Assembly: GCA_049611445.1 (NCBI GenBank)
Contig: JBMZAP010000001.1
Span: forward strand, 15,308-79,307
DNA length: 64,000 nt
Reading direction: 5' to 3'
Origin: Phycisphaeraceae bacterium
GTDB taxonomy: Bacteria > Planctomycetota > Phycisphaerae > Phycisphaerales > Phycisphaeraceae
Shown: piece by piece, positions 1 through 64,000 of the stretch
Numbering within the stretch: the stretch's first letter is position 1
Layout: each line of letters starts with the position of its first letter
Notes under the pieces: model-generated
The model's input: the letters and a program-made list of their open reading frames with translations, nothing else
The model's database searches: none
What the model was told of the DNA's origin: nothing
Translations under genes and position numbers: made by a program

Positions 1-1
1 G

Positions 2-85
2 GCGGCACTGGACCAAGTGCTGGCGGGGCAAGACGTCACCGTCGAGCAGGTGCCATCGATGGGCTGCAACATCAAGTGGAAATAA
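2..85 (+). CDS. 3-prime fragment of a thioredoxin-fold (redoxin-like) protein, truncated by the window edge
   Basis: Frame 2 is open from the window edge and reads AALDQVLAGQDVTVEQVPSMGCNIKWK, then TAA at 83-85. The PSxGCxIKWK ending resembles C-termini of redoxin-family proteins from memory. Only 27 codons are visible. Confidence 0.35.
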   Translation, partial: AALDQVLAGQDVTVEQVPSMGCNIKWK

Positions 86-88
86 CGG

Positions 89-853
89 TTGAGCCTTGAA
101 CTATTCCTGATTGCGGTCTGCGCGGTGATGATCGCGGCAGTGGTACAGGCAGCGATCGGCTTCGGGGCCGGCATGATTATCCTGCCCATCCTCCTGTGGG
201 CGGGCATGGAGATGGGCCCAATCCTCGCGCTGATGTCCGGTGCGGTCACGGTCCAACTCAGCGTCAAGCTCTGGCACTACCGCCACGAGATCCCCTGGCG
301 GCTGGTGCTCTGGCCCGTCGGCATCGCGCGGCTGATCGGCTACGTCCCCGGCTTTCTTCTCCTGTGGGTGCTGGCCAACTCCAGCGCCAGCGTCGTCAAA
401 CAGGCCGTGGGCGCGATGATCCTCGTCGCGCTGGCCCTGCAACTTGGCCTGCGCATCAAGCCTCGGGAGAAGCTGGCGCAGGGCTGGGCGTGGCTGGCAG
501 GTTTCATCGGCGGGGTGACCGCGGGCGCGGTCGGCATGGGGGGACCGCCATTGGTGCTCTGGGTCGTCGCACACGACTGGCCGACCAAGCAGGCCCGGCT
601 GTTCCTCTGGGCGAGCTTCTGGTTCGTCATGCCGATCCAGATCACGGTGCTGGTATTGATGTTTGAGCCCGTGCCCCAGCTCAAGATGGCCGGCATCGGC
701 GCACTCACCCTGCCCATCGCGATGCTGGGAACCGCAACGGGTCTCTGGCTGGGGCATCGCATCCCCAAGCGGCAACTGCGCTGGGCGATGATCGGGTTGC
801 TGGTACTGCTGGGCGTCAGTTCGCTCGTTGGGCCAATGCTGTCGCCACGCTAA
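89..853 (+). CDS. TauE/SafE (TSUP) family anion-exporter membrane protein
   Basis: 254-aa ORF with a TTG start. It is strongly hydrophobic with multiple TM segments. The glycine-rich motifs AIGFGAGMIILPIL and GGVTAGAVGMGGPPLVLW are typical of TSUP/TauE proteins. Confidence 0.8.
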   Translation: MSLELFLIAVCAVMIAAVVQAAIGFGAGMIILPILLWAGMEMGPILALMSGAVTVQLSVKLWHYRHEIPWRLVLWPVGIARLIGYVPGFLLLWVLANSSASVVKQAVGAMILVALALQLGLRIKPREKLAQGWAWLAGFIGGVTAGAVGMGGPPLVLWVVAHDWPTKQARLFLWASFWFVMPIQITVLVLMFEPVPQLKMAGIGALTLPIAMLGTATGLWLGHRIPKRQLRWAMIGLLVLLGVSSLVGPMLSPR

Positions 854-862
854 GCTCTTGCG

Positions 863-1972
863 ATGCGGATCCTTGCCTTGCAGCCCTACAACGCAATGAG
901 CCACCGGGCCTTCCTGGAGGGGTGGCAGCGTAACAGTCGGCACACCATCGACGTGATGGCCCTGCCCGGCCGGCACTTCAAGTGGCGCATGCGGCAGGCA
1001 CCGGTGGGCTTTGCCAATCTTTTAGCCGGGAGATCGGAGCAGCCGCCCTTCTATGATGCTCTATGGTGCACCTCGATGCTGGACCTCGCGACACTGCGTG
1101 GGATCAGCCGGGAGGTGCAGCGCCTGCCCGCCGCGGTCTACTTCCACGAGAACCAGCTCACCTACCCGACGCGCTACGAAGGCCAGCGTGATCTGCATTT
1201 CGGGCTCACCAACATGACCACCGCGCTGGCAGCAATTGAGTCCTGCCAATCGGTCGGCGATCCCTGTGTCTGGTGGAACTCGGCTTATAACCGCGACAGC
1301 TTCCTTGATGCCCTGAACGAGCTGATCAAGACGATGCCCGACGAGCAGCCGGCGTTTGTCGTCGAGCGGATCCGCAGGCACTCGGCAGTCCACTACCCCG
1401 GGATCGACCCCGTCGAGAAAGTGCCTGCGCGCGATTCGAACGAGCCGCCTCTACTGCTCTGGGCGGCACGTTGGGAATACGACAAGGGGCCCGAGCGCTT
1501 CTTCGAGGCGCTGGAACTGCTCGACCAGCGTGGCATCGCATTCCGGCTCAGCGTCATCGGCGAGCAATTCGCAGAGGCCCCCACGTGTTTCAAACACGCG
1601 CAAGAACGCTTCGCTGACCGCATCGTCCGCTGGGGCTATCAGCAGGAAAAGAGCGCGTATGAGGCGGCGTTGAGCGAGGCGGACATCATCGTCTCGACCA
1701 GTACACACGAGTTCTTCGGCCTGGCGGTCGCTGAAGCGGTCAGCGCGGGGTGTACGCCTGTTCTACCCAACGCGCTAGCCTACCCCGAGGTCTGGGCCGA
1801 GCGCGCGATCTATCACGACCAAACCGCCGAAAGTGTCGCCAGCGCGATCGAACAGGCCCTGCAAAGCGATCTGAATCGCGATCAGATGCGCGGCGCCGCC
1901 GAGCGACTCGCCTGGTCGCATGTCGCGCCCCAGCTCGATCGTGCGATTGAAACACTTGTTTCAGGAACGTGA
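863..1972 (+). CDS. DUF3524-type GT4 glycosyltransferase (GTDC1/QTMAN-like)
   Basis: ATG at 863, 9 nt after the upstream stop. The N-terminal MRILALQPYNAMSHRAF...LPGRHFKWRMR...YFHENQLTYP matches the DUF3524 signature remembered from GTDC1 (LP.kkWhWR, FHENQL.YP). The C-terminal half has the GT4 EX7E-type region STHEFFGLAVAEAVSAG. Confidence 0.85.
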   Translation: MRILALQPYNAMSHRAFLEGWQRNSRHTIDVMALPGRHFKWRMRQAPVGFANLLAGRSEQPPFYDALWCTSMLDLATLRGISREVQRLPAAVYFHENQLTYPTRYEGQRDLHFGLTNMTTALAAIESCQSVGDPCVWWNSAYNRDSFLDALNELIKTMPDEQPAFVVERIRRHSAVHYPGIDPVEKVPARDSNEPPLLLWAARWEYDKGPERFFEALELLDQRGIAFRLSVIGEQFAEAPTCFKHAQERFADRIVRWGYQQEKSAYEAALSEADIIVSTSTHEFFGLAVAEAVSAGCTPVLPNALAYPEVWAERAIYHDQTAESVASAIEQALQSDLNRDQMRGAAERLAWSHVAPQLDRAIETLVSGT

Positions 1973-2692
1973 CGCATCGGCCAACTCCGCCGCCGTCCGC
2001 CCAAAACGTGGGTCGCGCAGTGTCTGGTCCGCCCCGCCAACCTTTAAGCGATCCGCCACGCCATCCATTGCCGTGCCCACGTCCACACACCGGTGCAGCG
2101 GCGTATAGCCGTTCGGTTCTTTTGGGCAGACATGGTCCACATCCGCGCCCGCCTCAATCAGGGCGATCGCGACTTCGCTATGCCCGCCCGCGATCGCCCA
2201 GTGCAGGGGTGTGCGGTCCTGGTCATCCACCGGGTCAACCATGCAGCCCACGCCAAGCAGCCGATGGGCGATCTCTACGTGCCCTGCCTCGGCCGCGACA
2301 CTGATCGCGCTGCGGTGGTTCGCATCCAGCAGGCCCGTATCCGTATGCCGATCGATCAGAAGCCGGACCACCTCGCCATGCCCGGCCCGGCTGGCAAGGA
2401 TCAGCGGCGTCGCCCGGCCGTGCATCGGCGTACGAAAGCGGGTCCGCGCATCGACAGAAGCACCCGCATCGAGCAGAAGCGTGACCAGCTCAACCGAGCC
2501 GTTCTGCGCCGCGCGGTGCAGGCCCAGCCACATCTCTTCACCCCAGTCCCGCTCGACCGGGATCGGCGTACCAGTCAGCCTCGGCTCAGCCTCCAAGAGC
2601 GCAGCCAACCCCGCTGTGTCACCGCGTTCAATCGCCTGGTCCATCGCATATGCCTGGTCTTCACGCATCGCCGCATGATAGCCCCCCTGCAC
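1961..2692 (-). CDS. ankyrin-repeat protein
   Basis: Repeated ankyrin consensus: TPLHWAIAGGHSEVAIALIEAGADVD, ATPLILASRAGHGEVVRLLI, LHRAAQNGSVELVTLLLDAGASVD. Overlaps the upstream convergent gene by 12 nt. The start could be M1, M9 or M17. Confidence 0.85.
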   Translation of the reverse strand: MQGGYHAAMREDQAYAMDQAIERGDTAGLAALLEAEPRLTGTPIPVERDWGEEMWLGLHRAAQNGSVELVTLLLDAGASVDARTRFRTPMHGRATPLILASRAGHGEVVRLLIDRHTDTGLLDANHRSAISVAAEAGHVEIAHRLLGVGCMVDPVDDQDRTPLHWAIAGGHSEVAIALIEAGADVDHVCPKEPNGYTPLHRCVDVGTAMDGVADRLKVGGADQTLRDPRFGRTAAELADASRS

Positions 2693-2729
2693 TCACGAAA
2701 GCTGCGCGACCTGCCGTTACAATCAGGCC

Positions 2730-4934
2730 ATGGCCAAGAAAAGCAAAAAGAAGAAGTCCACCACAGCTACCTCTAAAGCATCAAAGAAGAAGGCCAAGCG
2801 CTCGGTCAAAAAGGCTGCTTCAAAGAAGGCGTCCATCGCCGCCGCAGCACGATCGAGCAAGAAATCATCGACAAAAAAGTCAATCAAGAAAGCCAACAAG
2901 AAGTCGAGTGGTAAGTCTGTCAAGCCCACCGTCGAAAGTGCAAAGGCAGAAGAGAAACCCGTCTCGCCTCCGCCGTTGATCGATCGCACACCTAAGGCCC
3001 AGCCGCCAAGCAAACCCGCCGAGATCGAGTCGGCACCGCCTATTCAGGGCAAGCCGGTTGAAGTGCCTGCGCCAACGCCTGCACCCGTGAAACCCGTGCC
3101 GACCCCCGCACCGCCTGTCGACGAAGCCATCGTCCAGATCAAGCGTGCCGATCCGATCCTTCTCGAGGTCGGCTGGGAGGTCTGCAACAAACTTGGCGGG
3201 ATCTACACCGTCCTGCGCACCAAGGTCCCGTCCATGATGGCGCGCTGGGGCAAGCGCTATTGCCTCGTTGGCCCCTACAACCACGACACCGCGCAGGTCG
3301 AGTTCGAACCCGCCGGCCCCGAACAGATGGACACCCCCGTCGGCCAGGCCGTGCAGCAAATGCGCGAGATGGGCTACGGCGTCGAGTACGGGCACTGGCT
3401 TGTCACCGGCCGACCACAGGCGGTACTCCTGCATGTTGGTGACGCCAAGCGATATCTCAGCGATGTGAAGTACCGGCTCTGGGCCGACCACAACATCCCC
3501 ACGCCCGATGGCGACGCACTGGCCGATGACGTCGTCGCCTTCGGCGAAGCAGTCCGCATGCTGCTCTTTCTTCTTGGCGAGCAGCAAAGTGAAAAACGCG
3601 ACCTCGTCGCACACTTCCATGAGTGGATGGCCGGCGTCTGCATCCCCATGCTCCGCCAGGAAAACTGGCCCGGCTCGATTGTCTTCACCACCCACGCCAC
3701 GCTGCTGGGCCGATACCTGGCCATGCACAACCCCGCGTTCTACGACCACCTCTCATTCTTCGACCCCGCACACGAAGCACACCACTTCAACATCGAGTTC
3801 CAGCACGGCGTCGAACGCGCTGCGGCGCACGGCAGCCACGTCTTTACTACCGTCTCCGACGTCACCGCCATGGAGTGCCGACACCTGCTCGGCCGAGACC
3901 CGGATGTGCTTTTGCCCAACGGGCTAAACATCCAGCGCTTTGCCGCGCTGCACGAGTTCCAGAACCTCCACAACCAGTCCAAGCAGCGCATCCACGAATT
4001 CACGATGGCGCACTTCTTCCCGTCCTATACCTTCGACCTGGACAACACGCTGTACTTCTTCACCTCCGGTCGATACGAGTACCGCAACAAGGGCATGGAC
4101 CTGTGCATCGAATCGTTGGCGCGGCTGAACCACCGGCTGAAGGTCGCCGAGTCACCCATGACGGTTGTGTTCTTCATCATCACCCGCGCGCCGGTTCACT
4201 CGATCAGCGTCGGCGAGTTGGAATCCGCTGCGAACCTCGAAGACTTCCGCAGGATTGCCGAGAACATGACCGAGCAGATGCAGGACCGCATCGTCGCCCA
4301 CGCGGCTCAGGGCCGTGTCCCCGACCTCAACGCACTGGTCGATGAATACTGGCGGCTTCGTCTGCGCCGCTCGATTCATGCTTGGAAACGCAACTGGCTG
4401 CCGCCCATCGTGACCCACGATCTCAAGGACGATTCAAAAGACGACGTGCTCGAACAGCTGCGCCGCTGCAACCTGCTCAACCACGAGAATGACCGCGTCA
4501 AGGTCATCTTCCACCCCGACTTCATCAGCCCGACCAGCCCGCTGTTCGGCCTGGAGTACGACGACTTCGTCCGCGGCAACCACATGGGCGTCTTCCCCAG
4601 TTACTACGAGCCGTGGGGCTACACCCCGCTCGAGTCCATCGCGCTCGGCGTCCCGGCGATCACCTCGGACCTGTCCGGCTTCGGCAGCTACCTCGCCCAG
4701 TTGCTCCCCGACCATGAAGAGCAGGGCCTGTTCTGCGTCCAGCGCCGCTACAAGAGTTACCACGAGGCCGCCGACCAACTCACCGACATCATGTTCCGCT
4801 ACACCGAGATGAGCCGCCGCGAACGTATCAGCCTGCGCAACACCGTCGAGAGCTACAGCGAACACTTCGACTGGCACAACCTCGGAAGGCGCTACAACGA
4901 AGCGCATGAATTAGCGCTGGACCGTGTGGAGTGA
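2730..4934 (+). CDS. GT3-family (eukaryote-type) glycogen synthase with a lysine-rich N-terminal extension
   Basis: The core from about aa 145 (ILLEVGWEVCNKLGGIYTVLRTKVP...HFHEWMAG...TTHATLLGRY...FPSYYEPWGYTPLESIALGVPAITSDLSGFG) matches GT3 glycogen synthase motifs. The first ~140 aa are K/S/A-rich and then P/A-rich, in frame with no stop. An alternative GTG start near 3086-3095 cannot be excluded. Confidence 0.85.
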   Translation: MAKKSKKKKSTTATSKASKKKAKRSVKKAASKKASIAAAARSSKKSSTKKSIKKANKKSSGKSVKPTVESAKAEEKPVSPPPLIDRTPKAQPPSKPAEIESAPPIQGKPVEVPAPTPAPVKPVPTPAPPVDEAIVQIKRADPILLEVGWEVCNKLGGIYTVLRTKVPSMMARWGKRYCLVGPYNHDTAQVEFEPAGPEQMDTPVGQAVQQMREMGYGVEYGHWLVTGRPQAVLLHVGDAKRYLSDVKYRLWADHNIPTPDGDALADDVVAFGEAVRMLLFLLGEQQSEKRDLVAHFHEWMAGVCIPMLRQENWPGSIVFTTHATLLGRYLAMHNPAFYDHLSFFDPAHEAHHFNIEFQHGVERAAAHGSHVFTTVSDVTAMECRHLLGRDPDVLLPNGLNIQRFAALHEFQNLHNQSKQRIHEFTMAHFFPSYTFDLDNTLYFFTSGRYEYRNKGMDLCIESLARLNHRLKVAESPMTVVFFIITRAPVHSISVGELESAANLEDFRRIAENMTEQMQDRIVAHAAQGRVPDLNALVDEYWRLRLRRSIHAWKRNWLPPIVTHDLKDDSKDDVLEQLRRCNLLNHENDRVKVIFHPDFISPTSPLFGLEYDDFVRGNHMGVFPSYYEPWGYTPLESIALGVPAITSDLSGFGSYLAQLLPDHEEQGLFCVQRRYKSYHEAADQLTDIMFRYTEMSRRERISLRNTVESYSEHFDWHNLGRRYNEAHELALDRVE

Positions 4935-4958
4935 TCGTGCAAGCGATTGTCGCGGTTA

Positions 4959-5004
4959 TATAAACCTGCTCTTTTCGCAAGCGGATTCCGTTCGCAGGTT
5001 TATA
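4959..5004 (+). terminator. perfect 11-bp inverted repeat (TATAAACCTGC / GCAGGTTTATA) with a 24-nt loop, downstream of glycogen synthase
   Basis: Left arm 4959-4969, right arm 4994-5004, read directly. It lies between the stop at 4934 and the likely start at 5013. There is no clean U-tract, so it may be a terminator or a protein-binding palindrome. Confidence 0.35.
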
Positions 5005-5012
5005 CTTCCAGC

Positions 5013-5897
5013 ATGATGCTCTTGAACATACGGCTCGTCTACGTTCTATTGCTTCTAGTAAGTTGCCTTACGGGATGTAATGGCTTTGCAAGTACAAAGC
5101 CCACCACCATCAAGGCGATGACTTACAACCTCTGGGGCAGGATGAGTGGCGAGCGGCTGGCTGAGTTCATTGATGCGGCCGATGTCGGCATCATCGCAAC
5201 ACAGGAGAACGGCAACTGCAAGAACCTGGAAAAGGCGGCCGAGCTGCTCGGCCCCGAGTGGTCGGCGATCTACCCCGGCTTCAACACGCCACACCTGAAG
5301 CAACCCCCGGAGCGCAGGCCCAACTTCTGGGTCGGCGGGCACCACATGCCCGCAGCGCTGATCACCAAGTACCCGATCGTTGAGCACCAGTTCTACAACA
5401 TCAAGGACACGCCAGAGGACTGGATCGACGCGCGCATCATCGAGTGTTATCGCAGCTGCCTTCGTGTCAGACTCCAGGTCGACGAAGAACAGTTTGTCAC
5501 CGTCTTCTCGCTGCATGGCAACCCATGGAACGGTGAATGGCGCATCCGTGAGTTCGCCGGCGTCATCAAACAACTCGACGGCTACCATCCCGACGACCCG
5601 ACAATCATTCTTGGCGACTTCAATGCGATCCCTTACACTGACAGTCCCAAAGACCCCAACGACGCGAAGTCAACAAAACTGCTCAGCGACGCCGGCTTTG
5701 TCGACACCTTCCGCGCGGTCCACCCTGACCCGGCCACGCACCCGGGTTTGACCCACAAAGCTGGGCGGATCGATCTGATTTATGTCCGGAATGTGGAACG
5801 AATCGTCGAAAGTTTTGTGGTTGAGGAGCCAACCTTTGGTTCAAAGGACGCGGAATCGGACCACCAGCCATATGTCGCCGAGCTCATAATCCGATAG
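5013..5897 (+). CDS. endonuclease/exonuclease/phosphatase (EEP) family lipoprotein
   Basis: Trimmed to the internal ATG at 5013 (MMLLNIRLVYVLLLLVSCLTGC, a lipobox-like signal). EEP motifs present: MTYNLWG, ATQEN, LGDFNA, SDHQPY. Confidence 0.8.
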   Translation: MMLLNIRLVYVLLLLVSCLTGCNGFASTKPTTIKAMTYNLWGRMSGERLAEFIDAADVGIIATQENGNCKNLEKAAELLGPEWSAIYPGFNTPHLKQPPERRPNFWVGGHHMPAALITKYPIVEHQFYNIKDTPEDWIDARIIECYRSCLRVRLQVDEEQFVTVFSLHGNPWNGEWRIREFAGVIKQLDGYHPDDPTIILGDFNAIPYTDSPKDPNDAKSTKLLSDAGFVDTFRAVHPDPATHPGLTHKAGRIDLIYVRNVERIVESFVVEEPTFGSKDAESDHQPYVAELIIR

Positions 5898-5932
5898 GCC
5901 GTCGATCTGTTTGAGGCGCAACAAACTATGAT

Positions 5933-8299
5933 GTGCCTATGCAGCGTTTATTGAAGTTGTTAACGACCGCAGCGGGCTTTCTACTGGCCTTTGTGGGGGT
6001 GATCGTCGTCCTGTCCACAGCGTCCTGCTCGGACGCGGGTGAGCATGGATCGACCAGCAATACAGACGACCCAATGGATGTCGTCAATGCTTCGGGCTTT
6101 ATCGGCGCTTCTGCCTGTGCCCAGTGTCACGAGAAAGAGCACGGCGACTGGCTGGGATCACACCATGACCTGGCCATGAAGGTCGCTAACGATGACACCG
6201 TCGTCGGCGACTTCAACAACACGACCTTCACCCACTCCGGCAATACCTCGCGCTTCTTCAAAAAGGACGGCAAGTACTTCGTCCACACCGACGGCCCTGA
6301 CGGAAAGATGGCCGACTTCGAGATCAAGTACACCTATGGCATCGAGCCACTGCAACAGTATCTCGTTGAGTTCGAAGGCGGCAAGATCCAGGCGCTGACG
6401 ATCTGCTGGGACGATCGGCCTGAAGAAGAAGGCGGACAACGCTGGTACCACCTGTATCCGGACGAGGATCTGCCGCACACTGACGCCCTGCACTGGACCG
6501 GCCCGAACTTCACATGGAACCACATGTGTGCCGAGTGCCACTCGACGAACCTGCAGAAGAATTACGACGTCAAGACCGACACGTACAAGACGACCTGGTC
6601 TGAGATCAACGTCTCGTGTGAGTCCTGTCACGGCCCGGGCGAATCACACAAAGAGTGGGCCGACCTCTACGCCTTGGGCAAGACCAAAGAGAAAGGCGAC
6701 ATGGGTCTGACCATTCGCTTGAAGGACGAGACCCGCCAGTGGGTGATGAATACGGAAACGGGGATCGCCGAGCGTGCGACGCCGTTGGCAGAAGACAAGG
6801 TGCTCAATGCCTGTGCGCGTTGCCATTCGCGCCGTTCACAGATCGCAGACGGCCCGGACGCGGGCGTGTCGTTTCATGACAACTACCGCGTGTCGCACCT
6901 GACCGAGGGGCTGTACTTCCCCGATGGGCAGATCCAGGACGAGGTGTACGTCTGGGGCTCGTTCGTGCAGAGCAAGATGCACATGAAGGGCGTGTCGTGC
7001 ATGGACTGCCACGACCCGCACACGACGAAAGTGCCAACGCTGAGCAATGACCTGTGTGCCAAGTGCCACATGCCAAGCAAATTCGACACACCCGAGCACC
7101 ACTTCCACCCGGCCGACTCAACGGGTGCCTCGTGTATCAACTGCCACATGCCACACCGGACCTACATGGGGATCGATGCGCGACGGGATCACAGCTTTAA
7201 GATCCCTCGGCCTGATCTTTCTCTTGAGCTGGATACGCCTAACGCCTGCAACCAATGCCACAGCGAAGAAACGGTTGAATGGGCCGCAGAAAAGGCTGGG
7301 GAATGGTGGGGTGTGCGGGTTGAAGAAAAGGCTCATTACGGCCGTGTCTTCCTTGCAGCGCGTGAGAATGAAGCGGGTACAGACCAGGACCTCCTTGAGA
7401 TCGTGCGCGACAAAGAGCGGCCGCCAATCGTGCGCGGCACCGCGGTGATTTACCTCAGCCGGTTCCCGACGCGCGCGGCGGCGCAGGGCGTGATCGAAGC
7501 GCTGAGCGATGACGAGCCGATGGTGCGTCTTGCGGCAAGTGATGCGCTCAGCGATATGCCGATCCAGGCACGGTTGCGCCCGGCCCTGAAGCTGCTCGAC
7601 GACCCGCTGCGATCGGTCCGTATCGAGGCAGGCGAAGCACTGGCGGACGTGACCAAGGAGCAGGTCAGCCCATCTGATCACGAGAAAATCCTGAACGCGA
7701 TCGCAGAGTACCGCAAGGCGCAGGAAGTCAGTGCGGACACCGCCGCGGCAACGATGAACCTCGGCACCCTTGCCTACCGCTTGCGTGACTTCCCCGTCGC
7801 GATCCAGCAGTTCAATCGTGTCTTGGAGATCGACCCGTCGTTTTACCCCGCGTATGCCAACCTCGCGACGATGTACGCCGATGCAGACCGGCTTCAAGAG
7901 GCACAACGCCTCTTGGATAAGGGGCTCGTGCAACTGCCCAAGCAACCAGACCTGCTGTATTCAAAGGCGATGCTTTCTATTCGGGTGCGTGACTACCGAC
8001 AGGCAATCAACCTCCTGTCTGAGGCGTATGAAGCGGCACCCGAGCGTTCCGATATCGCGTATGCATTCGGCGTCGCGCTGTATGACACAGGCAACAAGCC
8101 CGGTGCGATCGTCACGCTGAAGCAGGCGCTGCAGCGCGTACCGAATGATGTGCAGATCCTCTTGGCACTGACAACCTATCACCGTGATATGGGCAGGCTC
8201 AGTGACGCGCTCCAATATGCCAAGCGCGTTCAGGAGTTGATGCCTGAGGATGCCGGAATCAGGCAGTTGATCCAGCAACTGGAAAATACTCGCCCCTGA
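5933..8299 (+). CDS. octaheme c-type cytochrome fused to HEAT-like and TPR repeats, probable lipoprotein
   Basis: Eight CXXCH motifs between nt 6116 and 7261: CAQCH, CAECH, CESCH, CARCH, CMDCH, CAKCH, CINCH, CNQCH. Signal with LSTASC. C-terminal HEAT-like (DDEPMVRLAASDAL, DDPLRSVRIEAGEAL) and TPR repeats. Start is GTG 5933 or ATG 5939. Confidence 0.85.
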   Translation: MPMQRLLKLLTTAAGFLLAFVGVIVVLSTASCSDAGEHGSTSNTDDPMDVVNASGFIGASACAQCHEKEHGDWLGSHHDLAMKVANDDTVVGDFNNTTFTHSGNTSRFFKKDGKYFVHTDGPDGKMADFEIKYTYGIEPLQQYLVEFEGGKIQALTICWDDRPEEEGGQRWYHLYPDEDLPHTDALHWTGPNFTWNHMCAECHSTNLQKNYDVKTDTYKTTWSEINVSCESCHGPGESHKEWADLYALGKTKEKGDMGLTIRLKDETRQWVMNTETGIAERATPLAEDKVLNACARCHSRRSQIADGPDAGVSFHDNYRVSHLTEGLYFPDGQIQDEVYVWGSFVQSKMHMKGVSCMDCHDPHTTKVPTLSNDLCAKCHMPSKFDTPEHHFHPADSTGASCINCHMPHRTYMGIDARRDHSFKIPRPDLSLELDTPNACNQCHSEETVEWAAEKAGEWWGVRVEEKAHYGRVFLAARENEAGTDQDLLEIVRDKERPPIVRGTAVIYLSRFPTRAAAQGVIEALSDDEPMVRLAASDALSDMPIQARLRPALKLLDDPLRSVRIEAGEALADVTKEQVSPSDHEKILNAIAEYRKAQEVSADTAAATMNLGTLAYRLRDFPVAIQQFNRVLEIDPSFYPAYANLATMYADADRLQEAQRLLDKGLVQLPKQPDLLYSKAMLSIRVRDYRQAINLLSEAYEAAPERSDIAYAFGVALYDTGNKPGAIVTLKQALQRVPNDVQILLALTTYHRDMGRLSDALQYAKRVQELMPEDAGIRQLIQQLENTRP

Positions 8300-8314
8300 T
8301 TACTGATAGATGGG

Positions 8315-9784
8315 CTAATAGCTGTAAAGCTTCTTACCTAAGTCGTCGTAGTAATTGAATCGGATATCGACGTTGTCTTTGCCGGGCTCGACCTCAACCG
8401 TAATGAATCCACCGGTCGGCTCAGGCGAAGTAAAGAGTTGTGTCACCAATGCATCGGGGTCGGTACTCTTCGGGTCGCCGGGCTTTCGGCCCATCCGGCT
8501 GTTCTCGTCGTTGAGCGCACCACAGGAAAACTCGTTGGCTCCGCAGGGGTCGACCGAGTGGTACTGCCAGTGACGGTCGCCGCACATCAGGAACGTGTTG
8601 GCCCATATGCCGTGCTCTTTGCCCCAGGCTTTGAAAGCGTCGCCCTCATTGCGGAAGCCCTTGTGGTTGGTGTGGTTGTCTCGCTTGTAGCCGTCGTCCG
8701 GGCCAACCATCGGCGTCGGGCTGATGAGAATGCGGTACGTCGCGTCTGATGCGAGTATCGATTTCTTGAGCCAGACAAGCTGTTCATCACCCCACAGCGT
8801 TTTGTCGGGACCGTCGGCCTGCCTGTTCGGATCGCGGTAGTCCCGGCCTTCGACGAACCAGACCTGAAGGTCCTTGCTGACGCGGTGCGTGCGGTACGTC
8901 GGCGACTTGTCGTCATCCGGCCCAACGATCGGGACCTGCTCGCGGAAGGTCTTGATGCCAAGCTCGTGCGAGGGGAAACCGTCGCCTTCTGCATCCGAGT
9001 CGTTCGTGCGGTGGTCGTGGTCGTCCTTAAGCCAGTAGCCCGGCGCAGCCGCGTGCAGCGCACGCATACGCGGCATGTTGTTCTGCCGATGCCACTTTGC
9101 CCGCATGTCCGCCAGTGTCTTCACCTTTGGCTTCTTGTCGTAATAAACCACATCGCCCGCGTACACCACGAAGTCGGGTTCTAACTTTCGAACCGCTTTG
9201 GCTGCGGGGTACCCCTGCGCACGGTCGTCTTCCCAGTAGCCCTTGGTCTCGTTGCCAACGAACTTGTCGTAGTTCATACACGAGGTCAATGTGAAGCGGA
9301 TGGGGGCGGAGGTGTTCTTGCCGGGGTGGGTTTTGAACTCGCCCCGCGCGGTGTCCGCCCTCTGCCCGTCCAGGTTGCCCAGAGCCTCGGGTTGATGGAT
9401 CTCAGCGAAGCAGGTGTAACGCGTGCCCGGGTTCAGGCCCTTCAGCACCTTGCGGGCGATGTAGTCGTCCTTGGCGCGGACCTCGATCCAATCTGTCAGC
9501 TTGTAGGGCGTGTCGTCCTCATCGCTGGGGCGGTAGAAGAAGCGGACCCGACCGGTCGCGCCGGGCAGGTCGCCGTCACGCATCGCGTCACCGTCGTCGT
9601 ACGTGTTGCCATCAACCAGTTTCAACCCATCGGTAAGCCGGGCCTGCACGATCGCGGTTGTCGCCGTCACCTCGCCGATCATGATTCCCTGACCCAGTTG
9701 CGGCTCGAAGCGGTCATCTGCAAACACTGATGTACAGGCGCATAGGAAAACAAGGAGGAAGATCGGCAAGACGATTCGTTTCAA
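8315..9784 (-). CDS. PhoD-like metallophosphatase (alkaline phosphatase D family), secreted
   Basis: Signal peptide MKRIVLPIFLLVFLCACT. Motifs FVVYAGDVVYYD, WLKDDHDHRTND and MCGDRHWQYHS are typical of the PhoD-like calcineurin fold. Starts 4 nt after the ppk1 stop. Confidence 0.8.
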   Translation of the reverse strand: MKRIVLPIFLLVFLCACTSVFADDRFEPQLGQGIMIGEVTATTAIVQARLTDGLKLVDGNTYDDGDAMRDGDLPGATGRVRFFYRPSDEDDTPYKLTDWIEVRAKDDYIARKVLKGLNPGTRYTCFAEIHQPEALGNLDGQRADTARGEFKTHPGKNTSAPIRFTLTSCMNYDKFVGNETKGYWEDDRAQGYPAAKAVRKLEPDFVVYAGDVVYYDKKPKVKTLADMRAKWHRQNNMPRMRALHAAAPGYWLKDDHDHRTNDSDAEGDGFPSHELGIKTFREQVPIVGPDDDKSPTYRTHRVSKDLQVWFVEGRDYRDPNRQADGPDKTLWGDEQLVWLKKSILASDATYRILISPTPMVGPDDGYKRDNHTNHKGFRNEGDAFKAWGKEHGIWANTFLMCGDRHWQYHSVDPCGANEFSCGALNDENSRMGRKPGDPKSTDPDALVTQLFTSPEPTGGFITVEVEPGKDNVDIRFNYYDDLGKKLYSY

Positions 9785-9787
9785 GAT

Positions 9788-12034
9788 TCAGGCTCCGGCG
9801 TTGATCTGATCCAAGCGCGTCTGGTCCATCAGCGTGCGGTGCGTGCCGACGGCCGAGGCCGAGTTAATGTCACTCGGCGTACGCTGTGTGTACGTGCCAT
9901 CCGAGTGCAAATCCCATGACTGGCGCTGGTCGGCGAGCATGACATCGAGCATCTGCTTCAGTGCCGCCCGGTGGTTGGGCTCGTAAATCGGCGTAATGCA
10001 TTCAACACGGTTGTTGAGATTGCGGTACATCCAGTCGGCAGAGCCGATGTAGTACTCGCCCTCGCCGTTGTTATGGAAGTGGTAGACGCGGCTGTGCTCA
10101 AGGAACCGGCCGATGACGCTCGTCACCTTGATATTCTCGCTCAGCCCTTCGACGCCCGGCCGCAGGCAGCAGAACCCGCGCACGATCAGGTCGATCTTCA
10201 CGCCTGCAGAACTCGCCTCGTAAAGCTTGCGGCAGATCTGCTCATCTTCCAGCGAGTTCATCTTTGCGCAGATATACGGTCGGTTGGGATCGTCCGCCTC
10301 GGCGCCTCGATCACGCCACGCTTTGCAGTGATCGATCTCGCGCTGGATCATGTCCATGAATCGACTGCGCATGTTCGTCGGCGCGATCAGCAGATGCTCG
10401 TAGTCCGGCGCGATCGATCGACCGGTCAGAAAGTGGAAGACTTGCACCAGATCCGACGTGATCCGCGGGTCACAGGTAAACAGGCCCAGGTCGGTGTAGA
10501 GATCAGCGGTCTTCGCGTTGTAATTGCCTGTGCCGATGTGCGCGTAGGTGCGCAGGGCCTGGCTTTCCTGCCGGACGACGAGCGCGGTCTTGGTGTGCGT
10601 TTTTAAACCGACAACGCCGTAGACCACGTGGATGCCCGCTTTTTCAAGGCGCTGGGCAAGCTCAACATTGCGCTCCTCGTCGAAGCGGGCCTTCAGCTCA
10701 ACGAGCACGACGACCTGCTTGCCCGACTCGGCGGCGCGGATGAGGTCGGGGATAAACGGCGAGTTCTTGGCGGTGCGGTACAGCGTCAGCTTGATCGCGA
10801 TGACGTCCGGGTCGTTGCACGCCTCGCGGATGAACCGTTCGACCGAATGGCTGAACGACTCATAGGGGTGGTGCACCATCACGTCACCAGACCGGATGAC
10901 GCTGAAGATGCTTGCCTCATCATCGATGAGGCGTAGCGGCGTGACAGGCTTCCACCGCTCATACTTGAGCTCGGGTTTGTCGGCCATGCCATGCACGACC
11001 CACAAGTCGTTGTAATCCAGCTCGCCGGGCATCTCATAGACATCCTGCTCGGCCAGTTCCATTTCGCCGATGAGGAACTGGTTCAGCGGACGATAAGGCG
11101 TGTCGTCGACCTCAAGCCGAACGATGCTGGCGAATCGCCGCTGACGCAGCTCTTCGTTGACAACTTCCAGCAGGTCTTCGGCGTCCTCATCGGCTGAACC
11201 AACCGCGGCGTTGCGCGTCACGCGGAAAGGCTCGATCTCCTGGATCTCCATGCCGGAGAACAGGTGGTGCACATTGTGGTGGATCAGGTTGTGCAGCGGA
11301 ATGAAGCGGTATCGGTCTTCATTCTCGCCGGTCTCGGCCTGCAAGCGGATATAGCCGGGCAGGACCTCGGGTACCTTTACGCGAGCGAACTGTAGACCGA
11401 AGGTCCCCGACGCGTCGGTCTTTGCCGCTTGCGAATCACCAAGCGGCGTCTTCAGCATCACGCCAAGCGACGTCGAGAGGTTGGAGATGAAGGGGAACGG
11501 ATGCCCGGGGTCAACCGCCAACGGCGTCAGCACCGGAAAGAGCTGCTCCATGAAGTGCCGCTCGGCTTCGTTCTTTTCCGCATCGGTCAGGTCCTGCCAG
11601 TGCAGCAGCTCGACGCCCTGCTCTTTGAGCTGCGGGACGATCTGCTGTTCGTAGCACTGGGCCTGTTTCTCCAGCATCGGCAGGACCATCTCGCGGATGG
11701 TTTTGAGCTGATCGACGACAGACATTCCATCAGACGAACGCGTACCGGTACCCATCTCTGCCTGTCGCTTCAGTGAGCCGACGCGCTTCTGATAGTACTC
11801 GTCGAGGTTCGAGTTAAAGATCGCCAGAAAGGCGACGCGCTCCAACAGCGGCGTCCGCTCGTCCAGCGCTTCGTGGAGGACGCGCTCGTTGAAGCGGAGC
11901 CACGACACCTCGCGGTTAATAAACGCTTCATTGACAGGCAATGGCAAAGACCACTGCGCCTGTTCAGGTTCCGCTGCGGTTTTGCCGTAGTTGGTCGGGT
12001 TGGAATCAGTCTGGGTCATGGTCCGAGCAATCAA
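9788..12034 (-). CDS. ppk1: polyphosphate kinase 1
   Basis: 748 aa. FINREVSWLRFNERVLHEA at the N-terminus, the autophosphorylation region GLKTHTKTALVVRQE, GTGNYNAKTADLYTDLGLFT, and the C-terminal PLD-like domains VIGRFLEHSRVYHF. Confidence 0.95.
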   Translation of the reverse strand: MIARTMTQTDSNPTNYGKTAAEPEQAQWSLPLPVNEAFINREVSWLRFNERVLHEALDERTPLLERVAFLAIFNSNLDEYYQKRVGSLKRQAEMGTGTRSSDGMSVVDQLKTIREMVLPMLEKQAQCYEQQIVPQLKEQGVELLHWQDLTDAEKNEAERHFMEQLFPVLTPLAVDPGHPFPFISNLSTSLGVMLKTPLGDSQAAKTDASGTFGLQFARVKVPEVLPGYIRLQAETGENEDRYRFIPLHNLIHHNVHHLFSGMEIQEIEPFRVTRNAAVGSADEDAEDLLEVVNEELRQRRFASIVRLEVDDTPYRPLNQFLIGEMELAEQDVYEMPGELDYNDLWVVHGMADKPELKYERWKPVTPLRLIDDEASIFSVIRSGDVMVHHPYESFSHSVERFIREACNDPDVIAIKLTLYRTAKNSPFIPDLIRAAESGKQVVVLVELKARFDEERNVELAQRLEKAGIHVVYGVVGLKTHTKTALVVRQESQALRTYAHIGTGNYNAKTADLYTDLGLFTCDPRITSDLVQVFHFLTGRSIAPDYEHLLIAPTNMRSRFMDMIQREIDHCKAWRDRGAEADDPNRPYICAKMNSLEDEQICRKLYEASSAGVKIDLIVRGFCCLRPGVEGLSENIKVTSVIGRFLEHSRVYHFHNNGEGEYYIGSADWMYRNLNNRVECITPIYEPNHRAALKQMLDVMLADQRQSWDLHSDGTYTQRTPSDINSASAVGTHRTLMDQTRLDQINAGA

Positions 12035-12096
12035 GAATAGAAGACCGCCATCTTATCACGACGACGCCCGCAGTCATCCTCCTGCCGATTTGCTCA

Positions 12097-13299
12097 TCAT
12101 TCGCTTACAAGAAGCTCGGCCTCGGTTACAACGACGCGGTCCAGGACCGGGCCGTTCACCCCCGCGTCCAGTGCAAGACGCAGGGTGCCACCGGTAAGCG
12201 GAAGGTTCAGCCGCTTGGGCGGGCCGTCGGCTGTGAGCGTATGCCGAGCGACAACTCTCTGGCCGACATAAACCAGCAGTTCGCAGCCTGCCATCTTTCG
12301 GCGTGAGGCGGGGATCGCGTCGTCCAGATCCATTGCAACGGACAGCGCCAACCGAGTCGCACCCTTAGGCAACTCAAACCCAATCGTGACCGGCGCGTGC
12401 AGGGCGATCGCAGCATCGGCCTTCACGGTTGGTGGCATTGCGACACCAAACACCTCGCCGCCATCTTCCACATCGAATGTGACATCAGATAACGACATTA
12501 AGGATGCCTTTGTTGACAATGGCTCGATCGTCATGATGCGGCCCATTGGCAGGGCCACCCGCGATGCCGCAGCAGTCGAATCACCCTCTTCTTCGCCACG
12601 GCTGGACAGGATCGGGAGCTTCGATTGACCGATCAACGCATCCCCATCATCACCGCTCGAAAGCTGTGCGTTTTGAATCAACAGCAACGAGCCGTCTGCC
12701 ATTGTTACCCGAAGCGTGCCGGGCTCCACCTCTGCTGGCTTGGGCTTATTGGCGATGCTCAATGCCTTGACACGTTGCAACGGAATATCGATCGCGTCAT
12801 CAGCATCACCAACGACAAAGCCGATCGCGTCTTCAGTCAGCGTCTCGACAAAGCCCAGCAGCACCTCGCCGGTCGCCAGTAAAAGCGCATCGTCTTCCGT
12901 TGCTGCCGGTGCGACAGCTTCAGCCTGTACTGCCAGCGACAATACTTCGTCCAGCGGAACCTGGATCTGTCGATCATTGTCAATCTTCAGACGTACTGCT
13001 TCTTCATCGTTGGATGACACGAGCCTGCCCACAACGATTTGCCCATCGCGCAGCGTCAGCACCGACCGCTGTGCATCCGGTGTCGGCAATTCGGCACGGG
13101 TCAGTGTCAGCCGCAGCACATCTTCGGGTTTGAGTGATTGTTCCGCGCCTTTCGCATTGATCACCTTGATCAAGGTGGGCGAAATGGCTTGCAATTCAAC
13201 CGAGGTCGGCTCGAGGTTCGGGCCGAGGAGGATCGCGCTATTGGCCAGCGCTGTGGTGCTGAGCAGCAGGCTGCTCATAAGGGTGGTCAGAGACTTCAT
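12097..13299 (-). CDS. secreted hypothetical protein with an NPCBM-like C-terminal beta-sandwich
   Basis: Trimmed to ATG 13299 (MKSLTTLMSSLLLSTTALA signal), which lies 11 nt after the upstream stop. The C-terminus (GATRLALSVAMDLD...CELLVYVGQRVV...TLRLALDAGVNGPVLDRVVVTEAELL) resembles NPCBM/NEW2-type modules. The assignment is tentative. Confidence 0.55.
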   Translation of the reverse strand: MKSLTTLMSSLLLSTTALANSAILLGPNLEPTSVELQAISPTLIKVINAKGAEQSLKPEDVLRLTLTRAELPTPDAQRSVLTLRDGQIVVGRLVSSNDEEAVRLKIDNDRQIQVPLDEVLSLAVQAEAVAPAATEDDALLLATGEVLLGFVETLTEDAIGFVVGDADDAIDIPLQRVKALSIANKPKPAEVEPGTLRVTMADGSLLLIQNAQLSSGDDGDALIGQSKLPILSSRGEEEGDSTAAASRVALPMGRIMTIEPLSTKASLMSLSDVTFDVEDGGEVFGVAMPPTVKADAAIALHAPVTIGFELPKGATRLALSVAMDLDDAIPASRRKMAGCELLVYVGQRVVARHTLTADGPPKRLNLPLTGGTLRLALDAGVNGPVLDRVVVTEAELLVSE

Positions 13300-13309
13300 G
13301 GAGTGGATC

Positions 13310-14338
13310 TTATCGCTGGAAAATCGGGAGCAGGCGATAGGGCATCTGCAGGATGATGAGGGACATACCGGTCGCGTAGTCGCCGCCGTGGGCAGAGTCC
13401 CATGAGCCATCTGTACTCTGGTCGTCGATCATGCGGTCGCGGATCCGCGGGTAGTAGTCGGCCCAATGCTCGCCGCCTGCAATAAACATGGCCTGGCTGC
13501 AATAGTAGTGGCCATAGATTTCATGCCCGCCGCGATCTTCGCCGGACTTGATGCGTTCTTTCAGATACTTCAGACCGTCATTGATTGCGTCATCCCTGTA
13601 GACGCCTGCGTAGTAGAGCGAAGCGACGCCCGCCGCACTGCGTGGAAAGGCACTGCTGCCACCCCCAACCATGTAGCGGAAGCCGCCGTCATAACTGTTC
13701 TGACAATCCTTGACGTACTGGATCGCATTATCGATCGTTTCTTTGGGCACGTCGATCCCACCCTGCCTTGCCGAGCGCAACGCCTTGACCTGACAGATTG
13801 TGACCGACAGGTCGGCTTCATAAGGCACGGGGTGATAGCGCCAGCCGCCCTCGCGGTTCTGTGACTTGACGATCAGGCGGACTGCCTTGACCAGCGCATC
13901 GCGGACATCATCATCATCGGTCATGCCATAGACCTCGCCAAGAAACAGCGTGGCAAAGCCGTGGCCGTACATCGGGCCGTGCGAGACATTTTCCGAAGCG
14001 ATCAATCCAGACTCTTGCGCGTTGGCGAGGATGTAGTCCAGGCCCTTCTGCACGACGTGACCGTATTCGCCGCGGCCCGGCAGTTCCCCATTGGCCAGGA
14101 AAGCCAGGCAACAGATCGCGGTCACCCCGACGTGCGACCCGCCATACCGGTCGGCGTCGAAGCTGCCGTCCTTGTTCTGTTGTTTCGCGAGATAGGCCAA
14201 GCCCTTCTTCACCGACTCATTGAGTTCGTCGGTGATCTCCTGGAAGTCGGCCGTTTTGCCCGCAGGGTTATCCTGCGCAGCAGCGGGCAAAGCCACTACA
14301 AACAGCAACAAGATGGCCAGCGCGCTGCGCAGACTCAT
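13310..14338 (-). CDS. prenyltransferase/squalene-cyclase-repeat (alpha/alpha toroid) secreted protein
   Basis: Signal MSLRSALAILLLFVVALPAAA. Repeated QNKDGSF, QNREGGWRY, SYDGGFRY and STDGSW motifs are typical of terpenoid-cyclase/prenyltransferase repeats. The ATG overlaps the upstream stop (ATGA at 14335-14338). Confidence 0.75.
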   Translation of the reverse strand: MSLRSALAILLLFVVALPAAAQDNPAGKTADFQEITDELNESVKKGLAYLAKQQNKDGSFDADRYGGSHVGVTAICCLAFLANGELPGRGEYGHVVQKGLDYILANAQESGLIASENVSHGPMYGHGFATLFLGEVYGMTDDDDVRDALVKAVRLIVKSQNREGGWRYHPVPYEADLSVTICQVKALRSARQGGIDVPKETIDNAIQYVKDCQNSYDGGFRYMVGGGSSAFPRSAAGVASLYYAGVYRDDAINDGLKYLKERIKSGEDRGGHEIYGHYYCSQAMFIAGGEHWADYYPRIRDRMIDDQSTDGSWDSAHGGDYATGMSLIILQMPYRLLPIFQR

Positions 14339-15234
14339 TCGTTTTCCTCCGCCTGCTGCTGACTGATCTCGGCGATTCGGCGGTAGAACGCTTCTGTCGC
14401 TGCACGGTACACCGGGTTGAATGTTTCGCTCAAGCTCTCAGCCAACTCATCACGCAAACGGGGTGGCAGGTTGCCCCACTCGCCCTCGCGCAGGTCTTTC
14501 ATCGATAGCTCTTCGTTTCGCACAGAGCCTCGGCTACCGTTCTGTCCACTCTGTTGACCGGGTTTATCACCTTGTTGCTGGCCTTCGCCTTCGCCGGGTT
14601 GTTCGCCCTGTTGCTGGCCGGGCTTGTCACCGGGTTTGTTGCCAGGCTTATCACCGGGCTTCTCGCCTTGCTGTTCGCCAGGTTTCTCGCCAGGCTTTTC
14701 ACCCTGTTGCTCGCCGGGCTGCTGACCCTGCTGCTTGTCGGCCTGGCGGGCCTGGTCCTGCGGCTTGCCTTGGCCGGGCTTGGGTTTCTGCTGGCTCTTG
14801 GTCTTCTCAGCGCTGGCGATGATCTGCTCAAGCTTGAGGATGATCTGGTCCTGCATCCGTTGTGTATCGATGCCCGGATCCGACTCCTCGCCCAATCGGA
14901 TCGCGACCTCTTCCATCTCTTCAATCGCCTGTGCGAACTGGTCGGCCGCCTGCTTGCCGGTCAATGCCTTGTCCAGGTCGCGCGTCAGCTTAGGATCGGT
15001 TTCGTCCTTGTCATCAGGATCAGGCTCGTCGGGTTCTTCCTTGTCGCCCGGCTCGTCATCATCCAGACCCAGCAGATCGTCGATCGACGGTTCCTCTGTG
15101 CTCTCAGGCTTGTTCTCGATCGCAGGCTCGGCACCGGGCTCTTCCTGAGTGTGTGCCACAGCAGGCAATACGAACACGCTGGTCAGGGCAAGACCAAGGG
15201 CGGCGAAAAGCAAAGATTTCATACTGATCTTCAT
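14335..15234 (-). CDS. secreted acidic protein with a G-x-K/Q-P-G pentapeptide repeat tract
   Basis: Trimmed to ATG 15234 (MKISMKSLLFAALGLALTSVFVLPAVA). Acidic D/E/P-rich region, then the repeat tract, then a conserved-looking tail GEWGNLPPRLRDELAESLSETFNPVYRAATEAFYRRIAE. Confidence 0.65.
   Translation of the reverse strand: MKISMKSLLFAALGLALTSVFVLPAVAHTQEEPGAEPAIENKPESTEEPSIDDLLGLDDDEPGDKEEPDEPDPDDKDETDPKLTRDLDKALTGKQAADQFAQAIEEMEEVAIRLGEESDPGIDTQRMQDQIILKLEQIIASAEKTKSQQKPKPGQGKPQDQARQADKQQGQQPGEQQGEKPGEKPGEQQGEKPGDKPGNKPGDKPGQQQGEQPGEGEGQQQGDKPGQQSGQNGSRGSVRNEELSMKDLREGEWGNLPPRLRDELAESLSETFNPVYRAATEAFYRRIAEISQQQAEENE
14542..14790 (-). repeat. imperfect 15-nt tandem repeats encoding (E/D/N/Q)(K/Q)(P/Q)G-type pentapeptides
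   Basis: The protein reads QKPKPGQGKPQ...QQGQQPGEQQGEKPGEKPGEQQGEKPGDKPGNKPGDKPGQQQGEQPGEGEGQQQGDKPGQQSGQ. The DNA shows the recurring ggcttgtcacc/ggcttatcacc/ggtttctcgcc periodicity. Confidence 0.8.
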
Positions 15235-15287
15235 CGGCGATCTCCGATCCGCGTGCTTAACCACACGCAACATCATTCTAGGCCACG

Positions 15288-18200
15288 TTAATTCCGTGGT
15301 TCCTGTTCCCTCGGCTGCATCTGCTCTTTGAGCTTCTCAATCAACTGCTCGCCCAGACCCTTGAGCTCACGCTGCTGCTCGGCAAGATCGTTTAAACGCT
15401 GGTTACGATCGGCATCTTCCAACGCATCGCCGGCCTCAGCCAACGACTCCGTCTGATTGCGCAGGACAATCATGACCTCACGAAGCAGCTTGATCTGCGC
15501 CAGGTCCGGCACCAGCGGCGGCTCTTCACCGGGTCCGGGTGGTCCCTGTTCACCATCGGGCTGTTCGGGCTGCTCCTGCTCGTCTTTCTCAAACTTGTCC
15601 TGTTCGGCCGAGTCATCCAGCGCATCGCCCATCGCGCGGAGCATGATCACCACGGTGCGTTGGTCGTCCAGCACAAGGGTGTCGATGCGCCGGCCAGACA
15701 AGCGGTTCTCCGCACGATTGGCCGCCTGGTCGATACGACGGTGAAGCGACTGATAGACCATCGCCTCGCCGGCTTTGTCCTGCAGGTCTGTGGCGACAGT
15801 ACGGATCGCGGCTTGCTCTTCTTCAAAGCTCTTGTCTTCGAGCTGCTCTTCGTACAGGCGATTGATCTGCCGCCAGTCGCGCCGGCTGTAGTCCTCGTCC
15901 TGAACATGCTGCGTGCCGATCGCAACCAGCCGCTCCTGCCGGTCGGCCAGATCGTAGTAAGCCTGTCGCAGAGCGAAGCGTTCTTCCTGTTGCTGCTCTT
16001 CCTGTTGCTGCTGCTGCTCTTTGTTGATGGCCGCAAGCGCTGCTTCCAGCGCAGCCAAGGCGTCGGCCTCGTGGTTCAGCGTGCTCTGCTTGTCCGGCAC
16101 ACGGATGGCCTTAACCGCTTCGGCCTGAGCCTGCACGGCTTCACCCAACGGTTCGCCCGCGGCTTCGGTCTTGGCCGACTGCATCGCCTGGGCCTGTACG
16201 GCCATCGTTCGCTTGCGCAGCATGAACTGCGGTTGTTCGAGCACGCCCAGTGCATTCGGCTCAGCCGCCTCCGCGCGTGCCAACTGATCACGCTGCTCGT
16301 CCACCAGCTTCTGAATCTTCTGAGCCAGCTCCTGCAAAAGACGCTTGAGTTCTTCCTGGCGACGCTGCTTCTGCTTGCCAAGCTCCTGCATCATCTGCTC
16401 GAGCGTGTTCATCGCCTGCTGCTGCTGGTTCGCAGCGTCGGCGACCTGGTTCTGGTCCAGCTTCTCGGCAGCCTGTTCAGTATTTTCCTGAAGGCCTTCG
16501 CGCTCAGCGATGTCCGCGGCTTCAGACAAGGTCTCAGCCGTGGCCCGTTCTTCGGGGGTCTCGCCATTCTCGCCGATCTGCTCGGCCGCAGCACGCATCT
16601 TGTCGATCAACGCCTCGGCACGGTCAGCCAATTCACGCTGCTTGTCCGCGTTCTCTTCCAATTCCTTGCGCGTCGCTTCATCCAGGTTCTCAGCCTTTTG
16701 ACCGATCGTCTTGGGCAGCAGTTCTTTGGTCTTCTGTGCTGCGCGTTCGGCGTCACGCTGGATCTCTGCCAGCTCAGACTCGATCTCGCCGACCGACTCG
16801 CCGGTGTCGAGCGCTGCGACCAGTTCCGCAAGCTGCTCGCGTGCCTCATCCTGAGCTTCTCGCGCCTCGGCTTGGGCCTTCTCTTGATTGGCCTTGGCCT
16901 GCTGGGCATCCTGCTTGGCTTGTGCCTCGGCGGCCTTGTCATTCTGGGCCGCGGCATCCTGCTGTTGTTGCTGAGCCTGCTCGCCCTGCTGCTGCTGGCT
17001 CGCCGCTTCGTTCAGCGACTGCTGGGCCTGCTCACTGGCCTGTTCTGCCTGCTCAAGTGTTGCATCCGCGCGGTCCAGTAAATCCTCGAGCGCTTCGAGG
17101 TTGTGCGGCCGATTGCGCTCCAAGCGATCGCGCAGCGCCTGCACCGTGTCCTGCTGTGCCGCGATACGACGGCTGATATCGCCTTGCTGCTCGGATGTTT
17201 CGGCTGGCGGGCTGCTCTCGGTTCGCTCCGACACAAGCCGTTGATTGCGTTCCAGCGACTGCCCTGTATTCCGTACACCACGCAAAACACGCCGAACCTG
17301 GTCGGCCAGTTCCTGCTCGGTGATTACACGGAGTCGACGTGTGTCGGACGCGACTGGCTCATGGCGGTAACCATCCAGTTCATAGATGTCCTGACCCATT
17401 GCGGTGATCAGCACCTCGTCACCCGGCAGCAGATTCAGATCTCCCAATGCCAGTGTGTAGTCGAGTTCAAGTGTTTCGACTCGGCCTGTCTTGATCAACC
17501 TGCCGTCTTCGAGTGAGCGCGTCGCTACCTGCTCGGCATTCTCGGGGGTGTTCTCGCGGTCCGGCACAACGATATCCAGCTTCAATGACTGCATCGCGAT
17601 GTCGTCCTGCGCCATGGCACTGAGTTCGACGGTTGCATTGGGCAACACTGACTCGTCCGTCGCGGGCTTAAGCAGCACAGAGGCAGGCAGTTCGTCGGCA
17701 ATCAATTGGACTTGATAAGTCTTTCCGCTCTCGGCCGACTTCAATCCGAAGCCATCTGTCAGCGGCAATTGCACCTGCAGCGTCGAAGCCAGTACACCAC
17801 TGACGGTAAAACCATCGACGGTATCAGTCGTTGTCTGATCCAATTCAACCACAGGCTCTGATCGCCAACGCATCGCCGCCTTTCCAGCAGCAGGATCTGT
17901 CACGACTGGTTGCTTGGACACGAGATCTGCGGCAGTCGTTGCCAACTCGACGGGCAAAGGCTTGTTGAATTTGACCTCGAAAGTGATCGAAGAACCATCA
18001 AGTACTGAGGCTGAAACAATCCTGTCAGTCTGCTCATGTAGCGCGATTCGCTGCTCGGTAAGTAGGCCTAAGGCATATTCCGGCGGGTTGCTGGACACAA
18101 CAACCGACGAGATCTCGGGCCGAGCGGCAAGCGTCAGTTCTTGCGTGGGCGTTGTATCGTCACCAGCAATGTAGCGCACTTCCAGGGTTGCGCTGGAGCG

Positions 18201-19034
18201 TTGCCCAGACATGAGTGAGCGAGCCACGGGTGGTGGCACATCCAGCATCGCTTCATAGATATGCTCGCCAGGCTGAGATGCGTTCTTCTGCTCGGCGACA
18301 CGGACGCTCTGCCAATCGCCATCGCCCGACTCATCCAGCACCCGATACTGCACGGTCATCCGCATGCCGTCGGACCAGCCACGCGTGACTTGAGCACGCA
18401 GACGCACCTTGCCGTCGGCAGCGAACACCGCATCATCGGGCGTCAGCGCCTGGACTTCGTTGACCTTGGGCCACTGCGTGTCGCCCATCGGAAGCAGCCA
18501 GCGCTGTGCGGCTGTCGCCGAGGCCTGCGGTGTCGCCATCACGACTGCGAACAGCACGAGCGTCGAAAGCGCTGCAAGCAGGCAGGCCTGCACCGTCGGC
18601 TTAAGCTTGACCATGCGCTTCACGTCGACGCCACGGGTCTTCTCATTCATCTCATCGACAGCGGTCCTGGCCATCGAAGCCGTCGAGCTTGGCTCGGCAT
18701 AGCCCTGGGGTGACAACGAAAACTCAACGGCGGATGCGAGCGACCCGGCCAATTGCGGGTACAGACGTTCGGCACGCAGCGCGAGTTCGGCAAGCGATGG
18801 CCAGAACTTCACCGCCTTATTTAATCGTGTCACCAGCCACACCCCGGCCAAGCCTATCACGACCAGCCCGATCAGCAGTCGCATCGCACCGGGCATCCGC
18901 AGCGCGTAGTCGAGCAGGCCAAGTCCGATCGCAATCGGCAGCAGGACCGCCAGCAATTGGGCACAGCGACGAACGATCAGAAGTAACCGACCTGTTCGTC
19001 GTACCGACCGTAGTTGTTGCGCGATGTGCTGCAA
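15288..19034 (-). CDS. 1248-aa membrane-anchored protein with a long Q/E/A-rich coiled coil (DUF4175-like)
   Basis: TTG start. Two N-terminal TM helices (LLAVLLPIAIGLGLLDYAL, LLIGLVVIGLAGVWLV), a beta-rich middle, and from about aa 590-1130 (nt ~15644-17264) continuous heptad-like Q/E/A/K low-complexity sequence. Its position downstream of the BatA/vWA genes matches DUF4175-type proteins as I remember them. Confidence 0.75.
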   Translation of the reverse strand: MQHIAQQLRSVRRTGRLLLIVRRCAQLLAVLLPIAIGLGLLDYALRMPGAMRLLIGLVVIGLAGVWLVTRLNKAVKFWPSLAELALRAERLYPQLAGSLASAVEFSLSPQGYAEPSSTASMARTAVDEMNEKTRGVDVKRMVKLKPTVQACLLAALSTLVLFAVVMATPQASATAAQRWLLPMGDTQWPKVNEVQALTPDDAVFAADGKVRLRAQVTRGWSDGMRMTVQYRVLDESGDGDWQSVRVAEQKNASQPGEHIYEAMLDVPPPVARSLMSGQRSSATLEVRYIAGDDTTPTQELTLAARPEISSVVVSSNPPEYALGLLTEQRIALHEQTDRIVSASVLDGSSITFEVKFNKPLPVELATTAADLVSKQPVVTDPAAGKAAMRWRSEPVVELDQTTTDTVDGFTVSGVLASTLQVQLPLTDGFGLKSAESGKTYQVQLIADELPASVLLKPATDESVLPNATVELSAMAQDDIAMQSLKLDIVVPDRENTPENAEQVATRSLEDGRLIKTGRVETLELDYTLALGDLNLLPGDEVLITAMGQDIYELDGYRHEPVASDTRRLRVITEQELADQVRRVLRGVRNTGQSLERNQRLVSERTESSPPAETSEQQGDISRRIAAQQDTVQALRDRLERNRPHNLEALEDLLDRADATLEQAEQASEQAQQSLNEAASQQQQGEQAQQQQQDAAAQNDKAAEAQAKQDAQQAKANQEKAQAEAREAQDEAREQLAELVAALDTGESVGEIESELAEIQRDAERAAQKTKELLPKTIGQKAENLDEATRKELEENADKQRELADRAEALIDKMRAAAEQIGENGETPEERATAETLSEAADIAEREGLQENTEQAAEKLDQNQVADAANQQQQAMNTLEQMMQELGKQKQRRQEELKRLLQELAQKIQKLVDEQRDQLARAEAAEPNALGVLEQPQFMLRKRTMAVQAQAMQSAKTEAAGEPLGEAVQAQAEAVKAIRVPDKQSTLNHEADALAALEAALAAINKEQQQQQEEQQQEERFALRQAYYDLADRQERLVAIGTQHVQDEDYSRRDWRQINRLYEEQLEDKSFEEEQAAIRTVATDLQDKAGEAMVYQSLHRRIDQAANRAENRLSGRRIDTLVLDDQRTVVIMLRAMGDALDDSAEQDKFEKDEQEQPEQPDGEQGPPGPGEEPPLVPDLAQIKLLREVMIVLRNQTESLAEAGDALEDADRNQRLNDLAEQQRELKGLGEQLIEKLKEQMQPREQEPRN

Positions 19035-19174
19035 TCCGGGCTCCCTTTTTCAGACCCCGCTCACCTGTTTATCGACGCAGGCGGGCTGCCGACCATACAT
19101 AGGACGAACGGGCAGGCGGTCGGGTTCCTTGCCGTTTTTTGATTGATACGGGGGGCGACAGGCTCCCCACCATC

Positions 19175-21604
19175 CTAAACGAGCTTCAGCCCACGGCGAA
19201 GCGCCCATTCCAAAGTCAACAGGCCCAGCAGGACCAATAATGCGATCAGGGTGTTTGTGAGTGGCTGTCGCGTCTCGCTGGTCAATTCACGTGATCGATC
19301 GGGCACCAGCGCTTCAAGCTGGGCAAGATTGCTCAACTCGATGACCGCCCCGCCCGTCCCGTTCGCTAATTTGATCAGGCGGCCGTGGTCTGTTGCCGCG
19401 CGGGCGAGCTCCTGGGCAGGGTCGCGCACCTCGGCGGGTGCTTCAAGCTCCAGCGCGTCAAGCAGTGGCTCGTTGACGCGCAACACGAACCGGCCGGGCT
19501 GGTCGCTGCGCCAGTTTGCCTGATACACCGCGCGGGCGCCCGAGTCGAGGTCGCCCTGGAAGCCGGTCGGTCGCAGTTCGACCTCACTGACTTCCCGCAG
19601 GTCCTGCTCATCGGCTGAGTTCTGTGCGAACACTTGCACACGAACACTCTGCGGGGCGCTGCGGATCAGCGCGGGGTCGTCGATGATCAGTTCAACCAGT
19701 TGCGTCGCGCCCAGATCCACCGCGGTCGGGGATACAACAAAGCGCGCCCGGTCATCGACCTGTTGCAGCCGCGTTCGGCCGAGCTTGCGCATCAATTGAA
19801 TCCAGAACTGCTCGAAGTAGACTTCACCGCCGACTTTACGCCAGCGGAACGTCTCGTCGGTGCCGACGTAGATCACTTCGCCGCCGCCGAAGCGGTAGAG
19901 CACGACCAGGGGTGAAGGCTGGCCGGTTGCCGCGTTAACCATCCCGACAGCATGCGCGAGGGTTCGACTACCCGGCCGCAGAGTTCCAAGATCCTGTGCC
20001 CATCGGAATGGCGGCAGGTTGCTGGGCCATTCCGCCAAGGGTGAGCCAGCCTCGTCGCCACGCTTCAACGACAAACGCAACAGGTTCAATTCCTCGGCCG
20101 CTTCCGTCGGGACGATTGGCACCTCAAAACCCGTGTCCGGCACCAATCGGCCCACTGAAGAGGGCGTTGTCATCGGCAACAACAACTCAAGATCTGTTCC
20201 GGCATACAGGTTCGGCGTGTACCGGTCACCACCGATCCACAACAGGCCCGCGCGGCGCGTTGCAACATGCTCGCGAACAAGAGCCAATTGTTGATCCGAG
20301 AAGAAACGCGGGTGCACATCGCCAATTACGATCACGTCGTACGGCCGAATCTCCTCGGCGGTCAGAGGGAAACGAGACAACGGTGTATCGCCTTCCTGTA
20401 CAAATCCGCGGTCCGCATCAACCAAGAGGATCGACGAATCGATCGACTCTTCGCGCTTGAGCATCGGCACAAGGAACTTGTACTCCCAGCGTGCACGATC
20501 AACATACAGCACCTTCAGGGCCCGATCGACCATCGCGATGGAGACCGATCGGCTGTTGTTGTTGGTTGCGATCTCGGCCTGGATCTTCTTGACGCTGCCT
20601 TCGTACGACACCTCGGCACGCAGGTTCAGTTCACCGGCCAACTCAGATTGGGCCTGCAAACGTACGGGGCTGTTAAAGCCGTCCTCTTCGAGCGTGCGCT
20701 CGTCGACGATGTCGCCCGTGTCTTCGTCAATAAGACGGACAATCACTTTCGCTGGGTCGATGTTGAGTGATTGCGCCTCTCCAGGCACGATGTCCTGACG
20801 ACGGACGGTGACAGTCAGCGGCACAAGGTCGCCGGCGAATGCGCTGACCGGCGCATCGACACGCTGTACCGCGAGATCCAGGCGTGGCAGCGCACTACCC
20901 AAGGGCACACTGAAGACAGGGATGTCCTGTCGCGCGAGCTTTTCGATCGTAGCTTCACCGGTCGGCTGCGGTGATTGGCCGTCTCCAAAAAGTACCACAC
21001 CCGAGACTGTTCGCCCCGCAGCGGCCTGCAGGACCTGGTCCAAGGCGGTGCGCAGATTCGTCGCCTGGACACTGGGCTCGCTGAGCAGATTCTCACGACT
21101 GGGCGGATCGATCGGGTAAGCCTCGCGGTCATAGCCGAACCAGACAATATTGCGTGTCTCGCCAAGCTTTTCTTCACCAAATAGTTCGAGTTGGGTGGCG
21201 AGCGCGTTGCGCAACGCTTCGTCCCGGCTGATCGCGTTGCCATCGACCTGCGTGTCGGCGAAAGTCATCGATGCGCTGCGGTCGACCATGACCAGCAGCC
21301 AGTCTGATTCGGGGGTGATATCTGTCCGCACGACGGTTGGACCAGCCAGCAGTACCGCCAGTGCGATCAGCAACAGTGTCCGGAACATCGCCAGACCAAA
21401 ACGCGCCCAGCGCGCCCCTTCCATCCGCGCATAACTGCCGTGCGCGATCGCCAATGCAGCGATCACAATTAAAAGCCATGCCCAGCCAGGCAATGGATAC
21501 GTCCAACCCAAAGCGGTGTTCTCATCACCCAGCGACATCGAGGAGTCCAGGCCAAAAAGCCTGTCCAACAGGGATCCAAGTATTGGCGTCGCGCCAAAAG
21601 TCAT
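19175..21604 (-). CDS. membrane vWA-domain protein with a GATase1-like C-terminal domain (BatB/C-like)
   Basis: Trimmed to ATG 21604, which overlaps the upstream TGA (ATGA at 21601-21604). TM helices, then the vWA MIDAS-like LLVMVDRSASM, later YDVIVIGDV...LLWIGG (class-I amidotransferase-like fold) and a C-terminal TM LIALLVLLGLLTLEWAL. Confidence 0.8.
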   Translation of the reverse strand: MTFGATPILGSLLDRLFGLDSSMSLGDENTALGWTYPLPGWAWLLIVIAALAIAHGSYARMEGARWARFGLAMFRTLLLIALAVLLAGPTVVRTDITPESDWLLVMVDRSASMTFADTQVDGNAISRDEALRNALATQLELFGEEKLGETRNIVWFGYDREAYPIDPPSRENLLSEPSVQATNLRTALDQVLQAAAGRTVSGVVLFGDGQSPQPTGEATIEKLARQDIPVFSVPLGSALPRLDLAVQRVDAPVSAFAGDLVPLTVTVRRQDIVPGEAQSLNIDPAKVIVRLIDEDTGDIVDERTLEEDGFNSPVRLQAQSELAGELNLRAEVSYEGSVKKIQAEIATNNNSRSVSIAMVDRALKVLYVDRARWEYKFLVPMLKREESIDSSILLVDADRGFVQEGDTPLSRFPLTAEEIRPYDVIVIGDVHPRFFSDQQLALVREHVATRRAGLLWIGGDRYTPNLYAGTDLELLLPMTTPSSVGRLVPDTGFEVPIVPTEAAEELNLLRLSLKRGDEAGSPLAEWPSNLPPFRWAQDLGTLRPGSRTLAHAVGMVNAATGQPSPLVVLYRFGGGEVIYVGTDETFRWRKVGGEVYFEQFWIQLMRKLGRTRLQQVDDRARFVVSPTAVDLGATQLVELIIDDPALIRSAPQSVRVQVFAQNSADEQDLREVSEVELRPTGFQGDLDSGARAVYQANWRSDQPGRFVLRVNEPLLDALELEAPAEVRDPAQELARAATDHGRLIKLANGTGGAVIELSNLAQLEALVPDRSRELTSETRQPLTNTLIALLVLLGLLTLEWALRRGLKLV

Positions 21605-23946
21605 ACGCCACCCCCCGCTGTCGGCGTGGCGGAACTGCCACGCAGAGCGCCGAGCGCCCGCCCGATGACCGTCGGAGTACTGTGATCTGTCGCGTGGCTG
21701 AACCACCGTGCAAGGAACGTCTCCAGCAGCACAAGACCAAGCAGGATCCACAACAGCAGCATCGTCAGGTTCCGGCCCAGCGATGTTTTTGCAAGTACAC
21801 CACCAGCCTGCTGTCTTTCACTGAGGTAAGACCACCCCCCGAGTTCGTCGAGGAACAATTCCAACGCCCCCTGCCCGCCGACGGTATCACCCGCTGCACT
21901 GTCTGCGTTTACTGAGAGCAATCGCGGTGAACCGCCAACCGTGCCTTGATACACGCCTGGTTGATCGGCTGGCCCGCGCATCGAAACATCCTGCCCATCG
22001 CTTTGGACCAGTAATTGAATGGCTTTTTCACTTCCCAGAAGGTCCAACTCACCGACACCACGCCACGTACGGTTCAGGCTCGTCTCATGGCCTGCGATCA
22101 GAGACGCCTGGCCCGTGCTATTACCCAAGACACCACGCAGCGTATCGTGCATCAACGGCACGAACAGTGCACGGATCGGCAGGTTCGTAAACCGTGTATC
22201 CAGCGGCACCGCACTGAAAACCAGCGAACCGTCACCAATGCCGCGCTGAGCCAGCACGACCGGCTTTTCAACCTCTGGCACCAACACATCGTCGGTCTTC
22301 AGCACAACCCACTGGTCTTCCGCGTCAGTTGAAAGCGGCAGCCATGACTGCAACGACCACCAACCGAGCTTTTCGCGCCAGTCTGCCGCAAGGAACTGCA
22401 GCGCGTCGGGCGGAGCCGTGGTTTCATCAACACTGATGGATTGCTTCGTTGATCCTACTTCTGGTTCGTATCGAACGAGCGCGTCACCAAGGGTCCAGGG
22501 CAATTCAAATGAACGTGTCATGGTCTGTGCCCAGTCCGGCTCGGTCTCGAGTGCCGGCGTGAAGACCCAGACCAACCCACCACCCTCGGCAAAGGCCTGC
22601 AGGGTTTCCCAGCCTCGCAGCGTCAACTCGTCGGGACGCAGCACCACCGCAGCGTCGAACGACTCGATCGCCTCCATATTTACGGCTGTAGGCAACATCG
22701 TTGACAGCTCGAACGACCCGCTCGCGGCTCGCCCGCTCGGTGACAGTGCCGCGCGAACCCATTGCCAGGGCTCAAGCTCACCGGGATTCGGATTGATGTC
22801 CTGTTCGTTATCGACCAGCGCTACCTGCAGACGATCTCGCAGACGCACAACAGCCGTCGCCGAATCATCCGCCGACAGCACATCCAGCCCGGCATCACTC
22901 GCGTCAGCAACCAGTTCCGCTCGCACAATCAACTCGCGACCACTACCGATCAGTGCGTCGCTGGAGAGTTGCACAGGCAGATCAAAATTGGCGCTCTGTT
23001 CACGGGCCCCGCTGCCGAAGCGCACCTCGCGGGTCGTCTCAGCGAGGACCTGGTCGGAAGATGTTTCAACTTTGACCTGCAATTGAACCGTGCGGGCCTG
23101 TCCAATTGAACCGAAACGCCGCAAGACGACCTGCCCGCCAACAACGGTCGCGCCGGTGGACTCGGCGACGACCATCTGCCGACGCAGGCTCAGTGCCTTG
23201 ACCTGTATGTTGTCCGTGCCCTGTGGTGGCTGTGCGGTGACGATGGTTGCGCGTTCGCCAAGGTCTTCCAGTTCGGGTGGCAACTGTTGTTCAAAGTAAG
23301 GTGAGGTCGATGGAAAATCACTGAGCAGTACGATTACCGCATCATCGGTTCCCGTGGCGTCCATCGATGATTGCACAAGCGCCAAGGATTCAATCAGCTC
23401 ACCACGGCTGAAGCGCGGCTCGATTGATTCAATCGCTTCCTTCAGCTTGGCTGAATCCGAGGTCGGTTCGCCGAGCACTTGAACAACCGGGCGGGCCATG
23501 CGGAGGATTACGGCCCGGTCGCTCGCCCCCATCTCATCAATTACTGAAAGCGCCTGTTGCTTGTGCTGATCGAGCCGAGTGCTGCCTGCTTCGCGTGTCT
23601 GGCTTGAGAGCGCATCGTCAATGATGAGATAGACCACTCGTCCGCTGCTCCCGGTGAGCGATAACCCCGACTTTGAGCAGCCGCTCAAGACCGGACCGGC
23701 CAACGCCAGGCCCGCCAGCAAGACAACCATACAACGGACAAGTAACAGTAAAAGTTTCTCGAGTTGTAGCCGCTTACGCTGTTTCTGATAGGCCTCGATG
23801 AGGAATCGCATGGCCCCCCATGCCTCGGGTCGGCGTCGAAACCGGCTCATCAGATGGATGATGATCGGGATCGCAACCGCCGCCGCGCCGATCGCTGCGA
23901 GAGCGGGCGCGGTAAAGAGTCCTGCGGCTTGGGCGATCGTGTTCAT
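21601..23946 (-). CDS. BatA_N-domain plus vWA membrane protein
   Basis: N-terminus MNTIAQAAGLFTAPALAAIGAAAVAIPIIIHLMSRFRRR is the aerotolerance BatA N-terminal signature. vWA-like VVYLIIDDALSSQ. The ORF track starts at TTG 23961; I prefer ATG 23946, 12 nt after the DUF58 stop. Confidence 0.8.
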   Translation of the reverse strand: MNTIAQAAGLFTAPALAAIGAAAVAIPIIIHLMSRFRRRPEAWGAMRFLIEAYQKQRKRLQLEKLLLLLVRCMVVLLAGLALAGPVLSGCSKSGLSLTGSSGRVVYLIIDDALSSQTREAGSTRLDQHKQQALSVIDEMGASDRAVILRMARPVVQVLGEPTSDSAKLKEAIESIEPRFSRGELIESLALVQSSMDATGTDDAVIVLLSDFPSTSPYFEQQLPPELEDLGERATIVTAQPPQGTDNIQVKALSLRRQMVVAESTGATVVGGQVVLRRFGSIGQARTVQLQVKVETSSDQVLAETTREVRFGSGAREQSANFDLPVQLSSDALIGSGRELIVRAELVADASDAGLDVLSADDSATAVVRLRDRLQVALVDNEQDINPNPGELEPWQWVRAALSPSGRAASGSFELSTMLPTAVNMEAIESFDAAVVLRPDELTLRGWETLQAFAEGGGLVWVFTPALETEPDWAQTMTRSFELPWTLGDALVRYEPEVGSTKQSISVDETTAPPDALQFLAADWREKLGWWSLQSWLPLSTDAEDQWVVLKTDDVLVPEVEKPVVLAQRGIGDGSLVFSAVPLDTRFTNLPIRALFVPLMHDTLRGVLGNSTGQASLIAGHETSLNRTWRGVGELDLLGSEKAIQLLVQSDGQDVSMRGPADQPGVYQGTVGGSPRLLSVNADSAAGDTVGGQGALELFLDELGGWSYLSERQQAGGVLAKTSLGRNLTMLLLWILLGLVLLETFLARWFSHATDHSTPTVIGRALGALRGSSATPTAGGGV

Positions 23947-23957
23947 CAACGTCTGGG

Positions 23958-25013
23958 TCAACTCCCCCGGTTAATCATGGCGGTGCGTTTGGCCAGGAAG
24001 TGCGACAGCGGCGGCCCCAGGGGCTCGCTCGTGTTTAACAGGATGTGGTCAATCTGGAACTTCTGACAGGCGCGTTCCACCGCACGGTTATGTTCCTCGA
24101 CGACTTCAAGATATGCCTTGCGAATCGCGTGGGGGTCCAGCGGCAGTCGGCCTTCACCTTCCAGCCCGCGGAACTCGCTGACACTGCGGAAAGGAAAGTT
24201 AAGCTCGGCTGGGTCCATCACCTGGATCACCAGTGCATCGTGGCCTCGGTATCGCAGCCGGGCAAGGCCCCGCTCAATATTGGCCACGTCGTCAAACAGG
24301 TCACTGATGAGTACGACCAGTGCCTTGCGTCTCAGCTGGGCGAGCAGCTGATCGAACATGGTGCCAAGGTTGGTTCGCCCCTGGATCGTTTCACTGCTGG
24401 CCTTCTGTTCGCTCGGCTCACCAACCATCTGCGCATCGACCAGCGCGGTCGTAATATCGCGCCAGTGGTTCTGGTTGTTGCTCAGTCGTGTTGACTGCTT
24501 CACCTCGTCGGCGAACACGCCCAGCCCGACACGGTCTGCCTGATTGAGCGAAAGTTGAGCGAGTGCAACTACCAGTGCACACGCATGATCGATCTTTCGC
24601 CATCCCGCTGGGGGTTTGCCCTTGAAGTCGCGACCCGCCCCGCTGGGCGGATTGCCCTGATTCATCAGGTCAGCTTTGGCGCGGCTACCAGTGAACCGGG
24701 TGCCGGAGGTGTAGTCCATCGATGAGCTGACATCGACCAGCACCATCAGGTCGAGGTTCGTTTCGCGGACGTACTGCTTCAGGTACAGCTTGTCCGTCTT
24801 GGCCATCACCTTCCAGTCCAGGAAGCGCGGGTCGTCGCCGGGCACGTATTGGCGGTGCTGGGCAAACTCGACGGAGAAGCCCTGCATCGGCGAGCGGTGC
24901 ATCCCGGTCATCAGGCCGTCCACGATCATGCGCGCCCGCAGTTCCAAGGACCCGACGCGCGCGAGCGTTTCAGGGTCGAGGTAGCTGGTGAAACTGGCGG
25001 TTGAACTGGGCAT
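23958..25013 (-). CDS. DUF58 (vWA-like) protein, MoxR partner
   Basis: Motifs HRSPMQGFSVEFAQHRQYVPGDDPRFLDWKV and LMVLVDVSSSMDY are typical of DUF58. Located directly downstream of MoxR. Confidence 0.85.
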   Translation of the reverse strand: MPSSTASFTSYLDPETLARVGSLELRARMIVDGLMTGMHRSPMQGFSVEFAQHRQYVPGDDPRFLDWKVMAKTDKLYLKQYVRETNLDLMVLVDVSSSMDYTSGTRFTGSRAKADLMNQGNPPSGAGRDFKGKPPAGWRKIDHACALVVALAQLSLNQADRVGLGVFADEVKQSTRLSNNQNHWRDITTALVDAQMVGEPSEQKASSETIQGRTNLGTMFDQLLAQLRRKALVVLISDLFDDVANIERGLARLRYRGHDALVIQVMDPAELNFPFRSVSEFRGLEGEGRLPLDPHAIRKAYLEVVEEHNRAVERACQKFQIDHILLNTSEPLGPPLSHFLAKRTAMINRGS

Positions 25014-25093
25014 AAACGCGTGGGCTAAGAGGAATTGCTGAGGATGCGCTCTTCAGGTGAATCATCCGTGTATGCACGGATGCCAAGCACGTG

Positions 25094-26149
25094 TCAGTGC
25101 AGCACTGCTTCCGCCTGGGCGTCGCTCGCCGCATCGACCTTGATGTGATCCAGCAACTGCGTGATCAGGTCGTCGCTGCTGACGCCGTCCGCCTCGGCGG
25201 CAAAGTTCGTCAGGATGCGGTGGCGCAGGACGGGCAGGGTCACGGCCTGGATGTCCTCGGGCTCGACATGGGTTCGGCCGTGCAGCAGCGCATGAGCCTT
25301 GCCCGCGAGGATGAGGTTCTGGCTGGCGCGCGGGCCGGCCCCCCAGCGGAGGTAGTTGGCGAGGAAGTCCGGCCGGGGATCAGCTTCGCCTTTCTCGGGG
25401 AAACGCGTCGCGCGGACCAGCCTGAGCGCGTATTTCACAACGTGGTCTGCGACCGGCACATCGCGCACAACGTCCTGGATTTGCAGGACCTTTTCTGCGG
25501 TCAGCACGTGCTCGACACTCGCCTTGCTGCGTGAGGTCGTGCGCTTAACGATTTCAAGTTCTTCGCTTTCACTCGGGTAGCCGACCTTGATGTTGAACAT
25601 GAACCGGTCCAGCTGTGCCTCGGGCAGCGGGTAGGTGCCTTCCTGCTCGATCGGGTTCTGCGTCGCGAGGACGAAGAAGGGTTGAGGCAGTGCATGACGC
25701 ATGCCGCCGGCCGTCACGTGGTGCTCCTGCATGGCTTCGAGCAGCGCGGCCTGAGTCTTGGGGGGCGTCCGGTTGATTTCGTCGGCGAGGATGACATTGG
25801 CGAAGACCGGGCCCTTGACGAAGCGCATCTCGCGGTGGCCCGTGGTCTTATTCTCTTCAATGACCTCGGTGCCGGTGATGTCCGATGGCATCAGGTCGGG
25901 TGTGAACTGGATGCGGTTGAACTGGAGGCTGAGGGTCTGCGCGACGGTCGAGACAAGCAGCGTCTTGGCGAGACCGGGTACACCGACGAGCAGGCCGTGC
26001 CCCTTGGTGAACAGACAGATGAAAAGTTGTTCGATGACTTCGTCCTGACCGACGACGATCTGGCCGACCTGCTCCTTGAGCCCCTTGGCGGCCTGGCTGA
26101 CCTCCTTTACGAGGTCGGTGTTCGCGTCGGGTGGGGTCTGATCAGACAT
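25094..26149 (-). CDS. MoxR-family AAA+ ATPase
   Basis: Walker A GVPGLAKT, Walker [35 protein letters not shown], and the C-terminal lid [23 protein letters not shown]. Confidence 0.95.
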
Positions 26150-26255
26150 GCAATGACCTTTCGGGTTTAAACAAGCGGCGATCGAGTATAGCCGTGCAGT
26201 TTCGCGGGCGGTGAACGGGCAGGTTGTTCACGGGTTGTCGGCCTAGAATCGCACC

Positions 26256-27122
26256 ATGCCAGAGCTGCCCGAGGTGGAGTGTGTACGTTTGTCGTTGGAG
26301 CGTCTTGTGGTGGGACGTACCGTGACAGCCGTGCGCGTCAGCCGATCCGAAGTGATCACCGGTCCAGCCAACGATCAGGCATTGCTGGTGGGGGACAAGA
26401 TGTCGAAAGTGATCCGCCACGGCAAACAGCTTGCGATTGTTGGCAGGGCTGGTGGGTGTGTCTGTGTGCATCTGGGCATGTCGGGACAACTCTGCGTCAC
26501 CAGGCCGACCCTAACTAAACGCTTAAACGTCACGAGTGGTTCAGATCTCGGCGACGAACTGCCAGCCCATACGCATGTGTATTGGCAATTGGACGACGGG
26601 CTGGGCCTGCGGTTCACCGACCCAAGACGGTTTGGAGGCTTGTGGACATTCAAAGACGAGCAGGCACTATTTGCCAGGCGATGGTCTTCGCTTGGGCCTG
26701 ATGCATTGCGGATCACGCCGGGGCAGTTGTCCCAAGGCCTCAAACGGACGCGGCGGAGCCTGAAGGCAGCCCTGTTAGATCAGCACATCATCGCAGGGCT
26801 GGGCAATATCTATGTTGATGAATTGCTATTTAACGCGAAGCTGCACCCGCTGATGGCTTCTAATGAGCTTGATCGATCGCAGACACATGGATTGGTGCGT
26901 CGCATTAAGACGCTCCTGAAGGGGGCTATTGAGCTTGGTGGATCCAGCCTGCGGGACTACGTCGACGCAGACAATCAAAAAGGCAGCCAGCAGAGTCGCC
27001 ACCGTGTCTATGGCCGAGGTGGGCAACGCTGCAAGCGGCGTGGTTGCTCCAGCATCATCCACAGCGAACAGATCGCAGGCCGGACCACGGCCTGGTGCCC
27101 GTCCTGCCAGTCGATGGGATAG
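26256..27122 (+). CDS. mutM: formamidopyrimidine-DNA glycosylase
   Basis: N-terminal MPELPEVE catalytic motif, H2TH region LLDQHIIAGLGNIYVDELLF, and the C-terminal zinc finger CKRRGC...CPSCQ. Confidence 0.9.
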   Translation: MPELPEVECVRLSLERLVVGRTVTAVRVSRSEVITGPANDQALLVGDKMSKVIRHGKQLAIVGRAGGCVCVHLGMSGQLCVTRPTLTKRLNVTSGSDLGDELPAHTHVYWQLDDGLGLRFTDPRRFGGLWTFKDEQALFARRWSSLGPDALRITPGQLSQGLKRTRRSLKAALLDQHIIAGLGNIYVDELLFNAKLHPLMASNELDRSQTHGLVRRIKTLLKGAIELGGSSLRDYVDADNQKGSQQSRHRVYGRGGQRCKRRGCSSIIHSEQIAGRTTAWCPSCQSMG

Positions 27123-27218
27123 ATCATGCCCAATCGATCGAGTTTTCCCCGATTGTCCCCCTGCCCCATCTCATTGAAGCTTGCCAGGCTTTGTCCGATC
27201 GGCGTCTGCGAGGGTTCT

Positions 27219-27253
27219 GAAGAGAGAAAGAAAGGATTAATTTCTTCTCTCTC
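27219..27253. terminator. polypurine/polypyrimidine imperfect hairpin between convergent mutM and dnaA
   Basis: GAAGAGAGAAAGAAA-ggattaa-TTTCTTCTCTCTC. About 13 bp of pairing with one bulge, by hand folding. Could be a bidirectional terminator or an H-DNA-prone mirror tract. Confidence 0.3.
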
Positions 27254-27272
27254 TAGTATAGCGGTGGCGCTT

Positions 27273-27281
27273 TGTGGACAA
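27273..27281 (-). promoter_or_regulatory. DnaA-box-like 9-mer (TTGTCCACA on the minus strand)
   Basis: One mismatch to the TTATCCACA consensus. Lies in the 486-bp non-coding spacer downstream of dnaA. Confidence 0.35.
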
Positions 27282-27491
27282 TTGGCAGGGTGGTCCATAA
27301 AGCACTGTCAAAAATAGACTTCCGCCTGTACTGGCGGGTAGAGGAATTGTCGTCTGGCTGGCGGTGGCGCTCGCCGGGCGCCGCTGGGTACCGGATATTG
27401 TGGTCCGGCGGGCCCAAGGGGCGGCGAGCCCTGTCGCTCAACTGGGTCTTTCTCTCATCTGCAGCACACAAAGAGCGCGCTTGTGCACGTG

Positions 27492-27513
27492 TTTTCCACA
27501 GTCTTGTGGAAGA
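27492..27513. promoter_or_regulatory. inverted pair of DnaA-box-like 9-mers (TTTTCCACA gtct TGTGGAAGA)
   Basis: TTTTCCACA has 1 mismatch. The reverse complement of the second element, TCTTCCACA, has 2 mismatches. Arms TTCCACA/TGTGGAA form a perfect 7-bp palindrome with a 4-nt spacer. Confidence 0.4.
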
Positions 27514-27608
27514 GTTGGAAACGCCATGTAACACCCACGGCTGATGCGAGCACCACACAGAGGCAACACGCTTGCCCTGTCATCTACTGATCGTGTTTGG
27601 TTTGCGAC

Positions 27609-28976
27609 TCAGGCCTGCTGCTTGATCTGCTCGTTGAGCTGCTGGACTTGTGCAGCGTAGACCGGGTCGGTCTCTGAGCGGCCGTCGACGGTCTTGATCG
27701 AGTGCATGACCGTGGTGTGGTCTCGGCCACCGAAATATCCGCCGATTTCCTCGAGCGAGAAGCGCGTGTTCTTTCGGGCCAGCCACATGCAGATCTGCCT
27801 TGGCTCGGTAATCGACTTGTGCCGCCGACGCGACTGGAGGTCCTGCAGCTTGACGTTGTAGAAGCCTGTCACCGCATCGATGATCGCCTGCAGAGTGACC
27901 TGGTTGTTGCGTGGGGCGGGTGCTTCTGCGCCGAGCATTTCACGGGCCAGATCGATGCCGATGGGCAGGTTCTGCAGCTTGGCGTGGGCGATGAGGTTGG
28001 TGATCGCCCCTTCGAGTTCGCGGGCATTGGTGTCGATCCGACTCGCGATGAGTTCGATGACCTCGTCAGGCACCTCGACACTGCGCAGCTGTGCCTTGGC
28101 CTTGAGAATCGCGATACGAGTCTCGAAGCAGGGCTTGCCGACCTGCGCAACCAAGCCCCAGTTGAATCGGCTGATCAGACGCTCCTCGAGCTTGGGGATC
28201 TCGTTGGGCGCGGCGTCGGAGCTGAGCACGATTTGTTTGTTGTGCTGGTACAGCTCATTAAAGGTGTGGAAGAACTCTTCCTGGCTGCGCTCTTTGTCTG
28301 CGAGGAAGTGGATGTCGTCGATGACGAGCATGTCGACGTGGCGATAGCGTTGGTGGAACTCACTCATCTTGCCGCTTCGCACGCACTCGAAGAATTGATT
28401 CATGAACGCGTCGCAGGACACGTACAGGATCTGGTAGTCCGGGTTGGCGTTGAGGATCTTCTGACAGATCGCTTGCAGCAGGTGTGTCTTGCCCAGCCCA
28501 ACCCCGCCATGGATGAACAGCGGGTTGTAGGCCGTGCCTGGCTGGTCTGCGACCGCGACCGCAGCGGCATAGGCCAGGCGGTTGTTGGGCCCGGAGATGA
28601 AATTATCAAACGAGTAGTCCGGCGAGAGGACCATCTGGTCCACGTCGTGTTCGCCGACCATGTAATCGGGGACAGGGCGCGGGACGGCCGGTCCGCCGAC
28701 GGCTGTCGCCACAGGTTTGGATGAGCGAGTGGATTCACTGACAAACTTCACGCCGACCAAGGCCCCGGTGGCGTGCTGTGCGGCCTCGTTGAACGGGTCC
28801 AGACACTTGTTCTGCAGATAGTTCTGCTGCACGTTGGTCGCGGTCTGGATCTCCAACCACCCCGAGTCCATGCCGACCGGCTCGAGTTCTTCGAACCATT
28901 GTCGACAGATCGGTCCGTGGTTCTCACGGAGGTAGTCCATCAGACGCTGCCACTGCGCGCTGTCCAGTCGGGTCAT
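27609..28976 (-). CDS. dnaA: chromosomal replication initiator DnaA
   Basis: Walker A GGVGLGKTHLLQAI, Walker B MLVIDDIHF, sensor LSSDAAPNEI, and the C-terminal DNA-binding signature ITEPRQICMWLARKNT...IGGYFGGRDHTTVMH. I prefer ATG 28976, which has GGAG 8-11 nt upstream, over the track TTG 28994. Confidence 0.95.
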   Translation of the reverse strand: MTRLDSAQWQRLMDYLRENHGPICRQWFEELEPVGMDSGWLEIQTATNVQQNYLQNKCLDPFNEAAQHATGALVGVKFVSESTRSSKPVATAVGGPAVPRPVPDYMVGEHDVDQMVLSPDYSFDNFISGPNNRLAYAAAVAVADQPGTAYNPLFIHGGVGLGKTHLLQAICQKILNANPDYQILYVSCDAFMNQFFECVRSGKMSEFHQRYRHVDMLVIDDIHFLADKERSQEEFFHTFNELYQHNKQIVLSSDAAPNEIPKLEERLISRFNWGLVAQVGKPCFETRIAILKAKAQLRSVEVPDEVIELIASRIDTNARELEGAITNLIAHAKLQNLPIGIDLAREMLGAEAPAPRNNQVTLQAIIDAVTGFYNVKLQDLQSRRRHKSITEPRQICMWLARKNTRFSLEEIGGYFGGRDHTTVMHSIKTVDGRSETDPVYAAQVQQLNEQIKQQA

Positions 28977-29233
28977 CGCGGCTCCGAAAATCAATACACC
29001 ATTTTTAACCGTGGGTCACACTAAGGCCGGTCGGGCTGGGGCTGCCTCGGTTGGCCGTGAACGCACACGGCATAGAAATCACTAACGCAACGGTAAAGCT
29101 AACGGCTGCAGCACCACCGTGTCAATACAACATCTCCACATTTACCGACTTGACAAACGCACAACTACAGCGCCCGCGCTAACCCCACGAAAAACAGTCA
29201 TGTGAAGTGTTCGATAGCCCATGCGGTGTCAGC

Positions 29234-29242
29234 TTATCAACA
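29234..29242 (+). promoter_or_regulatory. DnaA-box-like 9-mer TTATCAACA upstream of dnaA
   Basis: One mismatch to TTATCCACA. Weaker relatives are ATCTCCACA at 29132-29140 and TTATCCTGT at 29284-29292. Confidence 0.3.
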
Positions 29243-29339
29243 TAAGACCCACACTCAGACGCTTTTGTTCCTGTGTGAACGTTTTATCCTGTCAAACACA
29301 GCGCGTCATTGAAGCCGCTTGCCGATATCATCGCATGTC

Positions 29340-31589
29340 ATGTCGTTACGTCGAAAGGTCATGTTGACCCTGTTGATCGCGGCGGTGTTGCCGATGCTTG
29401 CGGTGCGCACAGTGCAGGCGGTCTCGATCTATCGCCTGCAGAGCAAGGTCGCCCAGGAAACGCGCGAACAACTCAACAACCAGGCCCAGAAGGACATGCG
29501 CCATTCCGTGGAGGGGTACGCCCGGTCATTGGACCAGGTCGGCCGCCTGGGCCTGGCGCTCTTGAACAATCAAGCAACACAGGCCGAGATACGCTTGGCC
29601 GCACCCGCCAGACCGAACCCGGTCAAGGTGCCGAGCATTCAGGAGTTTGCTGCTTTCGAGCAGCAAGGCACGGGCCCATACAAAATCGAGTCAAGCCTGC
29701 GTCACGCGGTCGTAACCGATCAAGGTGAATTGCAGCCTTTGATGGTGAGTTACGACACACAGGTCTACCTGTCATTCGAAACGCTGGTCACACAGGAATC
29801 TCAAGAACAACTGGACAAACTCGGCGGCATGACGCGCGTTTATCGCGAGATCCACGACAAAGTCGACGAGACGATTCTCTGGCAGTACACGACGCTCGAT
29901 TCGGGTATGCACTTTTCTTATCCGGCGAAATCAGTTTATCCCGAAGGCTACAACCCGAAGGATCAGGACTGGTACCAGCGTGCGATCAAGGCGCGGCGTG
30001 CGGTGACCAGTGCGCCGTATGTTGATGCGTCAACAGATCAACTCGTGATCACCTTTGCGCAGCCGATCATGGGACGCAATCGGGCGATTCAGGGCGTGAC
30101 GGCGTTGGACCTGCGCGTCAGCAAACTACTGGATCCGGATGCGCTCAGCACCCAGTGGGCTGATGAAGCAAACGTCGTGATTGTCTCCAGCCACCCGGCG
30201 CGCGATCGGCGTGTGCCTCGACTCCGCCCGCTTCAACGCACTGGACCGACCGACAATCCCGATCGGGTTCTTGATACGTCCTATCCCGCCGACACCTATA
30301 TCGTCGCCGACTTGATACACGGGCACCGTGATCGTCTGGACAGACAGGTCATCGAGACCGTTAACTACGACAGCGCGGAAGACCGGAAAACGGTTGCGAA
30401 CGATCTGGTCAACGGTGTCTCAGGCGTTCGGCGGGTCTTCATTGATGGACAGGACCGGATGATCGCCTATGGCCAGATCGGCAGCGGCGAAGAGGGGCGG
30501 CCTGTCTTTGCAATGATCATCGTCCCAACGCGCACGATTCAGGAGCCGGCCGAACGGACAGTCCAGCAGATGCACGCGAACCTGACCGCGTCGCTGGTTA
30601 CGACCGGGGGGATCCTGGTCGTGCTGCTTATCATCGTGTTTGGCAGCGCGTACTTCATGTCCTTCCGCATTACCCGGCCGATCACTGAACTGGCCGATGC
30701 ATCCAATCGTGTCGCGGAGGGAGATCTGGATACGAAGGTCAGGGTCAAGGGCAAAGACGAGTTAGGACAGCTCGGTATCGCGTTCAACCAGATGGTGCCG
30801 GCCCTGCGTGACCGGATGAAGATGCGTGAGTCGCTGCACGTGGCGATGCAGGTTCAGCAGAGCCTGCTGCCGAATCATCCGCCGAAGATGAAGGGGCTGG
30901 ATATTGCCGGGCACAGTGAATATTGCGACGAGACCGGCGGCGACTACTACGACTTTATCCAGCTCGATCAGCTCGGTCCTGACAGCCTGGCCATCGCCGT
31001 TGGCGACGTCACCGGGCATGGCATCGCGGCCGCCCTGCTCATGGCTACCGGCCGGGCCCTGATTCGCAGCCACGCCAACACCACCAATTCACTGGGTGAG
31101 GTCTTTACCGCGGTCAATCAGCAGCTCTGTGACAGCGAGTTCACAGGCCGGTTCATGACCGTCATGTACCTGATCGTTGAGAACCCCGGCGAGACAGATG
31201 GGCCTATCCGTATTCGCTATATGTCCGCTGGGCACGACCCGGTCGTGGTGTATCGACCCAGTGATGACAGCTTCTTTGAGCTTGCAGGACACGACATCCC
31301 CTTGGGGATCGACAGCGACTGGCAGTACAACGAGCAACTCTCCGATGCGCTGCAGGAAGGCGACATCCTTGTCGTAGGCACCGACGGGGTCTGGGAGTGC
31401 TTTAATTCTGACGATGAACAGTTCGGCAAGGACCGGATGCGCGAGGCGATTCGGTTGTCAGGTCATGGCAGTGCCCAGGACATTGCAAAAGCGGTAAGCA
31501 AGGCCTGTGAGCAGTGGCGCGGCGAACGCGAACAACTCGACGACATCACGCTTGTCGTGGTGAAGCTTGATAGCTCGCTGAATCATTAG
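29340..31589 (+). CDS. membrane sensor PP2C (SpoIIE/RsbU-type) phosphatase with Cache-like and HAMP domains
   Basis: N-terminal TM, a periplasmic region with DWYQRAI and DQLVITFAQPI (Cache-like), a second TM, HAMP (ITRPITELADASNRVAEGDLD), and PP2C motifs GGDYYDF, GDVTGHGIAAALLM, GTDGVWE. Trimmed to ATG 29340. Confidence 0.85.
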   Translation: MSLRRKVMLTLLIAAVLPMLAVRTVQAVSIYRLQSKVAQETREQLNNQAQKDMRHSVEGYARSLDQVGRLGLALLNNQATQAEIRLAAPARPNPVKVPSIQEFAAFEQQGTGPYKIESSLRHAVVTDQGELQPLMVSYDTQVYLSFETLVTQESQEQLDKLGGMTRVYREIHDKVDETILWQYTTLDSGMHFSYPAKSVYPEGYNPKDQDWYQRAIKARRAVTSAPYVDASTDQLVITFAQPIMGRNRAIQGVTALDLRVSKLLDPDALSTQWADEANVVIVSSHPARDRRVPRLRPLQRTGPTDNPDRVLDTSYPADTYIVADLIHGHRDRLDRQVIETVNYDSAEDRKTVANDLVNGVSGVRRVFIDGQDRMIAYGQIGSGEEGRPVFAMIIVPTRTIQEPAERTVQQMHANLTASLVTTGGILVVLLIIVFGSAYFMSFRITRPITELADASNRVAEGDLDTKVRVKGKDELGQLGIAFNQMVPALRDRMKMRESLHVAMQVQQSLLPNHPPKMKGLDIAGHSEYCDETGGDYYDFIQLDQLGPDSLAIAVGDVTGHGIAAALLMATGRALIRSHANTTNSLGEVFTAVNQQLCDSEFTGRFMTVMYLIVENPGETDGPIRIRYMSAGHDPVVVYRPSDDSFFELAGHDIPLGIDSDWQYNEQLSDALQEGDILVVGTDGVWECFNSDDEQFGKDRMREAIRLSGHGSAQDIAKAVSKACEQWRGEREQLDDITLVVVKLDSSLNH

Positions 31590-31653
31590 TTTGTATGATA
31601 TTGTTACGCTTCAGGGCCTGCTCAACCCTTGAAACGGTGGCAGCACTCAACCC

Positions 31654-33132
31654 GTGATCGCGTTTGACAGTTATCAGTGCGAAGGCTTCTTTGACGAGAT
31701 GTTTGATGCGCAGGGCCAAGTTCGCCCTGAGGCGAGGCTCCTTGTTGATTTGGTCCAATCTCTTCCAGAAGGTGAACTCGAGTCGCGTAAGGCCGCAATC
31801 GAGCGTGCGATGTATCGGCTTGGTGTCACATTTACGGTTTATGGCGACGAGGCGGGCACAGAGAAAATCTTTCCCTTTGACATCATTCCACGAATGATTA
31901 GTGCCGCAGAGTGGGTTCGTATTGAACAGGGCTTGAAGCAGCGCATTAAAGCTTTGAACATGCTGGTTGATGATATCTATCACGACCAGAACATCATCAA
32001 TGATGGCATTATTCCGAGGCATATCCTCGAGATGGCCGATTCCTATCGACCACAGTGCTGCGGGCTTAATCCGCCTCACGCAATTTGGTGTCACATCGTT
32101 GGGACCGACCTGATTCGTGGTGGTGACGGCAAGGTCTATGTTCTTGAAGACAATCTGCGATGCCCCTCGGGAGTTTCTTATGTGTTGCAGAATCGTATGC
32201 TTATGAAGCGTTCATTCCCAGGCATATTCGAAGGTTCAAAAATTAAGCCGGTCTTCGATTATGCCGCTCGTTTATATGAGACACTTGCATATCTTGCTCC
32301 TGAGAGAATTCGTAATCCAACCGTCGCTGTGCTTACGCCGGGTGTCTACAACTCTGCCTACTACGAGCATTCGTTTCTCGCACAGCAGATGGGTGTCGAG
32401 CTAGTTGAAGGTCGAGACCTTGTTATTCAGGATGGCTTTGTTTACATGCGGACCACTGACGGTCTGCAGCGTGTGGATGTGTTGTACCGCCGTATTGATG
32501 ACGACTTCATGGACCCACTTGCTTTCCGTGAGGACTCAATGCTTGGCGTACCTGGACTCATGCAAGCTTACCGTGAGGGCAATATCGCGCTAGCGAACGC
32601 ACCTGGAGGTGGCGTTGCCGATGACAAGGTTATGTACGCCTTTGTGCCTGACGCCATACGCTACTACCTCAACGAAGAACCTATCCTCGCAAATGTCCCA
32701 ACTTATCTTGCCGTCAAGGAAGATGACAAACAGTTCATGCTTGAAAACCTTGGCGAATTGGTTATTAAGGCTGCGAATGAGTCTGGCGGCTATGGCATGC
32801 TAATGGGCCCAAGCTCCACTAAGGAAGAGCGAGATGTCTTTGCACGCAAGATCGAAGAAAACCCTCGGAATTACATTGGCCAGCCGGTTGTTTCACTTTC
32901 TCGCGTACCAACCATGATCGATGGGTACGGTGAAAAACCCCACTTCGAAGGTCGACATGTTGATCTTCGCCCCTACATACTCTATAGCAAGGACATCTGG
33001 GTTATGCCAGGAGGTCTAACGCGCGTTGCTTTGAAGAAGGGCTCGCTTGTGGTGAATTCGTCGCAGGGCGGGGGCAGCAAGGATACGTGGGTTGTTGAAG
33101 CAAATGGTTTGTCAGGTAAGGAGCGTGAATGA
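31654..33132 (+). CDS. circularly permuted type-2 ATP-grasp protein (DUF404/DUF407, COG2308)
   Basis: GTG start. MIAFDSYQCEGFFDEMFDAQGQVRPEAR..., VLEDNLRCPSGVSYVLQNR, IALANAPGGGVADDK, VIKAANESGGYGMLMG and GGLTRVAL are as remembered for this family. Confidence 0.9.
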   Translation: MIAFDSYQCEGFFDEMFDAQGQVRPEARLLVDLVQSLPEGELESRKAAIERAMYRLGVTFTVYGDEAGTEKIFPFDIIPRMISAAEWVRIEQGLKQRIKALNMLVDDIYHDQNIINDGIIPRHILEMADSYRPQCCGLNPPHAIWCHIVGTDLIRGGDGKVYVLEDNLRCPSGVSYVLQNRMLMKRSFPGIFEGSKIKPVFDYAARLYETLAYLAPERIRNPTVAVLTPGVYNSAYYEHSFLAQQMGVELVEGRDLVIQDGFVYMRTTDGLQRVDVLYRRIDDDFMDPLAFREDSMLGVPGLMQAYREGNIALANAPGGGVADDKVMYAFVPDAIRYYLNEEPILANVPTYLAVKEDDKQFMLENLGELVIKAANESGGYGMLMGPSSTKEERDVFARKIEENPRNYIGQPVVSLSRVPTMIDGYGEKPHFEGRHVDLRPYILYSKDIWVMPGGLTRVALKKGSLVVNSSQGGGSKDTWVVEANGLSGKERE

Positions 33133-33133
33133 G

Positions 33134-34168
33134 ATGCTTAGCCGTGTGGCGGATTCGATTTACTGGATAGCACGTTACGTCGAGCGTGCTGATCACTTGG
33201 CACGCTTCATCGATGTAACGCGTGAATTTGTTCTTGACCTACCATCTGGTAAGGACCAGTGGCTACCGTTGATTTTAGTCACTGGTGATGAGTCATTGTT
33301 CTTCGATCGTTTTGATACTGCGGATGCTGATAGCGTTATCAAATTTTTGACCATCGATAAACAGTACGTCGGCTCAATTATTTGTTCTTTAGATCAGGCT
33401 CGCGAGAATGCCCGCTCAGTTCGAGAGACGATTGCCTCGGAGATGTGGGAGCAAATAAACGACTTCTATCACTGGTTCCATGATGAAAGTCGGGGTAATG
33501 GGATGCTGATGCGTGAGCCCGGCGACTTCTATCGCATCGTCATGCAGCAGTGCATGCTCTTTCATGGGATTACCGATGCCACGATGTCTCGCGGCTTGGG
33601 CTGGCACTTCGCGAACCTTGGTAGACAACTTGAGCGTGCTGATAAGATTGGTCGATTGCTTGATGTAAAGTACTTCACACTTTTACCTAAGGTCCAAGAC
33701 GTTAATACGCCACTGGACAATATGCAGTGGTCTACCCTGTTGCGTTCTGTCTCTGGTTTTGAGATGTATCGCAAACGGTATCAGGAGATCGAGGTCCGTC
33801 ATGTTGTAGATTTCCTCGTGCTTGACCGCTTGTTCCCACGTTCTGTTCAGTATTGCTTATTTGAAGCCGAGCGGTCATTGCATGCGATTACAGGCTGTCC
33901 AATTGGCGCATTCAGTTGCCGAAGTGAGCAACTGCTTGGTCGGCTCTGTGCAGATATGTCCTATACTGAGATTGACACGATCATTGAGAGTGGGCTGCAC
34001 GAATTTATCGATGACTTTCAGGCTCAGCTTAATCAGGTTGGTGACGCGGTATTCGATCGTTTCTTTGCCGTCTCCCCCACAGCTGAGCCCAAGAATGAGT
34101 TACAGGAGTACAGTGGCGATATTTCTCCAGAACTGTTGAAACAATCGCACCTGCAACGCAATCTTTAG
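33134..34168 (+). CDS. alpha-E domain protein (DUF403, COG2307)
   Basis: Trimmed to ATG 33134, 1 nt after the ATP-grasp stop. MLSRVADSIYWIARYVERADHLARF and GLGWHFANLGRQLERADKIGRLLDVKY are characteristic alpha-E motifs. Confidence 0.9.
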   Translation: MLSRVADSIYWIARYVERADHLARFIDVTREFVLDLPSGKDQWLPLILVTGDESLFFDRFDTADADSVIKFLTIDKQYVGSIICSLDQARENARSVRETIASEMWEQINDFYHWFHDESRGNGMLMREPGDFYRIVMQQCMLFHGITDATMSRGLGWHFANLGRQLERADKIGRLLDVKYFTLLPKVQDVNTPLDNMQWSTLLRSVSGFEMYRKRYQEIEVRHVVDFLVLDRLFPRSVQYCLFEAERSLHAITGCPIGAFSCRSEQLLGRLCADMSYTEIDTIIESGLHEFIDDFQAQLNQVGDAVFDRFFAVSPTAEPKNELQEYSGDISPELLKQSHLQRNL

Positions 34169-34201
34169 CCCAGCAGACATTCTGATTAAAACAATATTCT
34201 G

Positions 34202-35305
34202 CTAAGAGAAGTTTTCAAGTGCACTGATCTTTGATACGACTTGCTCTGCACTGGCGATTGTCTTCTGCACATATCGAAGCTTATTGATCACCGGACCGCG
34301 GAATGACCGGCCCATTAGATCCTTGAGCCCCATGTCGCGATTGATCTCATTCAGTACCGTGCCCAGACGGATGAATTCACGAACCATCTGGCTGATATCC
34401 ATTTCACTTAACAAGTCCGATCCACTACGAATGCCCATGTGGTAGGACGTATCCAGCACTGCTACAACCTCTAAATAGGTTGCGAACGTCTCAGCAAAGT
34501 CTTCCCAGGGATGCATCGATGCGTACGCGCTGACGTAGTGTTCTCGCCAGTCGGCTGGGGGGCCCTCGCGGTAGTAGCAGTCGATTGCCTCGTGGTATGG
34601 AGGGATGAGGTGGCTTCCAAACACTGCAGCAAAAGCATCTTCATCCTGCTCTTTGACCAAAAGGTCCCAATAGTAATGCGCCAGTTCGTGTCGGAAGTGC
34701 CCGACGAGCGATCGATTACGTTCGCCAAATTGCACACGAAGACGTTCACGTTCGACGGGATCAGCCTCGTGAATATTGATCGTTATGACGCCATTGAGGT
34801 GGCCGGTCATGACGACTTCTTCTTCGTCCAGCAAGGCGGAAGTTGTGACACTGCCCGGCTCAGGTGCTTGCACCGTGTGAGGCTCTTTAAATTCAAACGA
34901 CAGCGGCGGAGTGTAGCCTTCTTCAACAGTGCCGCGAGGCAGGCCCAGTAGATTCAGATAATAGAAGGCACGGCGCTTAGCGCGTTCGAGACGCTGCCAC
35001 TTGATACGGTTATCGCCTTTATCCAGGTCGGGGATAATTGTATTGAACCTGCAGCAATCACAGAATTTTTCACTCGAGTCGGCCGCTATGCAGCGGTTAC
35101 AGACGCTCTCGACAGAGTAGTTGTGGCATTTCCGGAGTTCTGTCCCACAATTCATGTTGCCGCACCGGTAACCTAATGCTTCGCTACCGATCAGCGCAAC
35201 CAGCCTATTGCATGCCGGGCAGTATCCCAGCTCGCGTGAGCAGGAGATGCACTGTGAGTTGTCGTAGAAGACAGTCTCATGGCATAGGCAATGGAATCGT
35301 CGCAT
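34202..35305 (-). CDS. zinc-ribbon plus putative zinc metallopeptidase (DUF2248 / Peptidase_Mx-like)
   Basis: The N-terminus is Cys-rich (CLCHETVFYDNSQCISC, CPACN, CGNMNC, CNRC, CDCC). HEXXH lies in GHFRHELAHYYWD, with a downstream WEDFAETFA. Confidence 0.8.
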   Translation of the reverse strand: MRRFHCLCHETVFYDNSQCISCSRELGYCPACNRLVALIGSEALGYRCGNMNCGTELRKCHNYSVESVCNRCIAADSSEKFCDCCRFNTIIPDLDKGDNRIKWQRLERAKRRAFYYLNLLGLPRGTVEEGYTPPLSFEFKEPHTVQAPEPGSVTTSALLDEEEVVMTGHLNGVITINIHEADPVERERLRVQFGERNRSLVGHFRHELAHYYWDLLVKEQDEDAFAAVFGSHLIPPYHEAIDCYYREGPPADWREHYVSAYASMHPWEDFAETFATYLEVVAVLDTSYHMGIRSGSDLLSEMDISQMVREFIRLGTVLNEINRDMGLKDLMGRSFRGPVINKLRYVQKTIASAEQVVSKISALENFS

Positions 35306-35357
35306 AGTGCTTGTAGTTCGAGAGGATCAACTGACACATTGTAAGGCTATAAATAAA

Positions 35358-35376
35358 CCGTCGCGATCTGCGACGG
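35358..35376 (-). terminator. rho-independent-like terminator after the 35416..35877 gene
   Basis: CCGTCGC-gatct-GCGACGG stem-loop. On the minus strand it is followed by TTTATTT (plus-strand aaataaa at 35351-35357). Confidence 0.5.
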
Positions 35377-35415
35377 CTTATAAACGTTTAACTTATGCAG
35401 CAAGAGTGCGTTTGA

Positions 35416-35877
35416 TTAAAACACCGGCTCTTTTTCATCCTTGGGCAGGATGACGATCATGCGCGGGTTGTCGCAGGGGGGCAGTGCATCGCGGAGGTCG
35501 ATGGCCTGCTCGGTCGTGGTCTCGGGAAAGTAATCATTGATCACGCTGGCCAGCAGTGGGCCGGTCATCTCGCCGCGGAGGTTCAGCGGGAGGATCTCGA
35601 TCTCGGGCATCGGCTGATGCTGCATGTGCTCATTGAAGTAGTAGTCGTGATAGTCGGCCGGATACGACGACACATAGCGTGTCGTGTATGGGCTGTGCTC
35701 CTTGGGCAGCGGCGTCAGTGAGCCGAGCATCACCTGCAACATGATCGCGAGCGTAGGTACGGCCAGGCTAAAGTGCCAGACGCGGTATCCCTGCTTTCGC
35801 TTGATCTTTTTCGAGCCTCGCGATGATTTCAAAGCTTTGCGTTTCATCGTGTACTTTCTCTTCATGCCTGATGGCAC
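35416..35877 (-). CDS. hypothetical single-pass membrane protein with a K/R-rich N-terminus
   Basis: 153-aa ORF. Basic N-terminus (KRKYTMKRKALKSSRGSKKIKRKQ) and one TM (FSLAVPTLAIMLQVMLGSL). No family recognised. Start uncertain. Confidence 0.45.
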   Translation of the reverse strand: MPSGMKRKYTMKRKALKSSRGSKKIKRKQGYRVWHFSLAVPTLAIMLQVMLGSLTPLPKEHSPYTTRYVSSYPADYHDYYFNEHMQHQPMPEIEILPLNLRGEMTGPLLASVINDYFPETTTEQAIDLRDALPPCDNPRMIVILPKDEKEPVF

Positions 35878-36110
35878 GCCCCGGTTAGGCCAACACCACT
35901 TTAGCGAACCATCTCGGTCGGCGGCAAGGGTCTTAGCAGGGTTTTCTCAATCATTCAGCTGGCAGGCCGCCATACCGAGAGATAAGACCGATCTCGGCAG
36001 TAAAAGTTTCGGCGATTTCGGCATTTTTATGAAGTCCATCACGCTTTTATTGCGTTTAATCAAACATAAGGACTATGCTGAGCCAGGAATAACACGCCTG
36101 CGTACTACGT

Positions 36111-37448
36111 TTGAATCACAGGCCGACCTCGGCTGAAAGGACAAACGCGTTGATCGCACCCGTATTGCCAGAGAACGAAGAAGAGCGTCTCGCCTCGCTG
36201 CATGCCCTGGAGCTGCTCGACAGCCCACAGGAGGAGCGTTTCGATCGGATCGTGACGCTGACCAAGGCGGTGATGAATGTTCCGATCGCCTATATCGCGC
36301 TGATCGATTCGGACCGGCAATGGTTTAAGGCCAAGGTGGGTCTCTGTGACACGGTGACCCAGACATCCCGAGACGAGTCGTTCTGCGGGCATGCGATCCT
36401 GCAGGACCAGCCCTTGATTGTTGAAGACGCGCTGAAGGACCCTCGTTTTTTTGATAACCCGATGGTGACCAGCGAGCCTTTCGTGCGCTTTTATGCAGGC
36501 CACCCTCTGAAGAGCCAAGCAGGTCACAACATCGCGACATTGTGTGTCGTGGATACACAACCGCGAACATTCACTGAAGATGATATGACCAAGTTTCATC
36601 ATCTTGCCGCGATGGCGGAGCGCGAGCTAAGCATGCTTGGCGTCATCGCAACCCAGCGTGACATGATCGAAACGCGCAACGCCTTGGTCGCCTCGCAGCA
36701 GGCACTGGCACGTGAACTCTCTGAGGCGGCGGACTATGTCTATCAGTTCCTGCCTCAGCGCGAGGTTGGCATCGACGAGTCGGTGCACATTGATTACCAG
36801 TTCATCGCGTCGTCACGTCTGGGCGGGGACCTGCTTGGTTACCACGATATCGACGATGATCATCAGGCTTTCTGGCTGCTTGATGTCACAGGCCACGGTG
36901 TGGGGGCGTCGCTGCTGTCTGTCTCGGCGGGTAATGCGATCCGCTCGGGCCAGCTCAACGCTGACCCACGTGACCCCGCGGCGCTGATCGCGACACTCAA
37001 TAATGCGTTTCCCATGGACCGCAACAACGATAAGTTCTTCACCATCTGGTACGGCGTGTATCAGCATTCGACGCACACGCTGACTTATGCCACGGCTGGC
37101 CATCACCCCGCGGTCCTGATCGATCGGCAAGGCAGTCGTGAAAGCCTGGGGATGCCGGGCCTGATGATCGGCGTGATCCCGGACAACGTGTACACCGCCG
37201 AGTCCATCAAAGTCGAGGCTGGCTCACGCCTGTACCTCTTTTCGGACGGCCTGTACGAAGTCCGGGGCGGGGAAGAGGACAAGTTGCTTGGCCTGGACGG
37301 CATTGGCGACATCATTCAGACCGCCAATTGCGGGGACTGCTCCAAGACCCGCCTCGAGCAGATGCTTGCACTGGTGAAGGCTTACCGCCATGGCGAAGAG
37401 GCGTTCAGCGATGATGTTTCGTTGCTGGAAGTCGAATTCGTGAAGTAA
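36111..37448 (+). CDS. GAF-domain PP2C (SpoIIE-type) phosphatase
   Basis: ENEEERLASLHALELLDSPQEERFDRIV plus FCGHAILQDQPLIVEDALKDPRF (GAF), then PP2C motifs GGDLLGYH, LDVTGHGVGASLLS, FSDGLYE. TTG start, uncertain. Confidence 0.85.
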   Translation: MNHRPTSAERTNALIAPVLPENEEERLASLHALELLDSPQEERFDRIVTLTKAVMNVPIAYIALIDSDRQWFKAKVGLCDTVTQTSRDESFCGHAILQDQPLIVEDALKDPRFFDNPMVTSEPFVRFYAGHPLKSQAGHNIATLCVVDTQPRTFTEDDMTKFHHLAAMAERELSMLGVIATQRDMIETRNALVASQQALARELSEAADYVYQFLPQREVGIDESVHIDYQFIASSRLGGDLLGYHDIDDDHQAFWLLDVTGHGVGASLLSVSAGNAIRSGQLNADPRDPAALIATLNNAFPMDRNNDKFFTIWYGVYQHSTHTLTYATAGHHPAVLIDRQGSRESLGMPGLMIGVIPDNVYTAESIKVEAGSRLYLFSDGLYEVRGGEEDKLLGLDGIGDIIQTANCGDCSKTRLEQMLALVKAYRHGEEAFSDDVSLLEVEFVK

Positions 37449-37451
37449 GCC

Positions 37452-38045
37452 CTAGAGCCCGTTGATAAACGACTCAATCCCACTGAGGACCATCTGGACG
37501 GCGATCACGGTAAGCAGCAGACCGGTGAGGCGTTCTGTCGCGATGACCAGACGCCTGCCGAGCAGCTTGAGGATTGATGCGGAGCACAGCAGGACGCTGG
37601 TCGCCAAAGCCCAGGCCACACCGACCCCGATCAGGCCCTCAACGAACCAGTTTTCATTCGTGCCGTGAATCAGGATGACGGTCGCAATCGCGCTGGGCCC
37701 CGCGATCAGCGGCGTCGCGATTGGGACGATCAAGGGCTCGCCCTCGATCTTTTTTTCTGCGCCCATGCCCCCTTCCGAGGGAAACAGCATTTTCAGCGCG
37801 ATCAGGAACAGAACGACGCCCCCGGCAACACTCAGCGAGGGCTGCCCCAGGCCCAGCAGACGCATCAGCTGTGGCCCGGCGACGAGGAACAGCAGGAGCA
37901 GGAAAAGCGCGATGAGGCATTCGCGCAGGATGACTTTTCGCCGCCGATCGGGCGAAACCTGATCCAGCAGGCCCAACAGGATCGGCACATTGCCGAAGGG
38001 GTCCATGACCAGGAACAGTGTGATAGCGAGTGTCAGCCAATTCAT
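37452..38045 (-). CDS. MarC-family (UPF0056) integral membrane protein
   Basis: Trimmed to ATG 38045 (MNWLTLAITLFLVMDPFGNVPILL). Internal PLIAGPSAIATVIL motif. Six hydrophobic segments. Confidence 0.85.
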   Translation of the reverse strand: MNWLTLAITLFLVMDPFGNVPILLGLLDQVSPDRRRKVILRECLIALFLLLLFLVAGPQLMRLLGLGQPSLSVAGGVVLFLIALKMLFPSEGGMGAEKKIEGEPLIVPIATPLIAGPSAIATVILIHGTNENWFVEGLIGVGVAWALATSVLLCSASILKLLGRRLVIATERLTGLLLTVIAVQMVLSGIESFINGL

Positions 38046-38065
38046 TGGCCCGGTACGATACCAAG

Positions 38066-38281
38066 ATGCCCAACGACGAAAACCGCCTGACCGTGATTGA
38101 AGAGAAGCTTGCGCATCTTGAAAAGTACGTCGGCGACCTCGACGAAGTGGTTCAGGACCTCGCTGCCCGTCTGGCGGCACAGAAGGACGGGGTTTCGGCA
38201 GTGCGGAAGATGCTCGAGGACCATCTCAGCGAGCCGGAGGGCCCCACCGATTTAGCCGACGAAAAGCCGCCGCACTGGTAA
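38066..38281 (+). CDS. slyX: SlyX-family small coiled-coil protein
   Basis: Trimmed to ATG 38066. RLTVIEEKLAHLEKYVGDLDEVVQDLAARL is the SlyX pattern. Confidence 0.65.
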   Translation: MPNDENRLTVIEEKLAHLEKYVGDLDEVVQDLAARLAAQKDGVSAVRKMLEDHLSEPEGPTDLADEKPPHW

Positions 38282-38340
38282 CACCACGGCAAGGCGGCGG
38301 TCCTTATTTTGGCATTTCATGTTCGATTGACAGGAGCGAT

Positions 38341-39768
38341 ATGACAACCCGACTTTTTAAGCTACTTGCGCTGATGTGCCTGTTGTGTGTCAGTACGCTG
38401 ACAACACATGCCGCGGAAAAGCAGCCGCCCAATGTTCTGCTGATCTCGATCGACGATCTCAATGACTGGATTGGCTGCATCGGCGGGCACCCGCAGGCGT
38501 TGACGCCGAACATGGATGCGTTAGCCAAGCGAGGCGTGCTGTTCACCAACGCGCACTGCCAGTCGCCGGTGTGCAACCCCTCGCGCGCGAGCATGATGAG
38601 CTCGCTGTACCCCGAGACGACGGGCGTCTACTTCCTTAACCCCGACCTCTCCCAGTCGCCGGCGACAAAGGGGAGTACGCTGCTGCCCGAACGCTTTGTG
38701 CAGGAGGGCTACCACTTCACCGCGGCCGGCAAGCTCATGCATGGTGGGCAGAACCAGAAGTACCTGCCCAACTACGGCGGGTCGTTCGGGGGGTTCGGGC
38801 CCAGGCCCAAGAATAAGATCTGCCCCTACCCCGGCCACCCGCTCTGGGACTGGGGTATCTACCCGGACAAGGACGAGCTGATGCCTGACCATCAGATCGC
38901 GTCCTGGGGCATCGAACGGCTCAAGCAGAAGCACGACAAGCCGCTATTCCTCGGCGTCGGGTTCTACCGCCCGCACGTCCCGCAGTTCGCCCCCAAGAAG
39001 TGGTTCGACAAATTCCCGATCGACGAGGTCCAGTTGCCGGTGACGGCGAAGAACGACCTCGACGACCTCTCGCCCTACGCGATCAACCTCACTCGGCTCA
39101 AGCATGTCGCGCCGACGCACGAGTGGGTGCTGGAGCAAGACCAGTGGAAGCCGCTGGTGCAGTCTTACCTGGCCTGTGTGAACTTTGTTGATGCGCAGGT
39201 CGGGCGTGTGCTTAAGGCGCTGGACGAGAGCGAATACAAGGACAACACGATCGTCGTGCTCTACTCCGACCACGGCTTTGAGTTGGGCGAGAAGGAGCGC
39301 TGGGCCAAGCGCAGCTTGTGGGAGAACAGTACGCGTGTCCCAATGATCATCGTTGGCCCGGGGATCGAAGGCGGCCGTGTCTGCAACAGGCCGGTGGAGT
39401 TGATTGATATTTACCCAACGTTGTTGGACCTGACGGGGCAGAAGGCCGACCCGAACCATGAGGGCCAGTCACTGGTGCCGCTGCTCAAAGACGTCAAGGC
39501 TGACTGGCCTCACCCCGCCCGCACGAGCTTTGGCCCGGGTAACGTTGCGATTGCGACCGATGGCTACCGCTACATCCGCTATCACGATGACACAGAAGAG
39601 TTCTATGACCACGCAAAAGACCCGCATGAGCTGACGAACGTGATCAGTGAGGCGGCGTACAAGTCTAAGATTGAGGCGCATCGTGCGCACCTGCCGGCAA
39701 GCTACCACCCCATCCTGGGCAAGGGCTCGACCGGGCACAAGGCGTTTGAAGCAAGCATGCCCAAGTGA
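38341..39768 (+). CDS. formylglycine-dependent sulfatase (secreted)
   Basis: Signal peptide. PNVLLISIDDLNDW. C-x-P-S-R motif CNPSR at nt 38572-38586. YSDHGFELGEKERWAKRSLWE. Confidence 0.9.
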   Translation: MTTRLFKLLALMCLLCVSTLTTHAAEKQPPNVLLISIDDLNDWIGCIGGHPQALTPNMDALAKRGVLFTNAHCQSPVCNPSRASMMSSLYPETTGVYFLNPDLSQSPATKGSTLLPERFVQEGYHFTAAGKLMHGGQNQKYLPNYGGSFGGFGPRPKNKICPYPGHPLWDWGIYPDKDELMPDHQIASWGIERLKQKHDKPLFLGVGFYRPHVPQFAPKKWFDKFPIDEVQLPVTAKNDLDDLSPYAINLTRLKHVAPTHEWVLEQDQWKPLVQSYLACVNFVDAQVGRVLKALDESEYKDNTIVVLYSDHGFELGEKERWAKRSLWENSTRVPMIIVGPGIEGGRVCNRPVELIDIYPTLLDLTGQKADPNHEGQSLVPLLKDVKADWPHPARTSFGPGNVAIATDGYRYIRYHDDTEEFYDHAKDPHELTNVISEAAYKSKIEAHRAHLPASYHPILGKGSTGHKAFEASMPK

Positions 39769-39790
39769 GGCAACCAAGGGAGATTTCCTG

Positions 39791-41158
39791 ATGCACAACA
39801 CTACGACAGCACTTTCGCGCAGAGCTTTTTTGGCGGCAAGTTCAGCGGCCAGTCTTGCGATGCTATCGCCCCACGTCTATGCCGCAGAGCCGGCCGATCA
39901 CAGGCTGCGGATCGGCGCGGTCGGCGTCGGCGGGCGTGGCGGATCGAACCTCAACGGTGTCCGCTCGCAACACATCGTCGCCCTCTGCGACACGAATCCA
40001 GGCGCACTCGAGGCAGCGAAGAAGAAATACACCGATGCGAAGGGCTACTCGGACTGGCGCGAGATGCTGACGCGTGACGACCTTGACGCGGTGCTCGTCA
40101 GCACGGCCGACCACCACCACGCCTCGATTGCGGTCACCGCGATGCGTAAGGGCATGCATGTTTACTGCGAGAAGCCGCTTGGTCACACGCCATGGGAAGC
40201 GCGTCTGATGCAGGATGTTTACAAGGCGCGGCAGGACAAGATCGCGACGCAGATGGGGACGCAAATCCATGCGACGGACAACTACCGCAGGGTGGTTGAG
40301 CTTGTTCAGGCCGGGGCTGTTGGGGCCATTAAAGAGGCTCACGTGTGGTGCAGCCGATCGATCGGTGCGATTGGTCAGGTCACTTTGCCCGAGGAACCTG
40401 TGCCTGCAGGCTTTGACTGGCAAGCCTGGCTTGGTCCCGCACCCGACAGGCCCTACAACACCGGTTACTGGAAAGGCGGCAACCTCAACTGGAACCGCCG
40501 ATGGGACTTTGGCAACGGGGTGCTGGGCGACATGGGCAGCCACCTGATCGACCTGGCTTACTGGGCATTGGCATTAGACCGGCCCACGAGTGTGCAGTCC
40601 GAGGGTCCCGAGCCAGACGACCACCAGTGCCCGCCTTGGCAGGTCGTGACCTGGGAGCATCCCAAGCGTGGCGAGGGCGCGCATCAGTCGCCTTGCAAGG
40701 TTGTCTGGTACCACGGGCCCGAGGGCATGAAGCGCCGCGCGGAAGTCCTCCAGCCGATGGTTGGCCAGGACACACAGATCGGCAAGTGGGGTATCGGGGT
40801 GACGTTCGTTGGGGACAAGGGTGTGCTCACTGCCGACTATGGCAAGCGCGTGCTGAGCCCTTCTGCTGATTTCAAAGACTTCAAGGCTCCAGAACAAACG
40901 ATCGCCAAGTCCGCTGGGCACTACAACGAGTGGCTCGCCGCATGCAAAGGCGAGGACAAGGCTGCGACGCTGTGCAACTTCGACTACTCCGGCAAACTCA
41001 TCGAGCACAATCTCTTGGGTATTGCCGCACATCGCCATGGCGGGAAGTTGAAGTGGGACGCCGATCAATTCACCTTCGACAACAAGGACGCCAACCAGTA
41101 CCTCACCAAGACCTATCGTGAAGGCTGGGAACTCAAGCCCGAAGCCAATCAAGGCTAA
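39791..41158 (+). CDS. Gfo/Idh/MocA-family oxidoreductase with a TAT signal
   Basis: Trimmed to ATG 39791. TAT-like LSRRAFLAASSAASLA. Rossmann IGAVGVGGRGGSN. DAVLVSTADHHHA. EKPL motif. Confidence 0.9.
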   Translation: MHNTTTALSRRAFLAASSAASLAMLSPHVYAAEPADHRLRIGAVGVGGRGGSNLNGVRSQHIVALCDTNPGALEAAKKKYTDAKGYSDWREMLTRDDLDAVLVSTADHHHASIAVTAMRKGMHVYCEKPLGHTPWEARLMQDVYKARQDKIATQMGTQIHATDNYRRVVELVQAGAVGAIKEAHVWCSRSIGAIGQVTLPEEPVPAGFDWQAWLGPAPDRPYNTGYWKGGNLNWNRRWDFGNGVLGDMGSHLIDLAYWALALDRPTSVQSEGPEPDDHQCPPWQVVTWEHPKRGEGAHQSPCKVVWYHGPEGMKRRAEVLQPMVGQDTQIGKWGIGVTFVGDKGVLTADYGKRVLSPSADFKDFKAPEQTIAKSAGHYNEWLAACKGEDKAATLCNFDYSGKLIEHNLLGIAAHRHGGKLKWDADQFTFDNKDANQYLTKTYREGWELKPEANQG

Positions 41159-41173
41159 ACAAGGAGCCAACCC

Positions 41174-41968
41174 ATGAACGACCAGGACAGCACACCGACG
41201 AATCAGAACATCACCCGGCGGGGTTTGATCGGGGCTGGGCTTGGGACGATCGCGCTCGCCAGCACTGCAACGACTGCTCGTGCTGAACACCACGGCGATA
41301 AGGACAAGCAGCCGGAAACACCGCGTGCTTTTATTGACGGCACGGGGCCGGGCTTTGTTGAATTGGGTGAGAAAGACTTCGCCAAGGTCAACTCCGCGGA
41401 TGACACCTGGTCCTGGAAGGATGGCGTGCTTTATTGCACAGGTAAGCCGCTCAGCGTCATGCGCACCGCGAAGATGTATACCAATGTCGAGGTCAGCATC
41501 GAGTGGAACCACCGCGAGAAAGGCGGCAACTCCGGACTGTTTGTCTGGTCCGACAAGGAAGTGATCGACAAGATGACAAAGTCCGGCAAGCCGGGCCTGC
41601 CCAGTGGCATCGAGGTGCAGATGCTTGATTTGGGCTACGAAGAGAAGTTCAAGAAGCAGTTCCCAAACCGGGACAGCGGTTGGTTCACTTCGCACGGCGA
41701 CGTTTTCCCCGTGCGGCAGAAGATGAAGCCTTTCCCCCCGCTGTCGCCCAACGGCTCACGCAGCTTCCCCAGCGAAGACCGGGTCAAACCCCACAACAAC
41801 TGGAACCACTACTACGTCCGTGCGATTAATGGCGAGGTCCGCCTCTGGGTCAACGGCAAGGAAGTCTCAGGCGGGACGAACTGCTCAACAACGACAGGCT
41901 ACCTCTGTCTTGAAGCAGAGGGTTCGCCGATTGAGTTTCGTAATATCCGATTCCGCGAGTTGCCGTGA
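41174..41968 (+). CDS. DUF1080 (3-keto-disaccharide hydrolase-like) protein with a TAT signal
   Basis: ITRRGLIGAGLG signal. WSWKDGVLYCTG, NSGLFVWS, WNHYYVRAINGEVRLWVNGKEV and GYLCLEAEGSPIEFRNIRFREL are typical of the DUF1080 concanavalin-like fold. Confidence 0.85.
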   Translation: MNDQDSTPTNQNITRRGLIGAGLGTIALASTATTARAEHHGDKDKQPETPRAFIDGTGPGFVELGEKDFAKVNSADDTWSWKDGVLYCTGKPLSVMRTAKMYTNVEVSIEWNHREKGGNSGLFVWSDKEVIDKMTKSGKPGLPSGIEVQMLDLGYEEKFKKQFPNRDSGWFTSHGDVFPVRQKMKPFPPLSPNGSRSFPSEDRVKPHNNWNHYYVRAINGEVRLWVNGKEVSGGTNCSTTTGYLCLEAEGSPIEFRNIRFRELP

Positions 41969-41977
41969 CGCAGGGCG

Positions 41978-42868
41978 TTAAGGCTGAGCTTCCCAGGTGG
42001 GCGTCCACTTGAGTTCGTAAAGCTCTCGAGTAAGGATCGTCTCGGCGTGACCATCCATAAACGACACGTTGGTGTTCTTGTCGTGATGGTTGGTCAGGAA
42101 ATCGGTCATCATGCCATAAGGCCTGCCCCACGAAGGCTGAGAAGTGGGGGAAGGGAGCTCGCCATAGAGCTCTTCAGCGGGTTTGGGGTTGTTTTCTCGT
42201 GGCCAGCCGTCGACCCAGCTTGAATCGCTGAAGACATTGCGCTCACTCGGCGCGGAGATATTCGACATGATGTCGGGCCAACCGCCTTCTCCGAAGTAGG
42301 GGTTGCCGGTGCCGCCGGCATGTCTTACGCCGCCGGGGCCGCCGTCCGGACCGGATTGGATGGTCCCCTGGTTGTCGCCGAGCCGGGTATACAGATAGCC
42401 GTTGTAACCGTAGCTGCCTTGTGAGACGTTTGGTCTGGTATCAAAAAACCATGATCGATTTGGATCGTGCACAACCCAGCTGTTGCCCGCATCTTTCCAT
42501 GCTCGGGCACCCTGACCTTCAGCTTCAGGGCAGATATAGATCGGGCTTTCGACGTAGCGGATGTCGCCGATGATCCGTGTCGCGTTCCCATCGATGTACT
42601 CTTCGATCATGTGCGTCCAGAGGTGGCGCTCTCGAGTTCCGTTCGTGATGGTCTGGTACTCGGGAAGTACGCCGTTGCGGTCCGTGGTGAGCGAATAGAT
42701 CCCCGTCGCGTTCTGCCGCACGTTGGATAGGCACATCGATGTCCTTGTCGATTTTCGGGCGGCGCCGAGCGCGGGCAGCAGCAGCGCGATCAACAGCGCG
42801 ATGATGGAGATAACGACCAAGAGCTCGATGAGCGTGAAAGCTTTTCGGGACATTTGTGAGGTACCCAT
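41978..42868 (-). CDS. DUF1559 protein with a prepilin-type N-terminal cleavage/methylation signal
   Basis: [32 protein letters not shown] at the N-terminus. C-terminal [16 protein letters not shown] (H-X9-DG motif). Start at 42868 or 42853. Confidence 0.9.
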
Positions 42869-42925
42869 TTCTTTGATGCTTGAGTGCAGATAGACTGATC
42901 GGTGAGGCGCGTTGTTTGAAGCGGC

Positions 42926-43726
42926 TTAAGGCGGGTAGACCCATTCCTGGTGCCAGGTGAGATCCCACAACCTTTCGAGCCCCATTGACTCGGCGTGCCC
43001 GTCGACGAACCCGACGTTCTGTGTCAGCTTGTGACGGTCGATGACATATCGCTTCATCATCGACCCGGGCATGGTGCTCAGGTCGGTGAAGTCGGTGGGT
43101 TTGGGGTTGGTTGCGGCGGGCCAGCCATCGACCCAGGTCGCATCGAGGAAGATGGGCATTTTTGTCGTGTCGGCAACATTCTCAACGAAGTTGGGCCAGC
43201 GCTGTGGTTGTGAACCCGGGCCGTAGCCGAAAGGCCGGCGTTGATCACCTTTACTTGAGTAGAGGTAGCCGTTGATGCCGTAGCTGCCGCCGTAGATCCC
43301 GCCGCTGGGATTGTTGTTGTAGGCGTGGTACCAGGGCTGGTCGGGCTCACTGGCAAAGATGCCCCCGCCAAGCGCTTCAACCTGCTGGTCGCTGCGGTCC
43401 TGAGGCGCATCGGGGCAGAAGGTCTGTTCGTAGTACGCGATGGGGACCCCGCCACTGGTCTTTCGTGGCGACTCGCCGACGTATTCACGGATGGTTGCGG
43501 TCCAGAGGATGTCGCGCTGCAGGTCGCTGTAACGCATGAACTCGCCGTTGTTATCCACGGCGTAGTTGTAGTAACCCTGTGCCAGGGTGCGGACCTTGGC
43601 CAGGCACTCGGTCGTCCGTGCTTCTCGTCGCGCGGCACCAAGTGCAGGCAACAGGATCGCAATCAACAACGCGATGATGGAAATCACCACCAACAACTCG
43701 ATCAATGTGAAAGCTCGACGTAGCAT
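42926..43726 (-). CDS. DUF1559 protein with a prepilin-type N-terminal signal (paralog)
   Basis: Trimmed to ATG 43726 ([34 protein letters not shown]). C-terminal [17 protein letters not shown]. Confidence 0.9.
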
Positions 43727-43826
43727 CAGGGTCTCGAATGAGATAAACGAATCAAGCAAGCGCCGAACGGCCGCAAACCTAGATTCTACCCGACCAAGCC
43801 TGATTTTCCAAAACAACTTCTGTTTT

Positions 43827-45494
43827 TTAGCCAAGCGGCGTACAGAACCAACCACTCTCTCGGCCGAGGGAGACCTGCTGCAGCAGGTGCAGTTTGATCT
43901 GGCCGGCCAGCTTGCCGACGACCTGAGTGGTCTGATCGGCTCGGTCGGTGAGCAGGTGCAGCATGGGCTGGGTGTCGACAAAGTCGTGGTCACGCTGGGT
44001 GAGCGCGATCAGCTCGAGGTGGTCGTTGACCCAGTGCCCCGCTTCGATCAGTTGCATGACAGAGCGGTTGAAGTCCGCATCGGCCTGCGAAAGGATATGG
44101 ACGGTGCCCAGTGCATCAACGGCGAGTTGGGTATTGGGCTGATCGGGGATACGCGCTTCCAGCGGGACGGGGTTGTCCAGCGCGGCGGGCCCTTGCGCGA
44201 GTAGCGCGATGAGGTCCAGCTCTGGCTGGGGCGTGAGCACGCGCGGCGCCGGGGCGGGTCGCATCGGTGTTCCGACGTTGGCGGTTGTCGCAGGAGCCGG
44301 CTGTGCTGCTGGTTGCGGTGCGGGTTTGGCTTTAGGCGGGGCTTGTCGAAAGCGCGGCGCTGGTTCTGGACGCGAGGCCGCGGGCCTTGCCTTTGGTGCT
44401 GGCGGGAGCTTTGGCACTTTCGCCTTGGGCGGCGCGGGCGTCGGTTCGAGCGCGGGCTGTGGGGGTGGCGCCGGCTCGGGCGTGGGCAATGGCTCGGGGA
44501 CTTCCAGCGAATCAAAGAACGACACCAGCTTGGGCCAGAGCGCGACCGGGTCGGGGAAGCTGCCCAGATCGCGGACCTGCACCGGCTGCATACGACGCAG
44601 ATGACCAACCAGCTCAATCGGGTTGATCAGGTCGTCATACAACTCGTTACCAATGCGTTTGACGGCTTGTGCGGCGGCATCATCGTCGCTGCCCATGATC
44701 ATGACGCCGACGTTGCGGTCGGCCAGGCGCGGGTCGTTGTGCACCGCTGTTCGGAGCGATCGGCTTGCCGCGGCGATCGAAGCGTCGTCGCTGCCGCAGA
44801 GTATTGTCCAGTCGTCCACGGCCGCGAGTCGCGAGAGGGTCTGCGCGTCTGCGAAACTGTCAAAGCGGATGAGGATCGTACGGGCCGGGGTGCTGTCACT
44901 TCGGACAAGCGCATCGATCAGCCCGACGAGCCCGGTACGCCCGTTGCGCATGGGGGGGATACGCACGGTCGTTGCGGGTTGGCTTGGCGCAGGTTGTGCC
45001 TCGGCGCGCGGCTCGACCAGTTCGAGGTCGATCGCTTCCTCGCCGACATGCAGCAGTACAACGGGCCCTTCACTTTGTGCCAGCAGTTGTGCGTACTGTG
45101 TGAGCCATGGGCCGGACATCCCCGGCAGGTTGCCCATCAATACCGCTTCGAGCACCGCACGCGGCGCGGGTTCGTCGGTCACGCGAGGCGTGTCGGATTC
45201 CTCCTCCGTCACTGGATCCATTTCAACCAGTGTTGGGCCGACACCGAGTTCCTCAGCTTCGTCCTCGGTCAGCCGGAGCACGGGGTGGCTGTCGCCGAAT
45301 TCGTGGGCAGGCGGTTCGTCTGCGGGCGGGCTGGTGAGTGCGTCGCCATCACCGGTATGCCCATCACCGACTTTGGGTGAGAGCTTGATCGGCGCGGGGC
45401 CCTCGACCAGGCTGTCTTGTGTCGGGTCGGTCAGGTACAGTTCGGCCAGTTCATCGATCTGTTGCCGGCTGGTGGTGTCATCCATGACGGTCAC
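43827..45494 (-). CDS. hypothetical acidic/proline-rich protein, putative partner of the upstream ParA-like ATPase
   Basis: 555-aa ORF starting 15 nt after the ParA-like stop. Acidic N-terminus, a central alpha/beta-looking region without a Walker A ([39 protein letters not shown]), an ~80-aa P/A/K tract, and a globular C-terminus. No family recognised. Confidence 0.6.
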
Positions 45495-45509
45495 TGTTGA
45501 GTTGTTGGT

Positions 45510-47087
45510 TTACCCGACTTCGAGCACGCTGTTGAGCTCGCCGAAGGGGTTGGTCTCTGTCGCAGGGTTGTACGGGTCTTTCACCCACTGCCCATCGACG
45601 ACCAGGCGGTAGCGGTACCGGCCCGGCGGGATGTCGATGCAGGCCTGCCAGACGCCAAGCTCCTGGTGCTTGTTCATCGGGGTCGAGGCGGGGTTCCAGT
45701 TATTGAAGTCACCGGCGATGCCGACCTTGGTCACGCCTTCGCCCGGCTGGACGAAGAGCGTACCCTTATGGGTCTGGCGGAAGCCGTAGAGCTTGTTGAG
45801 TTTTTCCTGCAGACCGGGCCGCTGAACGGGCGGTTGCACAGCCTGCTGGATCGGTTGGATTGCGGCGTTGGGTGTCGGCGACGCGACAGCGACCTCTGGC
45901 TCGGGCTGCGGGGCTGGTGGCTGGGGTGCGGGCGCTTTCGGTACCGCGGGTGTCGCAGGCGCTGGCGCGGGGGCTGGTGTTGCCGGCGAAGCCACACCCT
46001 CTTCGGCTGCCTGCTTATTCAGCCGCTGGGTCAGCTGCGCAGTGCGGGCGGACAACTCGCGGGCACGCTCGACCAGTTCCGCGGCGCGGGAGACCGAGGC
46101 GTTGTCTTCTGCGATTGGCGCGGTGCGTGGCGACTGCGGCACCCGGCCGGGCATGGTCTGATTGACACCAACCTGTGCCTGCATCGCGATCTCGGAAGCC
46201 GAGGGCAAGGCCCGTTTGTCCGGCGGGTTGGCGATGAGCCAGTTGGTCAGTTCGTCGAAGTCCTTCATGCCGCGCGATGCACCGTCGTATTCGGTGATCG
46301 GCTGGCCGAAGCTGGCGGCTTCTTTGAGCTTGGCGTTGAAGTTGATGACCAGTGGCAGCACCTTGTCGCCGAAGTGCTTCTTGAGTTCGCTCAGGATCTC
46401 GCGTGCGAGCTTGGTACGGACGTCGTAAAGCGTGGGCAGCACCTTGAAGCGGACGTTGTGTCCGATCTTCGCGGTCAATGCCTCGATGGTTTGTTCCTGA
46501 CGATAGCTGCCCTGCATCGCGAAGTAGCCGGTCTCGACCGGGACGATGACCTCGTCGGCGGCACGCAGCGCGTTGAAGGTGAGTAGCCCAATGCTTGGCG
46601 GGCAGTCGATGATGCAGTAGTCGTAGCGGTCGGCGCTGGGTGCGAGGACCTGGATCAGTCGCCGATCGCGGTCTGCGGCGTTGGCCAGGCGCTGTTCGAT
46701 GCCGGCCAGCGCAACGGTTGAGGGTGCGAGGTCGAGTTGGCGGGAGATCTGCCAGACGATGTCAGCGATGCCAACCTGCCCGTCCATCCCGTGACGCAGG
46801 AGATCGGCGATCGACTGGCCGATCTGCTTTTCCGGCACGGCAAGTCCCAGGGCACAGTGACCCTGCGGGTCCATGTCGACAAGCAGTGTCTTATGGCCAC
46901 GCGCGGCGAGGGTGGCGGCGAGGTTGATCGACACCGTGGTCTTGCCGCAGCCGCCCTTCTGGTTGATGATCGCGATGGTGCGCACGTGGTGTGCCCCTTC
47001 GTCCGTGATGGGAGCGTCGGGCCGGTCCATTCCGTCCCATTCGCCTTTTCTAACGTCGGCGGGCTCCGCCCGGCCGGGTACATCCAT
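45510..47087 (-). CDS. ParA/Soj-type ATPase fused to a C-terminal AMPK-beta-like glycogen-binding (CBM48) module
   Basis: Deviant Walker A IINQKGGCGKTTVSINLA, LLVDMDPQGH, Walker B YDYCIIDCPPS. P/A/Q linker. C-terminal GDFNNW...GRYRYRLVVDGQWVKDPYNP...GELNSVLEV (nt ~45513-45770) parallels rat AMPK beta1 GSFNNW...HQYKFFVDGQWTHDPSEP...GTVNNIIQV. The start may be M1 or M20. Confidence 0.9.
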   Translation of the reverse strand: MDVPGRAEPADVRKGEWDGMDRPDAPITDEGAHHVRTIAIINQKGGCGKTTVSINLAATLAARGHKTLLVDMDPQGHCALGLAVPEKQIGQSIADLLRHGMDGQVGIADIVWQISRQLDLAPSTVALAGIEQRLANAADRDRRLIQVLAPSADRYDYCIIDCPPSIGLLTFNALRAADEVIVPVETGYFAMQGSYRQEQTIEALTAKIGHNVRFKVLPTLYDVRTKLAREILSELKKHFGDKVLPLVINFNAKLKEAASFGQPITEYDGASRGMKDFDELTNWLIANPPDKRALPSASEIAMQAQVGVNQTMPGRVPQSPRTAPIAEDNASVSRAAELVERARELSARTAQLTQRLNKQAAEEGVASPATPAPAPAPATPAVPKAPAPQPPAPQPEPEVAVASPTPNAAIQPIQQAVQPPVQRPGLQEKLNKLYGFRQTHKGTLFVQPGEGVTKVGIAGDFNNWNPASTPMNKHQELGVWQACIDIPPGRYRYRLVVDGQWVKDPYNPATETNPFGELNSVLEVG

Positions 47088-47216
47088 GTTTCGCGGGCGA
47101 CAGAGACGAATCCGATAAGAGCCCGCTTAACGAGGCTATCGGGGTTCATTGGGCCAAGGCTTGAGGATTTTGCGTCTGTAGACAGGCTCTGGGGCCTTTG
47201 CCTTACCATTTAAACG

Positions 47217-47831
47217 ATGAACGCCGATCCGCCCTTGATTCTTGCCAGTCAGTCGCCCCGCCGGGCACAACTGCTTGCCGAAGCAGGCCTGACTTTTGAA
47301 CAGCGCTCCCCCCCTTTTGCCGACCCGGATCAGCCCCCGGATGACCTGCGCGGGCATGAGGCGGAGGCGTATGCGGTCGCCCTGGCCCAGCAGAAGGCCA
47401 GGAGCATGGCCGACGCGGTCGATGGACTGGCATGGATCCTGGCGGCCGACACCATCTGCGTGGATGACACGGGCGCTTTGGTTGGTAAGCCACGCGATCG
47501 GGCGCATGCCGACGTGATGTTGCGATCGTTCTGCGAGACCGAGCACCGGGTGATCACGGGCGTTGCCCTGCTGCGTGTTGGGCCAGAGACGTCTGAAATG
47601 CAGGCCTTTGCGGACACCGCGACCGTGACTTTCGGGTCGATCCGGGATGAGCAGCTTGATGCGTATCTCCGGTCGGATGACTGGCAAGGCAAGGCCGGGG
47701 GCTACAACCTGTTCGATCGTCAGGATGCGGGTTGGCCGATCGCGGTTGTCGGCGACGAGACGACGGTGGTGGGGCTGCCGATGGCCCGGTTGGTGCCGAG
47801 GCTGCATGCCTCGCTACACTCAAGCCCATGA
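47217..47831 (+). CDS. maf: Maf-family nucleoside-triphosphate pyrophosphatase
   Basis: PLILASQSPRRAQLLAEAG, GKPRDRAHA, TGVAL and GKAGGY motifs. Confidence 0.9.
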   Translation: MNADPPLILASQSPRRAQLLAEAGLTFEQRSPPFADPDQPPDDLRGHEAEAYAVALAQQKARSMADAVDGLAWILAADTICVDDTGALVGKPRDRAHADVMLRSFCETEHRVITGVALLRVGPETSEMQAFADTATVTFGSIRDEQLDAYLRSDDWQGKAGGYNLFDRQDAGWPIAVVGDETTVVGLPMARLVPRLHASLHSSP

Positions 47832-48877
47832 GTCTTCGTCAGCAAGCACTCGAGGCGATGTCCGGGGAAGACACGACACTGCGTGGCGGTTGCCTGCGTG
47901 CGGCGTTGACGTTGGCATCACCGGCTTATGCCTTGGGAAACGCGCTGCGTTCGGTGGGCTTTGCGACGGGCATGAAACGCACTTATCCGCTGGGTCGGCC
48001 AACGGTGTCGATCGGCAACTTAACGACCGGCGGCACGGGCAAGACACCGATGGTCGGCTACGTGGTTGAACAACTCATCAAGCAGGGGCATCGGCCTTGC
48101 ATCCTTTTGCGTGGCTATCGCGGGGGCGATGAGGCGCAGGAGCATCAGCAGCGCTGGGGCGAGGCGGTGAAGGTCGAGCCCAACCCGGACCGTGTCGCTG
48201 CGGCCATGCTCGCCCTTGAAGACGATTCTTCCATCACTTGCTTTGTACTGGATGATGGCTTTCAGCACCGCCGGGCGCAACGCGACCTGAATCTCGTATT
48301 GATCGACGCAACCAATCCCTGGGGCTATGGCTATATGCTTCCACGTGGGCTGATGCGTGAGCCGAAGTCGGCATTGAAACGCGCGGACGAGGTCATCGTG
48401 ACACGCAGTGACCAGGTCGATCCCGAGGCTCTCTCAAAAATAGATCATGAAATCGCGTCGATTGCGGGCAAGCCGCCAATCGCTCATGCGGAACACAGTT
48501 GGGTCGGCCTGGTTGATGCGGAGGATCGTGTGCATCCGTTGTCGGAGTTGCAAGGCAAGGCCGTCATGGGCGTCGTCGGCATCGGGAACCCTGCTGCGTT
48601 CGAGGCAACACTTGCCCGGCACAGCGGGCAGGTGCTGCACTGCGAAGCTCTGGCCGACCATCACGGCTACACGCGAAAGCAGTTGCTCCGCTTTGTGGAC
48701 CTGGCGAAGACAGCGGGTGCACAGGCACTCATCACCACAGAAAAGGACTGGGTCAAGTGGGCGTCGCTGCTGGAGGATGAGTCGGTGGATATGCCGATTT
48801 ACCGCGCAGCGCTGTCGATGCAGTTTCGAGATGGCGGTGAGGGAATCGATGCGTTACTTAACGCAATTGAGCAGTGA
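47828..48877 (+). CDS. lpxK: tetraacyldisaccharide 4-prime-kinase
   Basis: Trimmed to ATG 47828, which overlaps the maf stop (ATGA at 47828-47831). P-loop GNLTTGGTGKTPMV, ILLRGYRG, LDDGFQH, TEKD. Confidence 0.9.
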   Translation: MSLRQQALEAMSGEDTTLRGGCLRAALTLASPAYALGNALRSVGFATGMKRTYPLGRPTVSIGNLTTGGTGKTPMVGYVVEQLIKQGHRPCILLRGYRGGDEAQEHQQRWGEAVKVEPNPDRVAAAMLALEDDSSITCFVLDDGFQHRRAQRDLNLVLIDATNPWGYGYMLPRGLMREPKSALKRADEVIVTRSDQVDPEALSKIDHEIASIAGKPPIAHAEHSWVGLVDAEDRVHPLSELQGKAVMGVVGIGNPAAFEATLARHSGQVLHCEALADHHGYTRKQLLRFVDLAKTAGAQALITTEKDWVKWASLLEDESVDMPIYRAALSMQFRDGGEGIDALLNAIEQ

Positions 48878-49964
48878 GCTCACCGATTGCCGGATGCTCA
48901 GGGGCAAGGGTCTTGAGGTTGTGCAGTGAGATCCTGGCATCATCGATACGCGCGGCCTTGATCTGCCAGTCCGCGAGTAGCGCCGTGAAGTTTGCGAGCG
49001 TCTCGTTGTCGCGCGCCTCGGCCACACGGTGCCACTCGGTGATGGTCTGCAGGTAGTTCACCGCGTTTTCCAGCTGGTCAGCGCGTTGGTAAAGCTTGGC
49101 GCGCAGCCGGGCCGACTCGATCCGCCAAGGGGCGTCGGCGAACTCGCTCCAGGTGTAGCTGAGCATGGTGACGGCGTCTTCATCGCGGTCCGCGTCCATG
49201 TAGATGCGGGCTTTCTGGATGTGGTAAGCGGCGATGTCGCCGTCGCTGTCGAGCTTGGCCATCTTGATCGCGCGATCGACCAACGCCAGTGCGGCACTGA
49301 AGTCGCCTTTGACGACGGATACATCGGCCAGGCCGGCGTAGGCCTCGTGCCTGTAATTGGTTTCTTCGCCCGGCCCGCGCGCATCCTTGGCCTGCTGGAA
49401 CATGCGCTCTGCGCTGTCGATATCTTCAAGTGCAAGGTGCAGCCTGCCAAGTGCGGCATAGACCTCGCTGTCTGCCTGGCCGTTACTGGCCGCCTGCTGG
49501 TAGTGGGCCAATGCCTGCTTGAGTTTGCCGAGCTTGGCGGCGCAAAGGCCGGCCATCTTGTTGAACTCAAAGGCGTTCTGGTCAAAGCTCAATGTGGCTT
49601 GCCAAGCGGTGTAGGCCTGTGGCCACTGCTTCAGCGCCATGCGCGCCTGGGCGAGCAGCACGAACCCGCCTTGGCTTTCGGGGTGGTCCTCGGTAAACGC
49701 GCGGGCCTGTCCTGCGATGCGATTGAGGTCCTGCTGTTCCTGCAGCGCGGTTTGGAAGTCCTGCTGCAGGGCACCAAGTTTTTCGTCGATCTGATCCTGT
49801 ATGAGCGGCGTGGGATCGGCGGTACCCTCATTGCCCGGATTCATCGCGAGGTAGACCACCGCACTGACCGCTACCGCCAAAAGCGCAATTAATACGATCC
49901 AGCCGACGGACACCGCGCCGCGGCGATGCATTCTCTTTGATTGTTGCGTGGGGCGATCTGTCAC
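48858..49964 (-). CDS. membrane-anchored TPR-repeat protein
   Basis: N-terminal TM VSVGWIVLIALLAVAVSAVVYLAM, followed by several TPR-like units (AYTAWQATLSFDQNAFEFNKMAG, ALAHYQQAASNGQADSEVYAALG, etc.). Confidence 0.7.
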   Translation of the reverse strand: MTDRPTQQSKRMHRRGAVSVGWIVLIALLAVAVSAVVYLAMNPGNEGTADPTPLIQDQIDEKLGALQQDFQTALQEQQDLNRIAGQARAFTEDHPESQGGFVLLAQARMALKQWPQAYTAWQATLSFDQNAFEFNKMAGLCAAKLGKLKQALAHYQQAASNGQADSEVYAALGRLHLALEDIDSAERMFQQAKDARGPGEETNYRHEAYAGLADVSVVKGDFSAALALVDRAIKMAKLDSDGDIAAYHIQKARIYMDADRDEDAVTMLSYTWSEFADAPWRIESARLRAKLYQRADQLENAVNYLQTITEWHRVAEARDNETLANFTALLADWQIKAARIDDARISLHNLKTLAPEHPAIGELTAQLR

Positions 49965-49986
49965 CCGTGCAGCGTATCACATCCCA

Positions 49987-50187
49987 TCAGACGGATACAT
50001 CTGCTTCGGTTGTTGGTGCCGGGTCCGACACAGGCGAAAGCGGCCTGTTCCCGCGCGGCACCTTGTATTGCACGCTCGGCGCAACCACTGGCGCGGTGCT
50101 GGGCACATGGATCGGCGGCCGGGACAGCGCCCCGGAAATCAGCAGCCCGACGTAGACCGCAACTGAATATCGAACCCAACTGGACAT
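49987..50187 (-). CDS. possible 66-aa membrane-anchored small protein
   Basis: An internal ATG at 50187 is preceded by GGTGAG. MSSWVRYSVAVYVGLLISGAL is a plausible TM. It ends 22 nt before the TPR gene start. No homology recognised, so it could be a chance ORF. Confidence 0.25.
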   Translation of the reverse strand: MSSWVRYSVAVYVGLLISGALSRPPIHVPSTAPVVAPSVQYKVPRGNRPLSPVSDPAPTTEADVSV

Positions 50188-50294
50188 GCTTTTACTCACC
50201 GATTCAATTGCCGGCCCGGCAACGAGAATCTGCCTTGGAGGTGTGTTGCGATGGTTTTTCGGCTGCACAATCGCTACAGACCTATACTCCGACC

Positions 50295-51092
50295 ATGCTC
50301 GAGTTGTCGCGCACAGTGCGGTTTTGTCTGTCGGGGGAGATGGGCGATCTCACATCGCCGCGCGACAACACGTTTGGCGCATGGCCGGCGATGCGTGGGC
50401 TTGGGCGTTACTACGAGATGGATGTCACCTGCAAGGGCGAAGCCGACCGGCAGACGGGCTACTTCATCAATATCAAGGCGATCGATCAGGCGGTGCGCGA
50501 GTACGCCCTGCCGATCCTGATTGAAAAGATCGCTGATGAGGCGAACGCGGCAGAGACCCCGATGGGCGCTTTGATGGGCGCGTTGTTCAACGCGCTCGAT
50601 CCGCCGCTGAACGGGACGGTTGAACAGGTGAGGTTTGTGCTGACGCCAACCCTGTCTTTGGGTATCGAAAGGAACGACATGAGTACGATTGTGATGCGAC
50701 AACAGTACGAGTTCTCCGCAGCGCATCGCCTGCACGTGCCGACGATGACTGATGCCGAGAACCAGGCGACCTTCGGCAAGTGCAATAACCCCGCGGGACA
50801 CGGCCACAACTACTGCGTCGAGGTCGCGGCACGTTGCCCAATCGGTTCTGATGGTGTGGCGCTGGACCCGTCCGAACTGGACGCGGCGGTTGATCGCGCG
50901 GTGATCCAGGAGTTGGACCACAAGCACCTGAATGTGGATGTGCCCGCTTTTGCGGAGTTAAACCCCTCTGTTGAGAACATCGTCAAGGTCGTCTGGCAGA
51001 TGCTTGAGCGTAAACTGCCTGAAGGTTGCACGCTGGACGAAGTCAAGGTCTGGGAGACGGGTAAGACGGTGTGTGCGTACCGCGGGCAGTAA
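50295..51092 (+). CDS. 6-carboxytetrahydropterin / 6-pyruvoyl-tetrahydropterin synthase family protein (double-length QueD-like)
   Basis: Trimmed to ATG 50295. The C-terminal half has YEFSAAHRL and CNNPAGHGHNY (Cx5HGH-type zinc/catalytic motif) and LDHKHLN. The N-terminal half looks like a second, degenerate T-fold unit. Confidence 0.8.
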   Translation: MLELSRTVRFCLSGEMGDLTSPRDNTFGAWPAMRGLGRYYEMDVTCKGEADRQTGYFINIKAIDQAVREYALPILIEKIADEANAAETPMGALMGALFNALDPPLNGTVEQVRFVLTPTLSLGIERNDMSTIVMRQQYEFSAAHRLHVPTMTDAENQATFGKCNNPAGHGHNYCVEVAARCPIGSDGVALDPSELDAAVDRAVIQELDHKHLNVDVPAFAELNPSVENIVKVVWQMLERKLPEGCTLDEVKVWETGKTVCAYRGQ

Positions 51093-51110
51093 TGGGATTA
51101 CACTCAGGCC

Positions 51111-51611
51111 ATGCACCCTGCCGCTCTCGATGACGATGCGCTATTAAAAGATTGCACGGTCACGTCCGGCCGAGCGTCCGGGCCCGGCGGCCAGAACCGA
51201 AACAAGGTCGAGACCGCGATCCGCATCACGCACAACCCGACAGGGATCGATGCCAGCGCTACTGAGCGCAGACATAAACAGCAGAACAAGCAGCAGGCGA
51301 TCTTTCGTTTGAGGGTCAAACTCGCGACGCAGATACGCGAACCGATGGACCCGAGTCGCGAACCCAGCGCGCTCTGGATATCACGTATTAAAGGCCGCAA
51401 GTTGCTGATCAACCCGTCGCATCTGGACTTCCCGACACTGTTGGCTGAGGCGTTAGACCGGATTGCAATGTTGCAGCACGACATGTCGGCTGCGGCGCAG
51501 GCGATGGGAGTTTCAACATCGCAACTCCTGAAGTTGGTCAAGCATGAACCTGACGCGCTCTCATTGCTGAATCAGGCAAGGCAGTTACGGGGGCTTCGGC
51601 CGCTGCGCTAG
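51111..51611 (+). CDS. GGQ-domain (class-I release-factor-like / ArfB-like) protein
   Basis: SGRASGPGGQNRNKVETAIRITHNPTGI is the RF-1 domain GGQ loop. The C-terminal ~90 aa are not the short basic ArfB tail. Confidence 0.8.
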   Translation: MHPAALDDDALLKDCTVTSGRASGPGGQNRNKVETAIRITHNPTGIDASATERRHKQQNKQQAIFRLRVKLATQIREPMDPSREPSALWISRIKGRKLLINPSHLDFPTLLAEALDRIAMLQHDMSAAAQAMGVSTSQLLKLVKHEPDALSLLNQARQLRGLRPLR

Positions 51612-52078
51612 TGGAAGGAAGACAGCAGCGATAATCCCAGCACGATCAACCAGACGACCGACAAGCCAAGGAGGATGTATTGCACCTCAGAGCTGCGGCT
51701 GCAGAGCCACTTACGGAAGCCAAGGATGATCAATGGCGTTGGGATCCAGGCCATCGCTGCGAAGTACCAGAAAAATTCGAAAAATTCGGAAGTACCGGGT
51801 CCGCCTGAACTGATTGTGATCAGCAGGAAAAAAACACCTGCACCCGCGATCATCGCGTTCAGGATCAGCGTGATCGCCCAGGCACGCTTGAAGGGTGCAT
51901 CGCTGCCCACCGTCAGCTTCAGTGGCAGCCCGCACTCGGGGCAGACCGGCTTACTGAGCATGCGAAGGTTGTACCCACAGGCCGGGCAGGGCAACTCTCT
52001 TTCAGCCAAGAACATCAGCAGGTGATCTGAGTCGGTCCTATGCGTATGTTGGATATCAGTCTGCGGCGCGTCGCTCAT
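51608..52078 (-). CDS. zinc-ribbon membrane protein (hypothetical)
   Basis: Trimmed to ATG 52078. CPACGYNL...CPECG ribbon followed by about 4 TM helices. No family recognised. Confidence 0.5.
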   Translation of the reverse strand: MSDAPQTDIQHTHRTDSDHLLMFLAERELPCPACGYNLRMLSKPVCPECGLPLKLTVGSDAPFKRAWAITLILNAMIAGAGVFFLLITISSGGPGTSEFFEFFWYFAAMAWIPTPLIILGFRKWLCSRSSEVQYILLGLSVVWLIVLGLSLLSSFH

Positions 52079-52131
52079 TGCAATGATTCTAACGCCCCGG
52101 TCTGATGAGATCGGCCATGCTGCCAGATGAA

Positions 52132-54900
52132 TCAGGAGACTTTGTGCTGTACCGTGGGGTACGCGTAGTCCGCGACGCGCTGGATGAGTTTCTGCCGATC
52201 GACGGGCTTGCTGAGATAGTCGGTACAACCGACGAGCAGGCACTTGTGGCGATCGGTAGGCGAGGCATGTGCGGTCAGCGCAATGATGGGAAGGTCGTAA
52301 CCGTTGTCACGGAGTTTTGCTGTCGACCCGTATCCGTCGAGCACCGGCATCTGCATGTCCATGAGAATGACGTCGTAGGGTTCACCGTTCTCCAGCGCCT
52401 GCATCGCGTCATTGAACCCCAGTTCGCCATTTTCCTGAAGCACAACGGTTGCGCCGGCTTTCGTGAGGAAAAAGTTGAATAGACGCTGGTTGTCGGGGCC
52501 GTCCTCAACAACAAGGACACGCTTGCCTTTCAGCGGGTCTTTCTTATCAACAACACTGGGTGCTGCCGGATTTGACGTGGCTGGATTCTGTTCGGCGACT
52601 CCGACCTTGAATTGTGCGGTAAAGGTTGATCCCTCTCCCGGGGTGCTGGTGCATGTGAGTGAACCGCCGAGCATCGAGCAGAGGTTGTGCGAGATCGTCA
52701 GGCCAAGGCCTGTACCGCCGAACTTACGCGTCGTGGATTCGTCGGCCTGAGAAAAGGGTTTAAAGAGTTTGGCGGTCTGTTCGCTGCTGATTCCGATCCC
52801 CGTATCAGTGACGTCACAGATCAGCAGGCCCTGTTCATCACATTGCGATTCGTATCTCACTGAAAGTGTGACGCCGCCTTGTTTGGTGAACTTAACCGCG
52901 TTGCCGATGAGATTGAGCAGCACCTGCCGGACCCGTGTCGGGTCGGACTTGATATTTCTGGGCAGACTGCCATCGCTGATGAAGTTCAGTTCAATGCCTT
53001 GCGCATCCGCTTTGGGTGACATCAGGCTGATGGCGTCATCAAAGATCTCTGCGGGTGAGCATGTGATCTGTTCGACACTCATCTTGCCCGCCTCAATCTT
53101 GGAGAGGTCGAGGATGTCGTTGAGGATATTGAGCAGGTGCTTGCCGTTGCGACGGATGGTCTCTGCGTGATTGCGCTTGTCGGCTTCAGTCTGCCCGCCA
53201 TCGAGGAGCAGGTCCGCATAGCCGAGGATCGCATTCATCGGCGTACGGATCTCATGGCTCATATTGGCTACGAAGTCGCTCTTTGCGGCGCTGGCCAAAC
53301 GGGCATGGTCACGTGCTTTTTCCAGTTCGATCTGCGCGAGTTTCTGTTTGTCGATATCGACATGCAGGCCAACGATGCGAATGATCGAATCGTCAGAATC
53401 GCGCTCGGCCGCCTCGCCAATTGTGTTGATCCACTGCCATTGCCCGGACTTGTTGCGCATGCGCATCTCACAGGTGTAGCGCGCGGTTTTATTGGAGAGA
53501 TAGTCTTCGATCGCCCTCATCGCACGCGGCAGGTCTTCCGGGTGCGCCAGCGATTCCCATGTGGCGAAGTCCATCGGCAATTCGCCAGACTCATAGCCCA
53601 GCATCGTGTACCACGTATCTGAATAGTAAACGGTATTTTCTTTGACATACCAGTCCCAGAGCCCGGTGCGAGAGGAATTCAGCGCGAACTCCAGACGGTG
53701 GCGCTGGTCTTCAATTTCTGTGATGTCCTGGGTTGTACCGAACATGCGGTAGACTTCGCCGTCGTCGTTTACTTCGCAGCTGCCCCGCCCTTCGATCAGA
53801 CGGACGGAGCCGTCTGGCAAAATCGTGCGGAAGCGCATGGTGTAGGGCTTGTGATCTTCCATCGCCTGTTGCACGACGGAGTGCCAATGCTCACGGTCAT
53901 TGGGATGGATCTGCTGTACGTGTGCGTCGAAATCGGGGGCGGGCTGTTCGGTCGGGACGCCGAACATACGCTTGGTCTGATCGGACCAGAGGATTTCGTT
54001 GTTGGCTGGCGTCCATTGCCAACTGCCAATGTTGGCTAGTTCTTGTGCTTCATTCAGACGTTCGATGGCATCCTGCGCGGCTTCTTCCGCTTTCACGCGT
54101 TCGGTCAGGTCGTGCCATACGACCAGCAGTGTGTCTTTGCCTGCAAGTTTCACCGGATTTAACGTGACTTCGACGGGTATGTTGCTCCCGTCTTTTCGGC
54201 GGTGTATCCAGTCAAAGCGGTGGTAGCCATTGTCCCTGGCGGCCTGATCCAGCTCGATGCACTTTTCCATCGATCGCCGGCCGTCTGGCTGAAACTCTGG
54301 TGATAGTTCTGCCGGGTGCACCTTGAGCATCTCTTGCTTGTTTTCGTAGCCAAGCATGTCAATCGCGGCCTGGTTGCAGTCGATGATGCCGGTCTCGTCG
54401 AAGAGCAGGTGTGCATCCGTTGAGTATTCGAAGAGCACTCGGAAGTTCTCTTCCTTGTTTTTCTGCTCAGTGATATCAGAGAATGTCACCGTGAAACCAT
54501 CGCCACACTTTGCAGCCTTGATACTGAACCAATGGTTCAGGCCGTCGTGTGCGTAGTGGTGCTCGGTATAGAAAGGCTCGCCGGTTTCCGTGACCTGTGC
54601 ATAGGCATCGAACAGCCCGTCTGTCTTGTTGCCGGGGAACATTTCCAGCAATGTATGGCCGCGCAATTCATCAGCCTTTCGGCCGACGATTTCTTCACTC
54701 TTGCGATTAATAATATCGATCCTGAAATCAGCGATCACTCCCTTCTCATCGCGGATTGATGAGAAGGCCATGATCCCATCCAGCGAACTGTCCAGTACGC
54801 CAGCAAGGAGGTCAGCATGGATGGTGATTGGAGGGCCTGGACGCATGAATTGCTTACCTACTCGTGTGAGAACACGCTTCCCAGAACTGATAATCGGCAC
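52132..54900 (-). CDS. multi-PAS hybrid sensor histidine kinase / response regulator
   Basis: Several PAS/PAC units (e.g. GLWDWYVKENTVYYSD, WQWTPANNEILWSD). H-box FVANMSHEIRTPMNAI, N-box LLNLIGNAVKFT, G-boxes DTGIGI and GGTGLGLTIS. Receiver VLVVEDGPDNQ...DVILMDMQMPVLDG...ALTAHA. The start is GTG 54900 or ATG 54846. Confidence 0.9.
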   Translation of the reverse strand: MPIISSGKRVLTRVGKQFMRPGPPITIHADLLAGVLDSSLDGIMAFSSIRDEKGVIADFRIDIINRKSEEIVGRKADELRGHTLLEMFPGNKTDGLFDAYAQVTETGEPFYTEHHYAHDGLNHWFSIKAAKCGDGFTVTFSDITEQKNKEENFRVLFEYSTDAHLLFDETGIIDCNQAAIDMLGYENKQEMLKVHPAELSPEFQPDGRRSMEKCIELDQAARDNGYHRFDWIHRRKDGSNIPVEVTLNPVKLAGKDTLLVVWHDLTERVKAEEAAQDAIERLNEAQELANIGSWQWTPANNEILWSDQTKRMFGVPTEQPAPDFDAHVQQIHPNDREHWHSVVQQAMEDHKPYTMRFRTILPDGSVRLIEGRGSCEVNDDGEVYRMFGTTQDITEIEDQRHRLEFALNSSRTGLWDWYVKENTVYYSDTWYTMLGYESGELPMDFATWESLAHPEDLPRAMRAIEDYLSNKTARYTCEMRMRNKSGQWQWINTIGEAAERDSDDSIIRIVGLHVDIDKQKLAQIELEKARDHARLASAAKSDFVANMSHEIRTPMNAILGYADLLLDGGQTEADKRNHAETIRRNGKHLLNILNDILDLSKIEAGKMSVEQITCSPAEIFDDAISLMSPKADAQGIELNFISDGSLPRNIKSDPTRVRQVLLNLIGNAVKFTKQGGVTLSVRYESQCDEQGLLICDVTDTGIGISSEQTAKLFKPFSQADESTTRKFGGTGLGLTISHNLCSMLGGSLTCTSTPGEGSTFTAQFKVGVAEQNPATSNPAAPSVVDKKDPLKGKRVLVVEDGPDNQRLFNFFLTKAGATVVLQENGELGFNDAMQALENGEPYDVILMDMQMPVLDGYGSTAKLRDNGYDLPIIALTAHASPTDRHKCLLVGCTDYLSKPVDRQKLIQRVADYAYPTVQHKVS

Positions 54901-55018
54901 AACCCGAATACATCTTCACCAATCGCACGAAACCACAGCGGCACCCTAACCCCTACCTCCGGACCGGACGATGTAACCGGAGCAGGACCTTGTTGTTTCG
55001 GACCGCCTGAGGCCGTTT

Positions 55019-56224
55019 ATGCTGCGTGTCGAGATCAAAGCTGCTCGTCCAGAGATGACGCTGGCGTTGCCTGTGATGAACCCACGGCTGCCGGGGCATC
55101 AGCTGCTGCATGTCGGATACGAGTTGACGCCGGCGGTGATCGAGAAACTCGATGAGATGCGCGTACGGACGATCTGGGTGGACTACCCGAGCCTGTCCTT
55201 TTTAAACAAGTACGTAGACCCCGGTGCGATCGTGATTCGCGCCAATGTTGTGACGCAGATGCAGAACACCTTCGAGGCCCTGCAAGAGACCTCCGCAGCA
55301 AAGCTCAATTACGACGCGTACACCAACACGATCTCTGACCTCGTCGACAGCGTGCTGACCAATCCCGAGGCCGCACTGTTTATTGGCGACCTCTGCGAAA
55401 CCGAAAGTGGCGACGAGATGATGCGCGCCGGATCGTCCGTGACCTATTTAAGCATCCTGCTGGGGCTTAAGCTCGAGGGCTACCTCATCAAGCAGCGGCG
55501 TCACGTCACAGAGCCAGAGCGCGCAAAGTATGTCGTCCCCTTGGGCGTGGGCGCGATGCTGCATGACATCGGCGTGACGATGCTGCCCAAGGAAGTGGTT
55601 GCCCGTTACAACGAGACGCACGATGAGAGTGATCCCGCATGGCGAGAACACCCGGCTTTGGGCTTCCGTGCGGTGCGTGGCCGGATCGAGCCCGCTGCGG
55701 CGACGGTCGTCCTTCACCACCACCAGCAGTTCGATGGCAGCGGCTACGCGGGCAAAGACTTTCCCGTCCAGGCGGGTGAGGGTATCCACATCTTCGCCCG
55801 CATTGCCGCGGTTGCGGATGTGTTTACACGCCTGAGTAACCCCGCCAGCGGCGAGCCGATGCCACAGGTCTGGGCCTTGGCCGCGATGCTCAGCGAGAAA
55901 CTGCGCACCCGCTTCGACCCCAATGTTCTGCGGGCACTTGCTGAAGTCGTGCCCCCCTATCCGCCCGGCAGCAGGGTCACGCTCAGCGATGGCAGCCAGG
56001 CAATCGTCATCGACCACCACATCTCGGATCCCTGCAACCCTACGGTCCAGCGTCTGCCCGACAACGTGCTGCCCAAGCCCGGCCAACCACTTGGCGAAAC
56101 GATCAATCTTCGCGAGCACGACAAGCTGAACATCGTTGCCTGCGACGGTAAGCGGACCGAGCCCTACAACTTCGGCCCCGAAGCGATCCCGGGCAACCGT
56201 GAGGCGATGCACGGCTGGGCGTGA
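55019..56224 (+). CDS. HD-GYP-type HD-domain protein (likely c-di-GMP phosphodiesterase)
   Basis: MLHDIGVTMLP (HD), HPALGF, and HHHQQFDGSGYAG (HHExxDGxGYP-like, degenerate GYP). Confidence 0.8.
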   Translation: MLRVEIKAARPEMTLALPVMNPRLPGHQLLHVGYELTPAVIEKLDEMRVRTIWVDYPSLSFLNKYVDPGAIVIRANVVTQMQNTFEALQETSAAKLNYDAYTNTISDLVDSVLTNPEAALFIGDLCETESGDEMMRAGSSVTYLSILLGLKLEGYLIKQRRHVTEPERAKYVVPLGVGAMLHDIGVTMLPKEVVARYNETHDESDPAWREHPALGFRAVRGRIEPAAATVVLHHHQQFDGSGYAGKDFPVQAGEGIHIFARIAAVADVFTRLSNPASGEPMPQVWALAAMLSEKLRTRFDPNVLRALAEVVPPYPPGSRVTLSDGSQAIVIDHHISDPCNPTVQRLPDNVLPKPGQPLGETINLREHDKLNIVACDGKRTEPYNFGPEAIPGNREAMHGWA

Positions 56225-56282
56225 TCGTTGTTCCATCGCATATCCAAGCCGCTGCGACCATCGTTCCGATAAATAACGGACG

Positions 56283-58220
56283 ATGTCGGTGTACCTGAAC
56301 AACCTGAGCGCGATCGCGCGTCACCATCCACAGCTGGCGGAACAGCTTTCATTGGTCGAATCTGCGCAGCTGGCGTGGGCCGAGTCCAAGGCCGGGCCCA
56401 TGACCGCGGTGCGCACGGACCTTGGCGATCGGCCCGTCGCACTGGCGAGTAAGTACGACCCGATCAAGGAAGCACAAAAACTTGTCGAGCCGGTCGATCA
56501 CGCCAAGACGGCCTGTACCGTGATCCTTGGCTTCGGTTTGGGCTATCACATTGATGAGGTGGTTAAGAAAGTCGGCCCGCGCGACCTGGTGATTGTGTAC
56601 GAGCCGGACCTCGCTCAACTCAAAGCCGTGTTGGAGAAGCTGGACTGGACGCGCTGGCTGGGTCAGAACGGCTTGATCCTCGCCGGCCCCGATGCGACCA
56701 AGTCGATGCTGCTCTCGCGGATCGAGCAGCGCAGCGCGACGCCGACCTTGGGCACGCAGTTGATCACGCACCCCGCTTCTCGGCAGCGATACAGCGACGA
56801 TTTCAACGCGTTTGGCAAGCTGGTGACGGAGACGCTGGCGTTCTGCCGCACGAACGTCGCGACCGCGCTGGTCAACGCGACGCGTACTGTCAGCAACCTG
56901 ACGAACAACCTGGCTCAGTATGCCGCCGGCCCGACGATAGCTGAACTCGAAAACGCGGCGAAGGGCTACCCGGCGATCTGTGTCGGCGCCGGCCCGTCGC
57001 TGGTGAAGAACCTCGATCTGCTCAGCGACCCGGAGGTCCGCAAGAACGTCGTGGTGATCGGTGTGCAGACGACGCTGAAACCGATGCTGCAACGTGGGAT
57101 TCGACCGGACTTTATTACCGCGCTCGATTACTCGGCGATCTGCACGCGTTTTTATGAAGACCTGCCCGACCTACCGGACGTGACGCTTGTAGTTGAGCCG
57201 AAATGCCACCCCGCAATCATCGCCGCCTACCCCGGGCCGGTGCGTGTCTGCCCGAGTAAGCTCAACGACAAACTCCTGGGTGACATGGCTCGGCCGATGC
57301 CAACCATCAAGGCCGGCACCACGGTTGCACACCTGTCGTTCTATCTCGCAAAGCTCTTGGGCTGCGACCCGATCATTTTCATTGGTCAGGACCTCGGCTT
57401 CAGTGATGGCTTGTACTACGCTCCCGGTACCGCGGTACATCAGGTCTGGGAGCCGGAACTGGGCGCGTTCAACACAATCGAAACGATGGAATGGACGCGC
57501 GTTGTACGGATGCGTGGCAACCTGCGTCGCGCGGAGGATGTGCATGGCCGTCCAATCTTTACGGACGAGCAGATGAGCACCTACCTGGGCCAGTTTGAGC
57601 GCGATTTCGACGAGGCGAAGCAGGCCGGGCTGACGGTGATCGATGCCACTGAGGGCGGGATGCCCAAGCAGCATACGCAGCTGTCGACGCTGCGTGAGGC
57701 GCTGCAGGAGCATGCGACGCGCGTTGTGCCGGACCTGCCGACTGTGGAGCGCGGGCTGAGCCGGGAGCGGCTGTCGAATCTGCGCGGGCTGTTAGACGGG
57801 CGGATTGATAGCGTGAAACAACTTAAGCGTGTCACGCTGGACACAGGCAAGCTGCTCAAGCGACTTCGAGAGCATCAGCAAAACCCCAAGAAAGCGGGCA
57901 AGCTGTTTGAGCAGGTTCAGAAGAACACCGAGAAGGTCCATGGCGAACTGCGCGAGGCGTTTGAATTGGTCGGTTCGGTCAACACCGTCGGCACGTTCCG
58001 CCGTGAGCGAGCAGACCGCGGGATTCATCACACCGAGCATGCAGATGAGTACGAACGCCAGCTCGCACAGATCGAACGTGACTTGGACAATATGGATTTC
58101 ATTGATCAGGCCTGTGACGAGGCGTTGACGATCTTCGGCGAAGCAAAGCAGCGTCTGCAGGATGCGATCGATTTGAGCGGCAAGAAAACGAAAGAAAAGA
58201 GCTTACAGCCCGCGGCGTAA
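56283..58220 (+). CDS. DUF115 / MptE-like motility-accessory-factor (Maf) family protein
   Basis: YPAICVGAGPSLVKNLDLL and PDFITALD, followed by IFIGQDLGFSDG, match the DUF115 core seen in Campylobacter/Helicobacter Maf flagellin nonulosonic-acid transferases. Confidence 0.75.
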   Translation: MSVYLNNLSAIARHHPQLAEQLSLVESAQLAWAESKAGPMTAVRTDLGDRPVALASKYDPIKEAQKLVEPVDHAKTACTVILGFGLGYHIDEVVKKVGPRDLVIVYEPDLAQLKAVLEKLDWTRWLGQNGLILAGPDATKSMLLSRIEQRSATPTLGTQLITHPASRQRYSDDFNAFGKLVTETLAFCRTNVATALVNATRTVSNLTNNLAQYAAGPTIAELENAAKGYPAICVGAGPSLVKNLDLLSDPEVRKNVVVIGVQTTLKPMLQRGIRPDFITALDYSAICTRFYEDLPDLPDVTLVVEPKCHPAIIAAYPGPVRVCPSKLNDKLLGDMARPMPTIKAGTTVAHLSFYLAKLLGCDPIIFIGQDLGFSDGLYYAPGTAVHQVWEPELGAFNTIETMEWTRVVRMRGNLRRAEDVHGRPIFTDEQMSTYLGQFERDFDEAKQAGLTVIDATEGGMPKQHTQLSTLREALQEHATRVVPDLPTVERGLSRERLSNLRGLLDGRIDSVKQLKRVTLDTGKLLKRLREHQQNPKKAGKLFEQVQKNTEKVHGELREAFELVGSVNTVGTFRRERADRGIHHTEHADEYERQLAQIERDLDNMDFIDQACDEALTIFGEAKQRLQDAIDLSGKKTKEKSLQPAA

Positions 58221-58256
58221 ATCGGATTTCATATCACCTCAGCGCCAACCCCAACC

Positions 58257-59945
58257 ATGACTTCTATCGCCATCATCCAAGTCGATTTACACCATGGCCG
58301 ATTCGGCCACGCGGTATCGTTGATGGATGACTTGGCAGGCAAAAGCGTTCTACAGCACACGATCGATCGCGTCGCGCGGATCGAGGGGATTGACGAGATC
58401 GTGTTGATGCATCCGTCGGATCAATCGCTTGAAGGTCGGTTCGACATACCAGGCGATGGGCCAGCGGTTACAACCGAAGCAGCACGGACACGCGAGCAGG
58501 ATGCGTGGTTTCACAATGTGATCGAATCGGGCCGCAAGTGGTCGCTCACGGCTTGGCGTGGCGGCGTCGGTGGGATGACGATCTACGATGAGATGCTCCC
58601 GGCCTACCCGTTTCTTCAGGTGATGCAGGCGAAGGGTGCCGAGTCGCTCGTCGCGTTGCGCGGCGACTGGTGTTGCATTGATCCGGCGATTGCGACCCAG
58701 CAGCTCGAACTGCACCGCTCGGCACCCGAGGCGATGAAGCTGACGTTCACGCAGGCGCCACCCGGACTGACGCCGGTTGTGATCCATCGCAGTGTGCTGG
58801 AAGAGATGGTGGCGAACAACGCGACGGTGGCGAACCTGCTTTGCTACAACCCTAAAAAGCCAGTGATCGATCCGGTGGGTAAAGACGTGAATGTGCAGGT
58901 CCCCGCTTCGGTGCGCAGCCAGTACCGTCGATTTGTGTATGACACGCCGCGCGCGGTCGAACACCTGCAGCAGATTGCCGAGGCGCTTGGCGATTCGTTT
59001 GGCCGGTCGGATGCTGTGAGCGTGACGGACATCTCGCGCGACATCGAAGAGCGCGAGCCCTGGCATCAGCTGGAACGCCTGCCACAACAGATCAACGTGG
59101 AGTTGTCGCCCAGACGTTTGGTCAATGGTCCGATCGTGCCCCAGCACCATCTTGAGTTGCCGCGTCAGGACATGGCGGACAAGACGATTGATGTGTTGCT
59201 TGAACAAGTACCGGATGCTGGTGATACCGCTGTGCTCTTCGGCGGGCTCGGCGACCCGCTTCTTCACGAAGATTGGTTCGAAACGTTGCAACGCGCTACC
59301 AAGGCAGGTGCATTGGGCGTCGGGATCGAGACCGACTTGCTTGTGGATGATCAGACGATCGATCAGCTTGCAAGCCTGCCGCTGGATGTCATCGCTGTTC
59401 GGATCAACGCGGACAGCGCAGCGACCTATGAAGCGCTTATGGGCACGGATGGCTACGGCAAGGTAATGGACAATCTGCAGCGGCTGTTCAAGGCGCGGAA
59501 TACCAACCGTCAGCAGGGAGCGGGGTTTTGTGGCTGGGTCGTGCCAAGGCTGGTGAAGGTCGCGGAGAACTTATCGGACTTGGAGACGTTCTTTGAGCGG
59601 TGGATGACGATCGCGGGTTGGGCCGTGGTGGATCGGGCACTGACCGGCCGGGGCTTGATCCCGGACCTGTCTCCGGTGCCGATGGAAGTGCCTCAGCCGC
59701 CGGAGGCCAAGCAGCGCCCCGTTCCCCCGAAGCAGCGTCTGACGGTGTTGAGCGATGGCAAGGTGTGCCTGTGTGGCGAGGACTGGCTGGGCCGGTTGCC
59801 GCTCGGGACGCTCAGTGAGCAAGGTTTGGCGGATCTGTGGCGGTCGGCGGCGTCGCTGGCCGATGTCAGCGGGGGCAATTCATGTATTTGCCCAAGATGT
59901 GCACGTTGGTTGGAAGCGCAGCGCCGGCTGTTGGCGTCTGTCTAG
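58257..59945 (+). CDS. fusion of a degenerate SpsF-like cytidylyltransferase fold and a radical-SAM/SPASM-like domain lacking CX3CX2C
   Basis: The N-terminus IAIIQVDLHHGRFGHAVSLMDDLAGKSVLQHTIDRV parallels the SpsF pattern IIQARxGSxRLPxK...GKxxL, but the basic/Ser residues are replaced. The C-terminal half has the radical-SAM barrel pattern (AVLFGGLGDPLLHEDW, GIETDLL, LDVIAVRINADS), but INVELSPRRLVNGPIV sits where CxxxCxxC is expected. The tail is Cys-rich (VCLCGEDW, CICPRC). Confidence 0.65.
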   Translation: MTSIAIIQVDLHHGRFGHAVSLMDDLAGKSVLQHTIDRVARIEGIDEIVLMHPSDQSLEGRFDIPGDGPAVTTEAARTREQDAWFHNVIESGRKWSLTAWRGGVGGMTIYDEMLPAYPFLQVMQAKGAESLVALRGDWCCIDPAIATQQLELHRSAPEAMKLTFTQAPPGLTPVVIHRSVLEEMVANNATVANLLCYNPKKPVIDPVGKDVNVQVPASVRSQYRRFVYDTPRAVEHLQQIAEALGDSFGRSDAVSVTDISRDIEEREPWHQLERLPQQINVELSPRRLVNGPIVPQHHLELPRQDMADKTIDVLLEQVPDAGDTAVLFGGLGDPLLHEDWFETLQRATKAGALGVGIETDLLVDDQTIDQLASLPLDVIAVRINADSAATYEALMGTDGYGKVMDNLQRLFKARNTNRQQGAGFCGWVVPRLVKVAENLSDLETFFERWMTIAGWAVVDRALTGRGLIPDLSPVPMEVPQPPEAKQRPVPPKQRLTVLSDGKVCLCGEDWLGRLPLGTLSEQGLADLWRSAASLADVSGGNSCICPRCARWLEAQRRLLASV

Positions 59946-59985
59946 GGTCAGGGACGGCACACCTGAAGCAGCAAGGACGAAGACA

Positions 59986-60714
59986 ATGAACGATGGTGGA
60001 GCACTGGGTGTGATTCTCGCCCGGGCAGGCAGCAAGGGGCTGCCGAATAAGAACTCGATGACGATCGCAGGCAAGCCGATGCTGGCCTGGACGATTGAGC
60101 ACGCCTTGCTCAGCAAGAAGATCAAGCGTGTGCTTGTCACGACCGATGGCGAGGCACTCGCACAGATCGCGGGTAAGTACGACGTTGAGGTGATCCGCCG
60201 CCCTGCCGAACTGGCCAGCGACACCGCGACGATCGACGCCGCTGCACGGCACGCGGTGAATCAGGTCGTTGATACACACGACAATGTCTGCCTGCTCTAT
60301 GGCAACGTGCCGGTCCGGCCTGACGATTTAAGTGACCGGGCGATCGAGATGCTGGAAGAGAAGCAAGCGGACAGCGTGCAGAGTGTTTGTCCGGTCGGCA
60401 AGAACCACCCGTATTGGATGAAGACGGTCGACCCGGAGACGGGCAGGCTCGAGATGCTGCACGACAACCAGATCTATCGCCGACAGGAACTCCCGCCGGT
60501 GTACATGCTCGATGGTGGTGTGATTGCGCTGACACGTTCGAGCTTGTTCAACCTCATCGAGGGTCAGCCGCACGCATTTCTTGGGTCAGACCGCCGGGCG
60601 GTTGTGACCGAGCCAGGTGATGTCGTGGACATCGACACCCAGGAAGATTTCAAGACGGCCGAGGCGATCCTGGAAGAACGCCTGCGCAATGGTTCGATCC
60701 GCGCGGTGGGTTGA
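59986..60714 (+). CDS. neuA: acylneuraminate (nonulosonate) cytidylyltransferase
   Basis: Trimmed to ATG 59986. GVILARAGSKGLPNKNSMTIAGKPMLAWTIEHA, DTATIDA, HPYWM and LDGGVIA are CTP_transf_3 motifs. The sugar (Neu5Ac, legionaminic or pseudaminic acid) is not assignable from sequence alone. Confidence 0.85.
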   Translation: MNDGGALGVILARAGSKGLPNKNSMTIAGKPMLAWTIEHALLSKKIKRVLVTTDGEALAQIAGKYDVEVIRRPAELASDTATIDAAARHAVNQVVDTHDNVCLLYGNVPVRPDDLSDRAIEMLEEKQADSVQSVCPVGKNHPYWMKTVDPETGRLEMLHDNQIYRRQELPPVYMLDGGVIALTRSSLFNLIEGQPHAFLGSDRRAVVTEPGDVVDIDTQEDFKTAEAILEERLRNGSIRAVG

Positions 60715-60780
60715 GTTCTCCCTTTAAGGTGTCACTTTTCTTTGCTCGCGATTAAATGAGCGTCTATCGTTTAGTTAGCT

Positions 60781-61851
60781 ATGACTAAATCGATCGCCGT
60801 CATCACGGGGTCTCGCGCGGAGTATGGCCTGCTTGAGCCGGTGCTGGATGCGATCGATGCGCACGACGCGCTATCACACCAGTTGATCGTTACGGGCACC
60901 CACCTCACGACAAAGAGCGGCAGGGACATCCGCCATCACGTTGCGGCGAAGGTCAAGATGCAGCGGACCGGTGCGGCAGCATCGCGAGAGGAAGACGTGC
61001 AGTCGCTTGGGCGCGGCGTCATGGCGATCGGGCGCGTGCTTCCAGAACTCACGCCGGATTTCGTACTGGTGCTGGGTGATCGGATCGAAGCGCTGGCTGG
61101 GGCCCTCGCCGCACAGGTCGGCGGTTATCGACTGGCGCATATCCATGGCGGCGATCGTGCCGAGGGCGTGTCCGATGAGGCCATGCGTCACGCCATCAGC
61201 AAGATGGCACACCTGCACTTCGCCGCGACCGCGCAGAGCAAGCAGCGGCTGATCCGCATGGGCGAAGAGAAGAAATATGTTTTTAACGTTGGTTCGCCTG
61301 CGATCGACGGGCTCAAACACGTTACGCCTGATGAAGACGCACCCGAACTCATCGTGATCCAGCACCCGGTTGGCGGGTCGCCTGATGATGAATACCGATG
61401 GATGGAATCAACACTTGCCGCGACCACGGACTATTCCCAACTGATTCTTTCACCGAATCACGACCCTGGGCGCAACGCGATCCTTCGGGCGATCGTTGAC
61501 GCCAAGCTGACGCCGACGGATCACCTGCCGCGCGAAAAATTCCTGTCGTTACTGGCGGGCGCAAAAGCGATCGTCGGCAACTCCTCGGCTGGTCTTATTG
61601 AAGCTTCGTATCTCAAGACCCCTGCGGTTAACCTTGGGCCACGGCAGGCCGGCCGTGAGAAACCCAACAGCGTCATCGACGCCAAGTACGGCGAATCACC
61701 GACCAAGCGCGCGATCAAGAAAGCCATCTCGATGCAGACCGCGGGCCTGCGCCAACCCTATGGCAACGGCAAGGCCGGGGAGAGGGTTGCTGAGAAACTT
61801 GCATCGATTGATCTCGATAAGGTCCCGCTGCACAAGCACAACGTGTATTGA
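60781..61851 (+). CDS. neuC: UDP-N-acetylglucosamine 2-epimerase (hydrolysing), NeuC-type
   Basis: IAVITGSRAEYGLLEPVL, LVLGDRIEALAGALAA, HIHGGDRAEGVSDEAMRHAISKMAHLHF and GNSSAGLIEA. Confidence 0.85.
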   Translation: MTKSIAVITGSRAEYGLLEPVLDAIDAHDALSHQLIVTGTHLTTKSGRDIRHHVAAKVKMQRTGAAASREEDVQSLGRGVMAIGRVLPELTPDFVLVLGDRIEALAGALAAQVGGYRLAHIHGGDRAEGVSDEAMRHAISKMAHLHFAATAQSKQRLIRMGEEKKYVFNVGSPAIDGLKHVTPDEDAPELIVIQHPVGGSPDDEYRWMESTLAATTDYSQLILSPNHDPGRNAILRAIVDAKLTPTDHLPREKFLSLLAGAKAIVGNSSAGLIEASYLKTPAVNLGPRQAGREKPNSVIDAKYGESPTKRAIKKAISMQTAGLRQPYGNGKAGERVAEKLASIDLDKVPLHKHNVY

Positions 61852-61878
61852 TTGCCTTCAGGCATCTATGATGTAGCG

Positions 61879-62469
61879 ATGCTTGCAAGTGCCGCACAAT
61901 CCGGATGGGTGCCCTACCTCTTCTTCGAGTCACCGGGCTGGTTAATGGTGTTCCTCGCACTGTTCTTCGCGGCCACACGTATCGCCGGCCGACGCACCGG
62001 TAACCCCCGACTGCTCCACCTCTCATGGATCGCGGTCGGCCTGATCGCCCTGCTCTTTGCTTCATCCTATTTTGTCACGACCAAGCGCGAACAACTGACG
62101 GTCGCACTGAAGCAGCTGCTGCAGACTGTGGAGGACAAAGACTTCGACCAGGTGCGCACGCTTGTGGATGACGAGGCGATGGTCGCCTTCATGGGCGAAG
62201 AGCTGACACGTGAGCAGATGATGGCCCGCGTCGACGAGGTCCAGTTCGACGACATCATCCTGATCGGGTCCAGCGCGGCCCTTGATTCGCAACAGGGCTT
62301 TGGCATCACGGGCCTCCGCGTTAACGCCAAGGGCTCGGTTGATGACTTTCCCGGTATCAACGTCAGCGAGTGGGCGATCCGCTGGCGGTACGACGACGGC
62401 CAATGGGTCGCGATCCGGCTGGAATGCGTCGATATGGGGGCCGATGTCCTGTTTAATCGCGAGGACTGA
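61879..62469 (+). CDS. hypothetical two-TM protein with an NTF2/SnoaL-like C-terminal domain
   Basis: The ORF track starts at TTG 61852; I prefer ATG 61879. TM helices WLMVFLALFFAATRI and IAVGLIALLFASSYFV. The C-terminal pattern LLQTVEDKDFDQVRTLVDDEA...WAIRWRYDDGQWVAIRLE looks NTF2-like. Tentative. Confidence 0.45.
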   Translation: MLASAAQSGWVPYLFFESPGWLMVFLALFFAATRIAGRRTGNPRLLHLSWIAVGLIALLFASSYFVTTKREQLTVALKQLLQTVEDKDFDQVRTLVDDEAMVAFMGEELTREQMMARVDEVQFDDIILIGSSAALDSQQGFGITGLRVNAKGSVDDFPGINVSEWAIRWRYDDGQWVAIRLECVDMGADVLFNRED

Positions 62470-62531
62470 GCGAACCCCTTGGCCGCGCCATACGTTTACT
62501 ATGGTCTGGACAAAGTAAACCAAGCCACCGG

Positions 62532-63518
62532 ATGAATAGAGCTAAGACGATGAAGACCGCCGCCCCACTATTGCTGATCCTTGCCTTGCTGATCGCCCTG
62601 CCCGGTATCGCACAGGACGCCGAGACCACGAACCTGCGCCCTCAGTGGAAGGTCGGTCAGAGCGCGACGTATGACTTCTGGGGCAAGACGACAAAGCAGG
62701 AGACCGCACAGATCTTCGGGCAGGAGCAGTCTGAGACCACCACCTTCCTCAGCGAGGGGCAGATGACCTGGAAGGTTGACGCGATCAATGACGATGGCAG
62801 CGCGATCTGCACCATGGAGCTCAAGCGCATCGTCTTCACCGTCACGGCCGGCAAGAACGAGCCGATCAAGATGGACTCCGAAAACCTCTCTGGTGATCGC
62901 CCTGCCTTCGACAACCTGATGACCGCGATGACGCAGACCCCGCTGAAAGTCACCGTCGCGGCAGACGGCACGATCTCGAAAGTAGACGGCATCGATCAGT
63001 TGACCAACGCCGCTGGCAACGAAGCTCAAGAGGCTGACATCGTCCCCGAGGAACTGGACTTCAAGGAGACGGCCAGTGAACTCGCGACGCTCATCGCGGC
63101 ACCTGCCAGCGCGACGCCCGGCCAGACCTGGAATGCGACGAACACCTGGAACCATGAAGACGTCTTCCCCCAAGCGGACACCAAGGCCAAGTGGGACACC
63201 ACTTTTACTTTGGACCAGGTCGGCGTGATCGCCGGCGTCCCGATCGCGACGATCAAGACCGAGTCGGAGGTGGATATCGAAGTCGACCTCAGCAATCTGC
63301 CCGAGGGCGGACCGGACATCGACATCCAGATCAGCGACACGTCCGCCAGCGGTGAGGTGCTTTTTGATCTCTCACGATCAGAAACCGTCGCCCGCAACGA
63401 TACGATGAGCTACACCGCCGCGATCACCGTTGCCTCGCCCCGTCCCGAGTTGCCTGCCATCACGGTCAAGATCGTCGAGACGAGCCAGTCGCAAGTGTTG
63501 CGCGTGAATGAAGAATAG
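62532..63518 (+). CDS. secreted hypothetical protein
   Basis: Signal peptide MKTAAPLLLILALLIALPGIAQD. Acidic and T/S-rich with a beta-rich look. No family recognised. Confidence 0.5.
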   Translation: MNRAKTMKTAAPLLLILALLIALPGIAQDAETTNLRPQWKVGQSATYDFWGKTTKQETAQIFGQEQSETTTFLSEGQMTWKVDAINDDGSAICTMELKRIVFTVTAGKNEPIKMDSENLSGDRPAFDNLMTAMTQTPLKVTVAADGTISKVDGIDQLTNAAGNEAQEADIVPEELDFKETASELATLIAAPASATPGQTWNATNTWNHEDVFPQADTKAKWDTTFTLDQVGVIAGVPIATIKTESEVDIEVDLSNLPEGGPDIDIQISDTSASGEVLFDLSRSETVARNDTMSYTAAITVASPRPELPAITVKIVETSQSQVLRVNEE

Positions 63519-63575
63519 AGAGCAGATACTAAAGCCCACCTATGCATCGGCGGGCGTTAACAGCTCTAGAAATGC

Positions 63576-63803
63576 TCAATACGGCGTCTTGAACCCCATC
63601 GCTCGCATCACACACCATCCCGCTCGGGCCTCATAGATCCCGAATGCGCCGAAGAGGGCCAACGCAAGTACACCCGCCCAAACCCATCCGCCTGGCAGCA
63701 CCTTCAGCAGGATCAACCCCGCAAGGGCCACAGCCAGCGCTATCATGACTAATCCATAGATTAGTCGGAGCACTTTTCCTTTGGCGTCGATGTTGCACTG
63801 CAT
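63576..63803 (-). CDS. DUF2892 (YgaP-like) small two-TM protein
   Basis: 75 aa with two TM helices and a C-terminal AGWCVMRAMGF resembling the GWCP motif of DUF2892. Confidence 0.55.
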   Translation of the reverse strand: MQCNIDAKGKVLRLIYGLVMIALAVALAGLILLKVLPGGWVWAGVLALALFGAFGIYEARAGWCVMRAMGFKTPY

Positions 63804-64000
63804 AACTTGATTCTAGGCTCGTTAGAGGCGTTTTTGAAAATTATTTTAAATTGATCGTGACAAATCGCTATCTCATGCACTGATATAGATACAGGCGTTG
63901 TTTTCACGCCGGAAAGGCATACTTTGTCGCAATCGATGGACCAATCCGACCGCCGGGGCCTCGTGGCCCAGCATTGGCACGAGTGGCAGACGTCGATCCG

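Follow-up and report, generated by a model that had tools for sequence, protein, structure and literature searches.

A Soj/ParA-type ATPase with a built-in AMPK-beta-like carbohydrate-binding module in Phycisphaerae: a candidate link between glycogen and chromosome partitioning

ParA/MinD ATPases position DNA, carboxysomes, chemoreceptor arrays, and division sites, and in all of these systems recognition is carried out by a separate protein adaptor on the cargo. In McdAB and other ParA/MinD cargo systems (PomXYZ, ParC-ParP, PpfA-TlpT, MipZ), the ATPase has a non-ParB partner, and it is this adaptor that recognises the cargo and stimulates ATP hydrolysis. Chromosomal ParA is bound by extra factors that shape its distribution, such as PadC-bactofilin in Myxococcus, TipN/PopZ in Caulobacter, and HubP in Vibrio. 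A storage polymer can also be attached to the chromosome for equal inheritance: PhaM, a small histone-like DNA-binding protein without ATPase, tethers PHB granules to the nucleoid. Modules of the CBM48/AMPK1_CBM fold family in AMPK beta, plant SEX4, and laforin-type proteins target cytoplasmic enzymes to glycogen or starch.

The current work describes a gene from a Phycisphaeraceae bacterium in which a ParA-type ATPase and a module of this family are fused (ParA-CBM), together with the partner gene that follows it. The two genes resemble the cargo systems in that a ParA-family ATPase with a non-ParB partner is proposed to use the nucleoid to spread a cytoplasmic body other than DNA; unlike in those systems, the putative cargo module is part of the ATPase itself. 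Glycogen in E. coli, where the fusion is absent, accumulates at the old pole and pushes the nucleoid aside (PMC12706056), and its unequal inheritance drives asymmetry and ageing (PMC12706056, PMC4836754).

Both genes lie on the minus strand (Table 1), about 17 kb from dnaA and the GC-skew minimum within the window, that is, the whole 64-kb stretch of DNA that was analysed. The open reading frames, the 15-nt gap between them, and each of the motifs quoted in an earlier note on this DNA were confirmed in the sequence. ParA-CBM contains KGGCGKTT (aa 44), DMDPQGH (aa 71), IIDCPPS (aa 159), GDFNNW (aa 459), YRYRLVVDGQWVKDPYNP (aa 491), and GELNSVLEV (aa 516), and the quoted 21-residue stretch of the partner was found at aa 119. 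Because of the family consensus and the coverage of homologs, the true starts of both proteins are probably internal to the listed frames. The ParA-CBM family consensus begins MRTIAIINQKGG, and the probable start, at codon 35, is preceded by an SD-like GAAGGGG. The maf-lpxK block beside parA-CBM is kept in relatives.

Table 1. Coordinates of the genes, domains, and intergenic region of the parA-CBM locus
Feature	Position	Strand	Basis and remarks
ParA-CBM gene	45510..47087	-	525 aa as listed; probable start GTG 46985, giving 491 aa
Soj/ParA-type deviant Walker A ATPase domain, aa 36-290	46218..46982	-	AAA_31, PDB matches, alignment
Invariant linker helix, aa 330-356	46020..46100	-	SRAAELVERAxxLSARTAxLxxRL, Leu heptad; conservation
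Pro/Ala/Gln-rich flexible variable linker, aa 357-425	45813..46019	-	Composition; poorly conserved, length-variable columns in the family alignment
AMPK-beta-type CBM48, predicted glycogen-binding module, aa 426-525	45513..45812	-	AMPK1_CBM, CBM_48, AMPK beta chains
Intergenic, divergent (promoter) region, parA-CBM/maf	46986..47216	.	Neither parS nor a repeat array found
Partner gene	43827..45494	-	555 aa as listed; probable start ATG codon 4, 45485
Partner N-terminal conserved peptides, aa 4-41	45372..45485	-	Helix MDDxRTRQxLDELADL[YF]LT; GPxPI[RK]LxPK
Partner central domain, aa 108-330	44505..45173	-	Predicted MinD/ParA-like alpha/beta fold; ten-residue stretch at the P-loop position
Partner Pro-rich, basic, variable linker, aa 331-420	44235..44504	-	36% Pro; pI 11
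Partner C-terminal domain, aa 421-555	43830..44234	-	Predicted alpha/beta fold; invariant H466, H513, H536; acidic, pI 4.7

The ATPase domain was matched in Pfam profile searches by AAA_31 (E 2e-48; 164.9 bits against a cutoff of 27) and by CbiA (E 7e-21; 74.9 bits against 25.4). With the NCBIfam equivalog models ParA_partition, BcsQ, and MinD, ParA-CBM scored under every cutoff; it is thus not an equivalog of these subfamilies. Among proteins of known structure, the domain matched M. xanthus ParA (PDB 8RAY, E 1e-50) and Thermus Soj (1WCV, E 3e-41), two chromosomal ParAs with which it shares 40-41% identity, while McdA was a much weaker match (E 3e-15). The deviant Walker A sequence K44GGCGKTT, with its signature lysine, is invariant in 34 family members and in 73/73 complete ORFs of the species loci. 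D71-M-D73-PQ (Walker A', MxParA D60) and IIDCPPS (Walker B) align with 8RAY and 1WCV and are likewise invariant. The family differs from chromosomal ParABS in its invariant P-loop Cys (KGGCGKT).

In the alignment, R224 of ParA-CBM corresponds to B. subtilis Soj R189, a basic residue for non-specific DNA binding, and K253 corresponds to R238 of M. xanthus ParA; both are invariant. The role of R238 in DNA binding was shown with the R238E substitution (PMC12462528). The ParB pocket of the same protein, consisting of L150, G151, L152, and L192 (PMC12462528), aligns with I166, G167, L168, and I208, in which I166, L168, and I208 are conservative substitutions, and the pocket positions are near-invariant across the family. 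Judged by alignment, the candidate DNA-binding and ParB-pocket residues are therefore retained.

The C-terminal module scored 50.2 bits with AMPK1_CBM (gathering cutoff 26.8, E 3e-13) and 33.9 bits with CBM_48 (cutoff 22.4, E 4e-8) in Pfam, and the last 100 aa matched the crystal-structure chains of the AMPK beta-1 and beta-2 CBMs at E 1e-12. Together with the ATPase profile matches, these scores, which lie well outside what chance would give, confirm the fusion of a ParA with an AMPK-beta-like CBM that had earlier been read by eye. The glucan-contact residues of AMPK beta-1 in its beta-cyclodextrin complex are W100, K126, W133, L146, and N150; alignment to AMPK beta places W464, R494, W501, F515, and N519 of ParA-CBM at these positions. 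In the 80 species loci, W464 is W in all 78 sequences aligned there and W501 is W in 80/80, while R494 is R/K, F515 is F/Y/L/H, and N519 is N/D, each in 80/80. Conservation or conservative replacement at all five positions was likewise found in 120 homologs, so that both stacking Trp residues noted earlier are kept in orthologs. The module should thus bind alpha-glucan or glycogen. It shares fold family and contact residues with AMPK beta, SEX4, and laforin-type modules and differs in being bacterial, in being fused to a ParA ATPase instead of a kinase scaffold or phosphatase, and in the disordered tether of about 135 aa between the domains.

It is very unlikely that the module binds another glycan or a protein in vivo, serving some other cargo or a role outside positioning. 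CBM48-fold and E-set domains are capable of binding proteins, the family has many invariant surface residues outside the glucan site, and glycogen genes show no genomic linkage to the operon. Such a role, however, fits poorly with the constancy of the five contact positions across the family and with the best sequence matches of the module, which are all alpha-glucan binders (AMPK beta, pullulanase, SEX4, GlgB); ParA-CBM is, moreover, a cytoplasmic protein, and glycogen is the obvious alpha-glucan in that compartment.

Compared with chromosomal ParAs, ParA-CBM has about 235 extra C-terminal residues, which form a conserved helix, a flexible linker, and the CBM48. The linker, of about 135 aa, had been described as a Pro/Ala/Gln stretch; it does contain such a segment, and also the helix, in which S333, R334, A335, A336, E337, L338, R341, A342, and L345 are invariant in the family alignment. 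This helix is a candidate site for contact with the partner or for dimerisation. Where a partner gene is present, the helix and the partner's conserved N-terminal peptide occur together in 54 loci, both are missing from 4, the helix alone is seen in 2, and the peptide alone in none; these counts are confounded by phylogeny. The partner peptide, with a predicted helix at residues 8-21 and basic residues, is a candidate ParA-contacting or ATPase-modulating region by analogy with the ParB, ParG, and MinE peptides (PMC12462528).

The fusion is present in at least 555 species genomes, and of the 80 inspected almost all are Phycisphaerae. Partner homologs, with identity down to 24%, lie directly 3' of the ParA-AMPK1_CBM gene in 5/5 cases; viewed from the ParA side, the partner directly follows the fusion in 67 of 78 informative species loci. 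The two genes are thus syntenic in relatives. The remaining 11 loci, from other Phycisphaerae clades, have the fusion with no adjoining partner. Thus, the adjacency on which the earlier note based an ATPase-stimulating adaptor holds, and the partner is not an obligatory adaptor.

Chromosomal parA genes differ from parA-CBM in their context as well: parA-CBM is not beside parB and shares its operon with the gene of an unrelated protein. A search of the 64-kb window for ParB, with a Spo0J probe against all ORFs of at least 60 aa and with Pfam against the larger ORFs, gave no match, nor was a parS site found there with up to 3 mismatches; this locus accordingly has neither an adjacent cognate parB nor a nearby parS. 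Phycisphaerae, as a lineage, do have a canonical ParB, whose N-terminal motif for binding ParA is intact (LG[RK]GL, kept in 117/120 homologs), and they have parS sites as well. In 8/8 loci examined, this parB is solitary and is not accompanied by a parA. It lies 3.7 kb (two genomes) or 22 kb from parA-CBM across three MAGs, and about 447 kb away in D3-23. The description of this ATPase as an orphan is therefore right for its neighbourhood and wrong for the lineage, and a canonical parB/parS partner elsewhere, the finding that would speak against a separate system, is at least partly in evidence in the intact ParB, the parS sites, the 8/8 solitary genes, and the 3.7-kb distance. A second, CBM-less Soj-type ParA cognate to this ParB may also be encoded elsewhere in the genome.

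With such a second ParA serving ParB-parS, the two genes could be a dedicated orphan system that positions glycogen granules only, in which ParA-CBM recognises the granule and the partner stimulates the ATPase as an adaptor. The tight and widely conserved operon, the conserved partner peptide with basic residues as in ParA activators, and the absence of an adjacent ParB from the window and most loci, and of parS from the window, are in keeping with this proposal. The ATPase, however, shows a level of identity typical of chromosomal ParA orthologs and retains the pocket for ParB, parB stands without its own parA in the 8/8 loci, the fusion occurs in 11 loci with no adjoining partner, and no recognisable cargo-binding module was found in the partner with Pfam or NCBIfam. 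A dedicated system is consequently unlikely. Since it is Soj-like (~40% identity) and keeps the DNA-binding and ParB-pocket residues, ParA-CBM is more probably a chromosomal ParA that carries an additional module than the extra, glycogen-dedicated ParA first proposed.

The GT3 glycogen synthase reported for the window is present at 2730..4934 (PF05693, E 9e-212). It lies 41 kb from the operon. Of the relative loci fetched, only 1 has a glycogen synthase nearby, and no conserved linkage of the operon to glycogen-metabolism genes was found among them. The suggested tie between synthase and operon is thus not borne out, and the gene tells us no more than that the organism is probably able to make glycogen.

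The explanation preferred here, offered tentatively and with somewhat less than even confidence, is that ParA-CBM is the chromosomal ParA of this lineage, that glycogen is tethered through the CBM to the cycle of the nucleoid-bound ParA, and that the partner is a lineage-specific regulator. The 40-41% identity, the invariant motifs, the conserved glucan-contact residues, the solitary ParB-parS, the distance to dnaA, the adjacency of the partner, the co-occurrence of helix and N-terminal peptide, the presence of a glycogen synthase, and the polar, nucleoid-displacing glycogen of E. coli speak for this explanation. The possible second Soj-type ParA, the separation of parB in D3-23, the lack of conserved linkage to glycogen genes, and the weak fold calls for the partner (TM 0.42-0.5) count against it. 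Domain architecture, residue conservation, synteny, and the solitary parB are observed, while binding to glycogen and to the nucleoid, the pairing with ParB, and the part played by the partner are inferences. As an ATP-bound dimer, ParA-CBM would bind the nucleoid non-specifically, and its CBM48, on a long flexible tether, would bind alpha-glucan; nucleoid-bound dimers would in this way catch glycogen particles through their CBMs. Glycogen would be held on the chromosome, and spread and inherited with it, rather than coalescing at a pole. ATP hydrolysis, probably triggered by short N-terminal peptides of partner proteins, would free and recycle ParA. With ParA-CBM cognate to the solitary ParB-parS, one ATPase would have two cargos, and the co-operonic partner would be a regulator or adaptor specific to this lineage, perhaps docking on the conserved helix of the linker. 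Sequence comparison thus suggests a physical coupling between stored glycogen and the machinery that partitions the chromosome in Phycisphaerae. Such a tether would resemble PhaM in function and, unlike PhaM, would be ATP-cycling.

In this arrangement the CBM is on ParA itself and not on an activator-coated cargo, so that a classical Brownian ratchet is not obviously generated, and static tethering or sequestration is equally possible. Glycogen might then be a landmark, sink, or metabolic signal instead of a cargo. Through the CBM, glycogen bodies, such as polar ones, would park or sequester the chromosomal ParA (cf. TipN/PopZ, bactofilin-PadC, and HubP), or the CBM would report the state of the carbon store as the AMPK CBM does. 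Either way, the ParA gradient would be shaped and segregation, replication, or division would be coupled to energy reserves; to our knowledge, Phycisphaerae divide without FtsZ. All evidence for a chromosomal ParA applies here too, the nearest relatives of the CBM are regulatory AMPK beta modules, glycogen forms polar, nucleoid-excluding condensates in E. coli, and the position of the CBM on ParA fits sequestration better than a ratchet. The long flexible linker, however, argues against tight allosteric coupling, and we regard this alternative as improbable. The partner, or glycogen itself, may be analogous to the ParA-sequestering factors, with no sequence or domain similarity: the partner combines a predicted Walker-A-less MinD/ParA-like fold with a nuclease-like one.

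A wider form of these ideas is possible, if doubtful: a single Soj-type ParA would handle both the chromosome, by way of the solitary ParB-parS, and glycogen bodies, by way of the CBM, or glycogen bodies would be a spatial sink that polarises segregation, and the pseudo-ATPase partner family would tune the cycle. If true, this would be the first ParA with a polysaccharide cargo or landmark and the first direct molecular link between carbon stores and chromosome partitioning. More generally, a polysaccharide-binding module built into a ParA would bring a storage polymer that is neither protein nor DNA within reach of this positioning mechanism, and would give a molecular answer to how bacteria control the inheritance of glycogen. 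If ParA-CBM is also the chromosomal ParA, segregation would be coupled directly to carbon reserves in a poorly understood bacterial class. In the literature searched, no prior description of the fusion or of its partner was found, in agreement with the earlier note, which knew of no ParA system described for glycogen granules.

The partner is, as first noted, an acidic and proline-rich protein (pI 4.6; 12.8% proline). Pfam and NCBIfam profile searches gave no match, and it has no similarity to McdB, the partner in McdAB. It defines a large family of 1,389 clusters at 50% identity (E<=1e-3) that is absent from Pfam and NCBIfam and wholly unannotated. The AlphaFold model of the central domain has pLDDT >90, and its top Foldseek matches are FlhG, FleN, HypB, MinD, and ParA (E 1.5e-4, probability 1.0, TM only 0.42-0.45). 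The domain has no Walker A GK[ST], and the letters at the P-loop position are near-invariant. Alignment with the ParA family by hhalign gave a probability of 0.1%, that is, no sequence-profile homology. The pseudo-P-loop proposed from the sequence is thus upheld as a fold and not as homology, and the predicted structure points weakly to a domain that is MinD/ParA-like in fold and is not a member of the MinD/ParA-like NTPases. The model of the C-terminal domain (pLDDT 88, pTM 0.84) matched Shedu, NucS, and EndoMS in Foldseek (E 8e-3, TM ~0.5), a weak PD-(D/E)xK likeness with no clear (D/E)xK motif; the position of that site reads D460...H466-L-L-x-R.

The fusion of a ParA ATPase to an AMPK-beta-like carbohydrate-binding module (CBM), which an earlier note had read from this DNA by eye, is confirmed by Pfam at both ends of one product. 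The N-terminal part of this protein, here called ParA-CBM, matches AAA_31 (E 2e-48) and CbiA (E 7e-21), and its C-terminus matches AMPK1_CBM (E 3e-13; 50.2 bits, with the gathering threshold at 26.8) and CBM_48 (E 4e-8), which places it in both the ParA/Soj and the CBM48/AMPK1_CBM families. The two reading frames were found on the minus strand with 15 nt between them, and all of the motifs quoted earlier are at their expected positions. Membership of the ATPase in the BcsQ or MinD groups was rejected; the NCBIfam equivalog models ParA_partition, BcsQ, MinD and RepA all remained under their cutoffs. Family consensus, a query coverage of 93-94% by homologs and a Shine-Dalgarno-like GAAGGGG point to the GTG of codon 35 (46985) as the probable true start, which makes the protein 491 aa long. 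The start of the partner, the product of the gene directly downstream, is probably the ATG of codon 4 (45485).

Features of ParA-CBM and its partner (reading frames as listed)
Feature	Coordinates	Strand	Residues	Description
ParA-CBM ORF	45510..47087	-	525 aa	
ParA-CBM ATPase	46218..46982			
Partner ORF	43827..45494	-	555 aa	
Partner N-terminal peptides				conserved; MDDxRTRQxLDELADL[YF]LT and GPxPI[RK]LxPK
Partner central domain			aa 108-330	
Partner linker				basic, Pro-rich, variable
Partner C-terminal domain	43830..44234		aa 421-555	

When the last 100 residues of ParA-CBM were searched by sequence against solved structures, the CBMs of AMPK beta-1 and beta-2 were on top (E ~1e-12), followed by pullulanase, SEX4 and GlgB. 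W464, R494, W501, F515 and N519 align with W100, K126, W133, L146 and N150 of AMPK beta-1, which we take to be its cyclodextrin contacts. These five positions are kept or conservatively replaced in all of the best 80 species loci and also in 120 homologs. A ligand other than glycogen appears improbable to us for this module.

The ParA + AMPK1_CBM architecture is present in all of the best 120 homologs, whose named sources are Phycisphaerae or Planctomycetota and which are labelled merely as "AAA family ATPase" or "chromosome partitioning protein". A scan of one genome per species, with the alignment of this family's CBM as query, gave matches in at least 555 genomes. The best 80 of these loci are almost all from Phycisphaerae (Phycisphaeraceae, Algisphaera, Mucisphaera, Poriferisphaera, Sedimentisphaerales), and among them each of the 73 ORFs with a complete 5' end joins the CBM to a deviant Walker A ATPase. 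Between the two domains, the Pro/Ala/Gln linker described earlier does exist as a variable tract, but it is not featureless as a whole: an invariant helix, SRAAELVERAxxLSARTAxLxxRL (aa 330-356), lies ahead of it. The family also carries an invariant Cys (aa 47) within the P-loop KGGCGKT, where Val is usual in ParAs, and an invariant His-Cys (aa 77, 78) immediately behind DPQ; these residues might form a metal or redox site where the two subunits of the dimer meet.

Chromosomal ParAs are the closest solved relatives of the ATPase domain, first Myxococcus xanthus ParA (MxParA, PDB 8RAY; E 1e-50, 40% identity), followed by Thermus Soj (E 3e-41, 41% identity) and Helicobacter pylori Soj; the carboxysome ATPase McdA reaches only E 3e-15. 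By alignment, ParA-CBM retains both the residues for non-specific DNA binding and the ParB pocket. The basic residues R189 of Soj and R238 of MxParA correspond to R224 and K253, and L150, G151, L152 and L192, which belong to the hydrophobic pocket for the ParB peptide described in MxParA (PMC12462528), correspond to I166, G167, L168 and I208; the family keeps all of these positions invariant or almost so.

The earlier note had called this ParA an orphan and proposed a dedicated system for glucan granules. It was right that no parB adjoins the gene, as it would in a classical parAB operon. No canonical parS with up to 3 mismatches occurs in the 64-kb window, and no centromere-like repeat arrays surround the operon, just short chance repeats in two copies. 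Against a dedicated orphan system stand the likeness to chromosomal ParAs and a solitary ParB of the lineage with a ParA-binding motif, and we regard such a system as unlikely. In two MAGs, a Spo0J probe of all fetched DNA found a canonical ParB (ParB_N + HTH_ParB) at a distance of 3.7 kb from parA-CBM; this parB shares the hldE-lpxK-maf block with parA-CBM, has no parA of its own, and the N-terminus of its product reads RPSRLGRGLSSLM. This ParA-binding motif is present in 117 of 120 homologs of ParB from the lineage. parB is solitary at each of the eight loci inspected (L014 2-1006, L061 2-985, L087-L089, L092-L094), and six of these carry one or two palindromic parS sites (TGTTCCACGTGGAACA and close variants), placed inside parB or a short way upstream. 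The distance to parA-CBM is ~447 kb on the complete D3-23 chromosome and ~22 kb on one contig. Conservation of ParB with an intact ParA-binding peptide implies that some ParA is required, and ParA-CBM is the only Soj-type candidate seen in the loci inspected. On this comparative evidence, ParA-CBM is probably the chromosomal ParA, though a second ParA may exist elsewhere in the genome.

The solitary parB of Phycisphaerae often adjoins a small HisKA/HATPase_c gene and mraZ. The sole parS-type palindrome found near the operon, TGTTCCACGTGGAACA, is in one MAG (L084, ~2498) and lies ~300 bp beyond the 3' end of the partner gene. When metagenomes were scanned with a single ParB sequence, only two loci came back, neither relevant.

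The partner is acidic and rich in proline (pI 4.6, 12.8% proline), as described earlier, and has no match in Pfam or NCBIfam. A word-indexed search gave 99 homologs, every one a hypothetical protein, and an exhaustive profile search gave 1,389 clusters at 50% identity (728 at E<=1e-30) with a uniform end-to-end architecture. A Rosetta-stone fusion was sought in unusually long homologs (P0391, P0395, P0436, P0458 and others), and neither a ParA nor a Pfam domain was found in them.

Synteny of the two genes is strong in both directions. All five partner homologs followed to their loci sit immediately downstream of a ParA-AMPK1_CBM gene, including a borderline, 24%-identical homolog in a different neighbourhood. 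Conversely, the partner lies directly downstream of the fusion in 67 of 80 species loci, and two more end at a contig edge. The remaining 11, from other clades (including Poriferisphaera, strain ZRK32 and Sedimentisphaerales-type), have unrelated downstream genes: DUF1559/N_methyl, P_proprotein, AP_endonuc_2 or nothing recognisable, and no ParB-like gene. It follows that the fusion predates the partner or has a wider distribution. In Poriferisphaera WC338 (L048) and strain ZRK32 (L059) the linker helix is kept with no partner gene adjoining; the partner may be encoded elsewhere or lost.

The partner consists of four parts: N-terminal peptides, a central domain, a linker and a C-terminal domain. 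Across partner-bearing loci, the linker helix of ParA-CBM and the partner N-terminal peptide are both present in 54 and both absent in 4, with the helix only in 2 and the peptide only in 0. Contact between the two is possible from this co-occurrence, which shared ancestry confounds. Both folded domains are predicted by AlphaFold with pLDDT of ~90 or above. The top structural matches of the central domain are ATPases of the MinD/ParA class, namely FlhG, FleN, HypB, MinD and ParA (E 1.5e-4, probability 1.0, TM 0.42-0.45), and a near-invariant 10-residue sequence without lysine occupies the P-loop position. The proposed pseudo-P-loop thus holds at the level of predicted fold but not as sequence homology: a profile-profile comparison with the ParA-CBM family gave a probability of 0.1%, so that the partner was rejected as a ParA homolog and the idea of a "pseudo-ParA" is one of predicted fold only.

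The C-terminal domain weakly resembles the PD-(D/E)xK nuclease folds Shedu, NucS and EndoMS (E 8e-3, TM ~0.5), with no obvious catalytic motif. DNA binding by this domain was judged unlikely because it is acidic (pI 4.7) and the fold match is weak. Invariant H466, H513 and H536 each belong to an "xHLL" motif, with the three motifs on neighbouring beta-strands of the predicted structure, and may form a metal-binding or catalytic site.

These findings, all in silico, are combined in a tentative model, the best supported of those considered, whose chance we put slightly below even. ParA-CBM, probably the chromosomal ParA, would bind the nucleoid as a Soj-type ParA while its tethered CBM catches glycogen, which would be kept on the nucleoid, spread across it and passed on with it. 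N-terminal peptides of ParB and/or the co-operonic partner would trigger ATP hydrolysis and so recycle ParA-CBM; the partner would be a lineage-specific regulator, possibly docking on the linker helix. ParA-CBM would work similarly to McdAB-type adaptor systems, yet it is not a member of them: the partner is unrelated to McdB, and putative cargo recognition lies within the ATPase. Any ratchet model meets a caveat here: the cargo-binding module belongs to ParA itself, not to an activator bound to the cargo, and this arrangement suggests tethering or sequestration more readily than directed transport. Alternatively, the ParA gradient may be shaped by glycogen acting as a landmark, a sink or a metabolic input and not as cargo, which we consider unlikely. 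A clear physiological rationale for linking ParA to glycogen comes from Escherichia coli, which lacks the fusion: its glycogen forms condensates at the old pole that push the nucleoid aside and pass unequally to the progeny (PMC12706056). Neither a ParA-CBM48 fusion nor a ParA system for glycogen was found in the literature, including a comprehensive alpha-glucan review; the earlier note likewise knew of no ParA system for glycogen granules.

GT3 glycogen synthases of the PVC group are already known (PMC11046441). The window encodes a eukaryote-type one (2730..4934, plus strand; PF05693, E 9e-212) 41 kb from the operon; its match starts at residue 146, which implies an N-terminal extension or a later start. 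Linkage of the operon to glycogen genes is weak, since a GT3 synthase adjoins it in one fetched relative locus only, a Phycisphaeraceae MAG (L016 8471-9253), where the partner gene is immediately followed by a fragment of such a synthase (phmmer versus the window enzyme, E 4e-39). A second storage-polymer locus consists of polyphosphate kinase 1 (9788..12034) directly beside a PhoD-like phosphatase (8315..9784), both on the minus strand.

The chromosomal replication origin is very probably inside the window: dnaA (27609..28994, minus strand; Bac_DnaA, E 5e-68) adjoins the cumulative GC-skew minimum at about 22000-29000, which puts the operon ~17 kb from the probable origin. This proximity is documented for this window only and was rejected as a general trait, no relative locus having dnaA in its flanks.

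Two DUF1559/prepilin-type (N_methyl) genes (41978..43993, minus strand) lie directly downstream of the partner. The ORF 42926..43993, as listed, overlaps the partner 3' end by 167 nt, so its true start is probably an internal Met right ahead of the N_methyl motif. At 21601..26149 (minus strand) genes for BatA/VWA, DUF58 and MoxR-type AAA_3 ATPase proteins follow one another as an operon of the aerotolerance type; ahead of it are two large ORFs (858 and 1248 aa) that match nothing in Pfam. The region ~31650-36000, encoding CP_ATPgrasp_2, Alpha-E and a Peptidase_Mx/zinc-ribbon protein, is low in GC (0.50-0.53 vs ~0.60) and may be acquired DNA.
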